A stretch of 64,000 nt of DNA. Origin: Sphyrna mokarran (Eukaryota). The DNA lies in NCBI GenBank assembly GCA_024679065.1, contig JAGIQG010000026.1, forward strand, positions 36,890,001 through 36,954,000, written 5' to 3'. The position numbers and the translations under genes were made by a program. Below are positions 1-64,000 of this stretch, one piece after another. Within the stretch, counting starts at the first letter, position 1. Each line of letters begins with the position of its first letter. The notes under the pieces were generated by a model, which saw only the letters and a list, made by a program, of their open reading frames with translations, was not told the origin of the DNA and did not search any database.

Positions 1-3000
1 ATGGTGGAAGAGACTGGAGTTGTTAAATCCTCTCCTTCTGTTCCTATATCACTGCACAAAGAATGAAGGATTCGTGAAATGCGCCGCTGGTTAGACAGGA
101 GGAAATCCACTGAAATCATTTAACAAACAATGACTGCAGGCTCCGTCTGGATTATTCACTAGGATTGGCCAAATGGTCTTCCACATCTGGAATTATAATG
201 TGAGTTTAATTTCAATTCTACAAATACTTTTTCATTCTTATTTAAAGGCTATTATCATTTCTGCTTAGACCTTTACATTTAGTAAGATGTTCCAGGTATT
301 CTGTATTTAAAAAAATCTCTTCCATCATTCTTTTGATAATGATTATGAATTTACACCTTCCAGTTGCCAATCAGTGGAACTTGTTTTTCTCAATTTGCTT
401 CATCTATCAAAGTGTCACGGCAACTTTTGCTCCCATCTACAAGACTTACTCAGCCACTTAATTTAGTCCCAACAGGAAACTTGGATTTCTGACTCTCTAT
501 ACCTTCATCTCAGTCATCAATGGAATGAAGAGCTGAGGCCCCAGTACAGATCCCTGGGAGAAACCACGAGCCACATTCTGCCAATTGGAGCACAGACTGA
601 TTATTCCCATTGTCTGCCTCCTACTCCCTCACTCATTCCTCACTCATATCAATAAGTTATCTCCAATTCTATTAACCTTGATTGTACTAATGAAGGCTCT
701 AAGTCTTTCCTCAACTAAATCCTCAATTCCTTAACACAAGTGGGATTCATTCCCCTAGGCCTTCCCCTGCTCCACCACCATAACATTAGTGATTCCAATG
801 GGAGAAATTCCAGGGAATTTTACCGCAAATGGGGAAAAGGCAGAAATTGTAACAGTTACAGAAAGATCAGAACAATAGAAATAGAGAACTGGCAATAGAA
901 ACGGAGAATGTTTGGAAATTGTGGTTAGCGGTTATAATAATTAACGAATGTTCAGAATATTGGGAAGTTGTGGTGAATTGTACAACTTCATTCCCCCACT
1001 TCTTGCAGCAGCCGTTTTATTATAGAATCAGAAATCCTTAAGGCACTGCCATGATGATAGTTGATTGTGACCCTGGAGGAGGTAAAAAAAATTAAACTAA
1101 CTTCTAATTTGCTGAAAAACTGACTTGTCTTTTAAACAGCAGTTACAATCCTTTCAGCAGCGGTAACTCGTATTTCCAAATTGGGAAGCTCTCTGTAACC
1201 AGTAAGTTCAATGTCAAGAGCTGTGTGAAAAGTACAATGATGTCTCATCCTGGAAACTCTGTTGCAATTGGCTGTGTGTTACTGTGGTCACATGCCCCTT
1301 CCCCTTTCCCCCCCACCAATCTCAGGCAAAGTGATGCTCCCTCCCCCTTCCTCCTCAGCGATCTCAGACAGAGTGGCAGCAGACACCCCCTTCCTCGCCA
1401 TTGATCTCAAGTGGAGTCACTGTTGATTCTCTTCTCCCCCGCTGATCTCAGGCAGAGTGTCAGTGGACTTCCTTCCCTTCCATTGATCCCAGGTCATTGT
1501 ACATATTGCTACCAATGACATAGCTAGGAAAAGGATGAGGTCCTGAAGTGTGAATATAGAGAGCTGGCAGAAGGTTAAAGTGCACGATCTCAAAGATAAT
1601 AATTTCTGGACTATTGCTGGTATCACGTGCTAGTGAGAGTAGAAATAGGAAGATTAGGTGGACGAATGCACAGCTTGAGAGCTGGTGCAGGGGACAGATT
1701 TATGGATCATTGAGATGTCTTCTGTGAAAGGGTTGATCTGTTCAGTTACACTGAACTGGAAGGGAACTCACATCCTGGCTGGAGTTATGCTAGAGCCACT
1801 CAGGAGGGCTTCAACTAATTGGCAGGGGTGTGGAACCCAAAGCAGTAGGGAGACAGCTTTGGGTTCCACCCAAAGTTAAAGAGAGCACATTAAATAGTAA
1901 AGGCAGTGTCAGTAATCCTAGCAGCAGACAACTCAGGCAAAAACAGAGCAGAGAGCAAGAGACGTCCAGATTAAACTGCTTTTATTTCAATGCAAGAGGC
2001 TGATGGACAAAGCAGATGAACTCAGGGCATGGATGGGTACGTGGGACAGGGAGATTATAGCAATTACTGAAACATGGCTAAGGGTGAGACAGGACTGGCA
2101 GCTCAGTGTTCCAGGGTATAGATGCTATAGGAAAGATATAACAGGAGGTAAGAGAGGAGGGGGAAGTTGCATTTTTGATTAGGGAAAACATTACGGCAGT
2201 ACTGAGTGGGGATATATCCGAGGGTACGGCTACTGAATCTATATGCGTAGAACTGAGAAATAAGAAGGGGGAAATAACTTTGATAGGGTTGTACTTCAGG
2301 CCCCCAAATAGTTAGCAGAAAATTGAGGAGCAAATATGTACAGATAACTCCAAGAAAAATGGGGTGGTAATAGTAGGGGATTTTAACTTTCCCAACATTG
2401 TCCCAACTATGGGACAGCCATAGTATTAGAGGCTTGGATGGAGAGAATTCGTTGAGTGTATTCAGGAGGATTTTCTCATTCAGTATTCAGATGGTCCAAC
2501 TAGAGAGGGGGCAAAATTTGACCTCCACTTGGGAAATAAGGAAGGGTAGGTGAAAGTAGTGTCAGTGAGAGTTCACTTTGGGACCAGTGACCATAATTCT
2601 ATTAGATTTAAGATAGCTATGGAGAATGATAGGTCTAATGCAAAAGTTAAAATTCTAAATTGAGACATGACTAATTTTGATGGTTAATTGGGGGAGCCAG
2701 TGGGAAGACAAAGGGATGTCTGGTAAGTGAGAGACTTTCAAAAGTGTGTTAACCAGGATTCAGGGTAAGCACATTCCTCTTAGAGTGAAGGGCAAGGCTG
2801 ATAGGAGTAGGAAACCCTGGATGAGGCCATGATCAAGAAAAAGAAGGAGGCACATAACATGTATAAGCAGTTGGGATCAAGTGAATCCTTTGAAGAGTAT
2901 AGTATGTGTGTCAGAGTAGAGTTAACAGAGAAATCAGGAGGGCAAAAAGGAGACACCAAATTGTTTTGGCAGATAAGGCAAAAGAAAATCCAAAGAATTT

Positions 3001-3042
3001 CCACAAATAGATAAAAGCCAAAAGAGTAAATAGAGAGTAGAT

Positions 3043-3108
3043 TCTTGTGAATCCGCACATAGATGACCTTAAAGATCAACAAGGTCATCTATGTGCGGAT
3101 TCACAAGA
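3043..3108. repeat. Perfect 28-bp inverted repeat with a 10-nt loop
   Basis: 3043-3070 is the exact reverse complement of 3081-3108. Confidence 0.97.
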
Positions 3109-4413
3109 GATGGTGAGATCCTGAATGAATATTTCTCATCAATATTTACTGTTGAGAAAAGCATGGATATTAGGGAACTTGGGGAAATAAATAGTGATGT
3201 CTTGAGGAGTGTACAGAGAAGGAGGTGCTAGAAATCTGAAAGTGCTTCAAGGTAGATAAATCCCCAGGACCTGATGAAGTGTATCCCAGGACATTGTGAA
3301 AGACTAGGGTCTGTAGCAGAGATATGTGAATCACTGATAGCCACAGGTGAGCTGCCTGAAGATTGGAGGGTGACAAATGTTGTGCCTTTGCTTAAAAAGG
3401 GCTGCAGGGAAAAGCTGGGAACTACAGGCTGGTGAGCCTCACGTGTGGTGGGTAAATTGTTGGAAGGTATTTTGAGAGACAGGATCTACAGGCAATTAGA
3501 GACGCAAGGGACAATCAGCATGGCTTTGTGAGTAGAATATTGTATCTCACAAATTTGATTGAGGCTTTTGAAAGAGTAAAAAGAAGGTAGATAAGGACAG
3601 TGCAGTTGACGTTTTCTACATGGACTTTGGCAAGGCCTTTGTCTAGGTTGTTGCATTAAACCTCATGGGATCCAGGATGAGGTACTAAATGGATCCAAAA
3701 TTGGCTTGGTGACAGAAGCTAGCGGGTGGTTGTAGAGGTTGTTTTTCAAACTGGAGGCCTGTGACCAGCAGTGTGCATTAGGGATCGATGCTGTTGTCCA
3801 CTATTATTTGTCATTTATTTTAATGATTTGGATGAGAATACAGGAGGCATGGTTAGTAAGTTTGCAGATGACACCAAAAGTAATGGCAAAGTGGACAGTG
3901 AAGAAAGTTATCTCGCTTTGCAACAGGTTCTTGATCAATTGGACAACTGAGCTGATGAATGGCAGATGGAGTTTAATTTAGATAAATACGAAGTGATGCA
4001 TTTTGGTAGATTGAACCAGGGTAGGACCTACTCAGTTAATGGTAGGGCATTAGAGTGAGTTACAGGACAAAGAGACCTGGGATTACAGGTTCATAGCTTC
4101 TTGAAAGTGTAGTCATAGATAGACAGAGTTGAGAAGAAGGCATTTAGCATGCTAGGTTTCATTGGTCAGAAGACTGAATACAGGAATTAGGAAGTCTTGT
4201 TGAAACCATACAAGATATTGGGAGGGCCACACTTGGAATACTGTGCACAATTCTGGTCACTCTATTATAGAAAGGATACTATTAAACTAGAAAGAGTGCA
4301 GAAGAGATTTATTAGGATACTACTGGGACTTGATGGTTTGAGTTATAAGCAGAAGCTGGAGAGACTGGGACTATTATCCTCTAGAGCCTAGAAGAGAAAG
4401 AGTATCTTATAGA

Positions 4414-5508
4414 ATGTAAAACATTACAGAGCAGAACAGGCCCTTCAGCCTTCGATGTTGCGCCGACCAATTAAGAAAAAACAATGACCCTCTAACCTAA
4501 ACCATTCCCTTTTCATCCATAAACTTATCTACTAACCTCTTAAACGCCACCAAACTTGGCGCATCTACAACTGCAGCAGGCAGGGCATTCCATACCCTTA
4601 CCACCCTCTGGGTAAAGAACCTACCTCTGACATCCGTCCTATAACTACCACCCCTTAATTTAAAGCTATGTCCCCTCGTGCTAGCTTTCTCCATCCTAGG
4701 AAAAAGGCTATCACTGTCCACCCTATCTAAACCTCTAATCATCTTATATGTTTCGATAAGGTCTCCTCTTAGCCGCCTCCTTTCTAACGAAAACAACCTC
4801 AAATCCCTCAGCCTCTCTTCATAAGACCTGCCCTCCATACCAGGCAACATCCTGGTAAACCTCCTCTGTACCCTCTCCAATGCCTCCACATCTTTCTTAT
4901 AATGCGGGGACCAGAACTGTACACAATACTCCAAGTGCGGCCGCACTAGAGTTTTGTACAGTTGCAACATGACGTTGCGGCTCCGAAATTCAATCCCCCT
5001 ACCAATAAAAGCTAAGACTCCATATGCCTTCTTAACAACCTTATCGACTTGATTGCCAACTTTCAGGGATCTATGCACATATACACCAAGATCCCTCTGT
5101 TCTTCAACACTATTAAGAGTCCTACCATTAGCCCTATACTCTACACATTTGTTATTCCTGCCAAAGTGAATTACCTCATACTTTTCCACATTAAACTCCA
5201 TTTGCCACCTCTCGGCCCAGCTCTGCAACTTGTCCAAGTCTCTCTGCAAACTAGAACACCCCTCTTCACTATCTACCACTCCTCCGACTTTGGTGTCATC
5301 CTTAAATTTACTAATCCATCCTTCAATACCCTCATCCAGATCATTTATAAAAATTACAAACAGCAGGGGCCCCATAACAGATCCCTGAGGTACACCACTT
5401 GTAACCGAACTCCACAATGAATAATTTCCATCAACCACCACCCCCTGTCTTCTATCAGCTAGCCAATTCCTAATCCAATTAGCTAAATCACCCTCAATCC
5501 CATACATC
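4414..5508 (-). mobile_element. Young 5'-truncated CR1 LINE (ORF2 C-terminal part)
   Basis: Open 337-aa frame with GVPQGS, FKDD (FADD in sister copies) and [13 protein letters not shown]; target site duplication ATAGA at 4409-4413 and 5509-5513. Confidence 0.95.
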
Positions 5509-6179
5509 ATAGAGATCTATAAAGCAATAAGGGGCAGAGATCAGCTGGAAAACCAATATATTTTCCCTAAAACTAGAGAGCAAAGGATTAAGGTGAGAGG
5601 AGAGAGATCCAAAAGGGTAAAAGGGGGCAGTTTTTTCACAGAGAAGGTGGTGTCTGGAACAACTGTCAGAGATAGTAGTAGAGGTGAATACAATTTTATT
5701 TTTTAAAAAGTGTTTAGACTGTTACATTTTGGGACTACTTGGAGCTTAATAAAAGTGATGGCATGGACAAGTTGGGCCAAAGGGCCTGTTTCCATGCTGT
5801 AAACCTCTATGACTCTGTAATTGGAGACAAAAGGCACCCTCTCCCCTGCTCCAATTCCCACTTTCACCAAATTCCCAACTCCTGCACTCGGTTTATGATG
5901 CATTCCATTTACTACCACTCTGGAGGAGAATTTCCTGATACTGGCCCACAATTTATTCTTGTTTGAACCCATGTGTCCTTGTTCCATTCTCATTGTTTAA
6001 TTTAGAGAAATATTCCAGATTTATCTTAATATCTCTTCAAATTATTCCCAAAACTATAAGATTACCTCACAGCCACATCATTCTCAGGATGGAAAAAATA
6101 AATTCCTGCAGCTTCTTCTTATATAACTCAGGTGTTTGACTTTGGAGATCGGTTTTGTTGCTTTTCTGCTCAGCCTCCT

Positions 6180-6382
6180 AGAACATAGAACATAGAACAT
6201 TACAGAGCAGTGCAGGCCCTTCGGCCCTCGATGTTGCGCCCACCAGTGGAACCAAACTAATGACTCTCTAACCTAAACTATTCCAATGTCCTCCATATGC
6301 CTATCCACTGACCATTTGAATGCCCTTAAACTTGGCGAGTCCCCAACTGCGGAGAGAAGGGCATTCCACGCCCTTACTACCT
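6180..6382 (-). mobile_element. CR1 3'-end fragment
   Basis: (tagaaca)n tail, and a 3' UTR similar to the 4414-5508 copy. Confidence 0.8.
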
Positions 6383-7210
6383 GGACTTGAATTTCTCTCG
6401 TGTGTCTCATAGACCAGTACAGGACACAGTGAGGTGAATTTTCCACTCCTGTTTGCTTAGGGGGTCAGGATCAGTGGTGGGGGTTCAGTTCTGTCCGGAA
6501 TCACTGTACAATGGTGTTGTGAGCAATGATATCAGCCATTGGGATAGAAGACCCCTCAACCCCAGCCACAGGACTGGTCAGTCTCTGCAAGTGGAGACCT
6601 ACGTGAGAACCGCTGTCGGGTACTCTTTCTGGAGCTGGAGCAGATCAAACACAACCCCAGCAATGTGGCTTTCACTGCTACAAGAGTGGTGCAGTGCGAT
6701 GACAGGTTGCTATGTGTGTTGCACTCGCCTCAAAGTCTCAAGCGAACTGATGTCAGACTTGTGCGCACCGCTCGTTTTCAGAAGGGCTTAAGACCAATGT
6801 AATTTCCTGCTGTCATGATGCAAGATGTAAGGGAGAAGGTGTAAGGAGATTTCAGCAAGCAGCTGGATTTCCTCCAGTTGCTCCGGTTTCCTCCCACACT
6901 CCATAGATGTGCAGGTTAGTTGGATTAGCCATGCTAAATTGCCCCTTAGTGTCCAAAGATGTGCAGGTTAGGTGGATTCATGAGATGGAAATGGCGCTCA
7001 CACCACTGGACAACGGGATAATCGAGCCCCCATTAATCTGCCATCAGGAATTCCAAAAATATTTATGCTTGCAGCTTTCTGACTTTCTGTCTCCTGCTAG
7101 ATTCTCTGCTCCCGTTCATCAAGAAACCAGCTTGGGTGGGATGGGAGAATTCCACCAAATTCTTTCTTCATTACAAGTGAACTGTGATCAAAATACAATT
7201 CTTCCTTACG

Positions 7211-7523
7211 TAGAATCATAGAACAGAATCATAGAATCCCTACAATGCAGAAGGAGACCATTCAGCCCATTGAGTCTGCACTGACCACAACTCTCTCCAG
7301 CCTCTTTCCCTGCAGTCTCAATAAGAGGCAATTTAGGATGGCCAATCAACCTAACCCACACATCTGTGGAGAGTGGGAGGAAACCGGAGCACCCAGAGGA
7401 AACCCAGAGGACACATGAGAATGTATAAATTCTATACAGACACTGATCCAAGCTGGGTGTTGATCCGGGTCCCTGCTGCTATGAGGCAGCAGTGCTAAAT
7501 ACTGTGCCACTGAGCTGCTGCCA
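7211..7523 (-). mobile_element. HE1-like V-SINE
   Basis: tRNA-like head, central gggtttcctc..ggtgctccggtttcctcccac domain, ctatgattctatg tail. Confidence 0.85.
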
Positions 7524-10500
7524 TGAACAATGTTCCCTCTATCTTTTTTTGGAGTGGTGGGAACATTTATTTAATAGTGTGGTACTTTTAAATCTTTTTA
7601 TCATGGCTGTGCACATGGGTAGTTTAAAGATGCCAAGTTAAGTCTGACCGATGTGGGGGCTTTAGGGTTTGCACTCACAGGAAGCAGTGACCTCACTCAC
7701 ATACATTTGCCAATTGTTTGCTGAGTATGAAACTGGCTCAAATTGTAGCATCATTGTCATCTTATAACATGAATGAAAAGTAGAATTGTGGATTGTTGGG
7801 CTCAGTAATATATCTGTTATCAGTTGAGAGTCAGTAACATAACTGTCGACTGTGAGTGAACATATTCGGATCAGGGGTTTGTGAAGAATTCTGCTGAGGA
7901 TAAAGGCAAGAGTGCCCCAAAACCCAGAAAGGTAATGTGGAACATTAGTTCTTAGTGGTGTATAATTTCAATTTGACAAAATGTGAGGCAAGGTGTGCAA
8001 ACCCGAGAGGAACAGCATAATTTGATTGTGACCAATTAATAAAAAATAATAAATCCATCTTTTAATGATACAATATGTGGAATATGGACAAAACTGGCTG
8101 AAATACAAACTTCAAATTTTATGTTTCAAAGCATATAGACTTAAAATGGTTGCAGACAAGACAACAAAGAGATCGACAGACAAAGAGATACACAATCTTA
8201 TCAAATCCGCCTAGAAGTTGCTTGAGCAGACAAAGAACAATGGCAAAATTCACCTATTAGTTATGCAAAAACTGGCCCTACTAGATCTGGCTAACAATGA
8301 TACCCATTACAACATCTATGGACAGCATAGTTATAGACTCCAAGTTGACTGCGAAATCCAATAGGTTTCAGCCCAGGCTGTTTCTTGCAAAACCAGCTCG
8401 AAGGGAAAGTAATCAATACCTTCTGAGAATAATCAAGCCCATTTTACATTTCATCAGCTCCAACTACTCATCAACAGGTAACCTGATTGTTGGGAAAAGC
8501 TGACAGAAATTCAAAGGCTGCATCGTTTTAAAATTGGATAAAGACAAAGGACAAGAGACTCTTTTAACCAGAGCACACGGGTGGTTCACTTCTCAACAAG
8601 TACAACCACTGGAATCTCCAAACAAAACAAGCCAACTTTGCTCGAGCTGCAGCTTTGTTTCTGATCGGAACCAACAGCTGAAAAGACTCTAAAGTTTCTC
8701 TTTAACCACTAAAGAAAGAAATTCCACAAGTATTTACCAGAAAAGATCCAGGATACAAGAAACTGCATTTTCGGACACAACCCCAGACTAAAGGGTCGCA
8801 CAATAAAGATACCTAGCTGACCCCATGGCATATCCCTTGAAGGCAAAACAGCTCTGATCTTAAAGACAGCACTGCCTCTTTGACCCCAGGAGTGGTGAGT
8901 ATAATTTACGGTCTCCAGAAATCCCCAATAGCCAGATGTTGAGGAAGGGTGGCTGGGAATTGTATAAAATTGTGTAAACCTAAAAATATCCATTATGTCA
9001 TTATAGTCTCTTCCTTCCATAGAATGTTGTGTGTGCATGTTGACAAGTCTGGTTATTTTCATCCTGTCCTGAGTAGAAGTTACCTTTTGTGTCACCCACT
9101 CGTCTGTCTTTTCATTCTGGTAGATCACAGAACTAGAACATAATTCCAAAGTCTAGAACTGGAGGGGTTCACGCACCTCGAAAACTTTCACTCAAGTCGG
9201 TTCACTGGTCAGGCAAAAACAGTAGCTTACTCTCCCTCTCCCTGCGAAATGACACTTCCACGTGCAGGAGAGATACACACGTCCAAGAGTGGTAGCGGAG
9301 ACCACCACGTGTGGAATAAAAAAAAACCTGAAAGTCCCATTTACAGCACAACCTCACCATGGATTTCCTGGTGGCGTAGGTGGAGCCAATGGGAAATGCC
9401 ATTGACAGCAACAGGACTGGAAGATCCTGCCACCGATGAAAGCCACAGTACCTCCCGCTACAAGAAACATGCAGTGGCGAGGCTAGAAAATATCCCCCAT
9501 CATACACTACAACAGTCTACCTAACTACAATAATGGCTTTATACACATTGTATCTCATAATGTTCCCCCTTTTCCCAACTACCTATGGTCCCTGAACTCT
9601 GAGAAACACACATTTCCCCAAACACCATCCAATATTATAAATGCAGCCACCCCATGGGTTATTTTCCTGGTTTTGGAAAACCACCTTAGTTTCAGTGTAG
9701 AAATTCTTCTCTGTTAAAATTTTGACTTTAAACAGCAACTTTTTAGTAACAACTTGTTTACAGGAAAGCTGCTTTTTACAGCTGGGTATGGCTGTGAGGA
9801 AGCTGATTCTCTACCCTCTTCTACAGTTATCTTAGTGTGGATATATAATTTTTCTCTTTGATGCTACCCAACCTGTGCACCAGGCTTTTAGCTTATAACT
9901 GAAAATTATTCCCTTATCTCTCCACTTTGAAGTCAGCTCTACTATATACCATTCTTTCCTCTCGTCACTTAGGTAAACATTTGTTTTCCTATTGCTACAC
10001 TAATTTGCTAATTAGTAAAATAAAATAATAAAAACACTGCTTCAGCCAGCTGTACTTCTCAGTTGATACAGTAATAAGTCTCAACACCAACATCTAACCT
10101 GGTGTACCTCTAACCTGGTGTTGTGAGACTTTTACTGTGCTTATCCTAGTCCAACGCTGGCATCTCTATATCTTCTCAGTTAATCCCATTTCTTTACTTT
10201 ATCCCAATTTCATTTCTAATCTTGCTTTTTCTCAATTCTTAACACGTTAGAATGAATAGGTTTTGTATTTGGTAACAAAATTTACCCAATACCATCAAAA
10301 GAGTGATGTCAGCTGTAAAATTGCAGACGAATTAAACTCTGCAGCCAGATAATTCCAGAGGCGGGGTTTATGGTTCACATGTCTGTTGGTCCTGTCAAAT
10401 GGTGCAGGAATCACACTGCCAAATCTTTGTCCAGCACCATCCACGCAATTCAGTAGTTCTACAAGTCGGAACTGGGTGCAGAGATTTTGGCTCCATTAAA

Positions 10501-10609
10501 ATCACATAAAAGGAGTTCTTAAAGCGAAGAAGCAAAAATACAGCCAATGCTGGGAATCTGAAATTAATACTGAAAGTGATGGAAATACTAAGCAGATTAG
10601 ACAGCACTT

Positions 10610-12030
10610 TGGAACATAGGAACCAGAGGAGACCATTCAGCCACTTAAGCCTGTTCTGTCATTCAGTGAGATCATGACTGGTTTGCAGCGTAACTCTAAG
10701 AACAAAGAATAAAGAACAATACAGCACAGGAATAGGCCCTTTGGCCCTCCAAGCCTGCGCCACTCGCACACCCAACTAGACAATCTGTTTGTATCCCTGT
10801 ATTCCCAGCTGTTCATGTACAGAGCCCTGCGGAACATCACCAGTGACAGATCTCCAACCGGAAAAAGACCCCTCCACTGCTACTCTCTGTCTTCTATGGC
10901 CAAACCAGTTCTAGCTAGCTCATCTTTTATCCCATGAGATTTAATCTTTTGCACCAGCTTCTGGAGGGACCTTGTCAAATGCTTTACTAAAAATCTTTTT
11001 TGAATAAAGCCATTTTATTTGAAAAAAGAAAGTCCTTTTGCCTCTTGTCCCTTAAAATCTTTTATAATAAAAATCTGTAGAAATAGACTTAAAATTAACA
11101 TTTGATTCAGAGTCAATTATTTGCTGAAAGGGGTTTCAACCTTCTACAACCCATTGATGTAAAAATGTTTGGTTTTAACTTTCAGACAATGTCTCTCTCA
11201 GTCCTGGACTCCCCAACTAACAAGAATAGTTTCTCTCTAGACTATTCACTTCTGTAGATCTTGCAATCTGTTTTGTCATCAATTGCTATCAGTATTATTA
11301 TGGTGCAGAATGAGGTTATTTAGCTCATCATGTTTGCACTGGTCTTTTAAATGAGCAGTAAGACTTCGATTCCCTCCTGAACAGCTTGACTGAAGCTGCC
11401 TCCATCGCTCTTCCACACAGTGCATTCCAGACTTGATTATTCATGTGAAAAAGATTTTTGTCACATCACATTTGCTTCTTTTGCAAATCACTTTAAAGCT
11501 GTGTCCGCCCATTCTTGATTCTTTTGCAAGTGGAAATTTTTCTCCCTACGTATTCTGTCCAGCCCTCTCATGATTTTGAACATCTCTATTGAATCTCCTC
11601 TTTGTCTTCTTCTGTCCCAACCTCTCCAATATTTTCACATTTGAAATTTCTCATCCCTGTAACCATTTTTGTAAACTTCTTCTGCACTCTGTCCAACGCA
11701 TTCACATCATTTCTACAGTGTGGCACCAAGAACTGCACACAGTATCCGAGCTGAGGTTTAATATTCTTGCTCTTGTACTCCATGTCCCTATTAAGAAAGT
11801 GCAGAACACTATAGGCTTTATTAACTGCTCACCCCACCTGTCCTGCCACTTTCAATAATCAATGCGTGTATACACCCAGGTCCCTCTGTTCCTGCTTTCC
11901 CTCAGGGTTTGTACCCCTTGTTTTAGATTGTCTATCCATGTTCTTCCTACAAAAATGGATCACCTCACACTTCCTCACACTGAACTTCATCTGTTACCTA
12001 TCTGTCCACTCTGCCAACTTTCATCTTTCA
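10610..12030 (-). mobile_element. Cluster of degenerate CR1 fragments
   Basis: CR1 3' tails and ORF2 remnants (PQLGYCVQFLVPH, LDRVQKKFTKM). Confidence 0.7.
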
Positions 12031-12137
12031 GGTCAGTCATAGAAACTATCTAGCTTTATGCAGGACTCATCCGAATGGTCGTCTTTGTCAACTTTCATCA
12101 CAACTCAGATTGGTTTGAATGTTGTAAGCTTTCTTGA

Positions 12138-12430
12138 ATCATAGGACCCCTACAGTACAGGAAGAGACCATTTGGCCCATCGAGCCTGCACCAACAACAA
12201 TTCCACCCAAGCCCCATCCCTGTAACCCCATGCATTTACCCCATTAATTCCCCTGACCCTAAGGGGCAATTAAATACGACTAATCAAGCTAACCCACATA
12301 TTTTTGGACTGTGGGAAAGAACGGGAGCACCTGGAAGAAGCACACACAGGCATGGGGAAAATGTGCAAATTTCACACGGAAAGAGAGCAGAGGCCAGAAT
12401 TGAACAACCTGTGCTAATGACAACGCCATG
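12138..12430 (-). mobile_element. HE1-like V-SINE (degenerate)
   Basis: Same head, V-domain and tail pattern on the minus strand. Confidence 0.75.
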
Positions 12431-12609
12431 GGAAAAGGTCACATCTGTGTGAGCTTGTAGTGAACTGCTGGAGAGGGGTCAAGATATGGTAGGGGCTGGG
12501 TTAAAGAGATTAAAATGCATGTTAATACATGCAAAGCAGGGAGTGAACCTGATGGCATCTCCAGTGACAGAGGGGGAAGCTCTGAATTCACCAGCTAATT
12601 TTCTTACTA

Positions 12610-15062
12610 TACATGTTAACTATATTCTTAAATGAATTTTATTTGATGGAAGCTCCCATGTGGGTGATTTGAATCATACCTGAAATGAAACATATTATGT
12701 TTATCCTAACCAAATTCAAAATGTGAAACTTATGATCTAGGCAGGTTTCATAAAACACTTTGGAGTTTCTGACCTGAATTATAACAATTTGGGGCTCCCT
12801 TGTGGGATTAAAATATATGTTTTGTGATTTTGATTGTTGAACTCAAAGACAGTGAGTGGTAAGCATTTTTATGTTTTGTTTTTGGGTGTTGTATTCAGGC
12901 TTAAATAGAGAGTGTCTTGGGGCATAATGTCTCTTTCAGAGGCTAGAATGTTCCTGGGATTGGAGGAAGTCGTGCAAGGTGGTTTAAAAAAAGTTTAAAT
13001 TGGCAGAGGGAAAGGGAAAATATAGTTTGAATATAGTGATGAGGAAGATGAAAAGTAGCAAAAGCTTCATAGTCAAAGGCTTGGTGAGGAACCAAAGATT
13101 GCCAAGATTTGTTGAGAAGAATATAGAAGCCTTTTTCATTTCATTTGAGAAAGTAGCTACACACACTGTGGGTATTCCTGATTCAAAGAAGTTTAGTTGG
13201 TAGAGCTTGTGTGGTGTTTGCATCACTGTCAGAAGTAATATGAAGTGAAAAAATCCATCTTAGGTGCATACAAACTAGTGCCAGAAGCTTACAGACAATT
13301 CTTTAGAAATTCTTTGAACCTGGTGAAATGTACATAGAATTTGGAAGGATCAAACAGAGTAATTTCGATAGATGGATAAGGGTTTTGAAAATAGACAGAT
13401 GTATGAAGCTTTGAGAGAAATGATTATTTTGGAAGTGTTTAAAAATTCACTTTCTAATGTAGTGAGAACTCGTGTGGAAGAATAGAGGGTGAAGACTGTG
13501 AGGTTAGCAGCAGAAATGGTAGATTATTATGAATGAGTTCATAAATCAAGGTTTGGTTTTGAATATCGGTTTCAGCCTACGAGGGATAGAAACTGGGAAA
13601 AGAGGAATACTCAGGTGGTAAAGCCAAAGATCTTGTGGGAGGTAATAAAGACATTGTACCTCAGCTTAAAAAAAACACATGAGGATGGAAGAGAAATGAA
13701 AAGGCTCAGATGTTTTCACTGTAATAAATTAGGCCATTGCAAAGTCACAGTGATGGTGGTTTAAGAAAAGCACTGGGAAGACTGACATGGTAAAACAGGC
13801 TTATCATGTGTGGTTTTTTAAATGGGAAAGGAAAGTCCAGTTGAAGCAAAAGAAATGAAAAGGAATGTAGAGCCTGTTCATGAGTTGATTGATAAGAAGA
13901 TACCAGATCTCTTTAAAGAATTTACTTGTGTGGATAAAGTTTACTCATGTGTACCAGGAGGAGAGGTAAAGAAGTTAAAATTTTAAGAGATATGGGAACA
14001 GGTCGATCTTTGATGGTAAGAGATGATAAGAAAAGAAAGTTGAAATTCAATCATCAGAAACGATTTTTGATCAGATTGTTAGAAAAGAGCAAGAACAGGT
14101 AGGGGGTGAGTGGATATTTTTAGTTTGGGGAAGTTGGCAGAGTTACAACAGAAAGATATAGAAATAAAACAGATATATCAGAAAGCATACACGGAAGAGG
14201 AACCTGAATGTATACAGGTTTTGTTATTATGTTAAAGTGATGTCTTAATGAGGAAATGGAGATCTTTACATATTCAGGAGAAGAACAGTGGGCAAAAGCT
14301 CATCAAGTCATATTGCTGGTCGAGTTTAGAAAGGAGGCTTTGCGGACAGCACATGAAGTATCAATAGGAGGTCATTTGGGAATAAGGAAAACTCAAACTA
14401 AAATACAAAAACATTTTTCTTGGCCTGGTCTGCTTAGAGATGTAGTTAAATTTTGTTTGTTATGTCACACTTGTCAAGTAATCGGGAATACTCAAGCAGT
14501 GATAAAAAGAGCACCCTTGATGCTCCCTCCAACATTTGAGGGAATGATTGTGTAGGACCCCTTCCTAAAACAAAAAGTGGGAATCAATAATGGATTTGTC
14601 TATTAGGTTTCCACAGGCCACTCTATTATGTAATATTCCTGCTAAAAGGATTGTAGGGGAGTTACTTCAATCTTTTACGAGATATGGACTACTCACAGAA
14701 ATACAGTCAGATCGAGGATCAAATTTTACATCAAAGTTATTCAAGGAGTTTATAGATAGCTTGGAATAAAATGATCTAAATCAACTGCGCTCCATCCAGA
14801 ATTGCAGGGAGTGTTTGAACTGTTGGATCAAGCTTTAAAAACAATGTTGAGGGCTTATTGTCAAAATTATCCAGAGGACTGGGATAAAGGAATTCGTTTG
14901 TACTCTTTGCAATTTGGGATGCACCTAATGAGTCAACCAAATTCAGTCCATTTGAATTGGTTTTTGGTCATGAGATAATGGGATCACTTAAATTGATGAA
15001 GGAGCAATTAATGAGTGAGTGTTCTGAGATGATGTTATTGGACTATGTGTCAAATTTGAGGG
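12610..15062 (+). mobile_element. Degenerate Gypsy LTR retrotransposon, Gmr1-like (gag-protease-integrase)
   Basis: LTR end ..ACA at 12786, then a degenerate tRNA-Pro primer site (tggggctc..gggat). Gag LPRFVEKNIEAFFISFEKVA; knuckle CFHCNKLGH near 13711; protease ILRDMG; integrase H2C2 (GGHLG..CLLCHTCQ), CVGPLPKT, IQSDRGSNF, FSPFELVFGH. Confidence 0.88.
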
Positions 15063-15970
15063 AAATTCCTGTGCTGCTAACCAAGCTGTTGCAGTACAGC
15101 TACAACACTGGCACCTACCCAGCAATGTAGAACGTTGACGAGTTATGAGCTGTGCACTTAAAGCAAGACAAGTCCAATCTGGCCAGTTGCTGTCCCACCA
15201 GTCTATTGTCAAACATCAGCAAAATGATGGACAAGGTCAAAGACAGTGCTACCAATTGGCACTTGCTTAACAATAACCTGCTCGGTGACTCTCAGTCTGG
15301 GTTCTGCCAGGGCCACTCAGCTCCTGACCTCAATACAGTCTTGTCACAAGAAAGAGCTGAACTCAAGGGCTGAGTTGAGAGTGAGTGCATTTGACATAAA
15401 AGGTATCATGCGATCAAGTGTGGCATCAATTAGCCCCAGTAAAACTGAAGTCAATGAGAGTCAGGGGGAAAATTTCCTACGTGCAGTCATAACCTAGCAC
15501 AAAGGAAGGTCGTTGTTGGAGGTCAATCATCTGAGTCCTATGACACCACCAAAAGAGTTCCTCAGACTCATCCACCACCTTCAACATTCACTCCCTCCAA
15601 CGTCAGTGCACAGTGACAGCAGTGTGTTCTATCTAGAAGATGCAAAGCAGCAACTCACCAATGTTCCTCAGACAACACCTTCTAAACAGCAACCTCTGGT
15701 GCCTGGAATAAGGGCAGTAACTTCGTGGGACTACCAGCCAGCTGCAAATCCCCTCTAAGCCACACGTCATTTTGGTTTGGAAATCTGTCTGTTGTTCCTT
15801 CATTGTCGCAGGGTCAAAATCCTGGAACTCCCTTCTGAACAGGACCCTAAATGTCCCTACCTCCCTTCTGAACAGCAGTGTGGATGTTCCCAAGCAACAC
15901 AGACTGCAGCAGTTCAAGAAGTTAGCTCACCATTACCTTGTCAAGGGCAATTAGGGAAGCAATAAATATT
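15063..15970 (+). mobile_element. Degenerate L2/CR1-group LINE fragment
   Basis: RT remnants PTSLLSNISKMM, QSGFCQGHSAPD, AFDIK; 3' WNSL segment and caagggcaattaggga..caataaa tail. Confidence 0.7.
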
Positions 15971-16009
15971 GGCCAATGCACACCTCTCACAAAAGAAAAA
16001 AAATCAACA

Positions 16010-16380
16010 AAGATCCCCATGTACAGAGCAGTTATTGTCACCATGTTACTGCCCTGCCGTGAGAACTTCTCTGTGAATCAGTGACACAAATCTCTGGAGA
16101 AATTCCATCATCAATGTTGCCATTGCATCCTCCAGAATCAATGGGAGAACCATTAAGCAATCACTATTGTCTTGCTTGAAACCCGTTCCACAAATGTTCA
16201 AACAAAACTCCTGCAAAATCTACTACAATGGACTAGACACAGTGCCTAGCTGGCCAAAAGTGTCTCCTGCATCAAGTCCTTTTTTCTCAACCCTCAACTT
16301 TCCAGTAGAAGACAAAGAAAATGTTCAAAGACACTCTGAAGTTATCCCCTTAAAGGTCAGCAGCATTGAGATTAGTGACT
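16010..16380 (+). mobile_element. RTE-clade LINE 3' fragment
   Basis: MYRAVIVTMLL...SLEKFHHQC..CILQ.QW resembles the RTE ORF C-terminus. Confidence 0.6.
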
Positions 16381-16384
16381 AGGA

Positions 16385-18760
16385 GTACAGTCAGGACTAG
16401 TTCATCAGATTAATCCTGGGTATGGAAGGATTTTTTCATGAGGAAAGGTTGGGCCTGTACTCAATACAGTTCAGAAGAATGAGAGATGACCTCATTGAAC
16501 ATATAGGATTCTCAGGGCGCTTAATTGGGTAATTGCTGAGAGGTTGTTTCCCTTGAGGGAGAGTCTCAGACCAGAGTATGGGGCCACCCACTAAAGGCAG
16601 AGATAAGGAGGAATTTCTTCTCAGAAAGGATAGTGAACCTGTGGAATTCTTTATTGCTGAGGGCTGTGGCAGAATGGTGGGCAACCTCCAGTTCAGAAGC
16701 TACATGCGGCACATCTAGGGTTTGAGTATAGCCCATGAGACATTATGTTGACCGTTAGCCACAGGCAGGATTGCCACATTCAGCTGATTTCTGTCTGCAT
16801 AGTTTTTTTTTCCTCCCGGTATGACTGAAGTGAAAGGCACCTCAGTGAAGTGAGGTGTGTGCTGATTATCCACAACATTGACGTAAGAGCCATGCACTTT
16901 CTCTGCATCCAAAGCATGAATACTTCTGTTGTTTTTTACCATTTGAAGTTGATGATGATTCTATGAGTTTATCAATGATTGAGCATTTACTGTAGCTTGT
17001 CAGGAAACATTTAGCATTTATTAAATGTATTTAATCTTATTCCTAGGGTCATGGTTAGTGAAAAAGCCTGATTTCAATCTTGCGGCCTAAGTTGCCTACC
17101 ACTACTGCAGAGGCTGGGGCGTTAAGTATGTTCAAGGTTGAGATAGACAGATTTTTAATCACTAAGAGAATCGAGGGGTACGAGAATAAGGTGGGAAAGA
17201 ATATAAGAATGTAAGAACAAGGAGCAGGAATATGCCATCTGGCCCCTCAAGCCTACTCCGCTACTCAATAAGATCATGGCTGATCTTTTCATCGACTTAC
17301 CCGCCCGTTCACCATAACCCTTAATTCTTTTACTGTTCAAAAATTTATCTACCCTTGCCTTAAAAACATTCAATGAAATAGCCTCAACTGCTTCACTGGG
17401 CAGGGAATTCCACAGATTCACAACCCTTTGTGTGAAGAAGTTTCTCCTTAACTCAGAATTAAACTTGCTCCCCCTTATTTTGAGACCATGTTCTAGTTTC
17501 ACCTGCCAGTGGAAACAACTTCCCTGCTTCTACATTATCTATTCCCTTCATAATCTTATATGTTTCTATAACATCTCGGCATAGCAGTACGTGGTCAGCA
17601 CTGCTGCTCACAGCTCCAGGGACTTGGGTTCGATTCCCAGCTTGGTCACTCTCTGTGTGGAGTCTGCACATTCTCCCTGTGTCTGCGTGGGTTTCCTCTG
17701 GTTGTTCCAGTTTCCTCCCACAGTCCAAAAATGCGCGGGTTAGGTTGATCGGCCATGCTAAAGTGCCCCTTAGCGTCCCGAGATGAGTACTGAGAGGGAT
17801 TAGTGGGTAAATATGTCAGATATGGGAATCGGGTGGGATTATGGTTGGTGCAGACTTGGTGGGCCAAATGGCTTCTTTCTGCACTGCAGGGTTTCTATAA
17901 TTCTATGATTTCCCCTCACTCTTCTGAATTGCAATGAGTATAATCCCAGTCTACTCAGTCTCTCCTCATCAGCCTTGTGAATCTCCTCCAGTGCCAGTAT
18001 ATCCTTTCTCAAGTAAGGAGACCAAAACTATGCACAATACTCCAGCTGTGGCCTCACCAGCACCTTATACAGCTATAATATAATCTCGCTGTATTTAAAT
18101 TCCATCCCTCTAGCAATGAAGGACAAAATTCAATTGGCCTTCTCAATTACTTGCTGCACTTGTAAACCAACTCCTTGAGAGTCTTATACAAGGACATCCA
18201 GATCCCTCTGCACAGCAGCGTGCTACTAGTTTTTTACCATTTAAATAATAGCCCATTTTGCTGTTATTCCTACCAAATTGAATGACCTCACATTTCCCAA
18301 TATTGTACTCCATCTGCCAGACCCTCGCCCACTCACTTAGAGTAGATATATCCCTTTGCAAACTTTCAGTGTCCTCTGCACACTTTGCTTTGCTACTCAT
18401 CTTAATACCATCTGCAAATTTTGGTCCCCAATTTCAAATCATCTATGTAAATCATAAACAATTATGGTCCCACACTGATCCCTGAAGTACACCACTCGTC
18501 ACTGATCGCCAACCAGAAAAATATCCATTTATCCCCAATCCTCTATCCATGCTAATACATTACCCATAACACCTTATCTTGTGCAGCAGTCTTTAGTCTG
18601 AATTTGACACCTTGTCAAATGCCTTCTGGGGATCCAGATATACCTCATCCACAGGCTGGAGTTGAGGATTATCATATCAGATCAGTCATGGTCTTATTGA
18701 TTGGCAGAGCAAACTCGATAGACCGAGTGGCCTACTTCTGCTCCTACATCATATGGTTGT
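16385..18760. mobile_element. Nested CR1 fragments: a + strand copy interrupted by a - strand copy (about 17199-18650)
   Basis: Minus-strand ORF2 remnants (LQRDISTLSEWARVWQMEYN, FFTQRVVNLWNSLP); the + strand tail resumes at about 18652. Confidence 0.75.
17578..17909 (+). mobile_element. HE1-like V-SINE inserted in CR1
   Basis: Full head (A/B boxes), V-domain and ttctatgatt tail; CR1 sequence is continuous on both sides. Confidence 0.9.
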
Positions 18761-20640
18761 ACAACAAATGAGCAATAGCTGTTGGGAGCTGGTCAGCTTA
18801 GAGGCACTGGAGATTGAGTCATGCAAAGCTGCCGCCATCTTTGAAAGGTAGCAGCCTCGAAGGAATCTGGGAATGGTCTTTGGCAATCAGAGAGATCGGA
18901 AAATGGTAGATGGCAGAGTTAGAGTGGTTTCGAATTCACTGAATCCACCCTGCTCCTCCAGGTGGCACAACTCAGAGAGAAGTCCCCTTTCCTTCAGCCA
19001 GCAGAAGAAGAACAGGTCATGAAACATAAAGAGCTTGGATGGAGGTAAGTGGAGGTGTTGAGCAGTCACTGGGTAGTCCCACATATCTGTTTGCAGCGTT
19101 CAGGATCATTGCCTCAATGCATTCTGCCAATACGAGTGTAGCATTAAACTTTACAACCCTGTACGACTAGAGACAAGTTTAAGAGTGGGTTGCCCACCCA
19201 CTTAGCGGAAATGTCCAGACATCAGCAATGGCTGCCACAGGTTCAGAACCCTCTCTGCCCCGTGCACTGCCAGAGCTGAATGGTGACTTGCAGCAGGCAT
19301 TCCTGTGGCACCATGACAAGCTGCCACCAATATCGATATGGTGCGTGTCTTTGCTGGGCTGCTAACAGTATACATTTATGAACATTTAGAAGAATTGAGT
19401 TTGCAATGATTAAGACCAAGTAACTACTAGAGATGGCATCCATGCATGGTATTCTATCGTCAAATCAGGAAGAGGTATTGGAACCAGTTGGCAGGCTCTC
19501 ACTGATGGTGAGATGGGTGGGAGTCCCGAGAGAGGGGCAATCGGACACTCTCTGGTGAGCAGGGGCTCCACTGGTTACGTGGAGCTGTAGATGATGAGTT
19601 GTGAGAAGGATGAGTTGGATCGTGCATTGCCCTTTTATCGCACTCTCACAGGTCATGAACAAGAACAGCCATCAGCAGAGCGCGCAGGACATCCCGCCCT
19701 CTCTGGGGAGGAGGAGATCAGTGTTACATCATCTAGCCACACTCTCTCCCACCATATTGTCATACCCATGGCTATCCATTCACACATAGATATTGAGGCA
19801 CAATTTGATGAGCACGTTATAGATATTTTCTGGCAACTGACAGAGGTTGTGACAGTCAAGGACACTGACAGAGGATTGTGGGAGGACACGGCCTCAGTTA
19901 ACTCTGGTTCATCCAGAACCGAATATTGGAACACATTCTGACAATATAGAGGCACTGGAGGGACTGAAAGGGTTGGTGAAGTTGAGCTGGATGTCAAAGT
20001 CGTCCATAAAGTCAACTTTTTGGATGTGCCAATAAGCATGTAGATAAATCCTTGGGAAATTCAGAGACAACAGTGTGTGGGCAAGAAGGGAACCAACTGA
20101 AGGAGATTCTCTGATTTATTGTTATAATATAATTGGAATCACAGCCCCACTCCAAGGGCAAGGAAAAAATACACAGGCTTACCACTGACAAACAGTGTTT
20201 CCCAAACCCTTTCCTAATGTGATCACATTGCAATGCTTCAGACCTTGCACAACTTCAGAGTAAACATTTGGAGGCTACAAGAGTTGGGGGTGGTGGTCTT
20301 CAGCTGCGGAGTTGAAGGATAGGGAGCTGGGGCTGCACAAGGGGACAGAGCTAATGCGCCCAATATTATTTTTCCATCAACAGTGCAAGACCATGCTTTA
20401 TGTACAACACAATCAACAATAATCGCTTTTGGAATTAAAGCAGAGCTATCCTGTTTGCAACTTGTTTTACACATTGTGTTATAATGCTTGGCTGTAATTG
20501 GGAAGTCTGTCTGGTATTCCTAATTGAAATCACCATAAATCTGCAACTTTTCCCCAAAGTTTGGGAAACCTGTCGTTAGACAATATAGTTACTCAAACTA
20601 TCCCACTGTATTACTGTGTACATTTGCAATAGTATTTTCT

Positions 20641-20671
20641 TTTATTCAGCTCTTAAGCACAAGGCTTTATT
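20641..20671 (-). terminator. Candidate polyadenylation signals of gene A
   Basis: AATAAA on the minus strand at 20666-20671 and 20641-20646, about 220-250 nt after the stop codon. Confidence 0.55.
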
Positions 20672-20888
20672 ATTTCATATATTCCAGGAAATAGGCTTTC
20701 AATCTTTATAATAATAGATTGTTTTTAACACTGTGTGGAACCAATTCACCATAAACCACAGTGACAAAGTTGAGTGAAAAGAAACAGCATTAACAATGAT
20801 TGACAAAATCAGCAGGTCTCGGAATAGATATATCATTTGATTTTTGCGGTTGGAGTTATATTCAGTTATAGCTGATTCACTTGAACTC

Positions 20889-20988
20889 TCACACTTCAGG
20901 ATAAACTGCATTTGAGGCAATTCCACAGTTGTTATCCATGTCCTTAGCCATGTGGACATATCCTTCATTGCCCCAACTCGCTCCCCAA
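20889..20988 (-). CDS. Gene A exon 8: [32 protein letters not shown]
   Basis: 100 nt to TGA; CAG acceptor. Confidence 0.96.
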
Positions 20989-23900
20989 CTGAAACAAGTG
21001 AAAGAGGTTTTTAGTACAGCTCTGGTGAGTCACATGATTAGAAGTTGAACTATACATGTAAGAATTGAAGGCAATGTCATCATTTACATTGAAGGCATAA
21101 TGAACAGGAATTAAATGAAACCCAGAGAGATAATGGGCAGGATCCTCCAGTCTTGTCCGTGGCGGGATCCATTGCGACCGAGAATGGAAAATTTGGCATT
21201 CCAGCCAGAATTCCACTCACTTTCAGCAACAGTAGAAAATCCCAGCCCTGAACAAGGATGGAAAATTTAGCCCGAGTTTCTACAATAGGAAAATCAGAAC
21301 AGGAATGGGCTGTTTATTTCCTCGAGCCTCCACCTTTTCATTCGATCACGTCTAGTTTGCACCACAACCCCTTTTGGCCTCGTTTAAGGTCAAACCAAAT
21401 AAACAAACTCAAGTTAAATCAGGACAAAGTAAAAGGAGAGGAAATCAAAATAGTTTGAAAACATGAAATTAAAATATGATTATTTAGGGTTGATAATGCA
21501 CCCCAGCCTCTGCAATGCCCAACAGGCACAGAAAGCATCAATTATGGCCAAGGACACTGTTTGCTCCCTCTCCAGGGACATCTGGCTGTGAACGTAGCCA
21601 CAGTAGAGGGGTAGATAGTTGGGACGGATGACTCCATCGATCACCTGCTGCCTGGACATGTAAGTGGCGCGTTTCACCAGGCTCAAGAGTAGGTTCACGA
21701 GGAGACCCAGTGCAGTGATTGTCCCAGAAGAAATATAGGAGGGTTCTCTGGATGTTGGTGACAAAGCCAGGAGGGAGGGGATAAAGGGACAGCCGGTACC
21801 ACAGCATGGAGGCGACCAGCTGGTTTATGACAAGAACTCGCGTCCTGTAGGACAACACTTGGAGCAGTCCTGTCCAGCAATCCAGGTGGGTGGTGACTTT
21901 GGCTTCCAGCTCCTGCCAGTTCTCTGGCCAGGATTCCTTGTCTGGACAGAGGTGGACCCCCCAGGTAGAGGAGTTCGGTCCTGATCCAGGTGAAAGGCCT
22001 GAGCTCCTCTGGAAGGCGGTCTGTCTCCCAAGGACCCACCAGGAGTCCAGAACACTTGGCCCAGTTGATCCTGGCAGTGGATGCGGCGGGGTACACTGCC
22101 TGGCATTCTCGCATCCTCTGCAGGTCAGCCGGGTCCATGAACATGAAGACAATGTCATCGGCATAAGCTGACAGGACCACCCTTACATTCGGGCTGCGCA
22201 GAGTCAAACCCAATAACCTCCTCCGCAAGAGGGCCAGGAACTGCTCCATGCATACAGAATGGCTGGACAAGGAGCAGCCCTGCCATACTCCTCTTCCAAT
22301 GTGAAAGGGCACCATTAGGGACCCTTTAACCTTAATCAGACACTCTGTGACAGAGTACAGTAATCAGATCCGGGCAACAAAACGCATCCCAAACCTGAAT
22401 GCCTGCAGAGTTCTGAGTAAATACTTGTGCTCCGCCCTGTTGAACGCCTTCTCCTAATCTAATGACAAGAAGGTGCTCGACAGACCAGCCCTCTGGGAAT
22501 GTTGGATCAGGTCCTGGATGAGGTGGAGATTATCATGTATAGAGCACCCTGGGACCGTGTGGACTGGTCATGTGGTCAAGCATAGATCCAAGGTGTGAAG
22601 CCATAGCCCTGGCAAAGATTTTATAATCTGTGCTGAGGAGAGAGAGAGAGTGGGCGCCAGTTTTTGAGGAGTTGGAGATCCTCCTTCTTGGGTAGCAGGG
22701 CAACAATGGCCCTGCGCCGCAAAAGGGCATCTCCCGATGGCAATGCTCTCCCCTAGGACCCCCACGTAGTCGTTCCCCAGAACGCCCTGAAGAATTCCAC
22801 GGTCAACCCATCCAGCCCCGCGGCCTTACCCCATCCGAGGCCATTGAGGGCACCGATCAACTCAGCCAGGCTGATATTGGCCTCCAGTTGGTTGAGGCAT
22901 TTGGGGCTAACCTGAGGCAGATTCTTCCAGAAAACTCTATGGGCATTCTCACTGGGTGGATCCGGAGAGAAGAGGTTGGAATAGAAATCGCAGACAACAC
23001 CCAGATGCTCTCCAGATCCGAGACGGGGGAACCATCATCGGCCAGCAGCGTAAGGAGCTGCTGACGGGTCACCCGCACTTTTTCTAGAGAGTAGAAACTG
23101 GAGCCGCAATCTCATGTATGTACCAAGAGACCAGACAAGTTGCAGGTCCAACATGCGAGGAAATAGTTTCTCTGAACCGACCCTATTGAATCACATTATT
23201 ATTTAAAGCACTTTGATTAAATTATCCCCACAATTCTCCAAAATTCTTCAAAAGAACATAAATCAAGTTGATGAAACCCATCCGCATAATTTAACTCAGT
23301 CTTCAAATTTCAGTTAACTCAGTTGCATTATGGAAATTTCCTCCAGGTTAAATTCTTGTGGAACTTTGAAAAAGTCTTGCTGAAGGTGTCTGCACTCACC
23401 TTCAGCATCCTGTTGTACTAAAGCTTGTGGGTGCCTCAGACACACCACAGCAGACTGGGTGTCTGCTAATTGCATTATTGATAAGAATCCTGGGGAGATA
23501 GCAGCAAAATTTGACTCAATTCCCCTGACTTTAGAACAATTTCCTCCTGCTGCCAAAGTTGTCAGATTTTCTCAGCCCATATGGAGCACAAGGTCAATGT
23601 GTTCTGCTTGTCATCCCTCTCTCACTGATTGCCACCTACTCTGTCCCACAAACTGGCCAGAATTCTCCAATCTGCTGAAAGGCCACATTGGGCCACAGTA
23701 TGGATGACCTGGCTGGTTTTTGCACCCACTGTGATATGGGGGGGCAGGCTGGTGGAAAGCCCGTCATTTTACATGTTCCCCATCTTCAAATGTACCAGTG
23801 GGGTGTGTGGGGGAGAGATTTAAAATTAACACCAAAACTTTTTTTCACATCTCCAATGTTGATTATAATTAAGACGCAACTCGCAATCAGAATTAAGATG

Positions 23901-26900
23901 CGTTTAACAATGTCCTCCCTCTGTGATTTACCTGTTTTTAACGATCCAGAATGGCTTCTGATTTTCAGTTCCATATCCAACCACCAAAATTCCATGATCG
24001 AGTTTGACAGTACTGCAGTGGGGCTCGTAAAATATTCCTACCAAAAAAAAAATGATTTCTAACTATAATTGTAGAATTTCTAAATTTGCCAGGATTTCAC
24101 AAGTTGGAATTTTGTGAGGGAAGTATCTATGGCAAAGTACCCAAGGACAAAAATTCTGACCTACGGGAATGAAGGTGGGGAACGGGGTTGAAGAGGAGTG
24201 GTGGGGGGGTGGGAAGAGGTTTGGTAGTGGGATGGGATTGGCGGATCCTTGTGGAGGAATAACCTGGGATACCCAGAAGGGAAATAGCTCTGACCACTAT
24301 TCCTATTTACCAATTTTTACTGTTTTTTTTCCTTCTGTGTAGATTCTCTGTCACATGTATCAGCCATTCCTTAAGAAGTTCAAGTCTTTGAGAGGAAGGA
24401 TCCAGCTTTGTGACTCTAGGTGGTTCTAGAAATGCGGTCCAATTCAACCCCTGATAGACAAATCAGATCCAATGTCTAAAAAGGAATAACTGAGGGTAGG
24501 GTTGAGGACTAGGGAAGGCCCAGTTATCCTGACTTCGATTGAAGAAATATTTCAGTATTGAAACCTTAGTCTTCAGCCCGATTTGGACCTCAAGTGTTTC
24601 CTCTCAGGGAAACGCTCCAGTAGCAGTATCTCTGCAGTGTCCATGTGGTGTCACACATAGAAGATTTACTCAAAATATTGAAATAATCCCATGAACAGGA
24701 TAATGTCTGCCCAAGAGGGATGTCTGATTTCACCTGAGATGATTTCTATCTCTTCAAGAGTGTTGTGGGATTTATAGGCTTTGTTGTCAATAGATTGCAT
24801 GATAGGACAGATTGTGGTGTTAAAATATCTCGACCATTGCCTTAACCTCTGTTACGCCAAATTTTTGCCACATAATCTTGCCACATAAGCTTGGGTCACT
24901 GTTTGCACATTCTCCTCATGTCTGCGTGGGTTTCCTCCAGGTGCTTTGGTTTCCTCCCACAGTCCAAAGATGTGCAGGTTAGGTTGATTGGCCATGTTAA
25001 ATTGACCATAGATACATAGGTTAGAGGATTAGTAGGTAAAGTATGTACGGATATGGAGTAGAGCCTGGGCGGGATTGTGGTCGGTGCAGACTCGATGGAT
25101 CGAACAGTCTCTTTCTGTACTGTTGTATTTCTACAAAATAATATTGGTAACTGGAGCATCTAATTGTATTAAAATTAGACTCCAGTAACATCATGGAAGC
25201 AATTATGCAATTGCCAGCATTTCTCCATCATCTATCTGCTCATTTACAGTGAGTTTCCATTGATAATAGATGTGTATTTAAAGGGTCCTGGCAGAGGATT
25301 TGAAGAGTATTTTTGAATCTTTTCATTTTGTTACTTTGTTTCTTTCCCCTTTCCATTTAGTTGTTTGATAAGCTTCATGCCAGTGGCACAGATTGCCTTT
25401 TTTAGTGTTTCCAAAATATTGGAAAAATGAGTTTTCCAGTGGAAATTCTACTTTTAAATCTTTCCTTTTCACAGAGGCAGGCAGATGAACAATGGAAGAA
25501 TGTTGAACATAGACTTGTATTATAGACATGAATGCATATACCTAGCAAAGACTAGACTAAACTAGAAACTGGATACAGTGGTCCTGAGTTAGCAGACTAA
25601 CAAATGCAGTTGGACACCTGAAGCTGATATACAGCTGGCTGGCAGATAGAAGACAGAGGGTGGTGGTTGATGGGAGATATTCATCGTGGAGTTCGGTGAC
25701 GAGTGGTGTGCCTCAGGGGTCTGTTTTGGGGCCCCTGCTGTTTGTAATTTTTATAAATGATCTGGATGAGGGTATTGAGGGATGGATCAGTAAATTTGCA
25801 GATGATACTAAAGTTGGTGGTGTGGTAGATAGTGAAGAGGGGTGTTTTAGTTTACAGAGTGACTTGGACAAGTTGCAGAGCTGGGCCGAGAGGTGGCAAA
25901 TGGAGTTTAATGTGGAAAAGTGTGAGGTAATGCACTTTGGCAGGAACAATAAATGTGTAGAGTATAGGGCTAATGGTAGGGCTCTTAATAGTGTTGAGGA
26001 ACAGAAGGATCTTGGTGTATGTGTCAATAGATCCCTGAAAGTAGGCAGTCAAGTGGATAAAGTTGTTAAGAAGGCATATGGAGTCTTAGCTTTTATTGGT
26101 AGGGGGATTGAATTTAGGAGCCGCAGCATCATGTTGCAACTGTACAAAACTCTAGTGCGGCCGCACTTGGAGTATTGTGTGCAGTTCTGGTCGCCACATT
26201 ATAAGAAAGATGTGGAGGCATTGGAGAGGGTACAGAGGAGGTTTACCAGGATGTTGCCTGGTATGGAGGGCAGGTCCTATGAAGAGAGGTTGAAGGATTT
26301 GAGGTTGTTTTCGTTAGAAAGGAGGCGGCTAAGGGGGGATCTTATTGAAGCATATAAGATGATTAGAGGTTTGGATAGGGTGGACAGTGATAGCCTTTTT
26401 CCTAGGATGGAGAAAGCTAGCACGAGGGGACACAGCTTTAAATTAAGGGGTATGAGTTATAGGACGGATATCAGAGGTAGGTTCTTTACTCAAAGAGTGA
26501 TTAGGGAGTGGAATGCCCTGCCTGCAGCTGTTGTAGATGCGCCAAGTTTGGTGGCGTTTAAGAGGTTAGTTGATAAGTATATGGATGAGAAGGGAATGGT
26601 TTAGTTAGGAGGGGCATTGCTTTTTATTTTGGTCGGCACAACATCGAAGGCCGAAGGGCCTGTTCTGTGCTGTATTGTTCTATGTTCTATGTTCTATGTA
26701 CTACCAGGTTGTTACTGACACTAATTCAAAATGTAGGTTGCACCCTCAAGGCTTCCTTTGTCATTTTTGTCTGGGTATTTTTCTACGAGGCTCAATGGAG
26801 AATGCTGGAATTAAGATGAGACTACATTGGGTGCTCCATGGAACAGAGCTTCTTTGGCACATGATGCATCTGTGCCTTCTGTTTCACACTCAGTAACCGA

Positions 26901-29900
26901 CATGAGCCAATTTAACCTTCCTGTGAAACTTGTTTCTTACCTGATTTGTACAACATGAAAGATCTGTGCTCTGCGTCTATGCCAGCAGATATCGGTCCAA
27001 CTGTAGCCACTGCTGCAGCCAAATCCGCCTCAGAACCTGCTGCAATCTGCTTGACGCCTTTACAAGTTGCGACAATGTCATTTTGGTTGAATGTACAATT
27101 GCCATCCTGGAATAAAAAGTCAAGAATGCTCATTATATGCGGGATCCCAATGTGAGCCAGGAGTTTCCTGGCTGTGTTGCCGTAACTTGTTGGAAGTGCA
27201 GCTTTCTGGAAAAGATTAAGGTGGTGTTCTGGACTTCTTTCCATTCATCGCAAGTTGAATAAACAAAACCGATCGCCAACAAAACAATGAAGTTAAAGAG
27301 AAGAGTTACCTTTGCAGTGTATGGATAGGACTGCTCAGAAGCTATTCCCTTTTCTTTTATGAATAGGAAGCCAGCCAAGACAGATCCGCCATTGCACCCT
27401 GCATTTCCTACAGCTCTGCTACAATCCATCAGGTACTGCTCACTCAGGGAAATGAGCTTTCCTGTTTTCCTAAACACTTGTCCTTCAAGTACTCCAGTCG
27501 TACTGAAAGCCCAGCACGAGCCACATTGTCCCTAACAAAGAAATAAAAGTCTCAGTGAGTGGCAAAAGGTTTTTGGGCCAGATTTTCCAAAACCTCTTTT
27601 TCCAAAAAAGATTAGCCAGGAGTGAGCTAAAGAGTGAGTTGAGGAGAGCTAAAAGGGGACACGAGAAGACTTTGGCTGATAGGATCAAGGAGAATCCTAA
27701 AGCTTTCTTTAGATATGTTAAGAATAGAAGATTGGTTAGGGCAAGGTTAGGGCCAGTTATGGACAGCAGTGGGAAGTTGTGCGTGGAGCCTGAAGAGATT
27801 GGAGAGGCACTGAACAAATATTTCTCTTCGGTATTCACGCAGGGAGATGTAAATGTAGTTGTGGAGAACACTGGGATACAGGGTTGCAAACTGGAAAGTA
27901 TTGAAGTAGATAAGGAGGATGTGCTAGATATTCTTGAGGGTTTGAAGTTAGATAAGTCCCCTGGGCCGGACGGGATTTACCCTAGGATTCTCTGGGAGGC
28001 AAGAGAGGAGATTGCAGAGCCTCTGGCTCTGATCTTCAGGTCATCGTTGGTTACAGGTATAGTGCCGGAAGACTGGAGGATAGCGAATGTGGTCCCATTG
28101 TTCAAGAAGGGGAAGAGAGACTTTCCGGGGAATTATAGGCTGGTGAGTCTTACTTCTGTTGTGGGCAAAGTATTGGAGAGAATTATTAGGGATAGGATTT
28201 ATAGTTATTTAGAGAGAAATGAATTGATTGGGGATAGTCAGCATGGTTTTGTGAAGGGTAGGTCGTGCCTTACTAACCTTATTGAGTTTTTTGAAAAAGT
28301 GACCAAAGAGGTGGATGGGGGTAAGGCAGTTGATGTGGTATATATGGACTTTAGTAAGGCATTCGATAAGGTGGCCCATGGAAGGCTTCTGCAGAAAATG
28401 CAGATGTATGGGATTGAGGGTGATTTAGCTAATTGGATTAGGAATTGGCTAGCAGATAGAAGACAGAGGGTGGTGGTTGATGGAAGATATTCATCGTGGA
28501 GTTCGGTTACAAGTGGTGTACCTCAGGGATCTGTTTTGGGGCCCCTGCTGTTTGTAATTTTTATAAATGATCTGGATGAGGGTATTGAAGGATGGATTAG
28601 TAAATTTGCGGATGACACCAAAGTCGGAGGAGTGGTAGATAGTGAAGAGGGGTGTTATAGTTTGCAGAGAGACTTGGACAAGTTGCAGAGCTGGGCCGAG
28701 AGGTGGCAAATGGAGTTTAATGTGGAAAAGTGTGAGGTAATTCACTTTGGCAGGAATAACAAATGTGTAAGTATAGGGCTAATGGTAGGACTCTTAATAG
28801 TGTTGATGAACAGAGGGATCTTGGTGTATATGTGCATAGATCCCTGAAAGTTGGCAATCAAGTCGATAAGGTTGTTAAGAAGGCATACGGAGTCTTAGCT
28901 TTTATTGGTAGGGGGATTGAATTTCGGAGCCGCAACGTCATGTTGCAACTGTACAAAACTCTAGTGCGGCCGCACTTGGAGTATTGTGTGCAGTTCTGGT
29001 CCCCACATTATAAGAAAGATGTGGAGGCATTGGAGAGGGTACAGAGGAGGTTTACCAGGATGTTGCCTGGTATGGAGGGCAGGTCTTATGAAGAGAGGCT
29101 GAGGGATTTGAGGTTGTTTTCGTTAGAAAGAAGGCGGCTAAGAGGAGACCTTATTGAAACATATAAGATGATTAGAGGTTTAGATAGGGTGGACAGTGAT
29201 AGCCTTTTTCTAGGATGGAGAAAGCTAGCACGAGGGGACATAGCTTTAAATTAAGGGGTGGTGGTTTTAGGACAGATGTCAGAGGTAGGTTCTTTACCCA
29301 GAGGGTGGTAAGGGTATGGAATGCCTTACCTACGTCAGTTGTAGATGCGCCAAGTTTGGTGCCATTTAAGAGGTTAGTAGATAAGTTTATGGATGAAAGG
29401 GGAATGGTTTAGATTAGAGGGTCACTGCTTTTTCCTAATTGGTCGGCACAACATCGAAGGCCGAAGGGCCTGTTCTGCGCTGTAATGTTCTGTGTTCTAT
29501 GTTCTTGAGCCGCGGAATCCCTAGTGACCTCCAACATGCACCGGGGAACTCCAAATGTTCGCATAATGTCTCCAGAAACCAGCCTCTGACTTGACAAGCA
29601 GTTCTGCCTGTACTGCCACAGATGTCTGAGAAGGGTCTTGCAGACCCATTGGGTAATGCGGATCCCAATTTGGGAACTCCTCTTTCAGGGTTTTTCCTTT
29701 TTTTTTGGACAATTGAGGAATTCCCAAGGAAGACCATTGTTCAGGAATCCAGCAAGAGTGAAAAAGCTGAGATAGAAAAACCAAAGCAAAGCTGCAATAG
29801 TTACTGAAATAGGTTTTCAGAGCCTGGAGAAGGGGAATTGGGAGCAGCAGTGAGTGCAATGGACTTTTATCACATTGGGAATGCATGTGAGATGAAGGGA

Positions 29901-32900
29901 AAGCAAGATGGCTATTCAGCAGGAAGAACATTCAAAGGAGCAATGATCAGAAGAATAGTGATTTAAAAAAGAAGAGAAATTAGAGAAAACTAATCTTATA
30001 ATTGTAGAAACCTACAGTGCAGAAGCAGACTTTTTAGACCATTGAATCTGCACTGACTCTCCAACAGAGCAAGCAGTCCAGATTCTAAACCTATAACTTC
30101 ACGTACTTAACACATTAATTCCCCGAACCTACAAATCTTGTGATCTTTTGGCACAATTAAAATGGTCAATCGATATAACCAAACCTACATACCTTCGGAC
30201 TTTGGAAGGTAACGGGAACACCTGCGAGAAACCCACGCAGACACAGGGAGAACATGAAACCCCACACAATCACTCAAGGCCAGAATTGAACCTGGGTCCC
30301 TGGCACTATGAGGCAGTGCTAACCACTGCGCCACAATGCCGCCCCAAGCAATAAGGGCTTTTCTTTCAGCATCAGGGTTCTAAAGAAAGTGTTTACAATT
30401 GTGGTAGATATAGTACACAAAAGAAATTGGCCTGTAATTTCTGGTTTGATATATTGTGTCATTAATTAATCATGCAGACCTCAACTCATCATAGCAATCT
30501 GATCATTCATTGTTGCTTATGTTGACTATCATACAAAGTCACAGTGTTCTTCGTTGTGTTTATAATATTGTCAGTCACTGACAAACATCTCACTTTATTG
30601 CAGCATTTCCTTACCTGGTCCTTCACTGCAGTAACATAGCCTTTGGGACGCCAGTCAACAGCTGCAGGCAGTTCAACATTCTCCTGAGCCATAAACACTT
30701 TGGAAGTTGAGTTCTCAGCTTTCTTTGTGTTAGATACAGTCAAAAACTGCCTGAACTCCTCAGTGGTCTGGAAAGTCAAAAGTTTGTTACTTTACTAAGC
30801 TTTAAAGATTCTTTTATTACTTCACAGTGAATTTACATTAAGTTAACACTATTCACCCGCTAAACATCATGAAATGAAGTCTTGAGTGCAAGAAATTGGG
30901 ATGCTTGAAAATCAGTCAACAAATGAACTTTATTGACAAGTCACATCAGACAGCTACTCTTCTGGAATGTTCTCACTTGTCCTCACTTTCTACCATACCA
31001 GTCACCAGATTCAAAGGCTCATCCACCGCCATTTCCGCCAACTCCACTAAGGTGCCTCTTCCAGAACCATCTACCTTGAAAAAATAACATTTGGTAGCAC
31101 AAAAGTTGAATGTTGTTGAAAAACGCATGAGAATATGAACTCATACCCAGGAGGCTCAGCACCTTTCCTGATTGAATATCTGACAGAAGCCACTGCTCCT
31201 GAAATTTGGGCCTGGATTTTAGCATCTGGATGATTTTTGTGCGAGGTGGGATCAGGGTCGAGATTGAAATCTAGTTGTGAGGCAGAAAACCAATAAAAAT
31301 AGATTACCAAAATGTGCTGCAGAGTATTATGTTGCAAGGAGTGGAGTTCCTGCCCAAAGGAACCTGACTGATAGACTGGTGACCTAACCGATAGGAATCT
31401 ATGTCACAGGGATGAAGTCCTAAGAGTAAATGCAGAGAATTAGGCAGAAGGCTAAAGTGCAGGATCTTGAAGGTAGAAATTTCTGGATTACTACTGGCGC
31501 TACATGCTAGTGAGAGTAGGAATAGGAAAATTAGGCAGATGAATGCATGATATGAGAACTGGTGCAGGGATCAAGGATTTAGATTTGTGGATCATTGGGA
31601 TGTCTGCTATGGAAGGGGTGACCTGTCCAAAACGGACGGGTTATATCTGAAACTGGAGAGGGATTAATATCCTGGTGGGCAGATTTGCTGGAGACACTTG
31701 AGAGGGTTTAAACTAGTTTGGTAGGGAGGTGGAATCCAAAACAGTAAGTTGATGACAGCCCAGAGCTTAAAAAGAGTACATTAAATAGTGAAGGCAGTGT
31801 CATTAATCCTAGTACCAGACAGATCATGCAAAAACAGGACAGAGAGTAAGGGAAGTCCAGATTAGACTGCATTTATTTCAATGCAAGAGACCTGATGGGC
31901 AAGGCAGATGAGCTCAAGGCATGGATGGGTACATGGGACTGGGATACTGTAGCAATTACTGAACATGGCTAAGGGAACAACAGGACTAGCTGCTCAATGT
32001 TTCAGGGTATAGATGCAATAGCAAAGGTAAAACAGGAGGTAAGAGAGGAGGGGGAGTTGCATTTTTGATTAGGGAAAGCATCACGGCAGTTCTGAGAGGG
32101 GATATATCCAAGAGTTTGGCCACGGTTTCTCTATGGTAGAACTGAAAAATAAGAAGGGAGAAATCACTTTGGTAGGGTTATACTACAGGCCCCCAAATGA
32201 TCAGTGAGAAATTGTAGGTAAGGAAACGGCTGCAAGAAAAATAGGGTGATAATTGTAGGGAATTCTAACTTTTCCAATATTTACTGGGACTGCCATGGGA
32301 TTAAAGGTTTGGATGGAGAGAAATTTGTTGAGTGTATTCAGGAGGAATTTTTCATTCAGTATGTGGATGGCTCAACTACAGAGCGGGCGAAACTTGACCT
32401 CCTCTTGGGAAATAAGGAAGGGCAGGTGACAGATGTATTAGTGAGGGATCACTTTGGGACCAGTGACCATAATTCCATTAGTTTTACAGATAGCTATGAA
32501 GAATGATAGCCCAGAAGTTAAAATTCTAAACTGGGGCAAGGCCAATTTTAATGGTATCAAACAGGGACTTTCAAAAGTTAATTGGAGGCGTCTGTGGGAA
32601 GGCAAAGGAACGTCTAATAAGTGGAAGGCTTTCAATAGAGTGTTAATCAGTGTTCAGGGTAAGCACATTCCTCTTACAGTGAAGGGCAAGGCTACTAGAA
32701 GTAGGGAACTCTGGATGATTTGGGACATTGAGGCTCTGATCAAAAAGAAAAAGGAGGCACATGACATGTATAGGCAGCTGGGATCAAGTGGATCCTTTGA
32801 TGAATGTAGGGGGTGCAGGAGTTAAGAAAGAAATCAGGAGGGCAAAAAAAGGACACGAGATTGCTTTGGCAGATAAGGCAAAGGAGAATCCAAAGAGATT

Positions 32901-35900
32901 CTACAAATACATAAAGGGCAAATGAGTGACTAGGGAGAGAGTAGGGCTCCTTAAGGATCACAAGGTCATCTATGTGCGTGAATCCACAAGACACATACTT
33001 CTCATTAGTATTAACTGTTGAGAAAGACATGGATGTTCAGGAACTTGGGGAAATAAATAGTGATGTCTTGAGGAGTGTACATATGACAGAGAAGGAAGTG
33101 CTGAAAGTCTTAAAGCGCAGGAAGGTAGATGAATATCCTGAACCTGATGAATTGTATCTCAGGACGTTGTGGGAGGCTAGAGAGGAAATTGCAGGTTCCC
33201 TACCAAGATATTTTAGTCATTGTTAGTCACAGGTGAGGTGCCTGAAGGTTGGAGGGTGGCAAATGTTGTGCCTTTGTTTAAAAAGGGCTGTAAAGAAAAG
33301 CTTGGGAACTACAGGTTGGTGAACCTCACATCTAAAGTGGCTAAATTGTTGGAAGGCATTCTAAGAGACAGGATCTACAGGCAATTAGAGATGCAAGGAC
33401 TGATTAGGGACAGTCAGCATGGCTTCGTGAGTAGAAAATCATTTCTCAAAATTTGATTGAGCTTTTTAAAGGGGCATCTAAGAAGGTAGGTGAGGGCAGT
33501 GCAGTTGATGTTGTCTACACGGACTTTAGCAAGACCTTTGACAAGGTACAGCATGGTAGGTTGTTGGGATCCAGGATGAGGTAGCCAAATGGATACCAAA
33601 TTGGCTTGATGACGGAAGACAGGTAGTTATACAGGACTGTTTTTCAAACTGGAGGCCTGTGAACAATGGTGCGCCTCAGGGACCAATGCTGTGTCCACTG
33701 TCACTTGTCATTTTTATTAACGATTTGGATAAAATTTAGGGGGCATGGTTAGTCAGTTTACAGATGACACCAAGATTGGTAGCATAGTGGTCACTGAAGA
33801 AGGTTATCTCGGACTGCAACGAGATTTTGATCAATTGGGCCAGTGGGCTGACAAATGGCAGATGGAGTTTAATTTAAATAAATGCGAGGTAATGCATTTT
33901 GGTAGATTGAACTGGGCAGGACTTACTCAGTTAATGGTAAGGTATTGGGATAGTTATAGGACAAAAAGACCTAGGGGTACAGGGTCATAGCTCCTTGAAA
34001 GTGGATTCACAGGTGGACAGAGTGGTGAAGGAGGCATTTGACATGCTTTGTTTCATTGGATGGACATTGAATACAGGAGTTGGGATGTTTTGCTGAAGTT
34101 GTATAAGATATTGGTAAGGTCACACTTGGAATACTGTGTACAGTTCTGGTCACCTTATTGTAGAAAGGATATTACTAAACTAGAAAGCATGCAGGAAAGA
34201 TTTACTAGGATGTTACTGGGACTTGATAGTTTGAGTGATAAGGAGAAGCTGGATAGACTGGAACTTTTCTCTCTAGAGTATAGGAAGCTTAGGGGTGATT
34301 TATAGAAGTCTATAAACTAATGAGGGTCATACATCAACTAGACAGTTAATATCTTTTCCCAGAGTCTAAAACTAGAGCGCATAAATTTAGAGTGAGAGGG
34401 GAGAGATACAAAAGGGTCCAGAGGAGCATTTTTTTCACACAGAGGGTGGTGTCTGGAACAATCTGCCAGAGGTAGTAGCAAAGGTAGGTACAATTTTGTC
34501 TTTTAAAAAGCGTTTAAATAGTTACATTGGTAAAACAGTATTGAGGAATTTGCACCAAAATGTGGGCAATTGGGACTAGCTTAGTTGGTTTAAAAAAAGA
34601 GGCAGCGTGGACAAGTTGGGCCTAAGGATCTGTTTCCATGCTGTAAACCTCCATGATAGGACCAAAGCCTACATGAGGAAGAGGATGTGTTGGGAAAGTG
34701 AGAGAGATCTCAGGAGAGCTAGAAAGCAGAGAGAATTCAAATTGAGAGGGTTGGAATGGTTCAAAATCATAGGGGAAGCTCCAGGTTGCGAGGGAGTTGT
34801 CCCCGGTTTAAGTGGTCCAGATCATTGACATGTCACAAATTAAGGAGTGAGTGTGGTAATAATGGAGTGGGATGGGGCGGGGAGGGGGCAAGGGGCAGTT
34901 TCTATGATGATTTGAACGTCCCAAAAGAGAAGGAGGGGGGTCACAAACATGGGACAGGTTGCATGGTGGTTTCAGGGGAAGCCTATCAGCAAATGACAAA
35001 ACCATTTCCCACAGGCAAATTGAATCTGAAACAAAAGCAGAAAATGCTGGGAACATCAGCATGATGACAGTATCCGATTCTCACTCTAACAGAGAGCCAT
35101 CCAAACTTGGAGCATTAGATCTAGTCTTTCTCCAGACATGCTGTCCGACCTGCTGAGATTTTCCAGCTTTTTCTTTTTTGTTTCATTGCTGAAAACCTCA
35201 CTTAAAAATGGAAATGTGGCTTTGAGATAGGTTTGGATCCTGAATCTGATTCCTGGCATTTTAATCTGTGACATGACTCCTAACCCATCCATTATTGGGA
35301 GTTAATATTCAGTCCTTGGTTTCTCCGGTGTAGGGAGCTATCAGTTTTATCAGCAGCTGTTCATGTTGGATTCAGGAAGATGGTGGCAATGAGCTCACGT
35401 GTTTTATAATGAATAGCACTGTTCACTTTGCCAGCTGAGCAAGGTTCCCCTCTCGTGGAAGCTAATACCCATGTTCCTCAGTTGCCTATTGTCAACTGGT
35501 AATTATTCCTGTTAATGGGAAAAAGGCAGGATATATTTTAGATTAATATAGCTTCATGTTAACCTGCCTACGATAGAAGATTGCTACAGTATCAATCCTC
35601 CATGGGATACTCAATTATACAATGGCTGATTTCAAAGGGATACAAGTGTGTTTGGATGCTAGGATTCTTCTCACTCTATCCCAGGTATTTGTAAAGAGTG
35701 GGCTTAACCAGGCAAGCAGAAAGGAACTTTGTGTTAATAAACTGTGTGGTTTATCATTCCCTATCTCTCCCCACTGCCCATCAACTTTGTGTTCTGACCT
35801 TGGTCTCCTGCACACATCTGTCTCCCTTTGATGCGCAAATGGGACAACACAATTAAATGCCATTCCCCCATTGTCTGACATTCCTTCCCTAAATACTACC

Positions 35901-38900
35901 TCTTCCTACTTTAAGGGTCTCTTTAAAACTAACTCAAGCTCCATCCTAATATCTCCTTCCATATCTTATTGTTTACTTTACTAAGGGAAAGTATGTTGAC
36001 ACAGTTTCATGGTCATCATTAAACTTATAGGTGAACGAATATTATTTGTTTAAGTGTCTCATTCTCTTGGTTTTAAGACTCTTAAACATGGTATCAAGTG
36101 GCTGGATTAACCAAAAAATGTCTTACTTTGTAGATGCTGTCTAACTTGTTGAGTATTTCCAGTATATTCTGTTTTTATTTCAGATTCCTAACCTCTACAG
36201 GATTTTGCTTTTGCTTCAAATTTGCAATCGAGACTTGGAAACCTACAAAGTCTTTGTTTTATTGAATCATAGTTCATCTACAATGCACTATCAATCTTGA
36301 TTCATTGAAAGCACACTCAGTAGTGAATATTTCTCACCTCCATTTAGTACATACCAGATCTCCAAACTGATTCATTCCCACAGAAAATGTGTGTTTCCCC
36401 ATTGAATGCTCCAGGTTATGCTGTTCAATGAATCTCATATTATCTTCCCAAATCATTCTTCGCTGATTTCTCTCGTTCTAAAAACATTCACAGCAAAGTT
36501 AAATTTTAACTCCTACCATTACAAATTTATTTTATCACTTCAATAATACAATGGGAAAGAAACAGATTTTATATTCCACATTGATTTTCCCATTACTGTC
36601 ATAGCTCTGATTATCTGTGCTACAAAGATCATTTTTGCTGTTTAACAACAGATCTGTTGGATGGTGACTCTCCTCAAGGGCACCATCACTACTGGAAGTG
36701 GGTAAATTTCATTCTCTTCTCCCTGACCAGTTCTTTTTTTTTCAGTTTAATTTCCACTCTGCAGTGATAATCTACCATTAAATTGGAGGCAAATATTGTT
36801 GCTGGAGCTTTGTCCTTACAACAGCTTAAAGCACTGTGCACCACTACTTTTAATAGGAGAAGCACTCTTTTAAATGTAGATATCTGGTAAAAATCTCTAA
36901 TTCTTTCTTTTTATGGACCTTCTCTCCTGGTTGTTAGAATGGGCACAATTAACTGTTAACATTGCTGATCATCTTGGACAATATCTATAGAAGAGAGTCC
37001 CTTAGATTGGCCTTTCCTATTACTACCACCCAGTTCCGACCATCATCCTACCTGGATATCTAATCACTAAATGTAATAACTTGTCTGATTGCTTAAAAAG
37101 CCCCATATTCAGATTGTTAATGGCATAGAAATAGGTACCATTGCAATAACAGTAGATGATTACAAAGGAAATGAGTACAACTGCGGGAAATTGATTTCAC
37201 TGTCAGTAAATATGAGGTCATTCACCTTGGACAGGATAGAACTGAGCACTATCTAAATGGTGGAAAGCTAGAAACAGTGGCAGACAACTCACCAAAGTTT
37301 CTTCTACAGCACCTTCCAAACCTCTGACCTCTGCCAGTAAGAAGGGCAAGGGCAAAAACAAAAACTGCTTTAATTCCTCAACAGATTTGGAGTCTCAATC
37401 TCATACCTTGTTGACTTTAGGTCATTTCCATAAATTATTATTATGTAACGTTTTTGAATTGCTTTTCAGTAAGATTCCTTGACAAAATCAAAACTTATCG
37501 AAAAAGAGAGATAGGAAGGGAATATAGGAAATAATCTATCAGACTCTGATTATTTAATTAATTAAAATAATTATGCATTTCATCTTTAATTTGGAGAAAC
37601 AGTGGAAAATAAAACCCAATAAGAATTGATTAACAATTTAGTTGTTGAAATTATACACAATTATTCCAATACCTTCATGGCAAACCTCCCAATTTACAGC
37701 CTCAGTAAACTTGACTCAGTCAAAACTTTATGACTGTATCCCAACCCTCACCTAATTCTGTTCACCCATTATCCCCTCTTCTCGCTGACTTACATTGTCC
37801 AGAAAGGCCCCGTTCTAAAGTTTTCTCTTTTGGATCTCCAACTTGGGTCAGTGTTTGTGGGAGTTTGCACATTCTCCCCGTGCTTGCGGGTTTTGTCCGG
37901 GTGCTCTAGTTTCCTCCCACATCCTAAAAACATGATTGGTGTTAACAAATTATCCCTAAATTAGACCTCCCTTAATCTCTAATTTTCTAAATTTGCATGC
38001 CTTTATTGTGGAGTCCAAGAGGCATAGACAAAAGTTGTAGGTCGATGAAGGATTGGAATGAGGCATTCACTGAGTGTTAAAATGCATGGTGCGGGCTTGT
38101 AGGGCCGAAGGGCCTGTTTCCTGTGCTGTGTTGTTCTTTGTTTTTAATACCTATCCATGGACTCAATCTTCCCTCCCTTCCAACTCAACAAATCTCCAAA
38201 ATCTCAGCTTCCTCCATCTCAGAGCCCTTGTCCATTCCTGATTTACTCTGGAATTCCCTCCCTAAATCTAGGGATCTCTTTACCTCTCTTTCCTCCTTTA
38301 TGTGACATAGCGACACAATGGTTAGCATTGCTGCACCACACCACCAAGGAGCAGGTTGAATTCTAGCCTTGGTTGACTGTTTGTGTAGCATTTGCACATT
38401 CTCTTCATACATGCATGGGTTTCCTCTGGGTGCTTTGGTTTTCTCTCACAGTCCAAAGATGTGCGGGTTAGGTGGATTGGCCACAGTAAAATTGCCTCTT
38501 GATATCGGGGGATTAGCTGTGTAAATACATGGAGTTATGAGGATAGGCCCTAGCTAAAAAAGAAAAGAAGTGGGTTGGTGCAGGTATGATGAGGCGAATG
38601 GCCTCCTTCTGCACTGAGGGTTTCTATGATTAACCAACCTCTTTGACTAAGTTTTGTCTTAGCTGTCCCAAACTTCCTGGTCATGCTAAATTCTCCCTCA
38701 GTGTACCCAAACAGGCATTGCAGTATGGCAACTAGAGGACTTCCACAGTAACTTGATTGCAGTGTTAATGTAAGCCTACTTGTGACTAATAAATCAACTT
38801 TTGAACTTGAAAACTTCTTTTCACGGCTTAATGTTCAATTTTCTTTTATAAATGCCCCTGTGAAGCAATCAGCATGATAAATTGTTTTGAGTCAAATTTG

Positions 38901-39107
38901 AATTGTGCCAAATTGCTACAACTTTTACAAAGTAAATTCTCTGTAGAATGATCAACATTTACATCTCATTACCTCTTTGTACTGCTTATTATGAAATGAA
39001 GTCCAACTATTCCAGCCTTCATCCAATATTGGGTCAAACAGGAATGAGCCAGAGACTGAATCCAGAATGCAGACTACTGCACAGCCAGCAAACAGAGTGG
39101 ACTTCAT
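20889..39107 (-). CDS. Cathepsin L-like (L/S/K clade, C1A) preproprotease, gene A; join of 7 coding exons, 334 aa
   Basis: Exons 38973-39107, 36355-36477, 30615-30767, 27310-27531, 26941-27106, 23932-24037 and 20889-20988 sum to 1005 nt in an open frame with GT-AG introns. Signal peptide, I29 propeptide (ERFNIN-like, GMNQFGD), [15 protein letters not shown] and WIVKNSWG motifs are present. Confidence 0.96.
21480..23105 (-). mobile_element. Tx1/L1-clade LINE ORF2 fragment in gene A intron 7
   Basis: GC-rich; RT motifs [53 protein letters not shown]; frameshifted. Confidence 0.88.
23932..24037 (-). CDS. Gene A exon 7: (G)[34 protein letters not shown](S) (catalytic His, Asn)
   Basis: 106 nt, phase 1/2; TAG acceptor, GTAAAT donor. 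Confidence 0.96.
24889..25133 (+). mobile_element. HE1-like V-SINE, 5'-truncated
   Basis: V-domain and tail. Confidence 0.8.
25636..26697 (+). mobile_element. Young 5'-truncated CR1 LINE in gene A intron 6
   Basis: Open 314-aa ORF2 C-terminus with FADD; (gttctat)n tail. Confidence 0.95.
26941..27106 (-). CDS. Gene A exon 6: DGNCTF...[20 protein letters not shown](G)
   Basis: 166 nt, phase 0/1; CAG acceptor, GTAAGA donor. Confidence 0.96.
27310..27531 (-). CDS. Gene A exon 5: [10 protein letters not shown]...GCNGGSV...YPYTAK (catalytic Cys)
   Basis: 222 nt, open frame; TAG acceptor, GTAACT donor. Confidence 0.97.
27606..29504 (+). mobile_element. Young 5'-truncated CR1 LINE in gene A intron 4
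   Basis: Complete RT domain ([29 protein letters not shown]); single-base frameshifts near 28769 and 29210 relative to sister copies; gttctatgttc tail. Confidence 0.95.
30004..30343 (-). mobile_element. HE1-like V-SINE
   Basis: Head ggcggcattgtggcgcagtggttagcactg on the minus strand, V-domain, tail. Confidence 0.8.
30615..30767 (-). CDS. Gene A exon 4: TTEEFRQ...[19 protein letters not shown]
   Basis: 153 nt; pro/mature junction and oxyanion Gln; CAG acceptor, GTAAGG donor. Confidence 0.96.
31400..34656 (+). mobile_element. Old degenerate CR1 LINE in gene A intron 3
   Basis: End of ORF1, endonuclease (LDLLLGN, GTSDHN), RT ([17 protein letters not shown]) and [12 protein letters not shown]; same subfamily as 1485-5818. 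Confidence 0.9.
36355..36477 (-). CDS. Gene A exon 3: [41 protein letters not shown]
   Basis: 123 nt, phase 0/0; ERFNIN-like and GNFD propeptide motifs; TAG acceptor, GTATGT donor. Confidence 0.96.
38305..38630 (+). mobile_element. HE1-like V-SINE
   Basis: Head, V-domain, ttctatgatt tail. Confidence 0.8.
38973..39107 (-). CDS. Gene A exon 2 (first coding): [45 protein letters not shown]
   Basis: ATG at 39107; acceptor AG at 39118-39119; donor GTAATG; signal peptide followed by LDxxWxxWxxxHxKxY. Confidence 0.93.
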
Positions 39108-40608
39108 GATAGACAGCCTGATGGAACAAAATCAATGACACTAATCACCTATGACAAATTACATTCAAGATTACACTGGACACAATTGCTTTAACAGTTG
39201 GCCTGAATAGAATACAGTCATGTACTGCCGATATTTCTGGACTAGCAATCCAGAGGTTTTGATCAGTAATCCAGAGAATGTGAGTTGGAATGTTATCATA
39301 GTCATTTGGGAATTATAATCCAGTTTATTTTCAGAAATAATAAAAATGAAAAGCTAGTTTCAATAGAAATGACAATGAAGCTGTTGAATTGTCATAAAAA
39401 CCCAAATAGGTTTACAATGTCCTTCAGGGATGGAAAGCTTGTCTGATCTGACTCTAGTTCCATTCTACTGTGGTTGATTCTTAATTCATCTGAAATTTCC
39501 CAGCCATCTGTAACAAACTGCTCACTATCTTCACCTGTTCAGGGCAACTGAGTTGGACAATAAATATCAGCAGTGTTCAGATCTGAAAATGAACATTTTC
39601 ATGCTTGTTAACTTTACAGACTTGCACAAACAAGATTGGAAGAAGGCAGTAACTGACTTTTCTTCCATTTTAGAAGCTAGTCTGATATCATTAAACATGT
39701 TTGGAGGAATTAGCAGTGGAAAAGCTACTGGTTAAAGACTATCATGGATGTAATGCAATTCAATTAAAAGAAACAGGTGTAGAATTGTACAGTGGGTTGT
39801 AAGGAGGAAAAATCTGAGCATGTTCTGAACTCAAGCTCAAAGCAGTGTTTATCAGATCAATGAGGTAGGATAAGAGAAGATTGATTTAATAGAGATTAGA
39901 AAGTGTTCCCAGCAATATAAGTGCTGCAGCAATTGTCAGACATCTTAAGAGAAAAGCAACAAGGGGTGAATTTAATTTGGATACACAACGGTATGCAACT
40001 TAAAAAACAAATGCAGACAACTGATCCTAGGCAGCTATCTGAGCGGGACCAGGAGCCACACAGAATGCGGCTAATCAACCTTGTGAGAGCTGCCTGATCA
40101 ACCTGTACTGCAGAACCTTTATAATGAGAATCATGCTGCTCCTAACTTTAATACTCAGGAACCTCTCTAGTCCCCATGGGAGACATTACAGAGATCACCA
40201 ATGAGAGCAAAAGAGGTTATTATTGAGCATTATGTTCACTATGTATCAGATACTTGCCTCCCTCTTTACCTTATAGCTTGGGAACAAGAAACTGGACCTA
40301 GTGAGAGACAAATCATGGACAAAAAATTATTTTCTCCAGCCTATAATATGCCTGTGCAAACTTTGATGATAGATTTGATCACTCATGTGTTTTGCTTATT
40401 TTGTTGACCCTGTCTATATTAAAATGCACAGACTGTTTAGAAGATATCACATTCTTTCCTTGGTATAATATATGTTTGAAAAGATACCAATACATATAGA
40501 ATTGTTGACATTTAGAATCATCATAACATTAATGTAACCGTAAAGTACTTGCCTGAAAACACACACATTATAATAATTTAAGAGATAATTCACTTTAGCA
40601 AAGCCTAC

Positions 40609-40668
40609 CTTCCAGTATAGTGGTGACATCACCATGGAGTGAGTTTATGTGGGAAGATTTATTTTATA
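40609..40668 (-). promoter_or_regulatory. Gene A core promoter and short non-coding exon 1
   Basis: TATAAAA at 40662-40668; Inr-like TCACTCC with its A at 40640 (28 nt downstream); exon ends CTGGAAG|GTAGG, matching gene B's CTGGAAG|GTAAG. Confidence 0.7.
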
Positions 40669-41065
40669 ATCTTTCCGTGCCCTTCTCATCCCAAGGTGCT
40701 GCTCCAGCAATGCCTGATTGACAAGTGAAGCAATCAAAGTGCTAACACTGATGGCAAATATCATCTGTTGGTTTGTCAGCTATCACTTGATAAGTTATAG
40801 CTTTTTCTTCCAAGCTACAATGATCTTTAATGAAGCGCGGTGGCAAAGTGTTTAACACTGCTGCCTCTCAGTGCCAGGGACTTATGTTTGATTCCAGTGT
40901 TGGGTATCCGTGTGGAGTTTGCATTTTCTCATCGGCCAAGATTTTACTGGCACACCCGTGCCAAGATCTGGGTAGGTGAGGCTCACAGAACTTTGGTGTC
41001 GGGTGGGATTTTACAATGCAAAGATATGCAGGTTAAGTGAATTGGCCATGATCAATGTACAGGAT

Positions 41066-41345
41066 AAAGTAAAGTTTATTTATTAGTCACAAGTAGGCTT
41101 ACGTTAATACTGCAATTAAATTACTGTGAAATTCCCCTAGCCGCCTATTCGGTGCCTGTTCGGGTCAATGCACCTAACCAACACATCTATTCAGACTATA
41201 GGTGGAAACAGAGCACCCGGAGGAAACCCATGCAGACATGAAGAGAATGTGTAAACTCCATACAGACAGTGACCCGAGCCAGATATTGAACCAGGTCCCT
41301 GGCACTGTGAGGCAGCAGTGCTAACCACTGCGCTACCATGCCTCC
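41066..41345 (-). mobile_element. V-SINE with alternative 3' tail
   Basis: HE1-like head and V-domain, but the tail is ..gcagtattaacgtaagcctacttgtgactaataataaacttt. Confidence 0.8.
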
Positions 41346-42600
41346 CACAGGCAGTAAGGGAGTGGGTCTCAGTAGAGTGCTTTTTTGGAGGGTCAGAGCA
41401 GATTTGATGGGGCAAATAGCCTCATTTTGGACTTTTGGGATTTTATGAATTCTACCCTTTACATGACTTTTCTAAAATTAACTTTATTTTGCATTCCTTT
41501 TCTCCTAAAGGTGCAGACTGAGAATAAAGCACAATTCTGCAGAAACCAGGACTTCCCATCTCACTCAGATCATTGCACTTTATTTGATAGTGATAGTCAT
41601 TGTTACAATCCCCATAGAGAGACAGATAACTTTTAAAATGAGATAGGAATTTCACAGTAACCAACACAAAGGATCAGAAGATAGGATTACACATTTTAAG
41701 ACTTTACTGTAACAAACTAAAATCCATATAAACAAAACATTACTTAAAGATAACTAATATAGAAAACATTTTCCCTGGTTACTTCTTGATACAATCAAGA
41801 ACTCCAAACGCTCAATGTGGTGAGTTACACTGCAGCCTGTATTGATATATATAGGGCCTGATTTTACCATTTTCATTCTAAGCATTGAATCTAGGTGCAA
41901 TTCAAATCTGACTTGGAAATCTGCTTTCAGGCACCCCCATACACACTCAGCCTGAAAAAAAGTCACAAGTCCAAATCACACTGTGGGCTGGGCTTAGTAT
42001 GTATGAAACAATTGGAGTTCTGAACTGCACATGCACAATTAGAAAAAGTTTGAATAAGCGCACCTATCACATCACTCCTTTGTCAGATCATGCCTCCCTC
42101 TCGCCTCACAGACATTGCCCCACCTCCACAACATTACAGAACCATCTATCCCCCCTCGCTTCCACCTCCCAGAACAATTGTGGCCTCCTCCTCCTTTTCC
42201 TTCCACCAATCTCAGGCAGAGTGGCAGCGGACCCCCCACCCCCACCCCACTAACCTCTGGCAGAGAGATCCAGCCTCCACCCAACAGATATCAAGCAGAG
42301 TGATCCCCCCAGCCAGGATCCTCCCACACAAGGCCCCCTCTCACCTATACTCCGATGGCTGTGCGACATCTCCCTCTCCCCTGTCGCTAATAATTGAGGT
42401 ACTCATCCACCACCCCCTCGCCCAGCGGCTCAGTAGCACATCTACAAGTGCACACTTGCTTTCCCCTCAATGCTAACAAGCAAACTGCATGGAACTTGCT
42501 GGAATGCTCTGGCAAACTGCCTGCAGATGATCTGCCGAACAAGGGGCAGCTCCATTAAAAACTCAGGAATGGACGGGCAGGCAGGCAGCACAGGAAGAAA

Positions 42601-42835
42601 ATGAGTTCACAACCACCAGCTCCCTGATTTTCTAAGGACGACTTGAGGAGGCTGCTGGATGCAGTGGAGGTGAGGTAGCATACCCCCTTCCCATCCCCCC
42701 ACCCGGAGGATGCAGACCCAGGGGGTCTGATGGCCACGTGGCCTGGGAGGCAGTCACCATCTCAGTCAGTGTCAGGGCAGTTGCCCCCTGAACCACAAGG
42801 CAGTGCCGGAAGAAAATCTCATCTATGCAGCAAGA
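42601..42835 (+). mobile_element. PIF/Harbinger-type Myb/SANT (trihelix) ORF relic
   Basis: MSSQPPAP*FSKDDLRRLLDAVEVR*HTPFP...AWEAVTISVSVRAVAP*TTRQCRKK; stops fall at likely former Arg codons (CpG decay). Confidence 0.7.
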
Positions 42836-43877
42836 GTGAGTGCTGAGTCCAATTTAGCATTCTCCCCTGTATCTCCCCCAGATCCTTCCATTCCCAGCAC
42901 CCTGCACACTTCCAGAAGGGCCATTCACCATGGGTAGGGTGCAGGTGATTCTCCAGGACTTGCAGTGCCAGGTGACGCCAGAGCTTCTGGAGCTCATTGC
43001 AGAAGCATTGCCATCCTATGGAGTGACCCAGGGGCTCACAGGAACCCAAAGGGAGAAGGAAGGGCTCGTGCCCATGCTGGGGCCTTCCAGCCAGGAGACT
43101 ATGACTGTGGCTACACCTTATGACTCCCCTCTTCATGACCAGGCTATCTCAGGGGCAGTGGGATGGTGTCATGGAAACATCCCAGACATCAGGAAGCAGG
43201 CCAGGGTCCTCAAGGTCCAGGGCCCCCAGAGAACGTTCACCACATGCGTTACAGGCCACGGGGTGAGGTTGGCAGCTGGCCCCCCCTCCACCTCCAATGT
43301 ACATTCTGGGGAGTCACTGAGGTGTAATGCTAGGCTGAGTAAGGTTAGGAAGTTGTAGTTGCACAGAGATGGCATGGGTGAAGGGCTGCACTAGCTAGAC
43401 AGAATGATTTATTTAAATGTATGCAGCTGCTTATTTGTTTTTAACTTAATTTCTCCAACCTATCTCCAAACCCATCCCCTCATATCTATCCCTTTGGTTT
43501 TGTTTAAATTTAAGAACCTAATTTTGGATTTAAGCACTTTGCTTTCAAACTTATCATGAAATTCTATCTCTTTATGATCACTTTTCCCCAGATGTTCCTT
43601 TACTAATAAACCATGCCTTTTTTGCATTTTACTAGTTCAAGTTTATTTTGCTCGTTCTTTGGGACGTTGTTTAGAACTACTGTTGTGTTCTATTAATTAA
43701 CTCACCAAGCTACATTTTCCTATTGGTTTTCCTGCTCTATATAAAGATTAAAATCCCCATGGTTAATACACTACTCCCTTGTTACATGACCCCCTTGTTT
43801 ATATTTAGTCTAACACTCAGATTATTGTTAGTGAGCCTATCAAACAATCTTACCCATTTTCTATCCCTTTTTTTCAT

Positions 43878-44228
43878 GGGGAGCAGTGGTATAGTGCTTT
43901 GTCACTGGATTACTAATCCAGAGACCTAGGGGAACACTCTGGGTCCTTGGTTTTATATCTCATCATGGTAGCTGATGGAATTAAAAGCCAGTCTCAGTAA
44001 TAGTGACTGTAACCCCATTGTTGATCACTGTAAAAACCCATCTGGTTCCTGAATACCTTTTAGGGAACAAAATCTGCTTTCCATACCTGGTCTGGCCTAC
44101 ATGTGACTCCAGACCCATTGCAATATAGTTGACTCTTAAACACTTTCTGAAATAGCCAAGCAAGCTATTCAAACGGAAGGTAATTAGGGATGACTATTCC
44201 CAGTAATGTCCACATCCCATAAATGAAT
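43878..44228 (+). mobile_element. Second tRNA-derived SINE family (other copies about 39225-39600 +, 60190-60420 +, 61118-61452 -, 63185-63485 -)
   Basis: Shared core aaaaacccatctggttc..ctttagggaa..tggtctggcctacatgtgactccagaccc; tail resembles the LINE end near 15930-15970. Confidence 0.7.
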
Positions 44229-45118
44229 TTTTAAAAAACTATCCAAATATTCCGTGTCTCCTTTTCCATTTTGCCCATTGTTAAATTTGAGACCACCGGG
44301 GGTGGGGGGGTTTCCAAAGAAGTCACATGGAAAGACAAGCCACAGGAGCAACAGGGTTTATTGATGAGCTGTACTCCTTGCACTCCAGCCTTGACTGGCT
44401 ATAAGGATGGACTTACAGACAGGCCATCTCTCTCCCAGGGTCAATTGACTTGACTTCTTAAAGAGGCTGCACCGCACATACATAACACTTATTTTTTTTA
44501 AATTACCCTAGAATATGTAGTTCCAACGCTAGGCCATGTCTGAGTAATGCCACCAAATCAAAACTATTTACCTCTATTTGTGGCATGAATTCATCCATCT
44601 TGTTCAAAATGCTTCATTTGCATTTTGATTTAGTGCCTGTAAATATTAGCTTATTCTGGATCCTTCAGGAATTTAAGATTAATCTCCTGAACCCTGATGT
44701 GAGCAAAGTGAGAAAAAAATAATTTTTAAAAGCTATTAAAATATTGAATTGTGGGGTCATAAGTTTATTTGATCGAGAGGATGGGCCTGAAGGCATCTCA
44801 TGTGCTTAAAGTCTCCAGGATTACATTTAACCAGAATTGGCAATCCTAATTCCTCCACCGCAGGTTTTATGTTTAGTTAAATGAACATGACTCATAGATT
44901 GACAAATAATGATGTTTAATGTAATATTAGACAACAGCAGCTTGTACTTGGCAGCCTTTAACATAGAAAAAACCCTTTAAAGTATAACATTGTACTAATG
45001 CTACTATACAGAGAAAATGCTTAAATGCAACTATTGAATCACATGAAGGTTATGTGTTACATTGATTCTAACAGAAACATTTTCAGTTCTATTGATAACA
45101 GATAAATTTGTGCATAAA

Positions 45119-45124
45119 TTTATT
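45119..45124 (-). terminator. Candidate polyadenylation signal of gene B
   Basis: AATAAA on the minus strand about 150 nt after the stop codon. Confidence 0.55.
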
Positions 45125-45272
45125 TTAATATTTGAAAAGAATTTCCTATAAACTACAGCAAAGGTAAATTAAGACAGTGTTGAGAATAATTTCTAAATTC
45201 AGCAGTTCCAGGTAGATGTGATTTTGATTCTTGTTGGAATTTTACCCACTTCTAGTTGATACCTTTGAATTT

Positions 45273-45372
45273 TCACACCTCAGGATAGACTGCATCTGTA
45301 GCAATTCCACAGTTGTTTCCCATATCCTTTGCCATGTGGACATATCCTTCATTGCCCCAAGTTGCTCCCCAA
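45273..45372 (-). CDS. Gene B exon 8: [32 protein letters not shown]
   Basis: 100 nt to TGA; CAG acceptor. Confidence 0.96.
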
Positions 45373-48300
45373 CTGAAATCAAAGCAAAGCTTGTGTTATA
45401 GCCCCGGTAAAGCAAATCTTTAAACATATTTTTTAAAATAAGAGGTTTTGCTTTTGATTATTGGTACAAAGCGCAGGACCAGGTTCGATCCCAAGATTGG
45501 GTCACCACGCAGAGTTTGCACATTCTCCCCATGTCTGTGTGGGTTTCTACTGGGTGGTCTGGTTTCCTCCCACAGTCTGAAAGTTGTGTTGCTTAGGTGC
45601 ATTGGCCCGAACTGATGCCGGAGTGTGGCGACTGAGGGAATTTCACAATAACTTCACTGCAGTGTTAATGTAAGCTTACTTGTGACTATTAAAAAAATAA
45701 ATTTTACAAAGTGGAGAGCTGTGGATTGCCCACTGTAAGAATAAAACTAGCTTCTTAAAATAAAACTGAACCAGATTGCTGAAGGCAAAATTTCCAATTG
45801 GGTTATACAGGAAAGTCAACAATCGTTTCACAAGGAAATCCATCCCAATGGGCTATTTCTGTACTTGTGATATCGAGTGCTGAATAGTTCAACCTTCAAT
45901 CAATATTATGATTGGAGCAAAATGCAATGAGGCTTCATATGGCATATTTCCCACTAGTTGAACCCAACATCACCGCCTGCCCAGATTTAATATCAGCCAG
46001 TAATCAAAGCCCTGAGGATTTAAGTTTTAAATGTCCCATTTTACAAATAAAGTGATCGCTTTCAGCAAAGGGACCTATTTACATTGTGACAAGCCCCAAA
46101 GAGATGTCCCTTTTCCAAGCCAGTTGCTGCTACTCCAAAATCTTTGAATGGTGCTGATTCTGTATGAGGAACAGAGAGTGTGGGGGAAGTAGAGGCACAG
46201 AGGTTTTGTTGCCATGCAAGATCCACCTCAGGTCATCTGCAGCAGAATTACAACTGCCAGCATTTCTACAAATTTTCTGTTTGTAGGGAAAAATCAAAAA
46301 GACTAAAGATTTAAAATAATTTTGGTCAAATGATGACACAGTAACACAGCTGCTTCACAGCTCCAGGGACCTGGGTACAATTCCCAGCTCGGATCACTGT
46401 CTGTGTAGAGTTTGCACATTCTCCTTGTGTCTGTGTGGGTTTCCTCCGGATGCTCCGGTTTCCTCCCACAGTCCAAAGATGTGCAGATTAGGCTGATTGA
46501 TGATGCTAACATTGCCTCTTAGTGAAAGGGATTAATGGGTAAAATATGTAGGGATGTGGGGGGTAGGGCCTGGGTGGGATTGTGGTCAGTGCAGACTGGA
46601 TGGGCCAAAGGATCTCTTTCTGCACTGTAGGGTTCTATGATTCTATGATAAGGAAGGTGTTTGAAGGAAGGTCCATCTGTTCACTAAATGCATTGCTTTA
46701 GCTATATCTTATTGAAAATATTATAGTTCTATATAGATTTACTATATAATCAATGTATATAATTTATCTATACTACTATAGATTTTTAACTCTAATTAAA
46801 ACTCTGAGATTAAATGGATCAGCCCTGACTCCCTGGCAGGGTACCGTACCTGTTTTTAACAATCCAGTATGGCTTCTGATTTTCAGTCCCATACCCGACT
46901 GCCAAAACTTCATGATCAAGTTTGTCTGAACTACAGCGTGGCTCATAAAAAATACCTGGAGAAAAAGAAACATTTATACCTGTTACCATAGAATTGCAAT
47001 CTCATTCTAAAAGGAGAAGACAACATATTTGGGAGAATTACTGGAAATTGACAGCAGTTAAAAACTATTGCTTTGCACTTGCCTTTCTTTAATAGATCAA
47101 GCTCCCCCAAAGATCAGGTGGCAAGAACGCTATTTTTAACATTTCTACTAATATTGGATTACACTCCGTTATCACGACGTCAACTGTTCCTCAATTCAAA
47201 GGTGACCTCTGCTCAGGGTCCTGGATTTCTGCCATGTGTCTTCATGCAACTGAACAGTTCACAGATCTTTGGGTAGGTAGGCCAGGATATCCCGAGAGGT
47301 AGGGGGATCCTATCTCTGTACACTAGGGCTTCCACAACACAAATTTATTTTGGGCCAAATAAACCTAATGGACTTTAACCCGGTGTTGTGAGACTTCTAC
47401 TGTTTACCCCAGTCCAACGCCAGCATCTCCACATCATCACGAGGGCTTTTCTAGAGGAACCTCTGACTGGTCTTTATTTTCAGACAAAATCTCAAGAACA
47501 ACACTAGGAACTCACCATTGTATTCATCAGCCTGACTAAAGAATCTGATTAAGTCAAACATGAAGATCTGTGGATTGTGCTGCAAAGATTTAGACTTCAA
47601 GAAATATCATCACAATTCTTCAAAAGCTTCATGAAGCTACGGCTTGAACAGCAGATCTGGAACAGATATCTTCAAAATACAGAAGCAAGGTTGTGTGATA
47701 GCTCCCATACTACTTACACTCTACCTGAGGACATCAATTCACCTCAAAGATCTACTGTCCTCCAGTGTGAGTATCAAATATTCTCCGGATGAAAAATTCT
47801 TAAACCTCAGTCGCCTCCATGCCAAAACAAAACTGACCACCATCGACAAGGTCTACAGTTTGCGGAAAATTGCAGGGTCATTGCCTACTCTCCTCTAGGT
47901 TTGCAAACTGCTCTCAATATCTTCAGACCTCTCATTCTCCATTTAATAAATGACCAAAGCCTATCACTCATGTTTTTGATCAAGATGTAAGTGGCATATA
48001 AGTTAAAAATACTAAACTTGTAACAATTTCACCATAATTAACCCTCAACTTCGCATCTTGAAATTTTATTCAGTTCATTCCGAATTTGCTTCAACTGTGA
48101 ATAGGTCAAATGTGTGCAGTAGTTATGAATTCTGTCACTTACCTGATTTGTACAACATGAAGGATCTGTGCTCTGCATCTATAGAAACGGATATTGGTCC
48201 AACTGTGGCCACTGCTGCAGCTAAATCTGCTTCAGAATTCTTTGGAATAATTCTGACCCCATTGCAAGTGGCAACAATATCATTTTTGTTGGATTTACAA

Positions 48301-51300
48301 TCCCCATCCTAAAAGCCAAGCAGAAAGCTGAGGCAAAGATTTACTCAAATAACAACACAAAAATGATTAAGCCAGAAAACGGAATAAATTCATCCCTTAT
48401 TGATGAATCATACTCCTTCAAAACTTTTATTCTCCATAATACTTTTAAGTGCCTCATAAACATATTTTAATGGTTTCCAATTACAGTTTACTTCACAAGC
48501 CGTTTAGCATTTGCGTGTAAGCAATTGAATTTAATTTTTTTCCTGTATCTATTCTTAATTTTAAATTGTGTTCCTTCCATGTAAATGTTCATCAGGCCTA
48601 TTTTTTGGGTCATTTCCTTCAAACATGAAAGCTTCAATTCTGTTACATCAGAGTCTCCTTTCCTCGAAAGAAAGGCCCTACGTTCTTAATTTTCTTCACC
48701 ACTAGATTCTTTTGATACGTTCAGATAAACCTTGCTCAGGTAAACTAAGCAGCAGAATTTGTGTAATTCTTTGTTTAACCTGTTGCTTCGCTGGGATAAA
48801 TTCATCACCCACCAATGTACCAGGACTTTTCATATGAACTTGACAATCTTCAGCACATTGTGTTTGGTCATGCAGTGAGATTTATGATGTTCACACAATG
48901 GCCCAGGTTTTTCAGGGGAGAACCGGAGGGTGGTGTTTAAGGTCCCAAATCTTCCCAGGATTAGATTTATTGAATTTGGCGAGGACATTTTTCTTTCCTC
49001 CTACCATCACTGTTAGAAATCCATAAAAAAACTTACACCTTGGTCAATCAGGAGTAACCAGGTATTTATCTGTTCTGTAATTAATAAAATTAAACACCAA
49101 TTAAACAAATTAATGGTTCGGCAGAGACAAGAAGGATCAAAAGGCCTGTTTCTGAGTTGTAATTTTCTATTGTTCTATAGTAAGTGCTGTTCATGATAAT
49201 TTGAACATTGTAAAGCTGAGGATTCTGTATCCTAAATTGATTGTTGGTTTACTTATTAGCGTACTCAGGATTGTTCAAAAACTGCTGCCTAATTACATCT
49301 AACAGTAGATACTTTGTTTTGGGCTTTTCAATCATGGGCTGTTGGGTTAAGAAGTAGTCAGTCTATAGGAGGAGAGCATTTTCCTCTGGAAGGCTGTGAT
49401 GGGGGCCTAACACTCTGCAGGAATTCTTGGAGTCTCCAGTATATCTGAACCAGGAGGCTGACAAAAACTATCAGAGAATAATTCAAACAAACAAAAACTG
49501 GCCCTGAAATGGAAAAAAAAGCATTCTTCGTCTTAAGTAAAACAAAAATTCCAAGGACATCAAAAAGATCCAAGGATCTTTTAGAGGTATATAAGATTAT
49601 GAGGGATATAGATAGAGTAAATGGTGGTAAGCTTTTTCCAGACATTTTTAGAAATGGATAGAACGAGGGGTCACGGGCTCAGGGTGAGGGGGGCTATGTA
49701 TAAGACGAATATTAGAGGCCAGTTTTTCACACAAAGGGTAGTGGGGGTGTGGAATGCACTGCCGAGTAAGGTGGTGGGAGCAGGCACGCTAGGGTTGTTT
49801 AAGGGTCTCTTGGACAGCCACATGAGCGGTCTGCAGATAGAGGGATATAGCAGGACTGTTTGAATATCGGGAGGACCAAATAGTAGTAGACTATCTTTTA
49901 GTTTCGTCTCGGGAATGTCTTAGTTTTTTTTTTAGCATGTTTAATTAAGTATTATTTGTTTCCGCAGGCAATTCGGTCCACCTTGTTGACCAACAAGGGG
50001 CATGCATGCGGCATGTCGTGTGAGAGCTGCTCTTGGAGGTTGCTTCAGGAGTTGCCTAGTGCTTCACGTCGTCAGTGTATGCTTAAACTGGACCATCTGA
50101 TGGGCAACATGACAGCTCAGAGACTATCGCTGTTGCTGTGCTGACACATGGATTTGGGCCTCTGTCTGCGGGAGTTTGCGCGTTCTCCCCGTGGTTGCGT
50201 GGGTTTCCTCCGGGTGCTCCGGTTTCCTCCCACATCCCAAAAATGTGCTCTTAGGCTGATTGGGTAACAAATTGTCCCTATATTGGTCCCTATATGGGAA
50301 TCTTCAACAATAGGCATAGCCTAAAGACAAGGATATGTCATTAGGACGTTAGGACGGCAGCATGGGCTCGTTGGGCTGAAGGGCCTGTTTCCCGTGCTGT
50401 GTTGCTCTTTGTTCTTTGTTGACATTAAGGAGAAAGGAAGTTACCTTTGCAGTGTAGGGATAAGATTGTTCTGAATTAATACCATTTTCTTTTATAAATA
50501 GAAGGGCCCGGACTTTATATCCACCATTACAGCCTCTGTTTCCAATGGCTCGGGTACAATCCATCAGGTACTGCTCACTCAGGGAAATGAGCTTTCCGGT
50601 TTTCTTAAACACTTGTCCTTCAAGTACTCCAGTCGTACTGAAAGCCCAGCACGAGCCACATTGTCCCTGACATAAAGAATCAAAGAGGGAAACGTTTGCG
50701 ATCATTTGTGATATTTTATTTCACTGAGAAATCTCCACATAAAACTCAACAGTCATAGTGGAGAACACCATCAAATTTCAAAACATTTTGACTTCAGGCA
50801 AAAGGCTCCAACCAGACCTTCCATCTCTTATACAACTCTCCTTTCACTAATAATGATTTTCTTTCTTATATACATTTTGGCATTATGAGACTGAGGATGC
50901 TAATTTTTCAATCATACAAATGTCAATGTTTGATGGAAAACTACCCATTAATCACCTCCGTCCTCACTAACTCACATTGGCTCCTGGCCTGGCAACACTT
51001 TGATTTTAAAATACTCATTTTTTTTCTCATATCCTTCCTTCTTCATTCCATTTCCTATCTCCATAATTTTCATCAGCCCACAATCCTCCCTTCTGTGCTG
51101 CTCCAAATTTGTCCTCTTGCAAATTACCCAATTTTAATTGTTCCAAAAATTGGCAATCTTGTTCTCTGTTGCCAGGGCTAGAGGGGATCTGGAATTCCCT
51201 CTCCAAATCACTCCATCTCTTTAACTCTCTCCCTCTGTCTTTAAGATTATTCTTAAAACCTCCCACTTTGACCACACTTATGGTCAACTGTCCTAATATC

Positions 51301-54300
51301 ATCCTTGAAGGCTCAGTGCTAAAATCCTCAATATTGCTCTAATTAAATTTCCTGAGGTCTTTATCTCTGTTAAAGGGACTACATAAATGCAAGTTCTGTG
51401 CTAAAAATGAGCATCCTATGATTAGCAGTACTTTGCTTATCTTTACCTGGTCCTTCACTGGGGTAACGTAACCCTTGGGACGCCAGTCAACAGCCAAAGG
51501 CAGTTCAACATTCTTCTGTGCTATAAACACTTTGTATGTCAAGTTCCCAGCTTCCTTTTTGTTGAACTTATTCAAAAACTGTCCAAACTCCTTAGTGGTC
51601 TAAAAAAATCAAGAAAATCTGAGTTTTATTAATCACAATATACATGGGTTCAATGTATGATATGACTTATGTACATCATTTCAATAAATCCTCATCATTA
51701 AAATAATGGTTTAGGATTTGCTGGAAGGTAGATGATCCAGTGAGTTTTAGCAGTGGAATGAAGTGGACAGCAGCCTTTAGAAGATGGCGCATGAGAAATT
51801 GGAGCAAAGTGGGAATTTGGTTCAGAGAAGAAGTTTTTGCTTTTTTGCATTCTAACTTTCTCACCCTTCAGAAAGTAGTCTTGTCCTCCGGCAGGAGTGG
51901 AGGAATATTTGGTGAGTATTTCAGCCACTGTGAGGCAGTGATGGAGAAATAAAGAAACAAATGATGCAGTCACGAGAAATTGGTAAGTTGACTGGCCAAT
52001 AAGTACTCAGTGCCAGGGGTAGTGAGTGAAAAACTTGTGTCTGAAGTAAAGGAAAGTTGGAGCCAAATATAGTGATGCAAGTAATCCAAAATAGAATAGA
52101 TTTAACATAAAGGATGTAAACAGAATGCACTTAGGGTTTAAAACACTGTACAATTTGGTGGTTATTTAACAAAAATGTACAAAAAGCACCATAAATAGAT
52201 AAATAATTTAATTAAATAATTATACAAAATACATTGAGGATGGTAGCATTGTGATGTATCGAGGTTGCAGCATCTGAGAACTCATGGATAACATTGTGAT
52301 TCACAGCAAACCCACTTGCAGTGAGTGTTTGCAGCTTGAGGAACTTTAGTTCAGATTTATTGAATTGGAAGCTGAGCTGCAAATACTGCGACACATCAGG
52401 GGAGGCTGAGAATTACCTGGACGCTTTGTTTCTGGAGGCAATTACACTCCTAAGATTCCTAAGGGCTTCTAGTTTAGAAAGTGGGCAGGGACGAAGTGGG
52501 TGTGGCCGAAAGTGAGGCAGGTAAGGAAACGCAGAGAGCAGGAGTGTCAGCCTCTGCAATTGTTCCAACGGGTTAAAGATTCTTTGAGCTTGTTTGAGTT
52601 TTATTAATCATAACATACATGGGTTCAGTGTATGATACGTACATCATTTCAATAAATCCTCATCATTAAAACTGGGAGTTGCAGGGTGAGTGAGCTGGCT
52701 GGCCATGGTACAGAAAGTTGGGAGAGCAGATAAGAATGTCATGGTATTGGATGCATTGCTCTGTAGCAAGGAGCCAGAGACCAGACGGCTGCGTTGCCTG
52801 CCCAATGCCAGGGTTAGAGACATCATCTCAGGACTGGAGATGAACTTGCAGTGAAAATAAAGAGAAAACATTCATTAATGAACGTAATCAAGAATTAAAG
52901 AGAAGCGCCTTTCTCAAAAGACTGCTTAGAGCGTGGAACTTGGTACCAAATGGAGTTGCTGAGGCAAATAGAAGGAATGTTTTTAAAGGGAAGCTGGATA
53001 AACACGAGCTTAATTTTTCTGGCCATTCACAGTAGTGGGACCCACTGGTCCTGCTGATGGCATATCCCCCTCCCCTGCCCCACCCCCCCACCCCACCCTG
53101 CCATGGGTTTCACAATGGAAACCCTTTGACAATGATGGCACCATTAGCTAATGACAGGTTACCTTCCTCCACTGGGAAATCCCACCTATGAGCAAGAAAT
53201 GGTTGGAAAAATAAGTTAAATAAGGAAGGCTGGGGATTGTGGGGGTGTCCATGTGGAGCATAAACACTGATTGGCTTGATGGCCTGTTTCTTTGCTATAA
53301 ATTTGATGTAATTCCATGAAATGTAATTCTGTACATACCAGATCTCCAAACTGATTCATTCCCAATGTAAATGTGTGCTTTCCCATTGAGTGCTCCAGAT
53401 TGTGCTTTGCAATATATTTCATATTGTCCTCCCACACCATTCTTCTGTAATTTGCAGAATTCTGAAAAGTAATCCAACAAAATCCAATTCAAGTGCATTT
53501 TATTGTTGTAAATATTGGTAATATTTTAAAACTAAATTCCTGGAAAAAAAAATCCCTTTAACCCGTTTATCACTTCAAAACCAATGCATATTAAACCAAA
53601 GAAAAATTCTTGCAGTAAACTGTGAAGCTATAACTATCAGGGAATGCAATAAGGGCAGCATTGTAGCACAGTGGTCTGCACTGCTGTCTCACAGCACCAG
53701 AGCCCCGGGTTTGATTCCCAGCTTGGGTCACTGTTTGTGTGGAGTTTGTACATTCTCCCGATGTCTGTATGGGTTTCCTCCAGATGTTCCAGTTTCCTCC
53801 TGCAGTCTGAAAGGTGTGGCGGTTGATCTGAACAGGCGCCAGATTATGGCAACTAGGGGAATTTCACCGTAACTTCATTGCAGTGTTAATGTAAGCCTTA
53901 CTTGTGACTAACGTAAGGTGGTGTTTTTCGCCTTAGAAAAAAGAAATCCGAGAGGTAACTTGATGGAGATCTTTAAAATTATAAAGGGTTTCATAGGATG
54001 GAGGAAAGATATTACATCTTGTGGAGAAGTCTATAGCTATATAGGATAGTTACTACTAAATCCATTAGGGAATTTGAAAGAAAGTACCTCAGCCAAAGAA
54101 TGCTAAGTATGTGTTTAGAATGACAACAAATATTGAGGTAAGTAGCATAATACATTCAAGGAAAATCTGGATAAATACATGAGGCAGAAATGGATAGAAG
54201 GGTTTGCTGAAGGACTAGATGTAGAGGAATTGAAAAAGGATTTGTGTGGAGTATAAATGCCAGTACAGACCAGTTGGGCCGAATGGTTGTTTGTTTTTAA

Positions 54301-55650
54301 ACTCAGTGCTTAAATTCTTTGGAACAAGATATTGGTGAATTACTGCGGATGCCGGAATCTGAAAGAAAAACAAAAAATGCTGGAAAATCTCAGCAGGTCT
54401 GATAGTGTCTGTAGGAAGAGAATGGAGCCAACATCTTGAGTCTGGATGACCATTCATCAGAGCAGAAGACAAAGAAGATAGGATGAAATTGATACAGTTG
54501 TGGTGAGGGGTTGGGGAGGGGAGTGGCAGTGAGCAGGGGAAGCCGTGGGGGCTGATAGAGAGTCAGCACTTGGTGGAGACAAGAGAGATTGACAAAGATG
54601 TCATAGGCAAAAAGACAAAGAGAATGCAAATGATAGTAATCTTAGTTAAGAATTAATTCAGGTGAAGACTTGCTCCCTGTTGACCAGCCTATCTCAGTTA
54701 GACAGTTGTAAAATCTTTTGAATTTTGGATGCATTAATGCAAGCTTTCATTTTCTCTCAGTCAGTGAAAGGACTCTTCACCCTCAGGGCCTCAGAGTTAT
54801 GGGCAAACCTTCCTTTGTTACAATGAGCTTTGTGGTTCCCTAATACAAGCATTTCATTCAACCTCCAGTCAGGAGGCCAAAGTGTTGCTGGACTTCAGCC
54901 ACAATAGGAGACTGACTCGATGCTCAGAAATTCTGCTGATGTATGAAAATGCCCTTGATCAAATTACATTGATCATCTGCCCACTTCCACTCAGCAAACT
55001 GCCAATTCCAGTGGCTGACCCTGCTGGGAAACTCTAGCCTTTTCCAGCCCTTCTGCTATGGAAGCCTCTCATCTGGACTCTCTGTTCAGTTATTCCACCT
55101 TCCGATCCTTTAGAATGCATAAGCACCAAGTTATCAAAATTCCAGAACCATTATGCCATTCTGCAGTAAGTCCTGCTCACTAGTTATCCCAGCCTCAGAT
55201 CCATAATTGCTGGTCTATCATTCCTCTATGCCCAATCACTTTAAATTCTTATCCTTCTTCACATCTTGCTCTCCTCCATTTCTGCTCCTTTCTTACAACT
55301 GGAACTGACACTGAAAATTGTGTCTTGCATAGAATAAGGTCAATCCACAGGACGCTGCTCAATTTCCCCACTGAGAAGCTCAAACTTCACCCCCTGTACT
55401 TCTGACCTCTTTCATCCCCTTTTCTCAGTGAAAACATTCAAGTCATTTTGATGAGCAAGCAGCAGGAAATCATAATAGCTGCTCAGTAAGTGTCAGTTCA
55501 GAATTTACTGCTTCTTACCTTTTCGTACTGCTTTTTATGAAATGACTTCCAGCTGAACCAGGCTTCATCCAGAGTTGGGTCAAACATGGAGCTGGAAACT
55601 GTTGTTAGGATGAAGAGGAGCTCACAGCCCACAATCAAAGAGAATTTCAT
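45273..55650 (-). CDS. Cathepsin L-like (L/S/K clade, C1A) preproprotease, gene B; join of 7 coding exons, 333 aa
   Basis: Exons 55519-55650, 53339-53461, 51447-51599, 50445-50666, 48143-48308, 46850-46955 and 45273-45372 sum to 1002 nt in an open frame with GT-AG introns; catalytic residues intact. Confidence 0.96.
45474..45695 (+). mobile_element. V-SINE with alternative tail, gene B intron 7
   Basis: B-box ggttcgatccc, V-domain, gcagtgttaatgtaagcttacttgtgact tail. Confidence 0.8.
46332..46648 (+). mobile_element. HE1-like V-SINE
   Basis: Head, V-domain, ctatgattctatg tail. Confidence 0.88.
46850..46955 (-). CDS. Gene B exon 7: (G)[34 protein letters not shown](S)
   Basis: 106 nt; CAG acceptor, GTACGG donor. 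Confidence 0.96.
47470..47960 (+). mobile_element. RTE-clade LINE RT fragment
   Basis: [35 protein letters not shown]. Confidence 0.75.
48143..48308 (-). CDS. Gene B exon 6: DGDCKS...[20 protein letters not shown](G)
   Basis: 166 nt; TAG acceptor, GTAAGT donor. Confidence 0.96.
49573..50420 (+). mobile_element. CR1 3' end with a long 3' region containing a V-SINE core
   Basis: ORF2 end ([25 protein letters not shown]) stops at 49863; V-domain about 50155-50250; CR1-type tail gggctgaagggcctgtttcc..gttctttgtt. Confidence 0.75.
50445..50666 (-). CDS. Gene B exon 5: [10 protein letters not shown]...GCNGGYK...YPYTAK
   Basis: 222 nt; CAG acceptor, GTAACT donor. Confidence 0.97.
51447..51599 (-). 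CDS. Gene B exon 4: TTKEFGQ...[19 protein letters not shown]
   Basis: 153 nt; TAG acceptor, GTAAAG donor. Confidence 0.96.
51620..52671. repeat. About 80-bp direct repeat pair (51620-51703 and 52595-52671)
   Basis: tgagttttattaatca..catgggttca..gtacatcatttcaataaatcctcatcattaaaa occurs twice, with one 7-nt indel. Confidence 0.93.
53339..53461 (-). CDS. Gene B exon 3: [41 protein letters not shown]
   Basis: 123 nt; CAG acceptor, GTATGT donor. Confidence 0.95.
53653..53911 (+). mobile_element. V-SINE with alternative tail
   Basis: Head, V-domain, gcagtgttaatgtaagccttacttgtgacta tail. Confidence 0.85.
54340..54640 (-). mobile_element. Penelope-like terminal fragment
   Basis: Minus strand ctgatgaatggtcatccagactc..cagacctgctgagattttccagcattttt; similar motifs at about 10530-10610 and 35025-35185. 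Confidence 0.55.
55519..55650 (-). CDS. Gene B exon 2: [44 protein letters not shown]
   Basis: ATG at 55650; acceptor AG at 55661-55662; donor GTAAGA; signal peptide. Confidence 0.94.
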
Positions 55651-55789
55651 GATGCACAGTCTGTTGGAACAAAGGCAGTTTTGTAATATCAATACAAAGT
55701 GACATTCACAGGTCATACTGGAAAAGTATTTTAAAGTGTGGAGTGTAAGCATTATCTTAACTCACCAAAATATTTAGCTGACTCATGGG

Positions 55790-57140
55790 GAATAAAGACA
55801 GTAACATGGGAATGGAATTGATTGAGTGACAGGAAACAGTGATGGTGAACGCATGTTTTTAAGACTGCAGGAAGGTTTGTAATTCAGTTCCCCAGGTGTC
55901 AATGCTGGCACCCTTGCCTTTCCTAACACCTATTGGCTTGTTATGTACTTGATGTGTGTGCTTTATGTTGCAGTGGCGATGGCTCATTGATGAGATCTTG
56001 AGGCTAATGTTTCCAATAATGTTTATTGGTAGGCTTTAGCTATTTAACTGGCTCGGGTCACCGTCTGCATGGAATTTGCACATTCTCCCCATGTCTGCAT
56101 GGGTTTCCTCTGAGTGCTCCAGTTTTCTCCCATAGTCCAAAGATGTGCAGGTTAGGTGGACTGCCATGCTAAATTGCCCCTTAGGGACTAGCTAGTATAA
56201 GTGCATTGGATGATGGGGAAAGGGCTTGGGTAGAATTGTGGTCAGTGCATACTTGATGGACTGAATGGCCTCCTTTTGCACTGTTGGATTCAATGATTTA
56301 CAGTTCCAAGTATGTTCCTCATGGGATTCCTCATCATAATGAAGGCTGGCTGCTTACAGAGTTTATTCTAGACTATTCTCTAATCATGTGGGCAGTGCTG
56401 ATCTTCAATCCCATGTTATCCTTGCTCTGCTGAACACTTTTATATTATAATGCATGCAGGCACATTTCATCATTTTTTAATATTGATCTAGACTTTAATG
56501 TGAAGCTTTTCAAAATTTGCAGATGATACAAAATTTGGAAACAATGTGAAGTTTGGAGAGGACAGTGTAGAACTTCAAAGGGGCGTAAGCAAGTTGGTGG
56601 AATGGGCAAAACAGTGGCAGATGTGAAGCGGTTCATTTTGGCCGGAAAACATGAAAAGACAATGTAAAATAAAAGATACAGTTCGAAAGGACTGCAGGAC
56701 AAGAGGAACCTGGGTATAAATGTGCATAAGTTATCAAAGGTAGCAGGACGAGATGAGAGAACAGTCAATAAATATACTAGGTTTTATTAGCAGGGGCATA
56801 AAGTACAAGAGCAAGGAGGCTATGTCAAATTTGTATAAGCTATTAGTTTGGTCTCAGCTAAAGTATTGTGTCCAGCTCTGAACACCAGATTTAAGGAAGG
56901 ATATTAAGACAATGGAGACAGCACATAAAAGATTCATGGAAATAATTCTAGAAAAGGGGAACTTTGGCTGTGAGGAGAAATTGGAGAAATTAAAACTGTT
57001 TGCCTCAGAGAAGAAATGGTTGAGAGGAGACTTGGTAGAAGTGTTCAACATCATGAGGGGTCTGGGCAGAGTAGAAGGAGAGAAACTGTTCTCAATTGTG
57101 AAAGGATTGAGAATGAGAGGGCACAGACTTAAAGTAATTG
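55790..57140 (+). mobile_element. Old CR1 RT fragment in gene B intron 1, with an inserted V-SINE (about 56050-56297)
   Basis: KFADDTK and LRGDLVEVFNIMRG remnants. Confidence 0.75.
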
Positions 57141-57985
57141 CAGGGAGAATGCCACTTAATCAGTTGCCCATTCGGAGGGCTGACGCAGGCATGGTGGGTT
57201 GGTCACAAATTACTTTTTAGGAAAGAAATCTGCCATCTTTACTGGGTGTGGCCAACATGTGAGTCCAGACCCTTGGTGATATGGCTGAGCAAACCAGTCA
57301 GTTCGGGAGCAATTAGGAATGGGCTTTGCCAGGGATGCACATACCATATCAAAGGATAAATTAAAAGATCAATTCAATTGACTTTCGTTTGATTGTTGTA
57401 AAACAAAGAGTGGAGTTTTGTTGAGTGGAAAGTGATTCTGTTGTAGAATTACCATTTACAAGAGAGTTGAAAGAGTGAAGGAAACCCTGAGTTCTGAGAT
57501 GCTTGAAACAGAATGGGTAGACTATTTTATGAGTTGCCCAAGAGTTTGGAGAGGTGCCCTGAATATGTGCCCCAGATATGGGGGCAATATTCACCATCAT
57601 GGCAGATCTGACTTCCAAAACTAATAGCTACTGGCAGAAAAAGAAGAAGAAAGCTAAGCTTCTTTCACACCATGAGCTTCCCAGAGGAACTGTTTTCCTC
57701 CTGGACTTTGTCAACCAACCTTGACCCCAATCACTGCCCCCATCTCACCTCCAGATGAGAAACACCATTGCAGTGTATTTTTCTGATAGGGTTCAGACCT
57801 GCCTCTTGGTCTACCTTTATAAGATGCTCAGTCTGCTAATGTTAACTTCCTAAACAAATAAAAAAAATCAACGTTTTTAAAGATCTCAACACTTGTACAT
57901 TTGGAAATGTTGCAATTTTGTTTTCTACAAATGTTCCAGTCAGAAAAATATATAATGAAAAAGAATAAATGATCAGCAAGCTTAC

Positions 57986-58056
57986 CTTCCAGGTCTCACG
58001 GGCTCGATCTCTCCAGGCGATGTGCCTACTGGGATTATATATGTACATATATATAT
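57986..58056 (-). promoter_or_regulatory. Gene B core promoter and short non-coding exon 1
   Basis: TA-rich boxes (TATATAA at 58035-58041 and a TATATATA run around 58048-58056), then a short GC-richer stretch ending CTGGAAG|GTAAG at 57986. Confidence 0.7.
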
Positions 58057-58514
58057 CCTTCCTCATTGCCTTCCCATGCTAGGATGTTTCCAGATACAAT
58101 TGATTGGCGGGTGAAGGAGTCACTAAACTGACATTTCAGATACATGTTGTGAAAGAGAATATTCCGCAGTGTTGCTGAATGAGTTGGATCTTCCAATAGA
58201 GGCAAACAAGCTTCAAAAAGTAATTCATGTGAAGCACTCAGAGACCTTTCTAAGATACAATATCCATGCAAGGTCTCTTTATATCAATCTTCATTGCTAA
58301 AGGACTGTTAACATCTCAATTACCTTCCTCTAATGGAGGAACTTAAATCCAGCCTTGGCACTTTTTTTCTATCGTCCTTTGTGTTGGACTGGATGGGTGG
58401 CAACATCTGAAACTAGACAGAGGCAGGAATAACGATGAACAGAAAGAGATGTCTATGTCCCCTCGTAGTAAATGTCTGGACTCCCCATTTCTGAAGGTGC
58501 TGGTTCCTTCTGGA

Positions 58515-58935
58515 ATAAGAACATAAGAAATAGGAGCAGGAGAAGTCTGCCCCCCCATTCAATAAGATCGTGGCTGATCTGAAATAGATCAGTTCCACTT
58601 TCCCGCATGCTCCCCATAACCCTTAATTCCCTTGTCTATCAGAAATCTACCTACCCGTGACTTCAACATATTCAACGAGGTAGCTTCCACCACTTCAATG
58701 GGCAGAGAATTCCAGAGATTTGCCACCCTCTGAGAGCAGAAGTTCCTCCTCAAGTCTGTTCTAAATTGCCCCTACTTTATTTTGAGGCTGTGCCCTCTAC
58801 TTCTGGTTTCCTTTCTAAGCGGGAAGAATTTCTCTACTTCTACCCTATCTAGCCCCTTCCTTATCTTGTAAGTCTCTATAAGATCCCCCCCTCAGCCTTC
58901 TAAACTTCAATGAGTACAGGCCCAATCTACTCAAT
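58515..58935 (-). mobile_element. CR1 3'-end fragment
   Basis: LSRLGLYSLKFRRLRG remnant and cttatgttcttat tail. Confidence 0.8.
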
Positions 58936-59251
58936 ACAGCAGTAAACATCCTCACTAATCTTGTTTGTAGCCATTCTTTATGTGTGATCCTGCACACTGC
59001 AGACACAGAAACTTGAGCTGGTCCCAAATGAACCCCCATACATTGGGTAGTTTTCACTCTGCTTAAGTGGGGTTAGTGAATGACAGGATATCTTAAATCA
59101 CTAGGAATAAGAATCAGGTAGGGTGTAAATGAGACAGCTGATTCACTTTAGCACAAATCCACCAGCAAGGATGACTGAGTAGCAGGAGCTTTTTCAGATT
59201 TCTCTCTCTCCTCCAAGGGCACATCATAACATCAATTTGAGTGCACACACT

Positions 59252-60055
59252 GGGGGCAATTTTATGAAAAATTTCAGTGTCTGGCAAGTGTGAAATCAGA
59301 AGGGTTTCAGATCCATTTTTTTGGGTGACCTCAAATCAGGATCTTAGGCACATAGAAAAATAAAAAATGGGCTTGACCATCTCTAACTACTAGAGGGAGT
59401 GGACAGGCTGTAGTTCACCATCAACCCAGCCGCAGAGGGAGCCATTGCGCATGCGCAGACATTTGTTCGTACATGAGCAATGGCAACCAGCAGAAAGATG
59501 ACAGATCTGAGAAATCTGCCAGTTCTCTGCAACTGCAGCCAGTTTCAATATAGCTCCGCCTGCTCCCACTGCTATCCTCGAGCCCCCCTCCCCCATAGTG
59601 AGCATTCCCACCCCATTGCCCAGACTGCCCCTGTCAGCCTGGTGGGCACTGCCCGGGCACCCGGTGGGCATTGCCAGACTGGCACTGGCAAAGGGGAACC
59701 CCCACCCTTGACTTTGACCACCCCGGGGACCTCAAAGGTCTCCAGTTGCAGTGAGGCCATACATGGAGATCAACTGTCATCCTTGCCAGAGAATTCCTTT
59801 CATGCCGAGATCACAAAGGCAAATGAGGCATTTGCATGCTGGGCTTGTCAATTACATGCAAATGTTTTAAATATATTTAAATAATTTATTCAGCTTCTCA
59901 CTGGAAATGGGCAAGAAGCTGAACACATCAGAGATCTGATATCAATAAGATTGCGAGAGGTGAGAGATCGGGCACGAATCTGATTTCTTGGCTCTCGAGC
60001 AATTTTACCAGTTCACCTCACCCATTGATGGACGGGAGAGGTGGTAAAATCCCCC
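59252..60055. mobile_element. Possible non-autonomous DNA transposon (Harbinger-like MITE)
   Basis: Imperfect terminal inverted repeats gggggcaatttta / ggtaaaatccccc around a GC-rich interior. Confidence 0.45.
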
Positions 60056-60519
60056 ACGTTGTCTCAGCAGTGATTATCGAATTCAATATAAGCTAGGGAT
60101 CTTACCTGGGATCTTTCTGCCTGTATGAATCTGTACATTACTGGGATGTATCCACTGATTCATTTGAAGACACCCTCTGAACAGATATTAACATCTTCCA
60201 CACAGAGCTAGAGTAACAAAAAGACCAGTGCTGGCGGGTTCAAAATCACCAATAACGAAAGTTAAATTCAATATATTTGAACATTTTTCAGATGTGGCCA
60301 AAGAAACATGCCAACTTATTATAAAAACCCAAACTGATTCACTAATGTCCTTCAGAGAAGGGGACAGAGCTCAGCCATTTCACTACAGTGACTTCAATCT
60401 TATAAATTCACCATTAAAGTCATCTGAAGTGCTTAAGGTAGGAGCTGGAGTGGGTTATTCGGCCCTTCAATAAGGTCATATCTGATTTCCTACCTCAACT
60501 CCACCTTTCTACGTGAGCC

Positions 60520-62101
60520 CAGCTTTAAGGAACTGGGTTTGTCCGTCACAGATGGAAGTTATGGCTGTGGTGGTCACAGTTGCTGAAAAACTCGAGCAAA
60601 GCTGACAGCTGACAAACATCACACTTGTTCCACAATGCTACAAAAGTGGCCTCATTCTTTAATGTTAAGTAACCATTATATCGTTAGGAATTAAAAATCT
60701 GTCAGATTTCTGTCTTGAATAACCTGAACAACCAAAGCATCCACCACTGTCTACAATAGAAATTTCCAAAGGTTCGCCATCATCTTGCTGAATGAATATC
60801 TCTTCATCTGAGTCTAAAATGGCCCACCTCTTACCCTTAGGATGGCATGATGCCCCAATGGTTAGCACTGTTGCCTTACAGAGCCAGGGACTTGAATTTG
60901 ACTCCCTGCTTGGTTCACTGGCTGTGTGGAGTTTGCATGTTCTCCCCATGACTGTGTGAGTTTCTTCTGGGTGCTCTGGTTTCCTCTCACATTCTGAAAG
61001 ACTTGCTGGTTAGGTGCATTGACTCGCAAACAGGTACCAGAGTGTGGTGACTAGGGGAATTTCACAGTAACTTTACAGAAAGTCTTACTTGTGACTAATA
61101 AATAAACATTACGTTTTAATTCATTTACAGAATGTGGGGATTGCTGGTTGGGCCAGTATTTATTGCGCATCCCTAACTATTGAATTGAATTGTGTGGCTT
61201 GCTAGGCCATTTCAACAGGCACTTCAGCATCAACCACATTCCTGTTACATGTAGGTCAGACCAGGAAAGGACAGCAGATTTCCTTCGCTAAAGAATATAA
61301 GTGAACCAGATGGGTTTTTATGACCATTGATTGTGGTTTTATTGTCATCATTGGACTTCTAATTCCAGATTTGGACTGAATTTAAATTCCTCCATCTGGA
61401 TTTGAACCCGGGTCCTCAGAGTATGACTCTGGATCTCTGGATTACTGGCCCAGTAGAAGTCTCACAATGCTAGGTTAAAGTCCAACAGATTTTTTTGGGA
61501 GAAAAACCATTAACTTTTGAAGCACTGTTTCTTGATCAGATGTTGTGAGGTTTCTTAGTGTGTTTACCCCAGCCCTATCTCCACATCACTGACCCAGTGA
61601 CAGTGCTGCCTCATCCTGAGACTATGACCCCCATGTTATAGATTCTCCAATGATTTTAAATATTTCTCAGTGCTGACTCTGCCAAAGCCCTTAAGAAGTT
61701 TATATAATTAAATTAGACCACCTCTTATTCTTCTAAACTCCAGGGAATGTGGGTTTTTCTATTCAATACCTTGTCTATGGAACTGTTCAGTTTTGGTGTG
61801 GAAAATGATTGAAGGCTTACTCATATCACCCACATTGCAAGAACTTAATAAAAACCCCATTCATTTATAATGATGTAATGATATTCTGAGTGTTATTTGT
61901 TCAGTAAATATCATTAACACAGATGCTGCTTCCACAATCCAATGCCTTTACTTAACATTAAAGAATGAGATCACTTTTGTAGCATTGCAGAACAAGTGTG
62001 ATGTTTGTCAGCTGTCAGTTCCTGCTGGAGTTTTTCATCAACTGTGACCATCACAGCCATGACTTTCATCTATGACGAACAAACCCAGCTCCTTAAAGCT
62101 G
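60520..62101. repeat. About 153-bp inverted repeat pair (60520-60672 and 61948-62101)
   Basis: About 90% identical by manual alignment. Confidence 0.95.
60841..61107 (+). mobile_element. V-SINE with alternative tail, nested in CR1
   Basis: Head, V-domain, ttacttgtgactaataaataaa tail. Confidence 0.85.
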
Positions 62102-63639
62102 CAGGTAGCAACCTCGTGAAACTTGGCCATATCATGTTCTAATGCCTTGGTAACATTACTCTAGCATTGTCCCACAATGCAGAATGACATTGTTCTAGCT
62201 TGACATAATACCATGGAAAGGCAAAGCACCAATCCATCTTTGCTGGAATGACTCATCAATGTGCAATTAAAGTGAACACTATTAAGATAAGATGGGAGAT
62301 TGTCCCTCTGCAAGATGCATGAATCTATCATGTTTTTTAAATGATTTATCCTGGATTTGCTGTTGACCCCGTTATTGCTGCAACAGTGTTAGATCAATGA
62401 TGGCATTCCCATCTCTGATCAGGAAGCTTTTAGATTCAAACTTCACTCCAGCCGGCCCCAGGAAGTGGAGACCCAGCCCCCAGTCTCTGAAAGTGTGGAC
62501 GTGCAGTAAGGTATTGGAACATAATGGGAGTGGGGAGATGATCCTTTCCCTTCAGGTCCTGACTGTTTGTTGGTTCTCCAGTCAGTCTCTTCCAACAAGG
62601 TCAAAGAGTTATATAAGTGATGCACAGCCGTTCCTTATGAAAACTAACACACAAACTAACAAACCCACGGTCAATCTTTCACAGCTGGAGTCACAAAGGG
62701 AAGCATTTCAACAATCCCTTAAAATTAATCCGAGGCTTCCTTTCTGAGATTCTCTGTATCATTACAGGGTAGATTGGTGGCCTGGCCACTGGGTTTGTGA
62801 TTCAGAGACAAGGGTTCAAATCCCACATAACTGTCTATGACCGTATTGGTAGGAGTGACTGCTGTGATGTATGTTGGGGTTTTGGGTGCAGACTGCCCCA
62901 TGAAGAGTACTGATCAAGTGACCCCCTCGGCTAATAGCTCTGCCCAGTCTGGGGCCTGCTTGGGCAGTCCATGACCACATAGGTGTGAATGAGTTCACAT
63001 CCACAATAAACAGCTCCCAGTATTGAAGTATTCAAGTCTACCTCATGATTCTTTATGCCCCTAAATCCACAGGGGGAAACGTAATTACCTTGCAGTCCTT
63101 GTGGAGGCAAAGCCCCATCAGCATATCCTCTCTCATCAGTGGTGTGACCACCATGCTAACTGGGATAAACTTCAAACAAATCTAGCAACTCAGAACTGAA
63201 CATCCGTGAGGCACCATGAGATATGAACCACCAGTGGTGTGTTTGGAGGACAGTTGAGAGTCAACTGTGTTGCTGTGAATCTGGAGGTTGATATAAGTAA
63301 GACCATGATTTCCTTCAATAGCAAACAACTTCTTACAACAGAACTGTGCTCACCATTACTGATCCTTGCTTTTATTCCAGATTTATTCAATTATCTTTTT
63401 AAACCAAGTTCACAAACAGCTTTGGTGGGATTTGAACTCTTGCCTCTCAACTATTAATCCTGACCTCTGGATCACGAACTCAGTGGGCAGATACACAGAG
63501 GGACTGTAACAGAGTTAGCAATGCACAGATGTGTAGTCAAAGTGAGGCAAATAACTGTAGAGACAAAGACATGAGCAGATAGAAAAGAAAACTAACTGAC
63601 AAAGACTGCAAAAGAGACTCTAAACTGTCCACTGGAAGT

Positions 63640-63810
63640 AACACACACCAGGTTTAAGTCCAACCAGTTTATTTGATAATAATCCCACAAGCTTTCAGAA
63701 ATGGTGTTCCTTCATCAGGTGAGTGGAACCTTCCTGGTTGGACTTAAACCTGATGTTGTGAGACTTCTTACTGTGATTACCCCAGTCCAGTGTCAGCATC
63801 TCCACATCAC
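63640..63810. mobile_element. Short fold-back Penelope-associated repeat (other copies about 10070-10172, 47355-47437, 61453-61588)
   Basis: Inverted arms acaccaggtttaagtccaac / gttggacttaaacctgatgt and a shared end ccccagtcca..gcatctccacatca. Confidence 0.65.
63686..63722 (-). ncRNA. Minimal type I hammerhead ribozyme motif
   Basis: Minus strand CAC-CUGAUGA-AGGAA(CACCA)UUUCU-GAAA-GCUU-GUG: conserved cores, paired stem II, short stem I, palindromic AAGCUU stem III. Confidence 0.6.
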
Positions 63811-64000
63811 TGGAAGTAACGCAGTGATTCCCTGAGCTGTCGCAAATTTAAAGTAGCCCAATCCCAACTTTGCAGAAGAATTAGGGAATAAATGCTGAAG
63901 TGGTTAATTATCAGCTGATCCCAAGAATCAATTCGTATTTATTCCAAAGGTGAAATCTGAAGGGTTTCAGAGCAATATTGCCCACTACTGACATTAGCTA

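Follow-up and report, generated by a model that had tools for sequence, protein, structure and literature searches.

In this study, we analysed a 64,000-nt window of the Sphyrna mokarran genome and identified an intact prepro-cathepsin L-like gene (gene B) whose S2 subsite contains Lys68, Ser133 and Glu160, a combination conserved among its shark and ray orthologues. By its sequence, gene B belongs to the papain family (C1A) of proteases; it occurs in sharks and rays and is one member of a tandem pair. S2 sets the specificity of papain-family proteases, and a preference for hydrophobic P2 residues is, to our knowledge, nearly universal among vertebrate cathepsins. From the residues encoded and by analogy with better-studied enzymes, we lean modestly towards the reading that gene B encodes an active C1A protease with a polar, salt-bridged K68/S133/E160 S2 floor, which would prefer small or polar P2 residues to Phe or Leu. 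It is reasonable to predict that such a pocket alters P2 specificity, and the enzyme likely cleaves proteins at sites other than those of ordinary cathepsins.

Structure and family placement of gene B

Gene B comprises seven coding exons on the minus strand (55650-45273, 333 aa), with GT-AG at 6/6 introns and a reading frame uninterrupted across the 333 aa. The interval given by the initial annotation, 45273..50666, was too short, as three more exons, extending to 55650, encode the signal peptide, the propeptide, the mature-domain start and Q19. Coding exon 1 (55519..55650; this and all further features of the gene are on the minus strand) contains the start codon, a predicted signal peptide (a hydrophobic N-terminus, by reading of the sequence) and the propeptide start, and exon 2 (53339..53461) encodes the I29 propeptide core (PF08246, E 1e-11). 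The GxNxFxD motif is intact there (GMNQFGD), and an ERFNIN-like motif is kept save for its first Glu, which is Ser. Exon 3 (51447..51599) encodes the part of the propeptide that runs across the active site, including N76p-K77p-F78p (51572-51564), the only N-glycan sequon of gene B (N104), the mature-domain start and the oxyanion Gln19 (51449-51447). Exon 4 (50445..50666; PF00112, E 5e-27) carries the catalytic Cys25 (50651-50649), the S3 residue R61 and Y67-K68-V69-R70 (Y67, 50519-50517; K68, AAA, 50516-50514). Ser133 (in GPISVSIDA; TCT, 48185-48183) is on exon 5 (48143..48308); Leu157 (46920-46918), catalytic His159 (46914-46912), Glu160 (GAA, 46911-46909) and Asn175 (46854-46852) are on exon 6 (46850..46955); and Trp177, Asp205 (GAT, 45296-45294) and the stop codon TGA are on exon 7 (45273..45372), with a candidate polyadenylation signal (AATAAA, 45119..45124) ~150 nt downstream of the stop. 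With these codons located and all four motifs on the minus strand, the pocket and catalytic residues first reported for the gene are real, and K68, S133, E160 and D205 lie on four coding exons, in agreement with the earlier statement that Lys68, Glu160 and Asp205 are encoded separately.

The possibility that gene B is a pseudogene or an assembly error was ruled out by the open frame, the GT-AG introns and the residues common to its orthologues. The orthologues carry K68/S133/E160, and a contig from run X1, possibly of the same sample, equals 50425-50584 with 0 differences, K68 codon included. For the gene B exon, no RNA data set was listed as carrying a match. In run X24, one contig spliced across an intron, whose RNA status is a guess, runs on as sister-gene-type sequence and was therefore not counted as gene B expression. 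An assembled 1,468-nt contig (P0140) encodes 312 aa of a gene B orthologue, and a spliced transcript of that orthologue is therefore implied. A proteomics study of shark skin reports a fragment of cathepsin L that could not be linked to gene B.

Membership in C1A is indicated by the PF00112 matches of exon 4 and of the gene B orthologues and by the presence of Gln19, Cys25, His159 and Asn175, and the I29 propeptide with its two motifs is that of the cathepsin L-like subfamily. An ESM Atlas search returned generic papain clusters and nothing more specific. The AlphaFold model of the white-shark orthologue, which is identical to gene B at 208/216 positions and has the same pocket, has a pLDDT of 90 and matches procathepsin L 1cs8 (TM 0.90, rmsd 1.7); by VIA Z, the cathepsin L match (45.4) was tied with procathepsin K (45.6). 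Via this orthologue, the gene B product is predicted to have the cathepsin-L fold. Human cathepsin L/V is the best match in both sequence (procathepsin L, E 8e-110) and structure and shares with gene B a signal peptide, an I29 propeptide and the Q/C/H/N layout, but gene B is not its orthologue. A grouping of gene B with vertebrate ctsla/CTSL was looked for in FastTree and IQ-TREE trees and was not found; gene B was nested in a chondrichthyan radiation, whereas the shark ctsla genes, a separate clade, joined teleost and tetrapod CTSL. Another contig of the Sphyrna mokarran genome carries a separate gene (L003) that has the ordinary GGLMD motif. Chondrichthyan expansions of the vertebrate cts12 clade are described in an excerpt of PMC13095802, whose text as examined has no treatment of shark S2 residues; they fit the gene B tandem cluster, an assignment that is a lead only. 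No named cts12 sequence was among the taxa of our trees.

S2 pocket residues and their conservation

The S2 set of gene B is Y67, K68, S133, L157, E160 and D205, where human cathepsin L/V has L/M/A/M/G/A, and its catalytic set Q19/C25/H159/N175 is complete. These positions, named as S2 positions from the outset, are published as such, and 68, 133 and 160 make up the S2 bottom of cathepsin S (excerpt of PMC9712828). The papain numbering was checked by aligning the catshark orthologue of gene B to human procathepsin L. In place of the hydrophobic or small floor of the cathepsin L-like subfamily (Met68, Ala/Gly133, Gly/Ala160), gene B has K68/S133/E160.

Across 21 shark and ray species, K68 and S133 were each found in 21/21 and E160 in 20/20, and the catalytic residues were retained in every orthologue aligned. 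Position 205 is Asp in 13/20 species, the others having T (3), N (2) or S (2) and never Leu. The initial annotation had proposed that K68, E160 and D205 co-evolved; K68 and E160, with S133, do co-occur in every elasmobranch orthologue covering them, but D205 is not supported as one of this group, as it varies, does not distinguish gene B from its sister gene and has acidic counterparts elsewhere (D/E205 in 31/139 distant representatives). A K68-D205 bridge or a cathepsin-B-like role in accepting P2 Arg is therefore not required, and gene B lacks the conserved acidic 205 of the cathepsin B/cruzain type. For the same reasons, the K68/E160/D205 triad was dropped in favour of K68/S133/E160, the S2 floor, which on the aligned sequences is the conserved unit.

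This combination is rare elsewhere. K68 and E160 occur together in 0/280 other cathepsin-L-like proteins, of which 280/280 are uncharged at position 68 and 278/280 have G or A at 160, and in 0/139 distant representatives, among which E160 (3/139) and K68 (2/139) were found singly. E160 is also present without K68 in 2/3 chimaera copies (N68) and one sawshark paralogue (A68), so a K68-E160 bridge is not obligatory for E160. Since 158/216 mature positions are invariant among the gene B sequences, invariance at three sites alone is weak evidence, and the 21 species are one clade and represent a single evolutionary event.

Divergence from the tandem sister gene

The tandem sister gene (gene C, 20889..39107, minus strand) has seven coding exons, encodes 334 aa and is 83% identical to gene B in the mature domain. 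Its S2 set is S67/V68/G133/L157/G160/N205, by which its pocket is judged to be open. Over residues 86-333, 20 gene B and 17 sister-gene sequences have no common residue at 13 positions, 11 of which line the cleft or adjoin it (77p, 78p, 61, 67-70, 133, 160, 161 and 163) and include K68, S133 and E160. The mature domain has 11 of these fixed differences, and they take in four of the six canonical S2 positions (p ~5e-5); the fixed differences thus cluster on the S2/S3 cleft. The dN/dS between the two genes was 0.17 for the mature domain. The sister gene would have taken the opposite course, with G133/G160 and an open pocket, and from these opposite pockets the pair likely divides substrates.

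The 5' half of gene B exon 4 is nearly identical to that of the sister gene, likely through gene conversion. This bears on a quite improbable alternative, namely that the gene B cleft is effectively blocked and that a weak or dead protease is retained for a binding role, such as that of an inhibitor decoy or of a zymogen-like partner. Near-identity around Cys25 may stem from conversion and not from selection, and two large charged residues stand on the S2 floor, one of them adjoining the catalytic His. However, H159, N175, W177 and the S1 glycines, which lie outside the converted tract, are retained in all orthologues covering them, and a dead paralogue in another shark's cluster (P0225) bears the usual mark, a Cys-to-Ser change.

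Predicted specificity and comparison with known proteases

An active gene B product would be made as a zymogen, routed to lysosomes by the propeptide glycan at N104 or else secreted, and activated by propeptide removal. Lys68, Ser133 and Glu160 would take the place of the usual Met/Ala/Gly in S2, with K68 and E160 neutralising each other and S133 and a small polar residue at 205 (D/N/S/T) serving as hydrogen-bond partners. The K68-E160 pair would raise the floor, leaving a shallow, polar, zwitterionic pocket into which Ser/Thr/Gly/Pro or the amide side chains of Asn/Gln would fit at P2; should E160 be protonated at acid pH, P2 Asp/Glu might be accepted as well. Stem bromelain (Glu68, Asp209; excerpt of PMC7658999) and cathepsin X (Asp at 68; excerpt of PMC9712828) provide precedents in which a charged residue 68 on the S2 floor resets P2 specificity; in bromelain, a single Ile-to-Glu change at 68 raised Arg-Arg activity 250-fold and lowered Phe-Arg activity 90-fold. 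Gene B is likewise charged at 68, but with Lys, the opposite charge, and it differs from bromelain, which has Ala at 160, in its second charge (Glu160) and in being an animal gene of the cathepsin-L lineage. Legumain has a zwitterionic pocket that selects Asn, plus Asp at low pH (excerpt of PMC4357240), an analogy only, as its fold is different. Gene B also resembles cathepsin K and an engineered proline-specific cathepsin L in Tyr67 and Leu157, which are linked to a restricted, Pro-accepting S2, but lacks the Met68, Ala160 and Leu205 that accompany Tyr67 in the P2-Pro collagenase type (excerpt of PMC9712828).

We regard it as unlikely that the pocket still takes hydrophobic P2 residues, with Lys68 as a Met mimic whose amine is paired with Glu160 beneath the floor, the pair merely tuning depth, stability or pH range. 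The S2 walls are indeed hydrophobic (aromatic 67 in 20/21 species, Tyr in 16/21; L157 in 20/20), and Phe78p is retained in 21/21. In procathepsin L, a hydrophobic pocket encloses the corresponding propeptide Phe (excerpt of PMC6059440). By analogy with papain I86, this pocket is presumably S2. The conserved Phe78p therefore suggests that gene B S2 could still accept Phe, and a lysine is reported to pH-gate a subsite in cathepsin S (excerpt of PMC12444987). However, the sister gene, whose pocket is more open, has S/D/P at 78p, so this residue is no simple mirror of the pocket. In addition, Glu at a position that is Gly/Ala in nearly all relatives should fill the space of the P2 side chain, and the bromelain result argues that one charge at 68 strongly cuts Phe-Arg activity.

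A preference for basic P2 (Arg/Lys), as in cathepsin B or bromelain, acting through E160 and D205 with Lys77p as a propeptide plug, seems improbable. In 13/20 species two acids would face one base, K77p is present in 21/21, and chimaera relatives, 2/3 of them with E160, carry N-R-R in the same propeptide segment; but D205 gives way to T, N or S in 7/20 species, N-R-R is found in the chimaera G160 copy as well, and in the sawshark E160/D205 paralogue the segment is an ordinary NGF. Furthermore, K68 occupies the place of bromelain's Arg-binding Glu68, from where it should repel basic P2 residues.

The small or polar P2 preference that we favour may also be extended to a joint reading, possible but doubtful, in which gene B would encode an elasmobranch papain-fold endopeptidase whose zwitterionic Lys68/Glu160 S2 reads polar or acidic P2 (predicted Asn/Gln, plus Asp/Glu at lysosomal pH). 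Such an enzyme would be a charge-reversed counterpart of bromelain that resists E-64 and cystatins, and gene conversion would keep the catalytic core of the sister pair uniform and the pockets different. DCG-04 and E-64 both have Leu at P2, and their reaction with bromelain is slowed about 1000-fold (excerpt of PMC7658999), so that a lack of labelling by them would not imply an inactive enzyme. We found no report of a polar/acidic-P2 zwitterionic specificity in a vertebrate cathepsin. The suggestion that the enzyme is undescribed holds in part: the gene is not new, its orthologues being annotated in RefSeq, as 'procathepsin L-like' only, but its pocket and specificity appear undescribed. A catshark and a skate orthologue bear the accessions XP_038633954.1 and XP_055514756.1. 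No description of either gene or pocket was found in a literature search that took in only a minority of subscription journals; among the matches listed, there was none for 'Glu160' and one for 'Lys68', an unrelated docking paper. Although gene B answers no long-standing open question, a natural enzyme, conserved across sharks and rays, that pairs Lys with Glu on its S2 floor would broaden the range of specificities known for this fold and would offer an engineering template for selective proteases, for which the open-pocket sister gene is a built-in control. Gene B further draws attention to a protease cluster, unstudied and specific to cartilaginous fishes, whose pockets vary.

Gene B and the residues of its S2 pocket

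Joining seven exons with GT-AG junctions on the minus strand (55650 to 45273) revealed that gene B, a cathepsin L-like protease gene, encodes an open prepro-protein of 333 residues, composed of a signal peptide, an I29 propeptide and a Peptidase_C1 domain (from Pfam matches of two exons and of two orthologs). The four motifs of the initial annotation are all on that strand, but its interval (45273–50666) was too short, as the first three coding exons, one with Q19, fall outside it. Codon positions and alignment of a catshark ortholog to human procathepsin L confirmed the catalytic residues Q19, C25, H159 and N175 (papain numbering) and the S2 set Y67, K68, S133, L157, E160 and D205. The sole N-glycan sequon, N104, is in the propeptide, which would be compatible with lysosomal sorting. 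At about 58050–57986 (minus strand), a TA-rich stretch is followed after ~50 nt by a good splice donor (AAG/GTAAGC), together a possible non-coding first exon. An AlphaFold2 model of the white-shark ortholog P0128 (identical at 208/216 mature positions and with an unchanged pocket; built from a 140-row alignment) had a pLDDT of 90.3 and pTM of 0.88, with lower values (71, 63) over propeptide residues 91–110. Its top Foldseek match was procathepsin L (TM 0.90, rmsd 1.7), and procathepsins K and L tied in VIA-align (Z 45.6 and 45.4, rmsd 1.3, 310–311 aligned).

Orthologs were counted as one sequence per species from 21 sharks and rays (one record partial), excluding two isoforms and an unnamed protein encoded on a contig. 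K68, V69 and S133 were found in 21/21 species and L157 and E160 in 20/20; residue 67 was Y in 16, F in four and C in one, and residue 205 was D in 13, T in three, N in two and S in two. For the background of 280 other proteins from our searches, we excluded gene B orthologs, 25 records from chimaeras, two models of fused genes, a single read-through fragment, any protein >450 aa and those lacking an aligned residue 68 and His159. None of the 280 has a charged residue 68, and 278 have G or A at 160, the remainder being one E and one K, the latter in an apparently misbuilt model. Two records dropped from this set carry K68: the partial P0047, and P0161, in which it accompanies G160. P0161, like P0001, is a database model that apparently fuses neighboring cluster genes, which can create false residue combinations, and its K68/G160 most likely stems from joined halves of gene B and its sister gene. 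Among 139 more distant proteins (scored from the best 150 representatives of 50% clusters after removal of 11 with gaps), three had E160, two had K68 and 31 had Asp or Glu at 205, and none combined K68 with E160; both samples are biased to cathepsin L relatives. Based on these three counts, K68 and E160 are singly rare but recurrent, and the pair is seen in the gene B clade only. Of the K68/E160/D205 set proposed as co-evolved, the first two stand as a pair seen in this clade, whereas D205 is ordinary (acidic in 31/139 representatives; D in 13/20 orthologs).

Divergence from the sister gene

The sister gene, a tandem paralog at 39107–20889 (minus strand), is intact, shares the exon plan of gene B and encodes 334 aa, with 179/216 mature residues identical. 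Its S2 residues are S67, V68, G133, L157, G160 and N205, and this open pocket is conserved (S67, V68, G133 and G160 fixed in 17 sequences). The pocket is cathepsin-S-like at 133/160 and the propeptide Gly-Phe is lost; by its sequence, this is an unusual enzyme in its own right. Retroelement fragments with reverse-transcriptase (RVT_1) frames, presumably of LINE type, are at 4500–5516, 21698–22363, 25588–26601 and 27507–28844, three of the four in sister-gene introns.

Comparison of 20 gene B and 17 sister-gene sequences identified 13 positions in residues 86–333 without any common residue: 77p and 78p in the propeptide, mature 61, 67, 68, 69, 70, 133, 160, 161 and 163, and two others. Of the six canonical S2 positions, four belong to the mature set of 11 (hypergeometric p 5e-5), rising to five of seven when S3 residue 61 is added (p 2.5e-6); 157 and 205 are not diagnostic. 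Since 158/216 mature positions are invariant in gene B sequences anyway, this pocket-focused divergence is stronger evidence than invariance as such. The mature-domain dN/dS between the two genes was 0.17.

Around the catalytic Cys (50666–50556), gene B differs from the same sister-gene exon (starting 27531) at 1/34 synonymous sites compared to 69/204 elsewhere (Fisher p 7e-5, for a stretch picked after seeing the data), which makes a gene-conversion tract likely. The putative tract stops immediately before the S3/S2 loop, and one variable residue inside it is identical between both genes in 9/14 species pairs. Because the catalytic residues beyond the tract have been kept, a blocked, non-catalytic gene B product is the least likely of the alternatives that we considered.

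Predicted P2 specificity

Excerpts of two papers describe positions 68, 133 and 160 as the floor of S2, with 205 lying at the distal end of the pocket (PMC9712828), and list 67, 68, 133, 157 and 205 as S2 positions, with 205 highly variable (PMC4336737). All three floor residues are altered in gene B. According to part of PMC7658999, a single Ile-to-Glu change at 68 in stem bromelain makes Arg rather than Phe the preferred P2 residue, and also weakens E-64 and cystatin binding, so charge at this position matters. Bromelain and cathepsins X and B also have charged S2 residues, precedents for the charged pocket of gene B. We propose that K68 would pair with E160, hydrogen-bonded to S133 and to the small polar side chain at 205, and that this pairing would create a shallow polar floor disfavoring Phe or Leu and favoring small or polar P2 residues. 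Our boldest guess is that amide and, at low pH, acidic P2 side chains may be accepted, by analogy to the zwitterionic S1 of legumain, whose fold differs (PMC4357240, in part).

Against this proposal, the propeptide segment crossing the cleft is N-K-F in 21/21 species. In procathepsin L the counterpart of its Phe is Phe78p, a residue buried within a hydrophobic pocket (excerpt of PMC6059440), and in papain the propeptide residue Ile86, taken to be equivalent in position, blocks S2 (excerpt of PMC4924875). The gene B pocket may therefore still admit Phe, although we consider this unlikely. Position 77p is Gly according to PMC4842899, and the Lys that replaces it could reach the pocket acids, as would befit a basic-P2 enzyme, which we consider more doubtful still. 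Small or polar P2 residues are our prediction for a pocket that is itself real, conserved and directly testable.

Evolutionary history and genomic setting

IQ-TREE analysis of 27 sequences supported the gene B clade at 86, the sister-gene clade at 99 and their union at 97, with three near-identical chimaera copies sister to both (support 70). In a larger FastTree tree, support was 0.998 for all three groups together and just 0.418 for gene B with the sister gene. Both genes are present in sharks and in rays, which dates their duplication to the shark/ray split or earlier. The chimaera copies (P0142, P0146, P0148) have branch lengths of 0.01–0.03, yet differ at residues 67–69, 133, 157, 160 and 205 (N68/E160 in two of the three, S68/G160 in the other), suggesting rapid pocket-focused change. 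On another branch, the sawshark (Pristiophorus) paralog P0177 has F67/A68/A133/E160/D205 and an acidic propeptide stretch; its acidic pocket is apparently of independent origin, and it is a candidate P2-Arg/Lys enzyme. The chimaera N68/E160 and sawshark A68/E160/D205 combinations suggest that E160 is probably older than K68 and arose more than once. Gene B was rejected as a ctsla ortholog, as true ctsla orthologs place elsewhere in the trees. Part of a carp study (PMC13095802) reports cts12 as expanded in chondrichthyans, and the cathepsin cluster around gene B may be the cts12 clade.

The catalytic exon has 15 matches in the 2.77-Gb genome, seven on the minus strand of the contig with the window (its positions 36890001–36954000) at 36.65–37.04 Mb and another at 38.08 Mb; the His exon has 16, with Glu after His in gene B alone. 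Close relatives of gene B are exclusively from cartilaginous fish, the nearest being a Mustelus protein (mature domain 210/216 identical). RefSeq already lists orthologs with automatically assigned names such as procathepsin L-like and cathepsin L2-like, and no account of gene B or its Lys68/Glu160 pocket was found in the literature searched. P0140, from an unnamed contig of 1,468 nt, comprises 312 aa of an ortholog compared to a gene span of ~10 kb here, implying a spliced transcript in a relative. The tandem cathepsin-L-like genes L004–L009 (36.65–37.04 and 38.08 Mb) vary at residues 67–69 (WME, RVS, LMG, WSS, WMS), and P0225, a relative in Heptranchias, has lost its catalytic Cys. A second small cluster at about 32.97–33.05 Mb on the same contig (L010, L011, L026, L030, L031) consists of divergent papain-family genes in which CSSCY replaces CGSCW and an acidic loop precedes the His.
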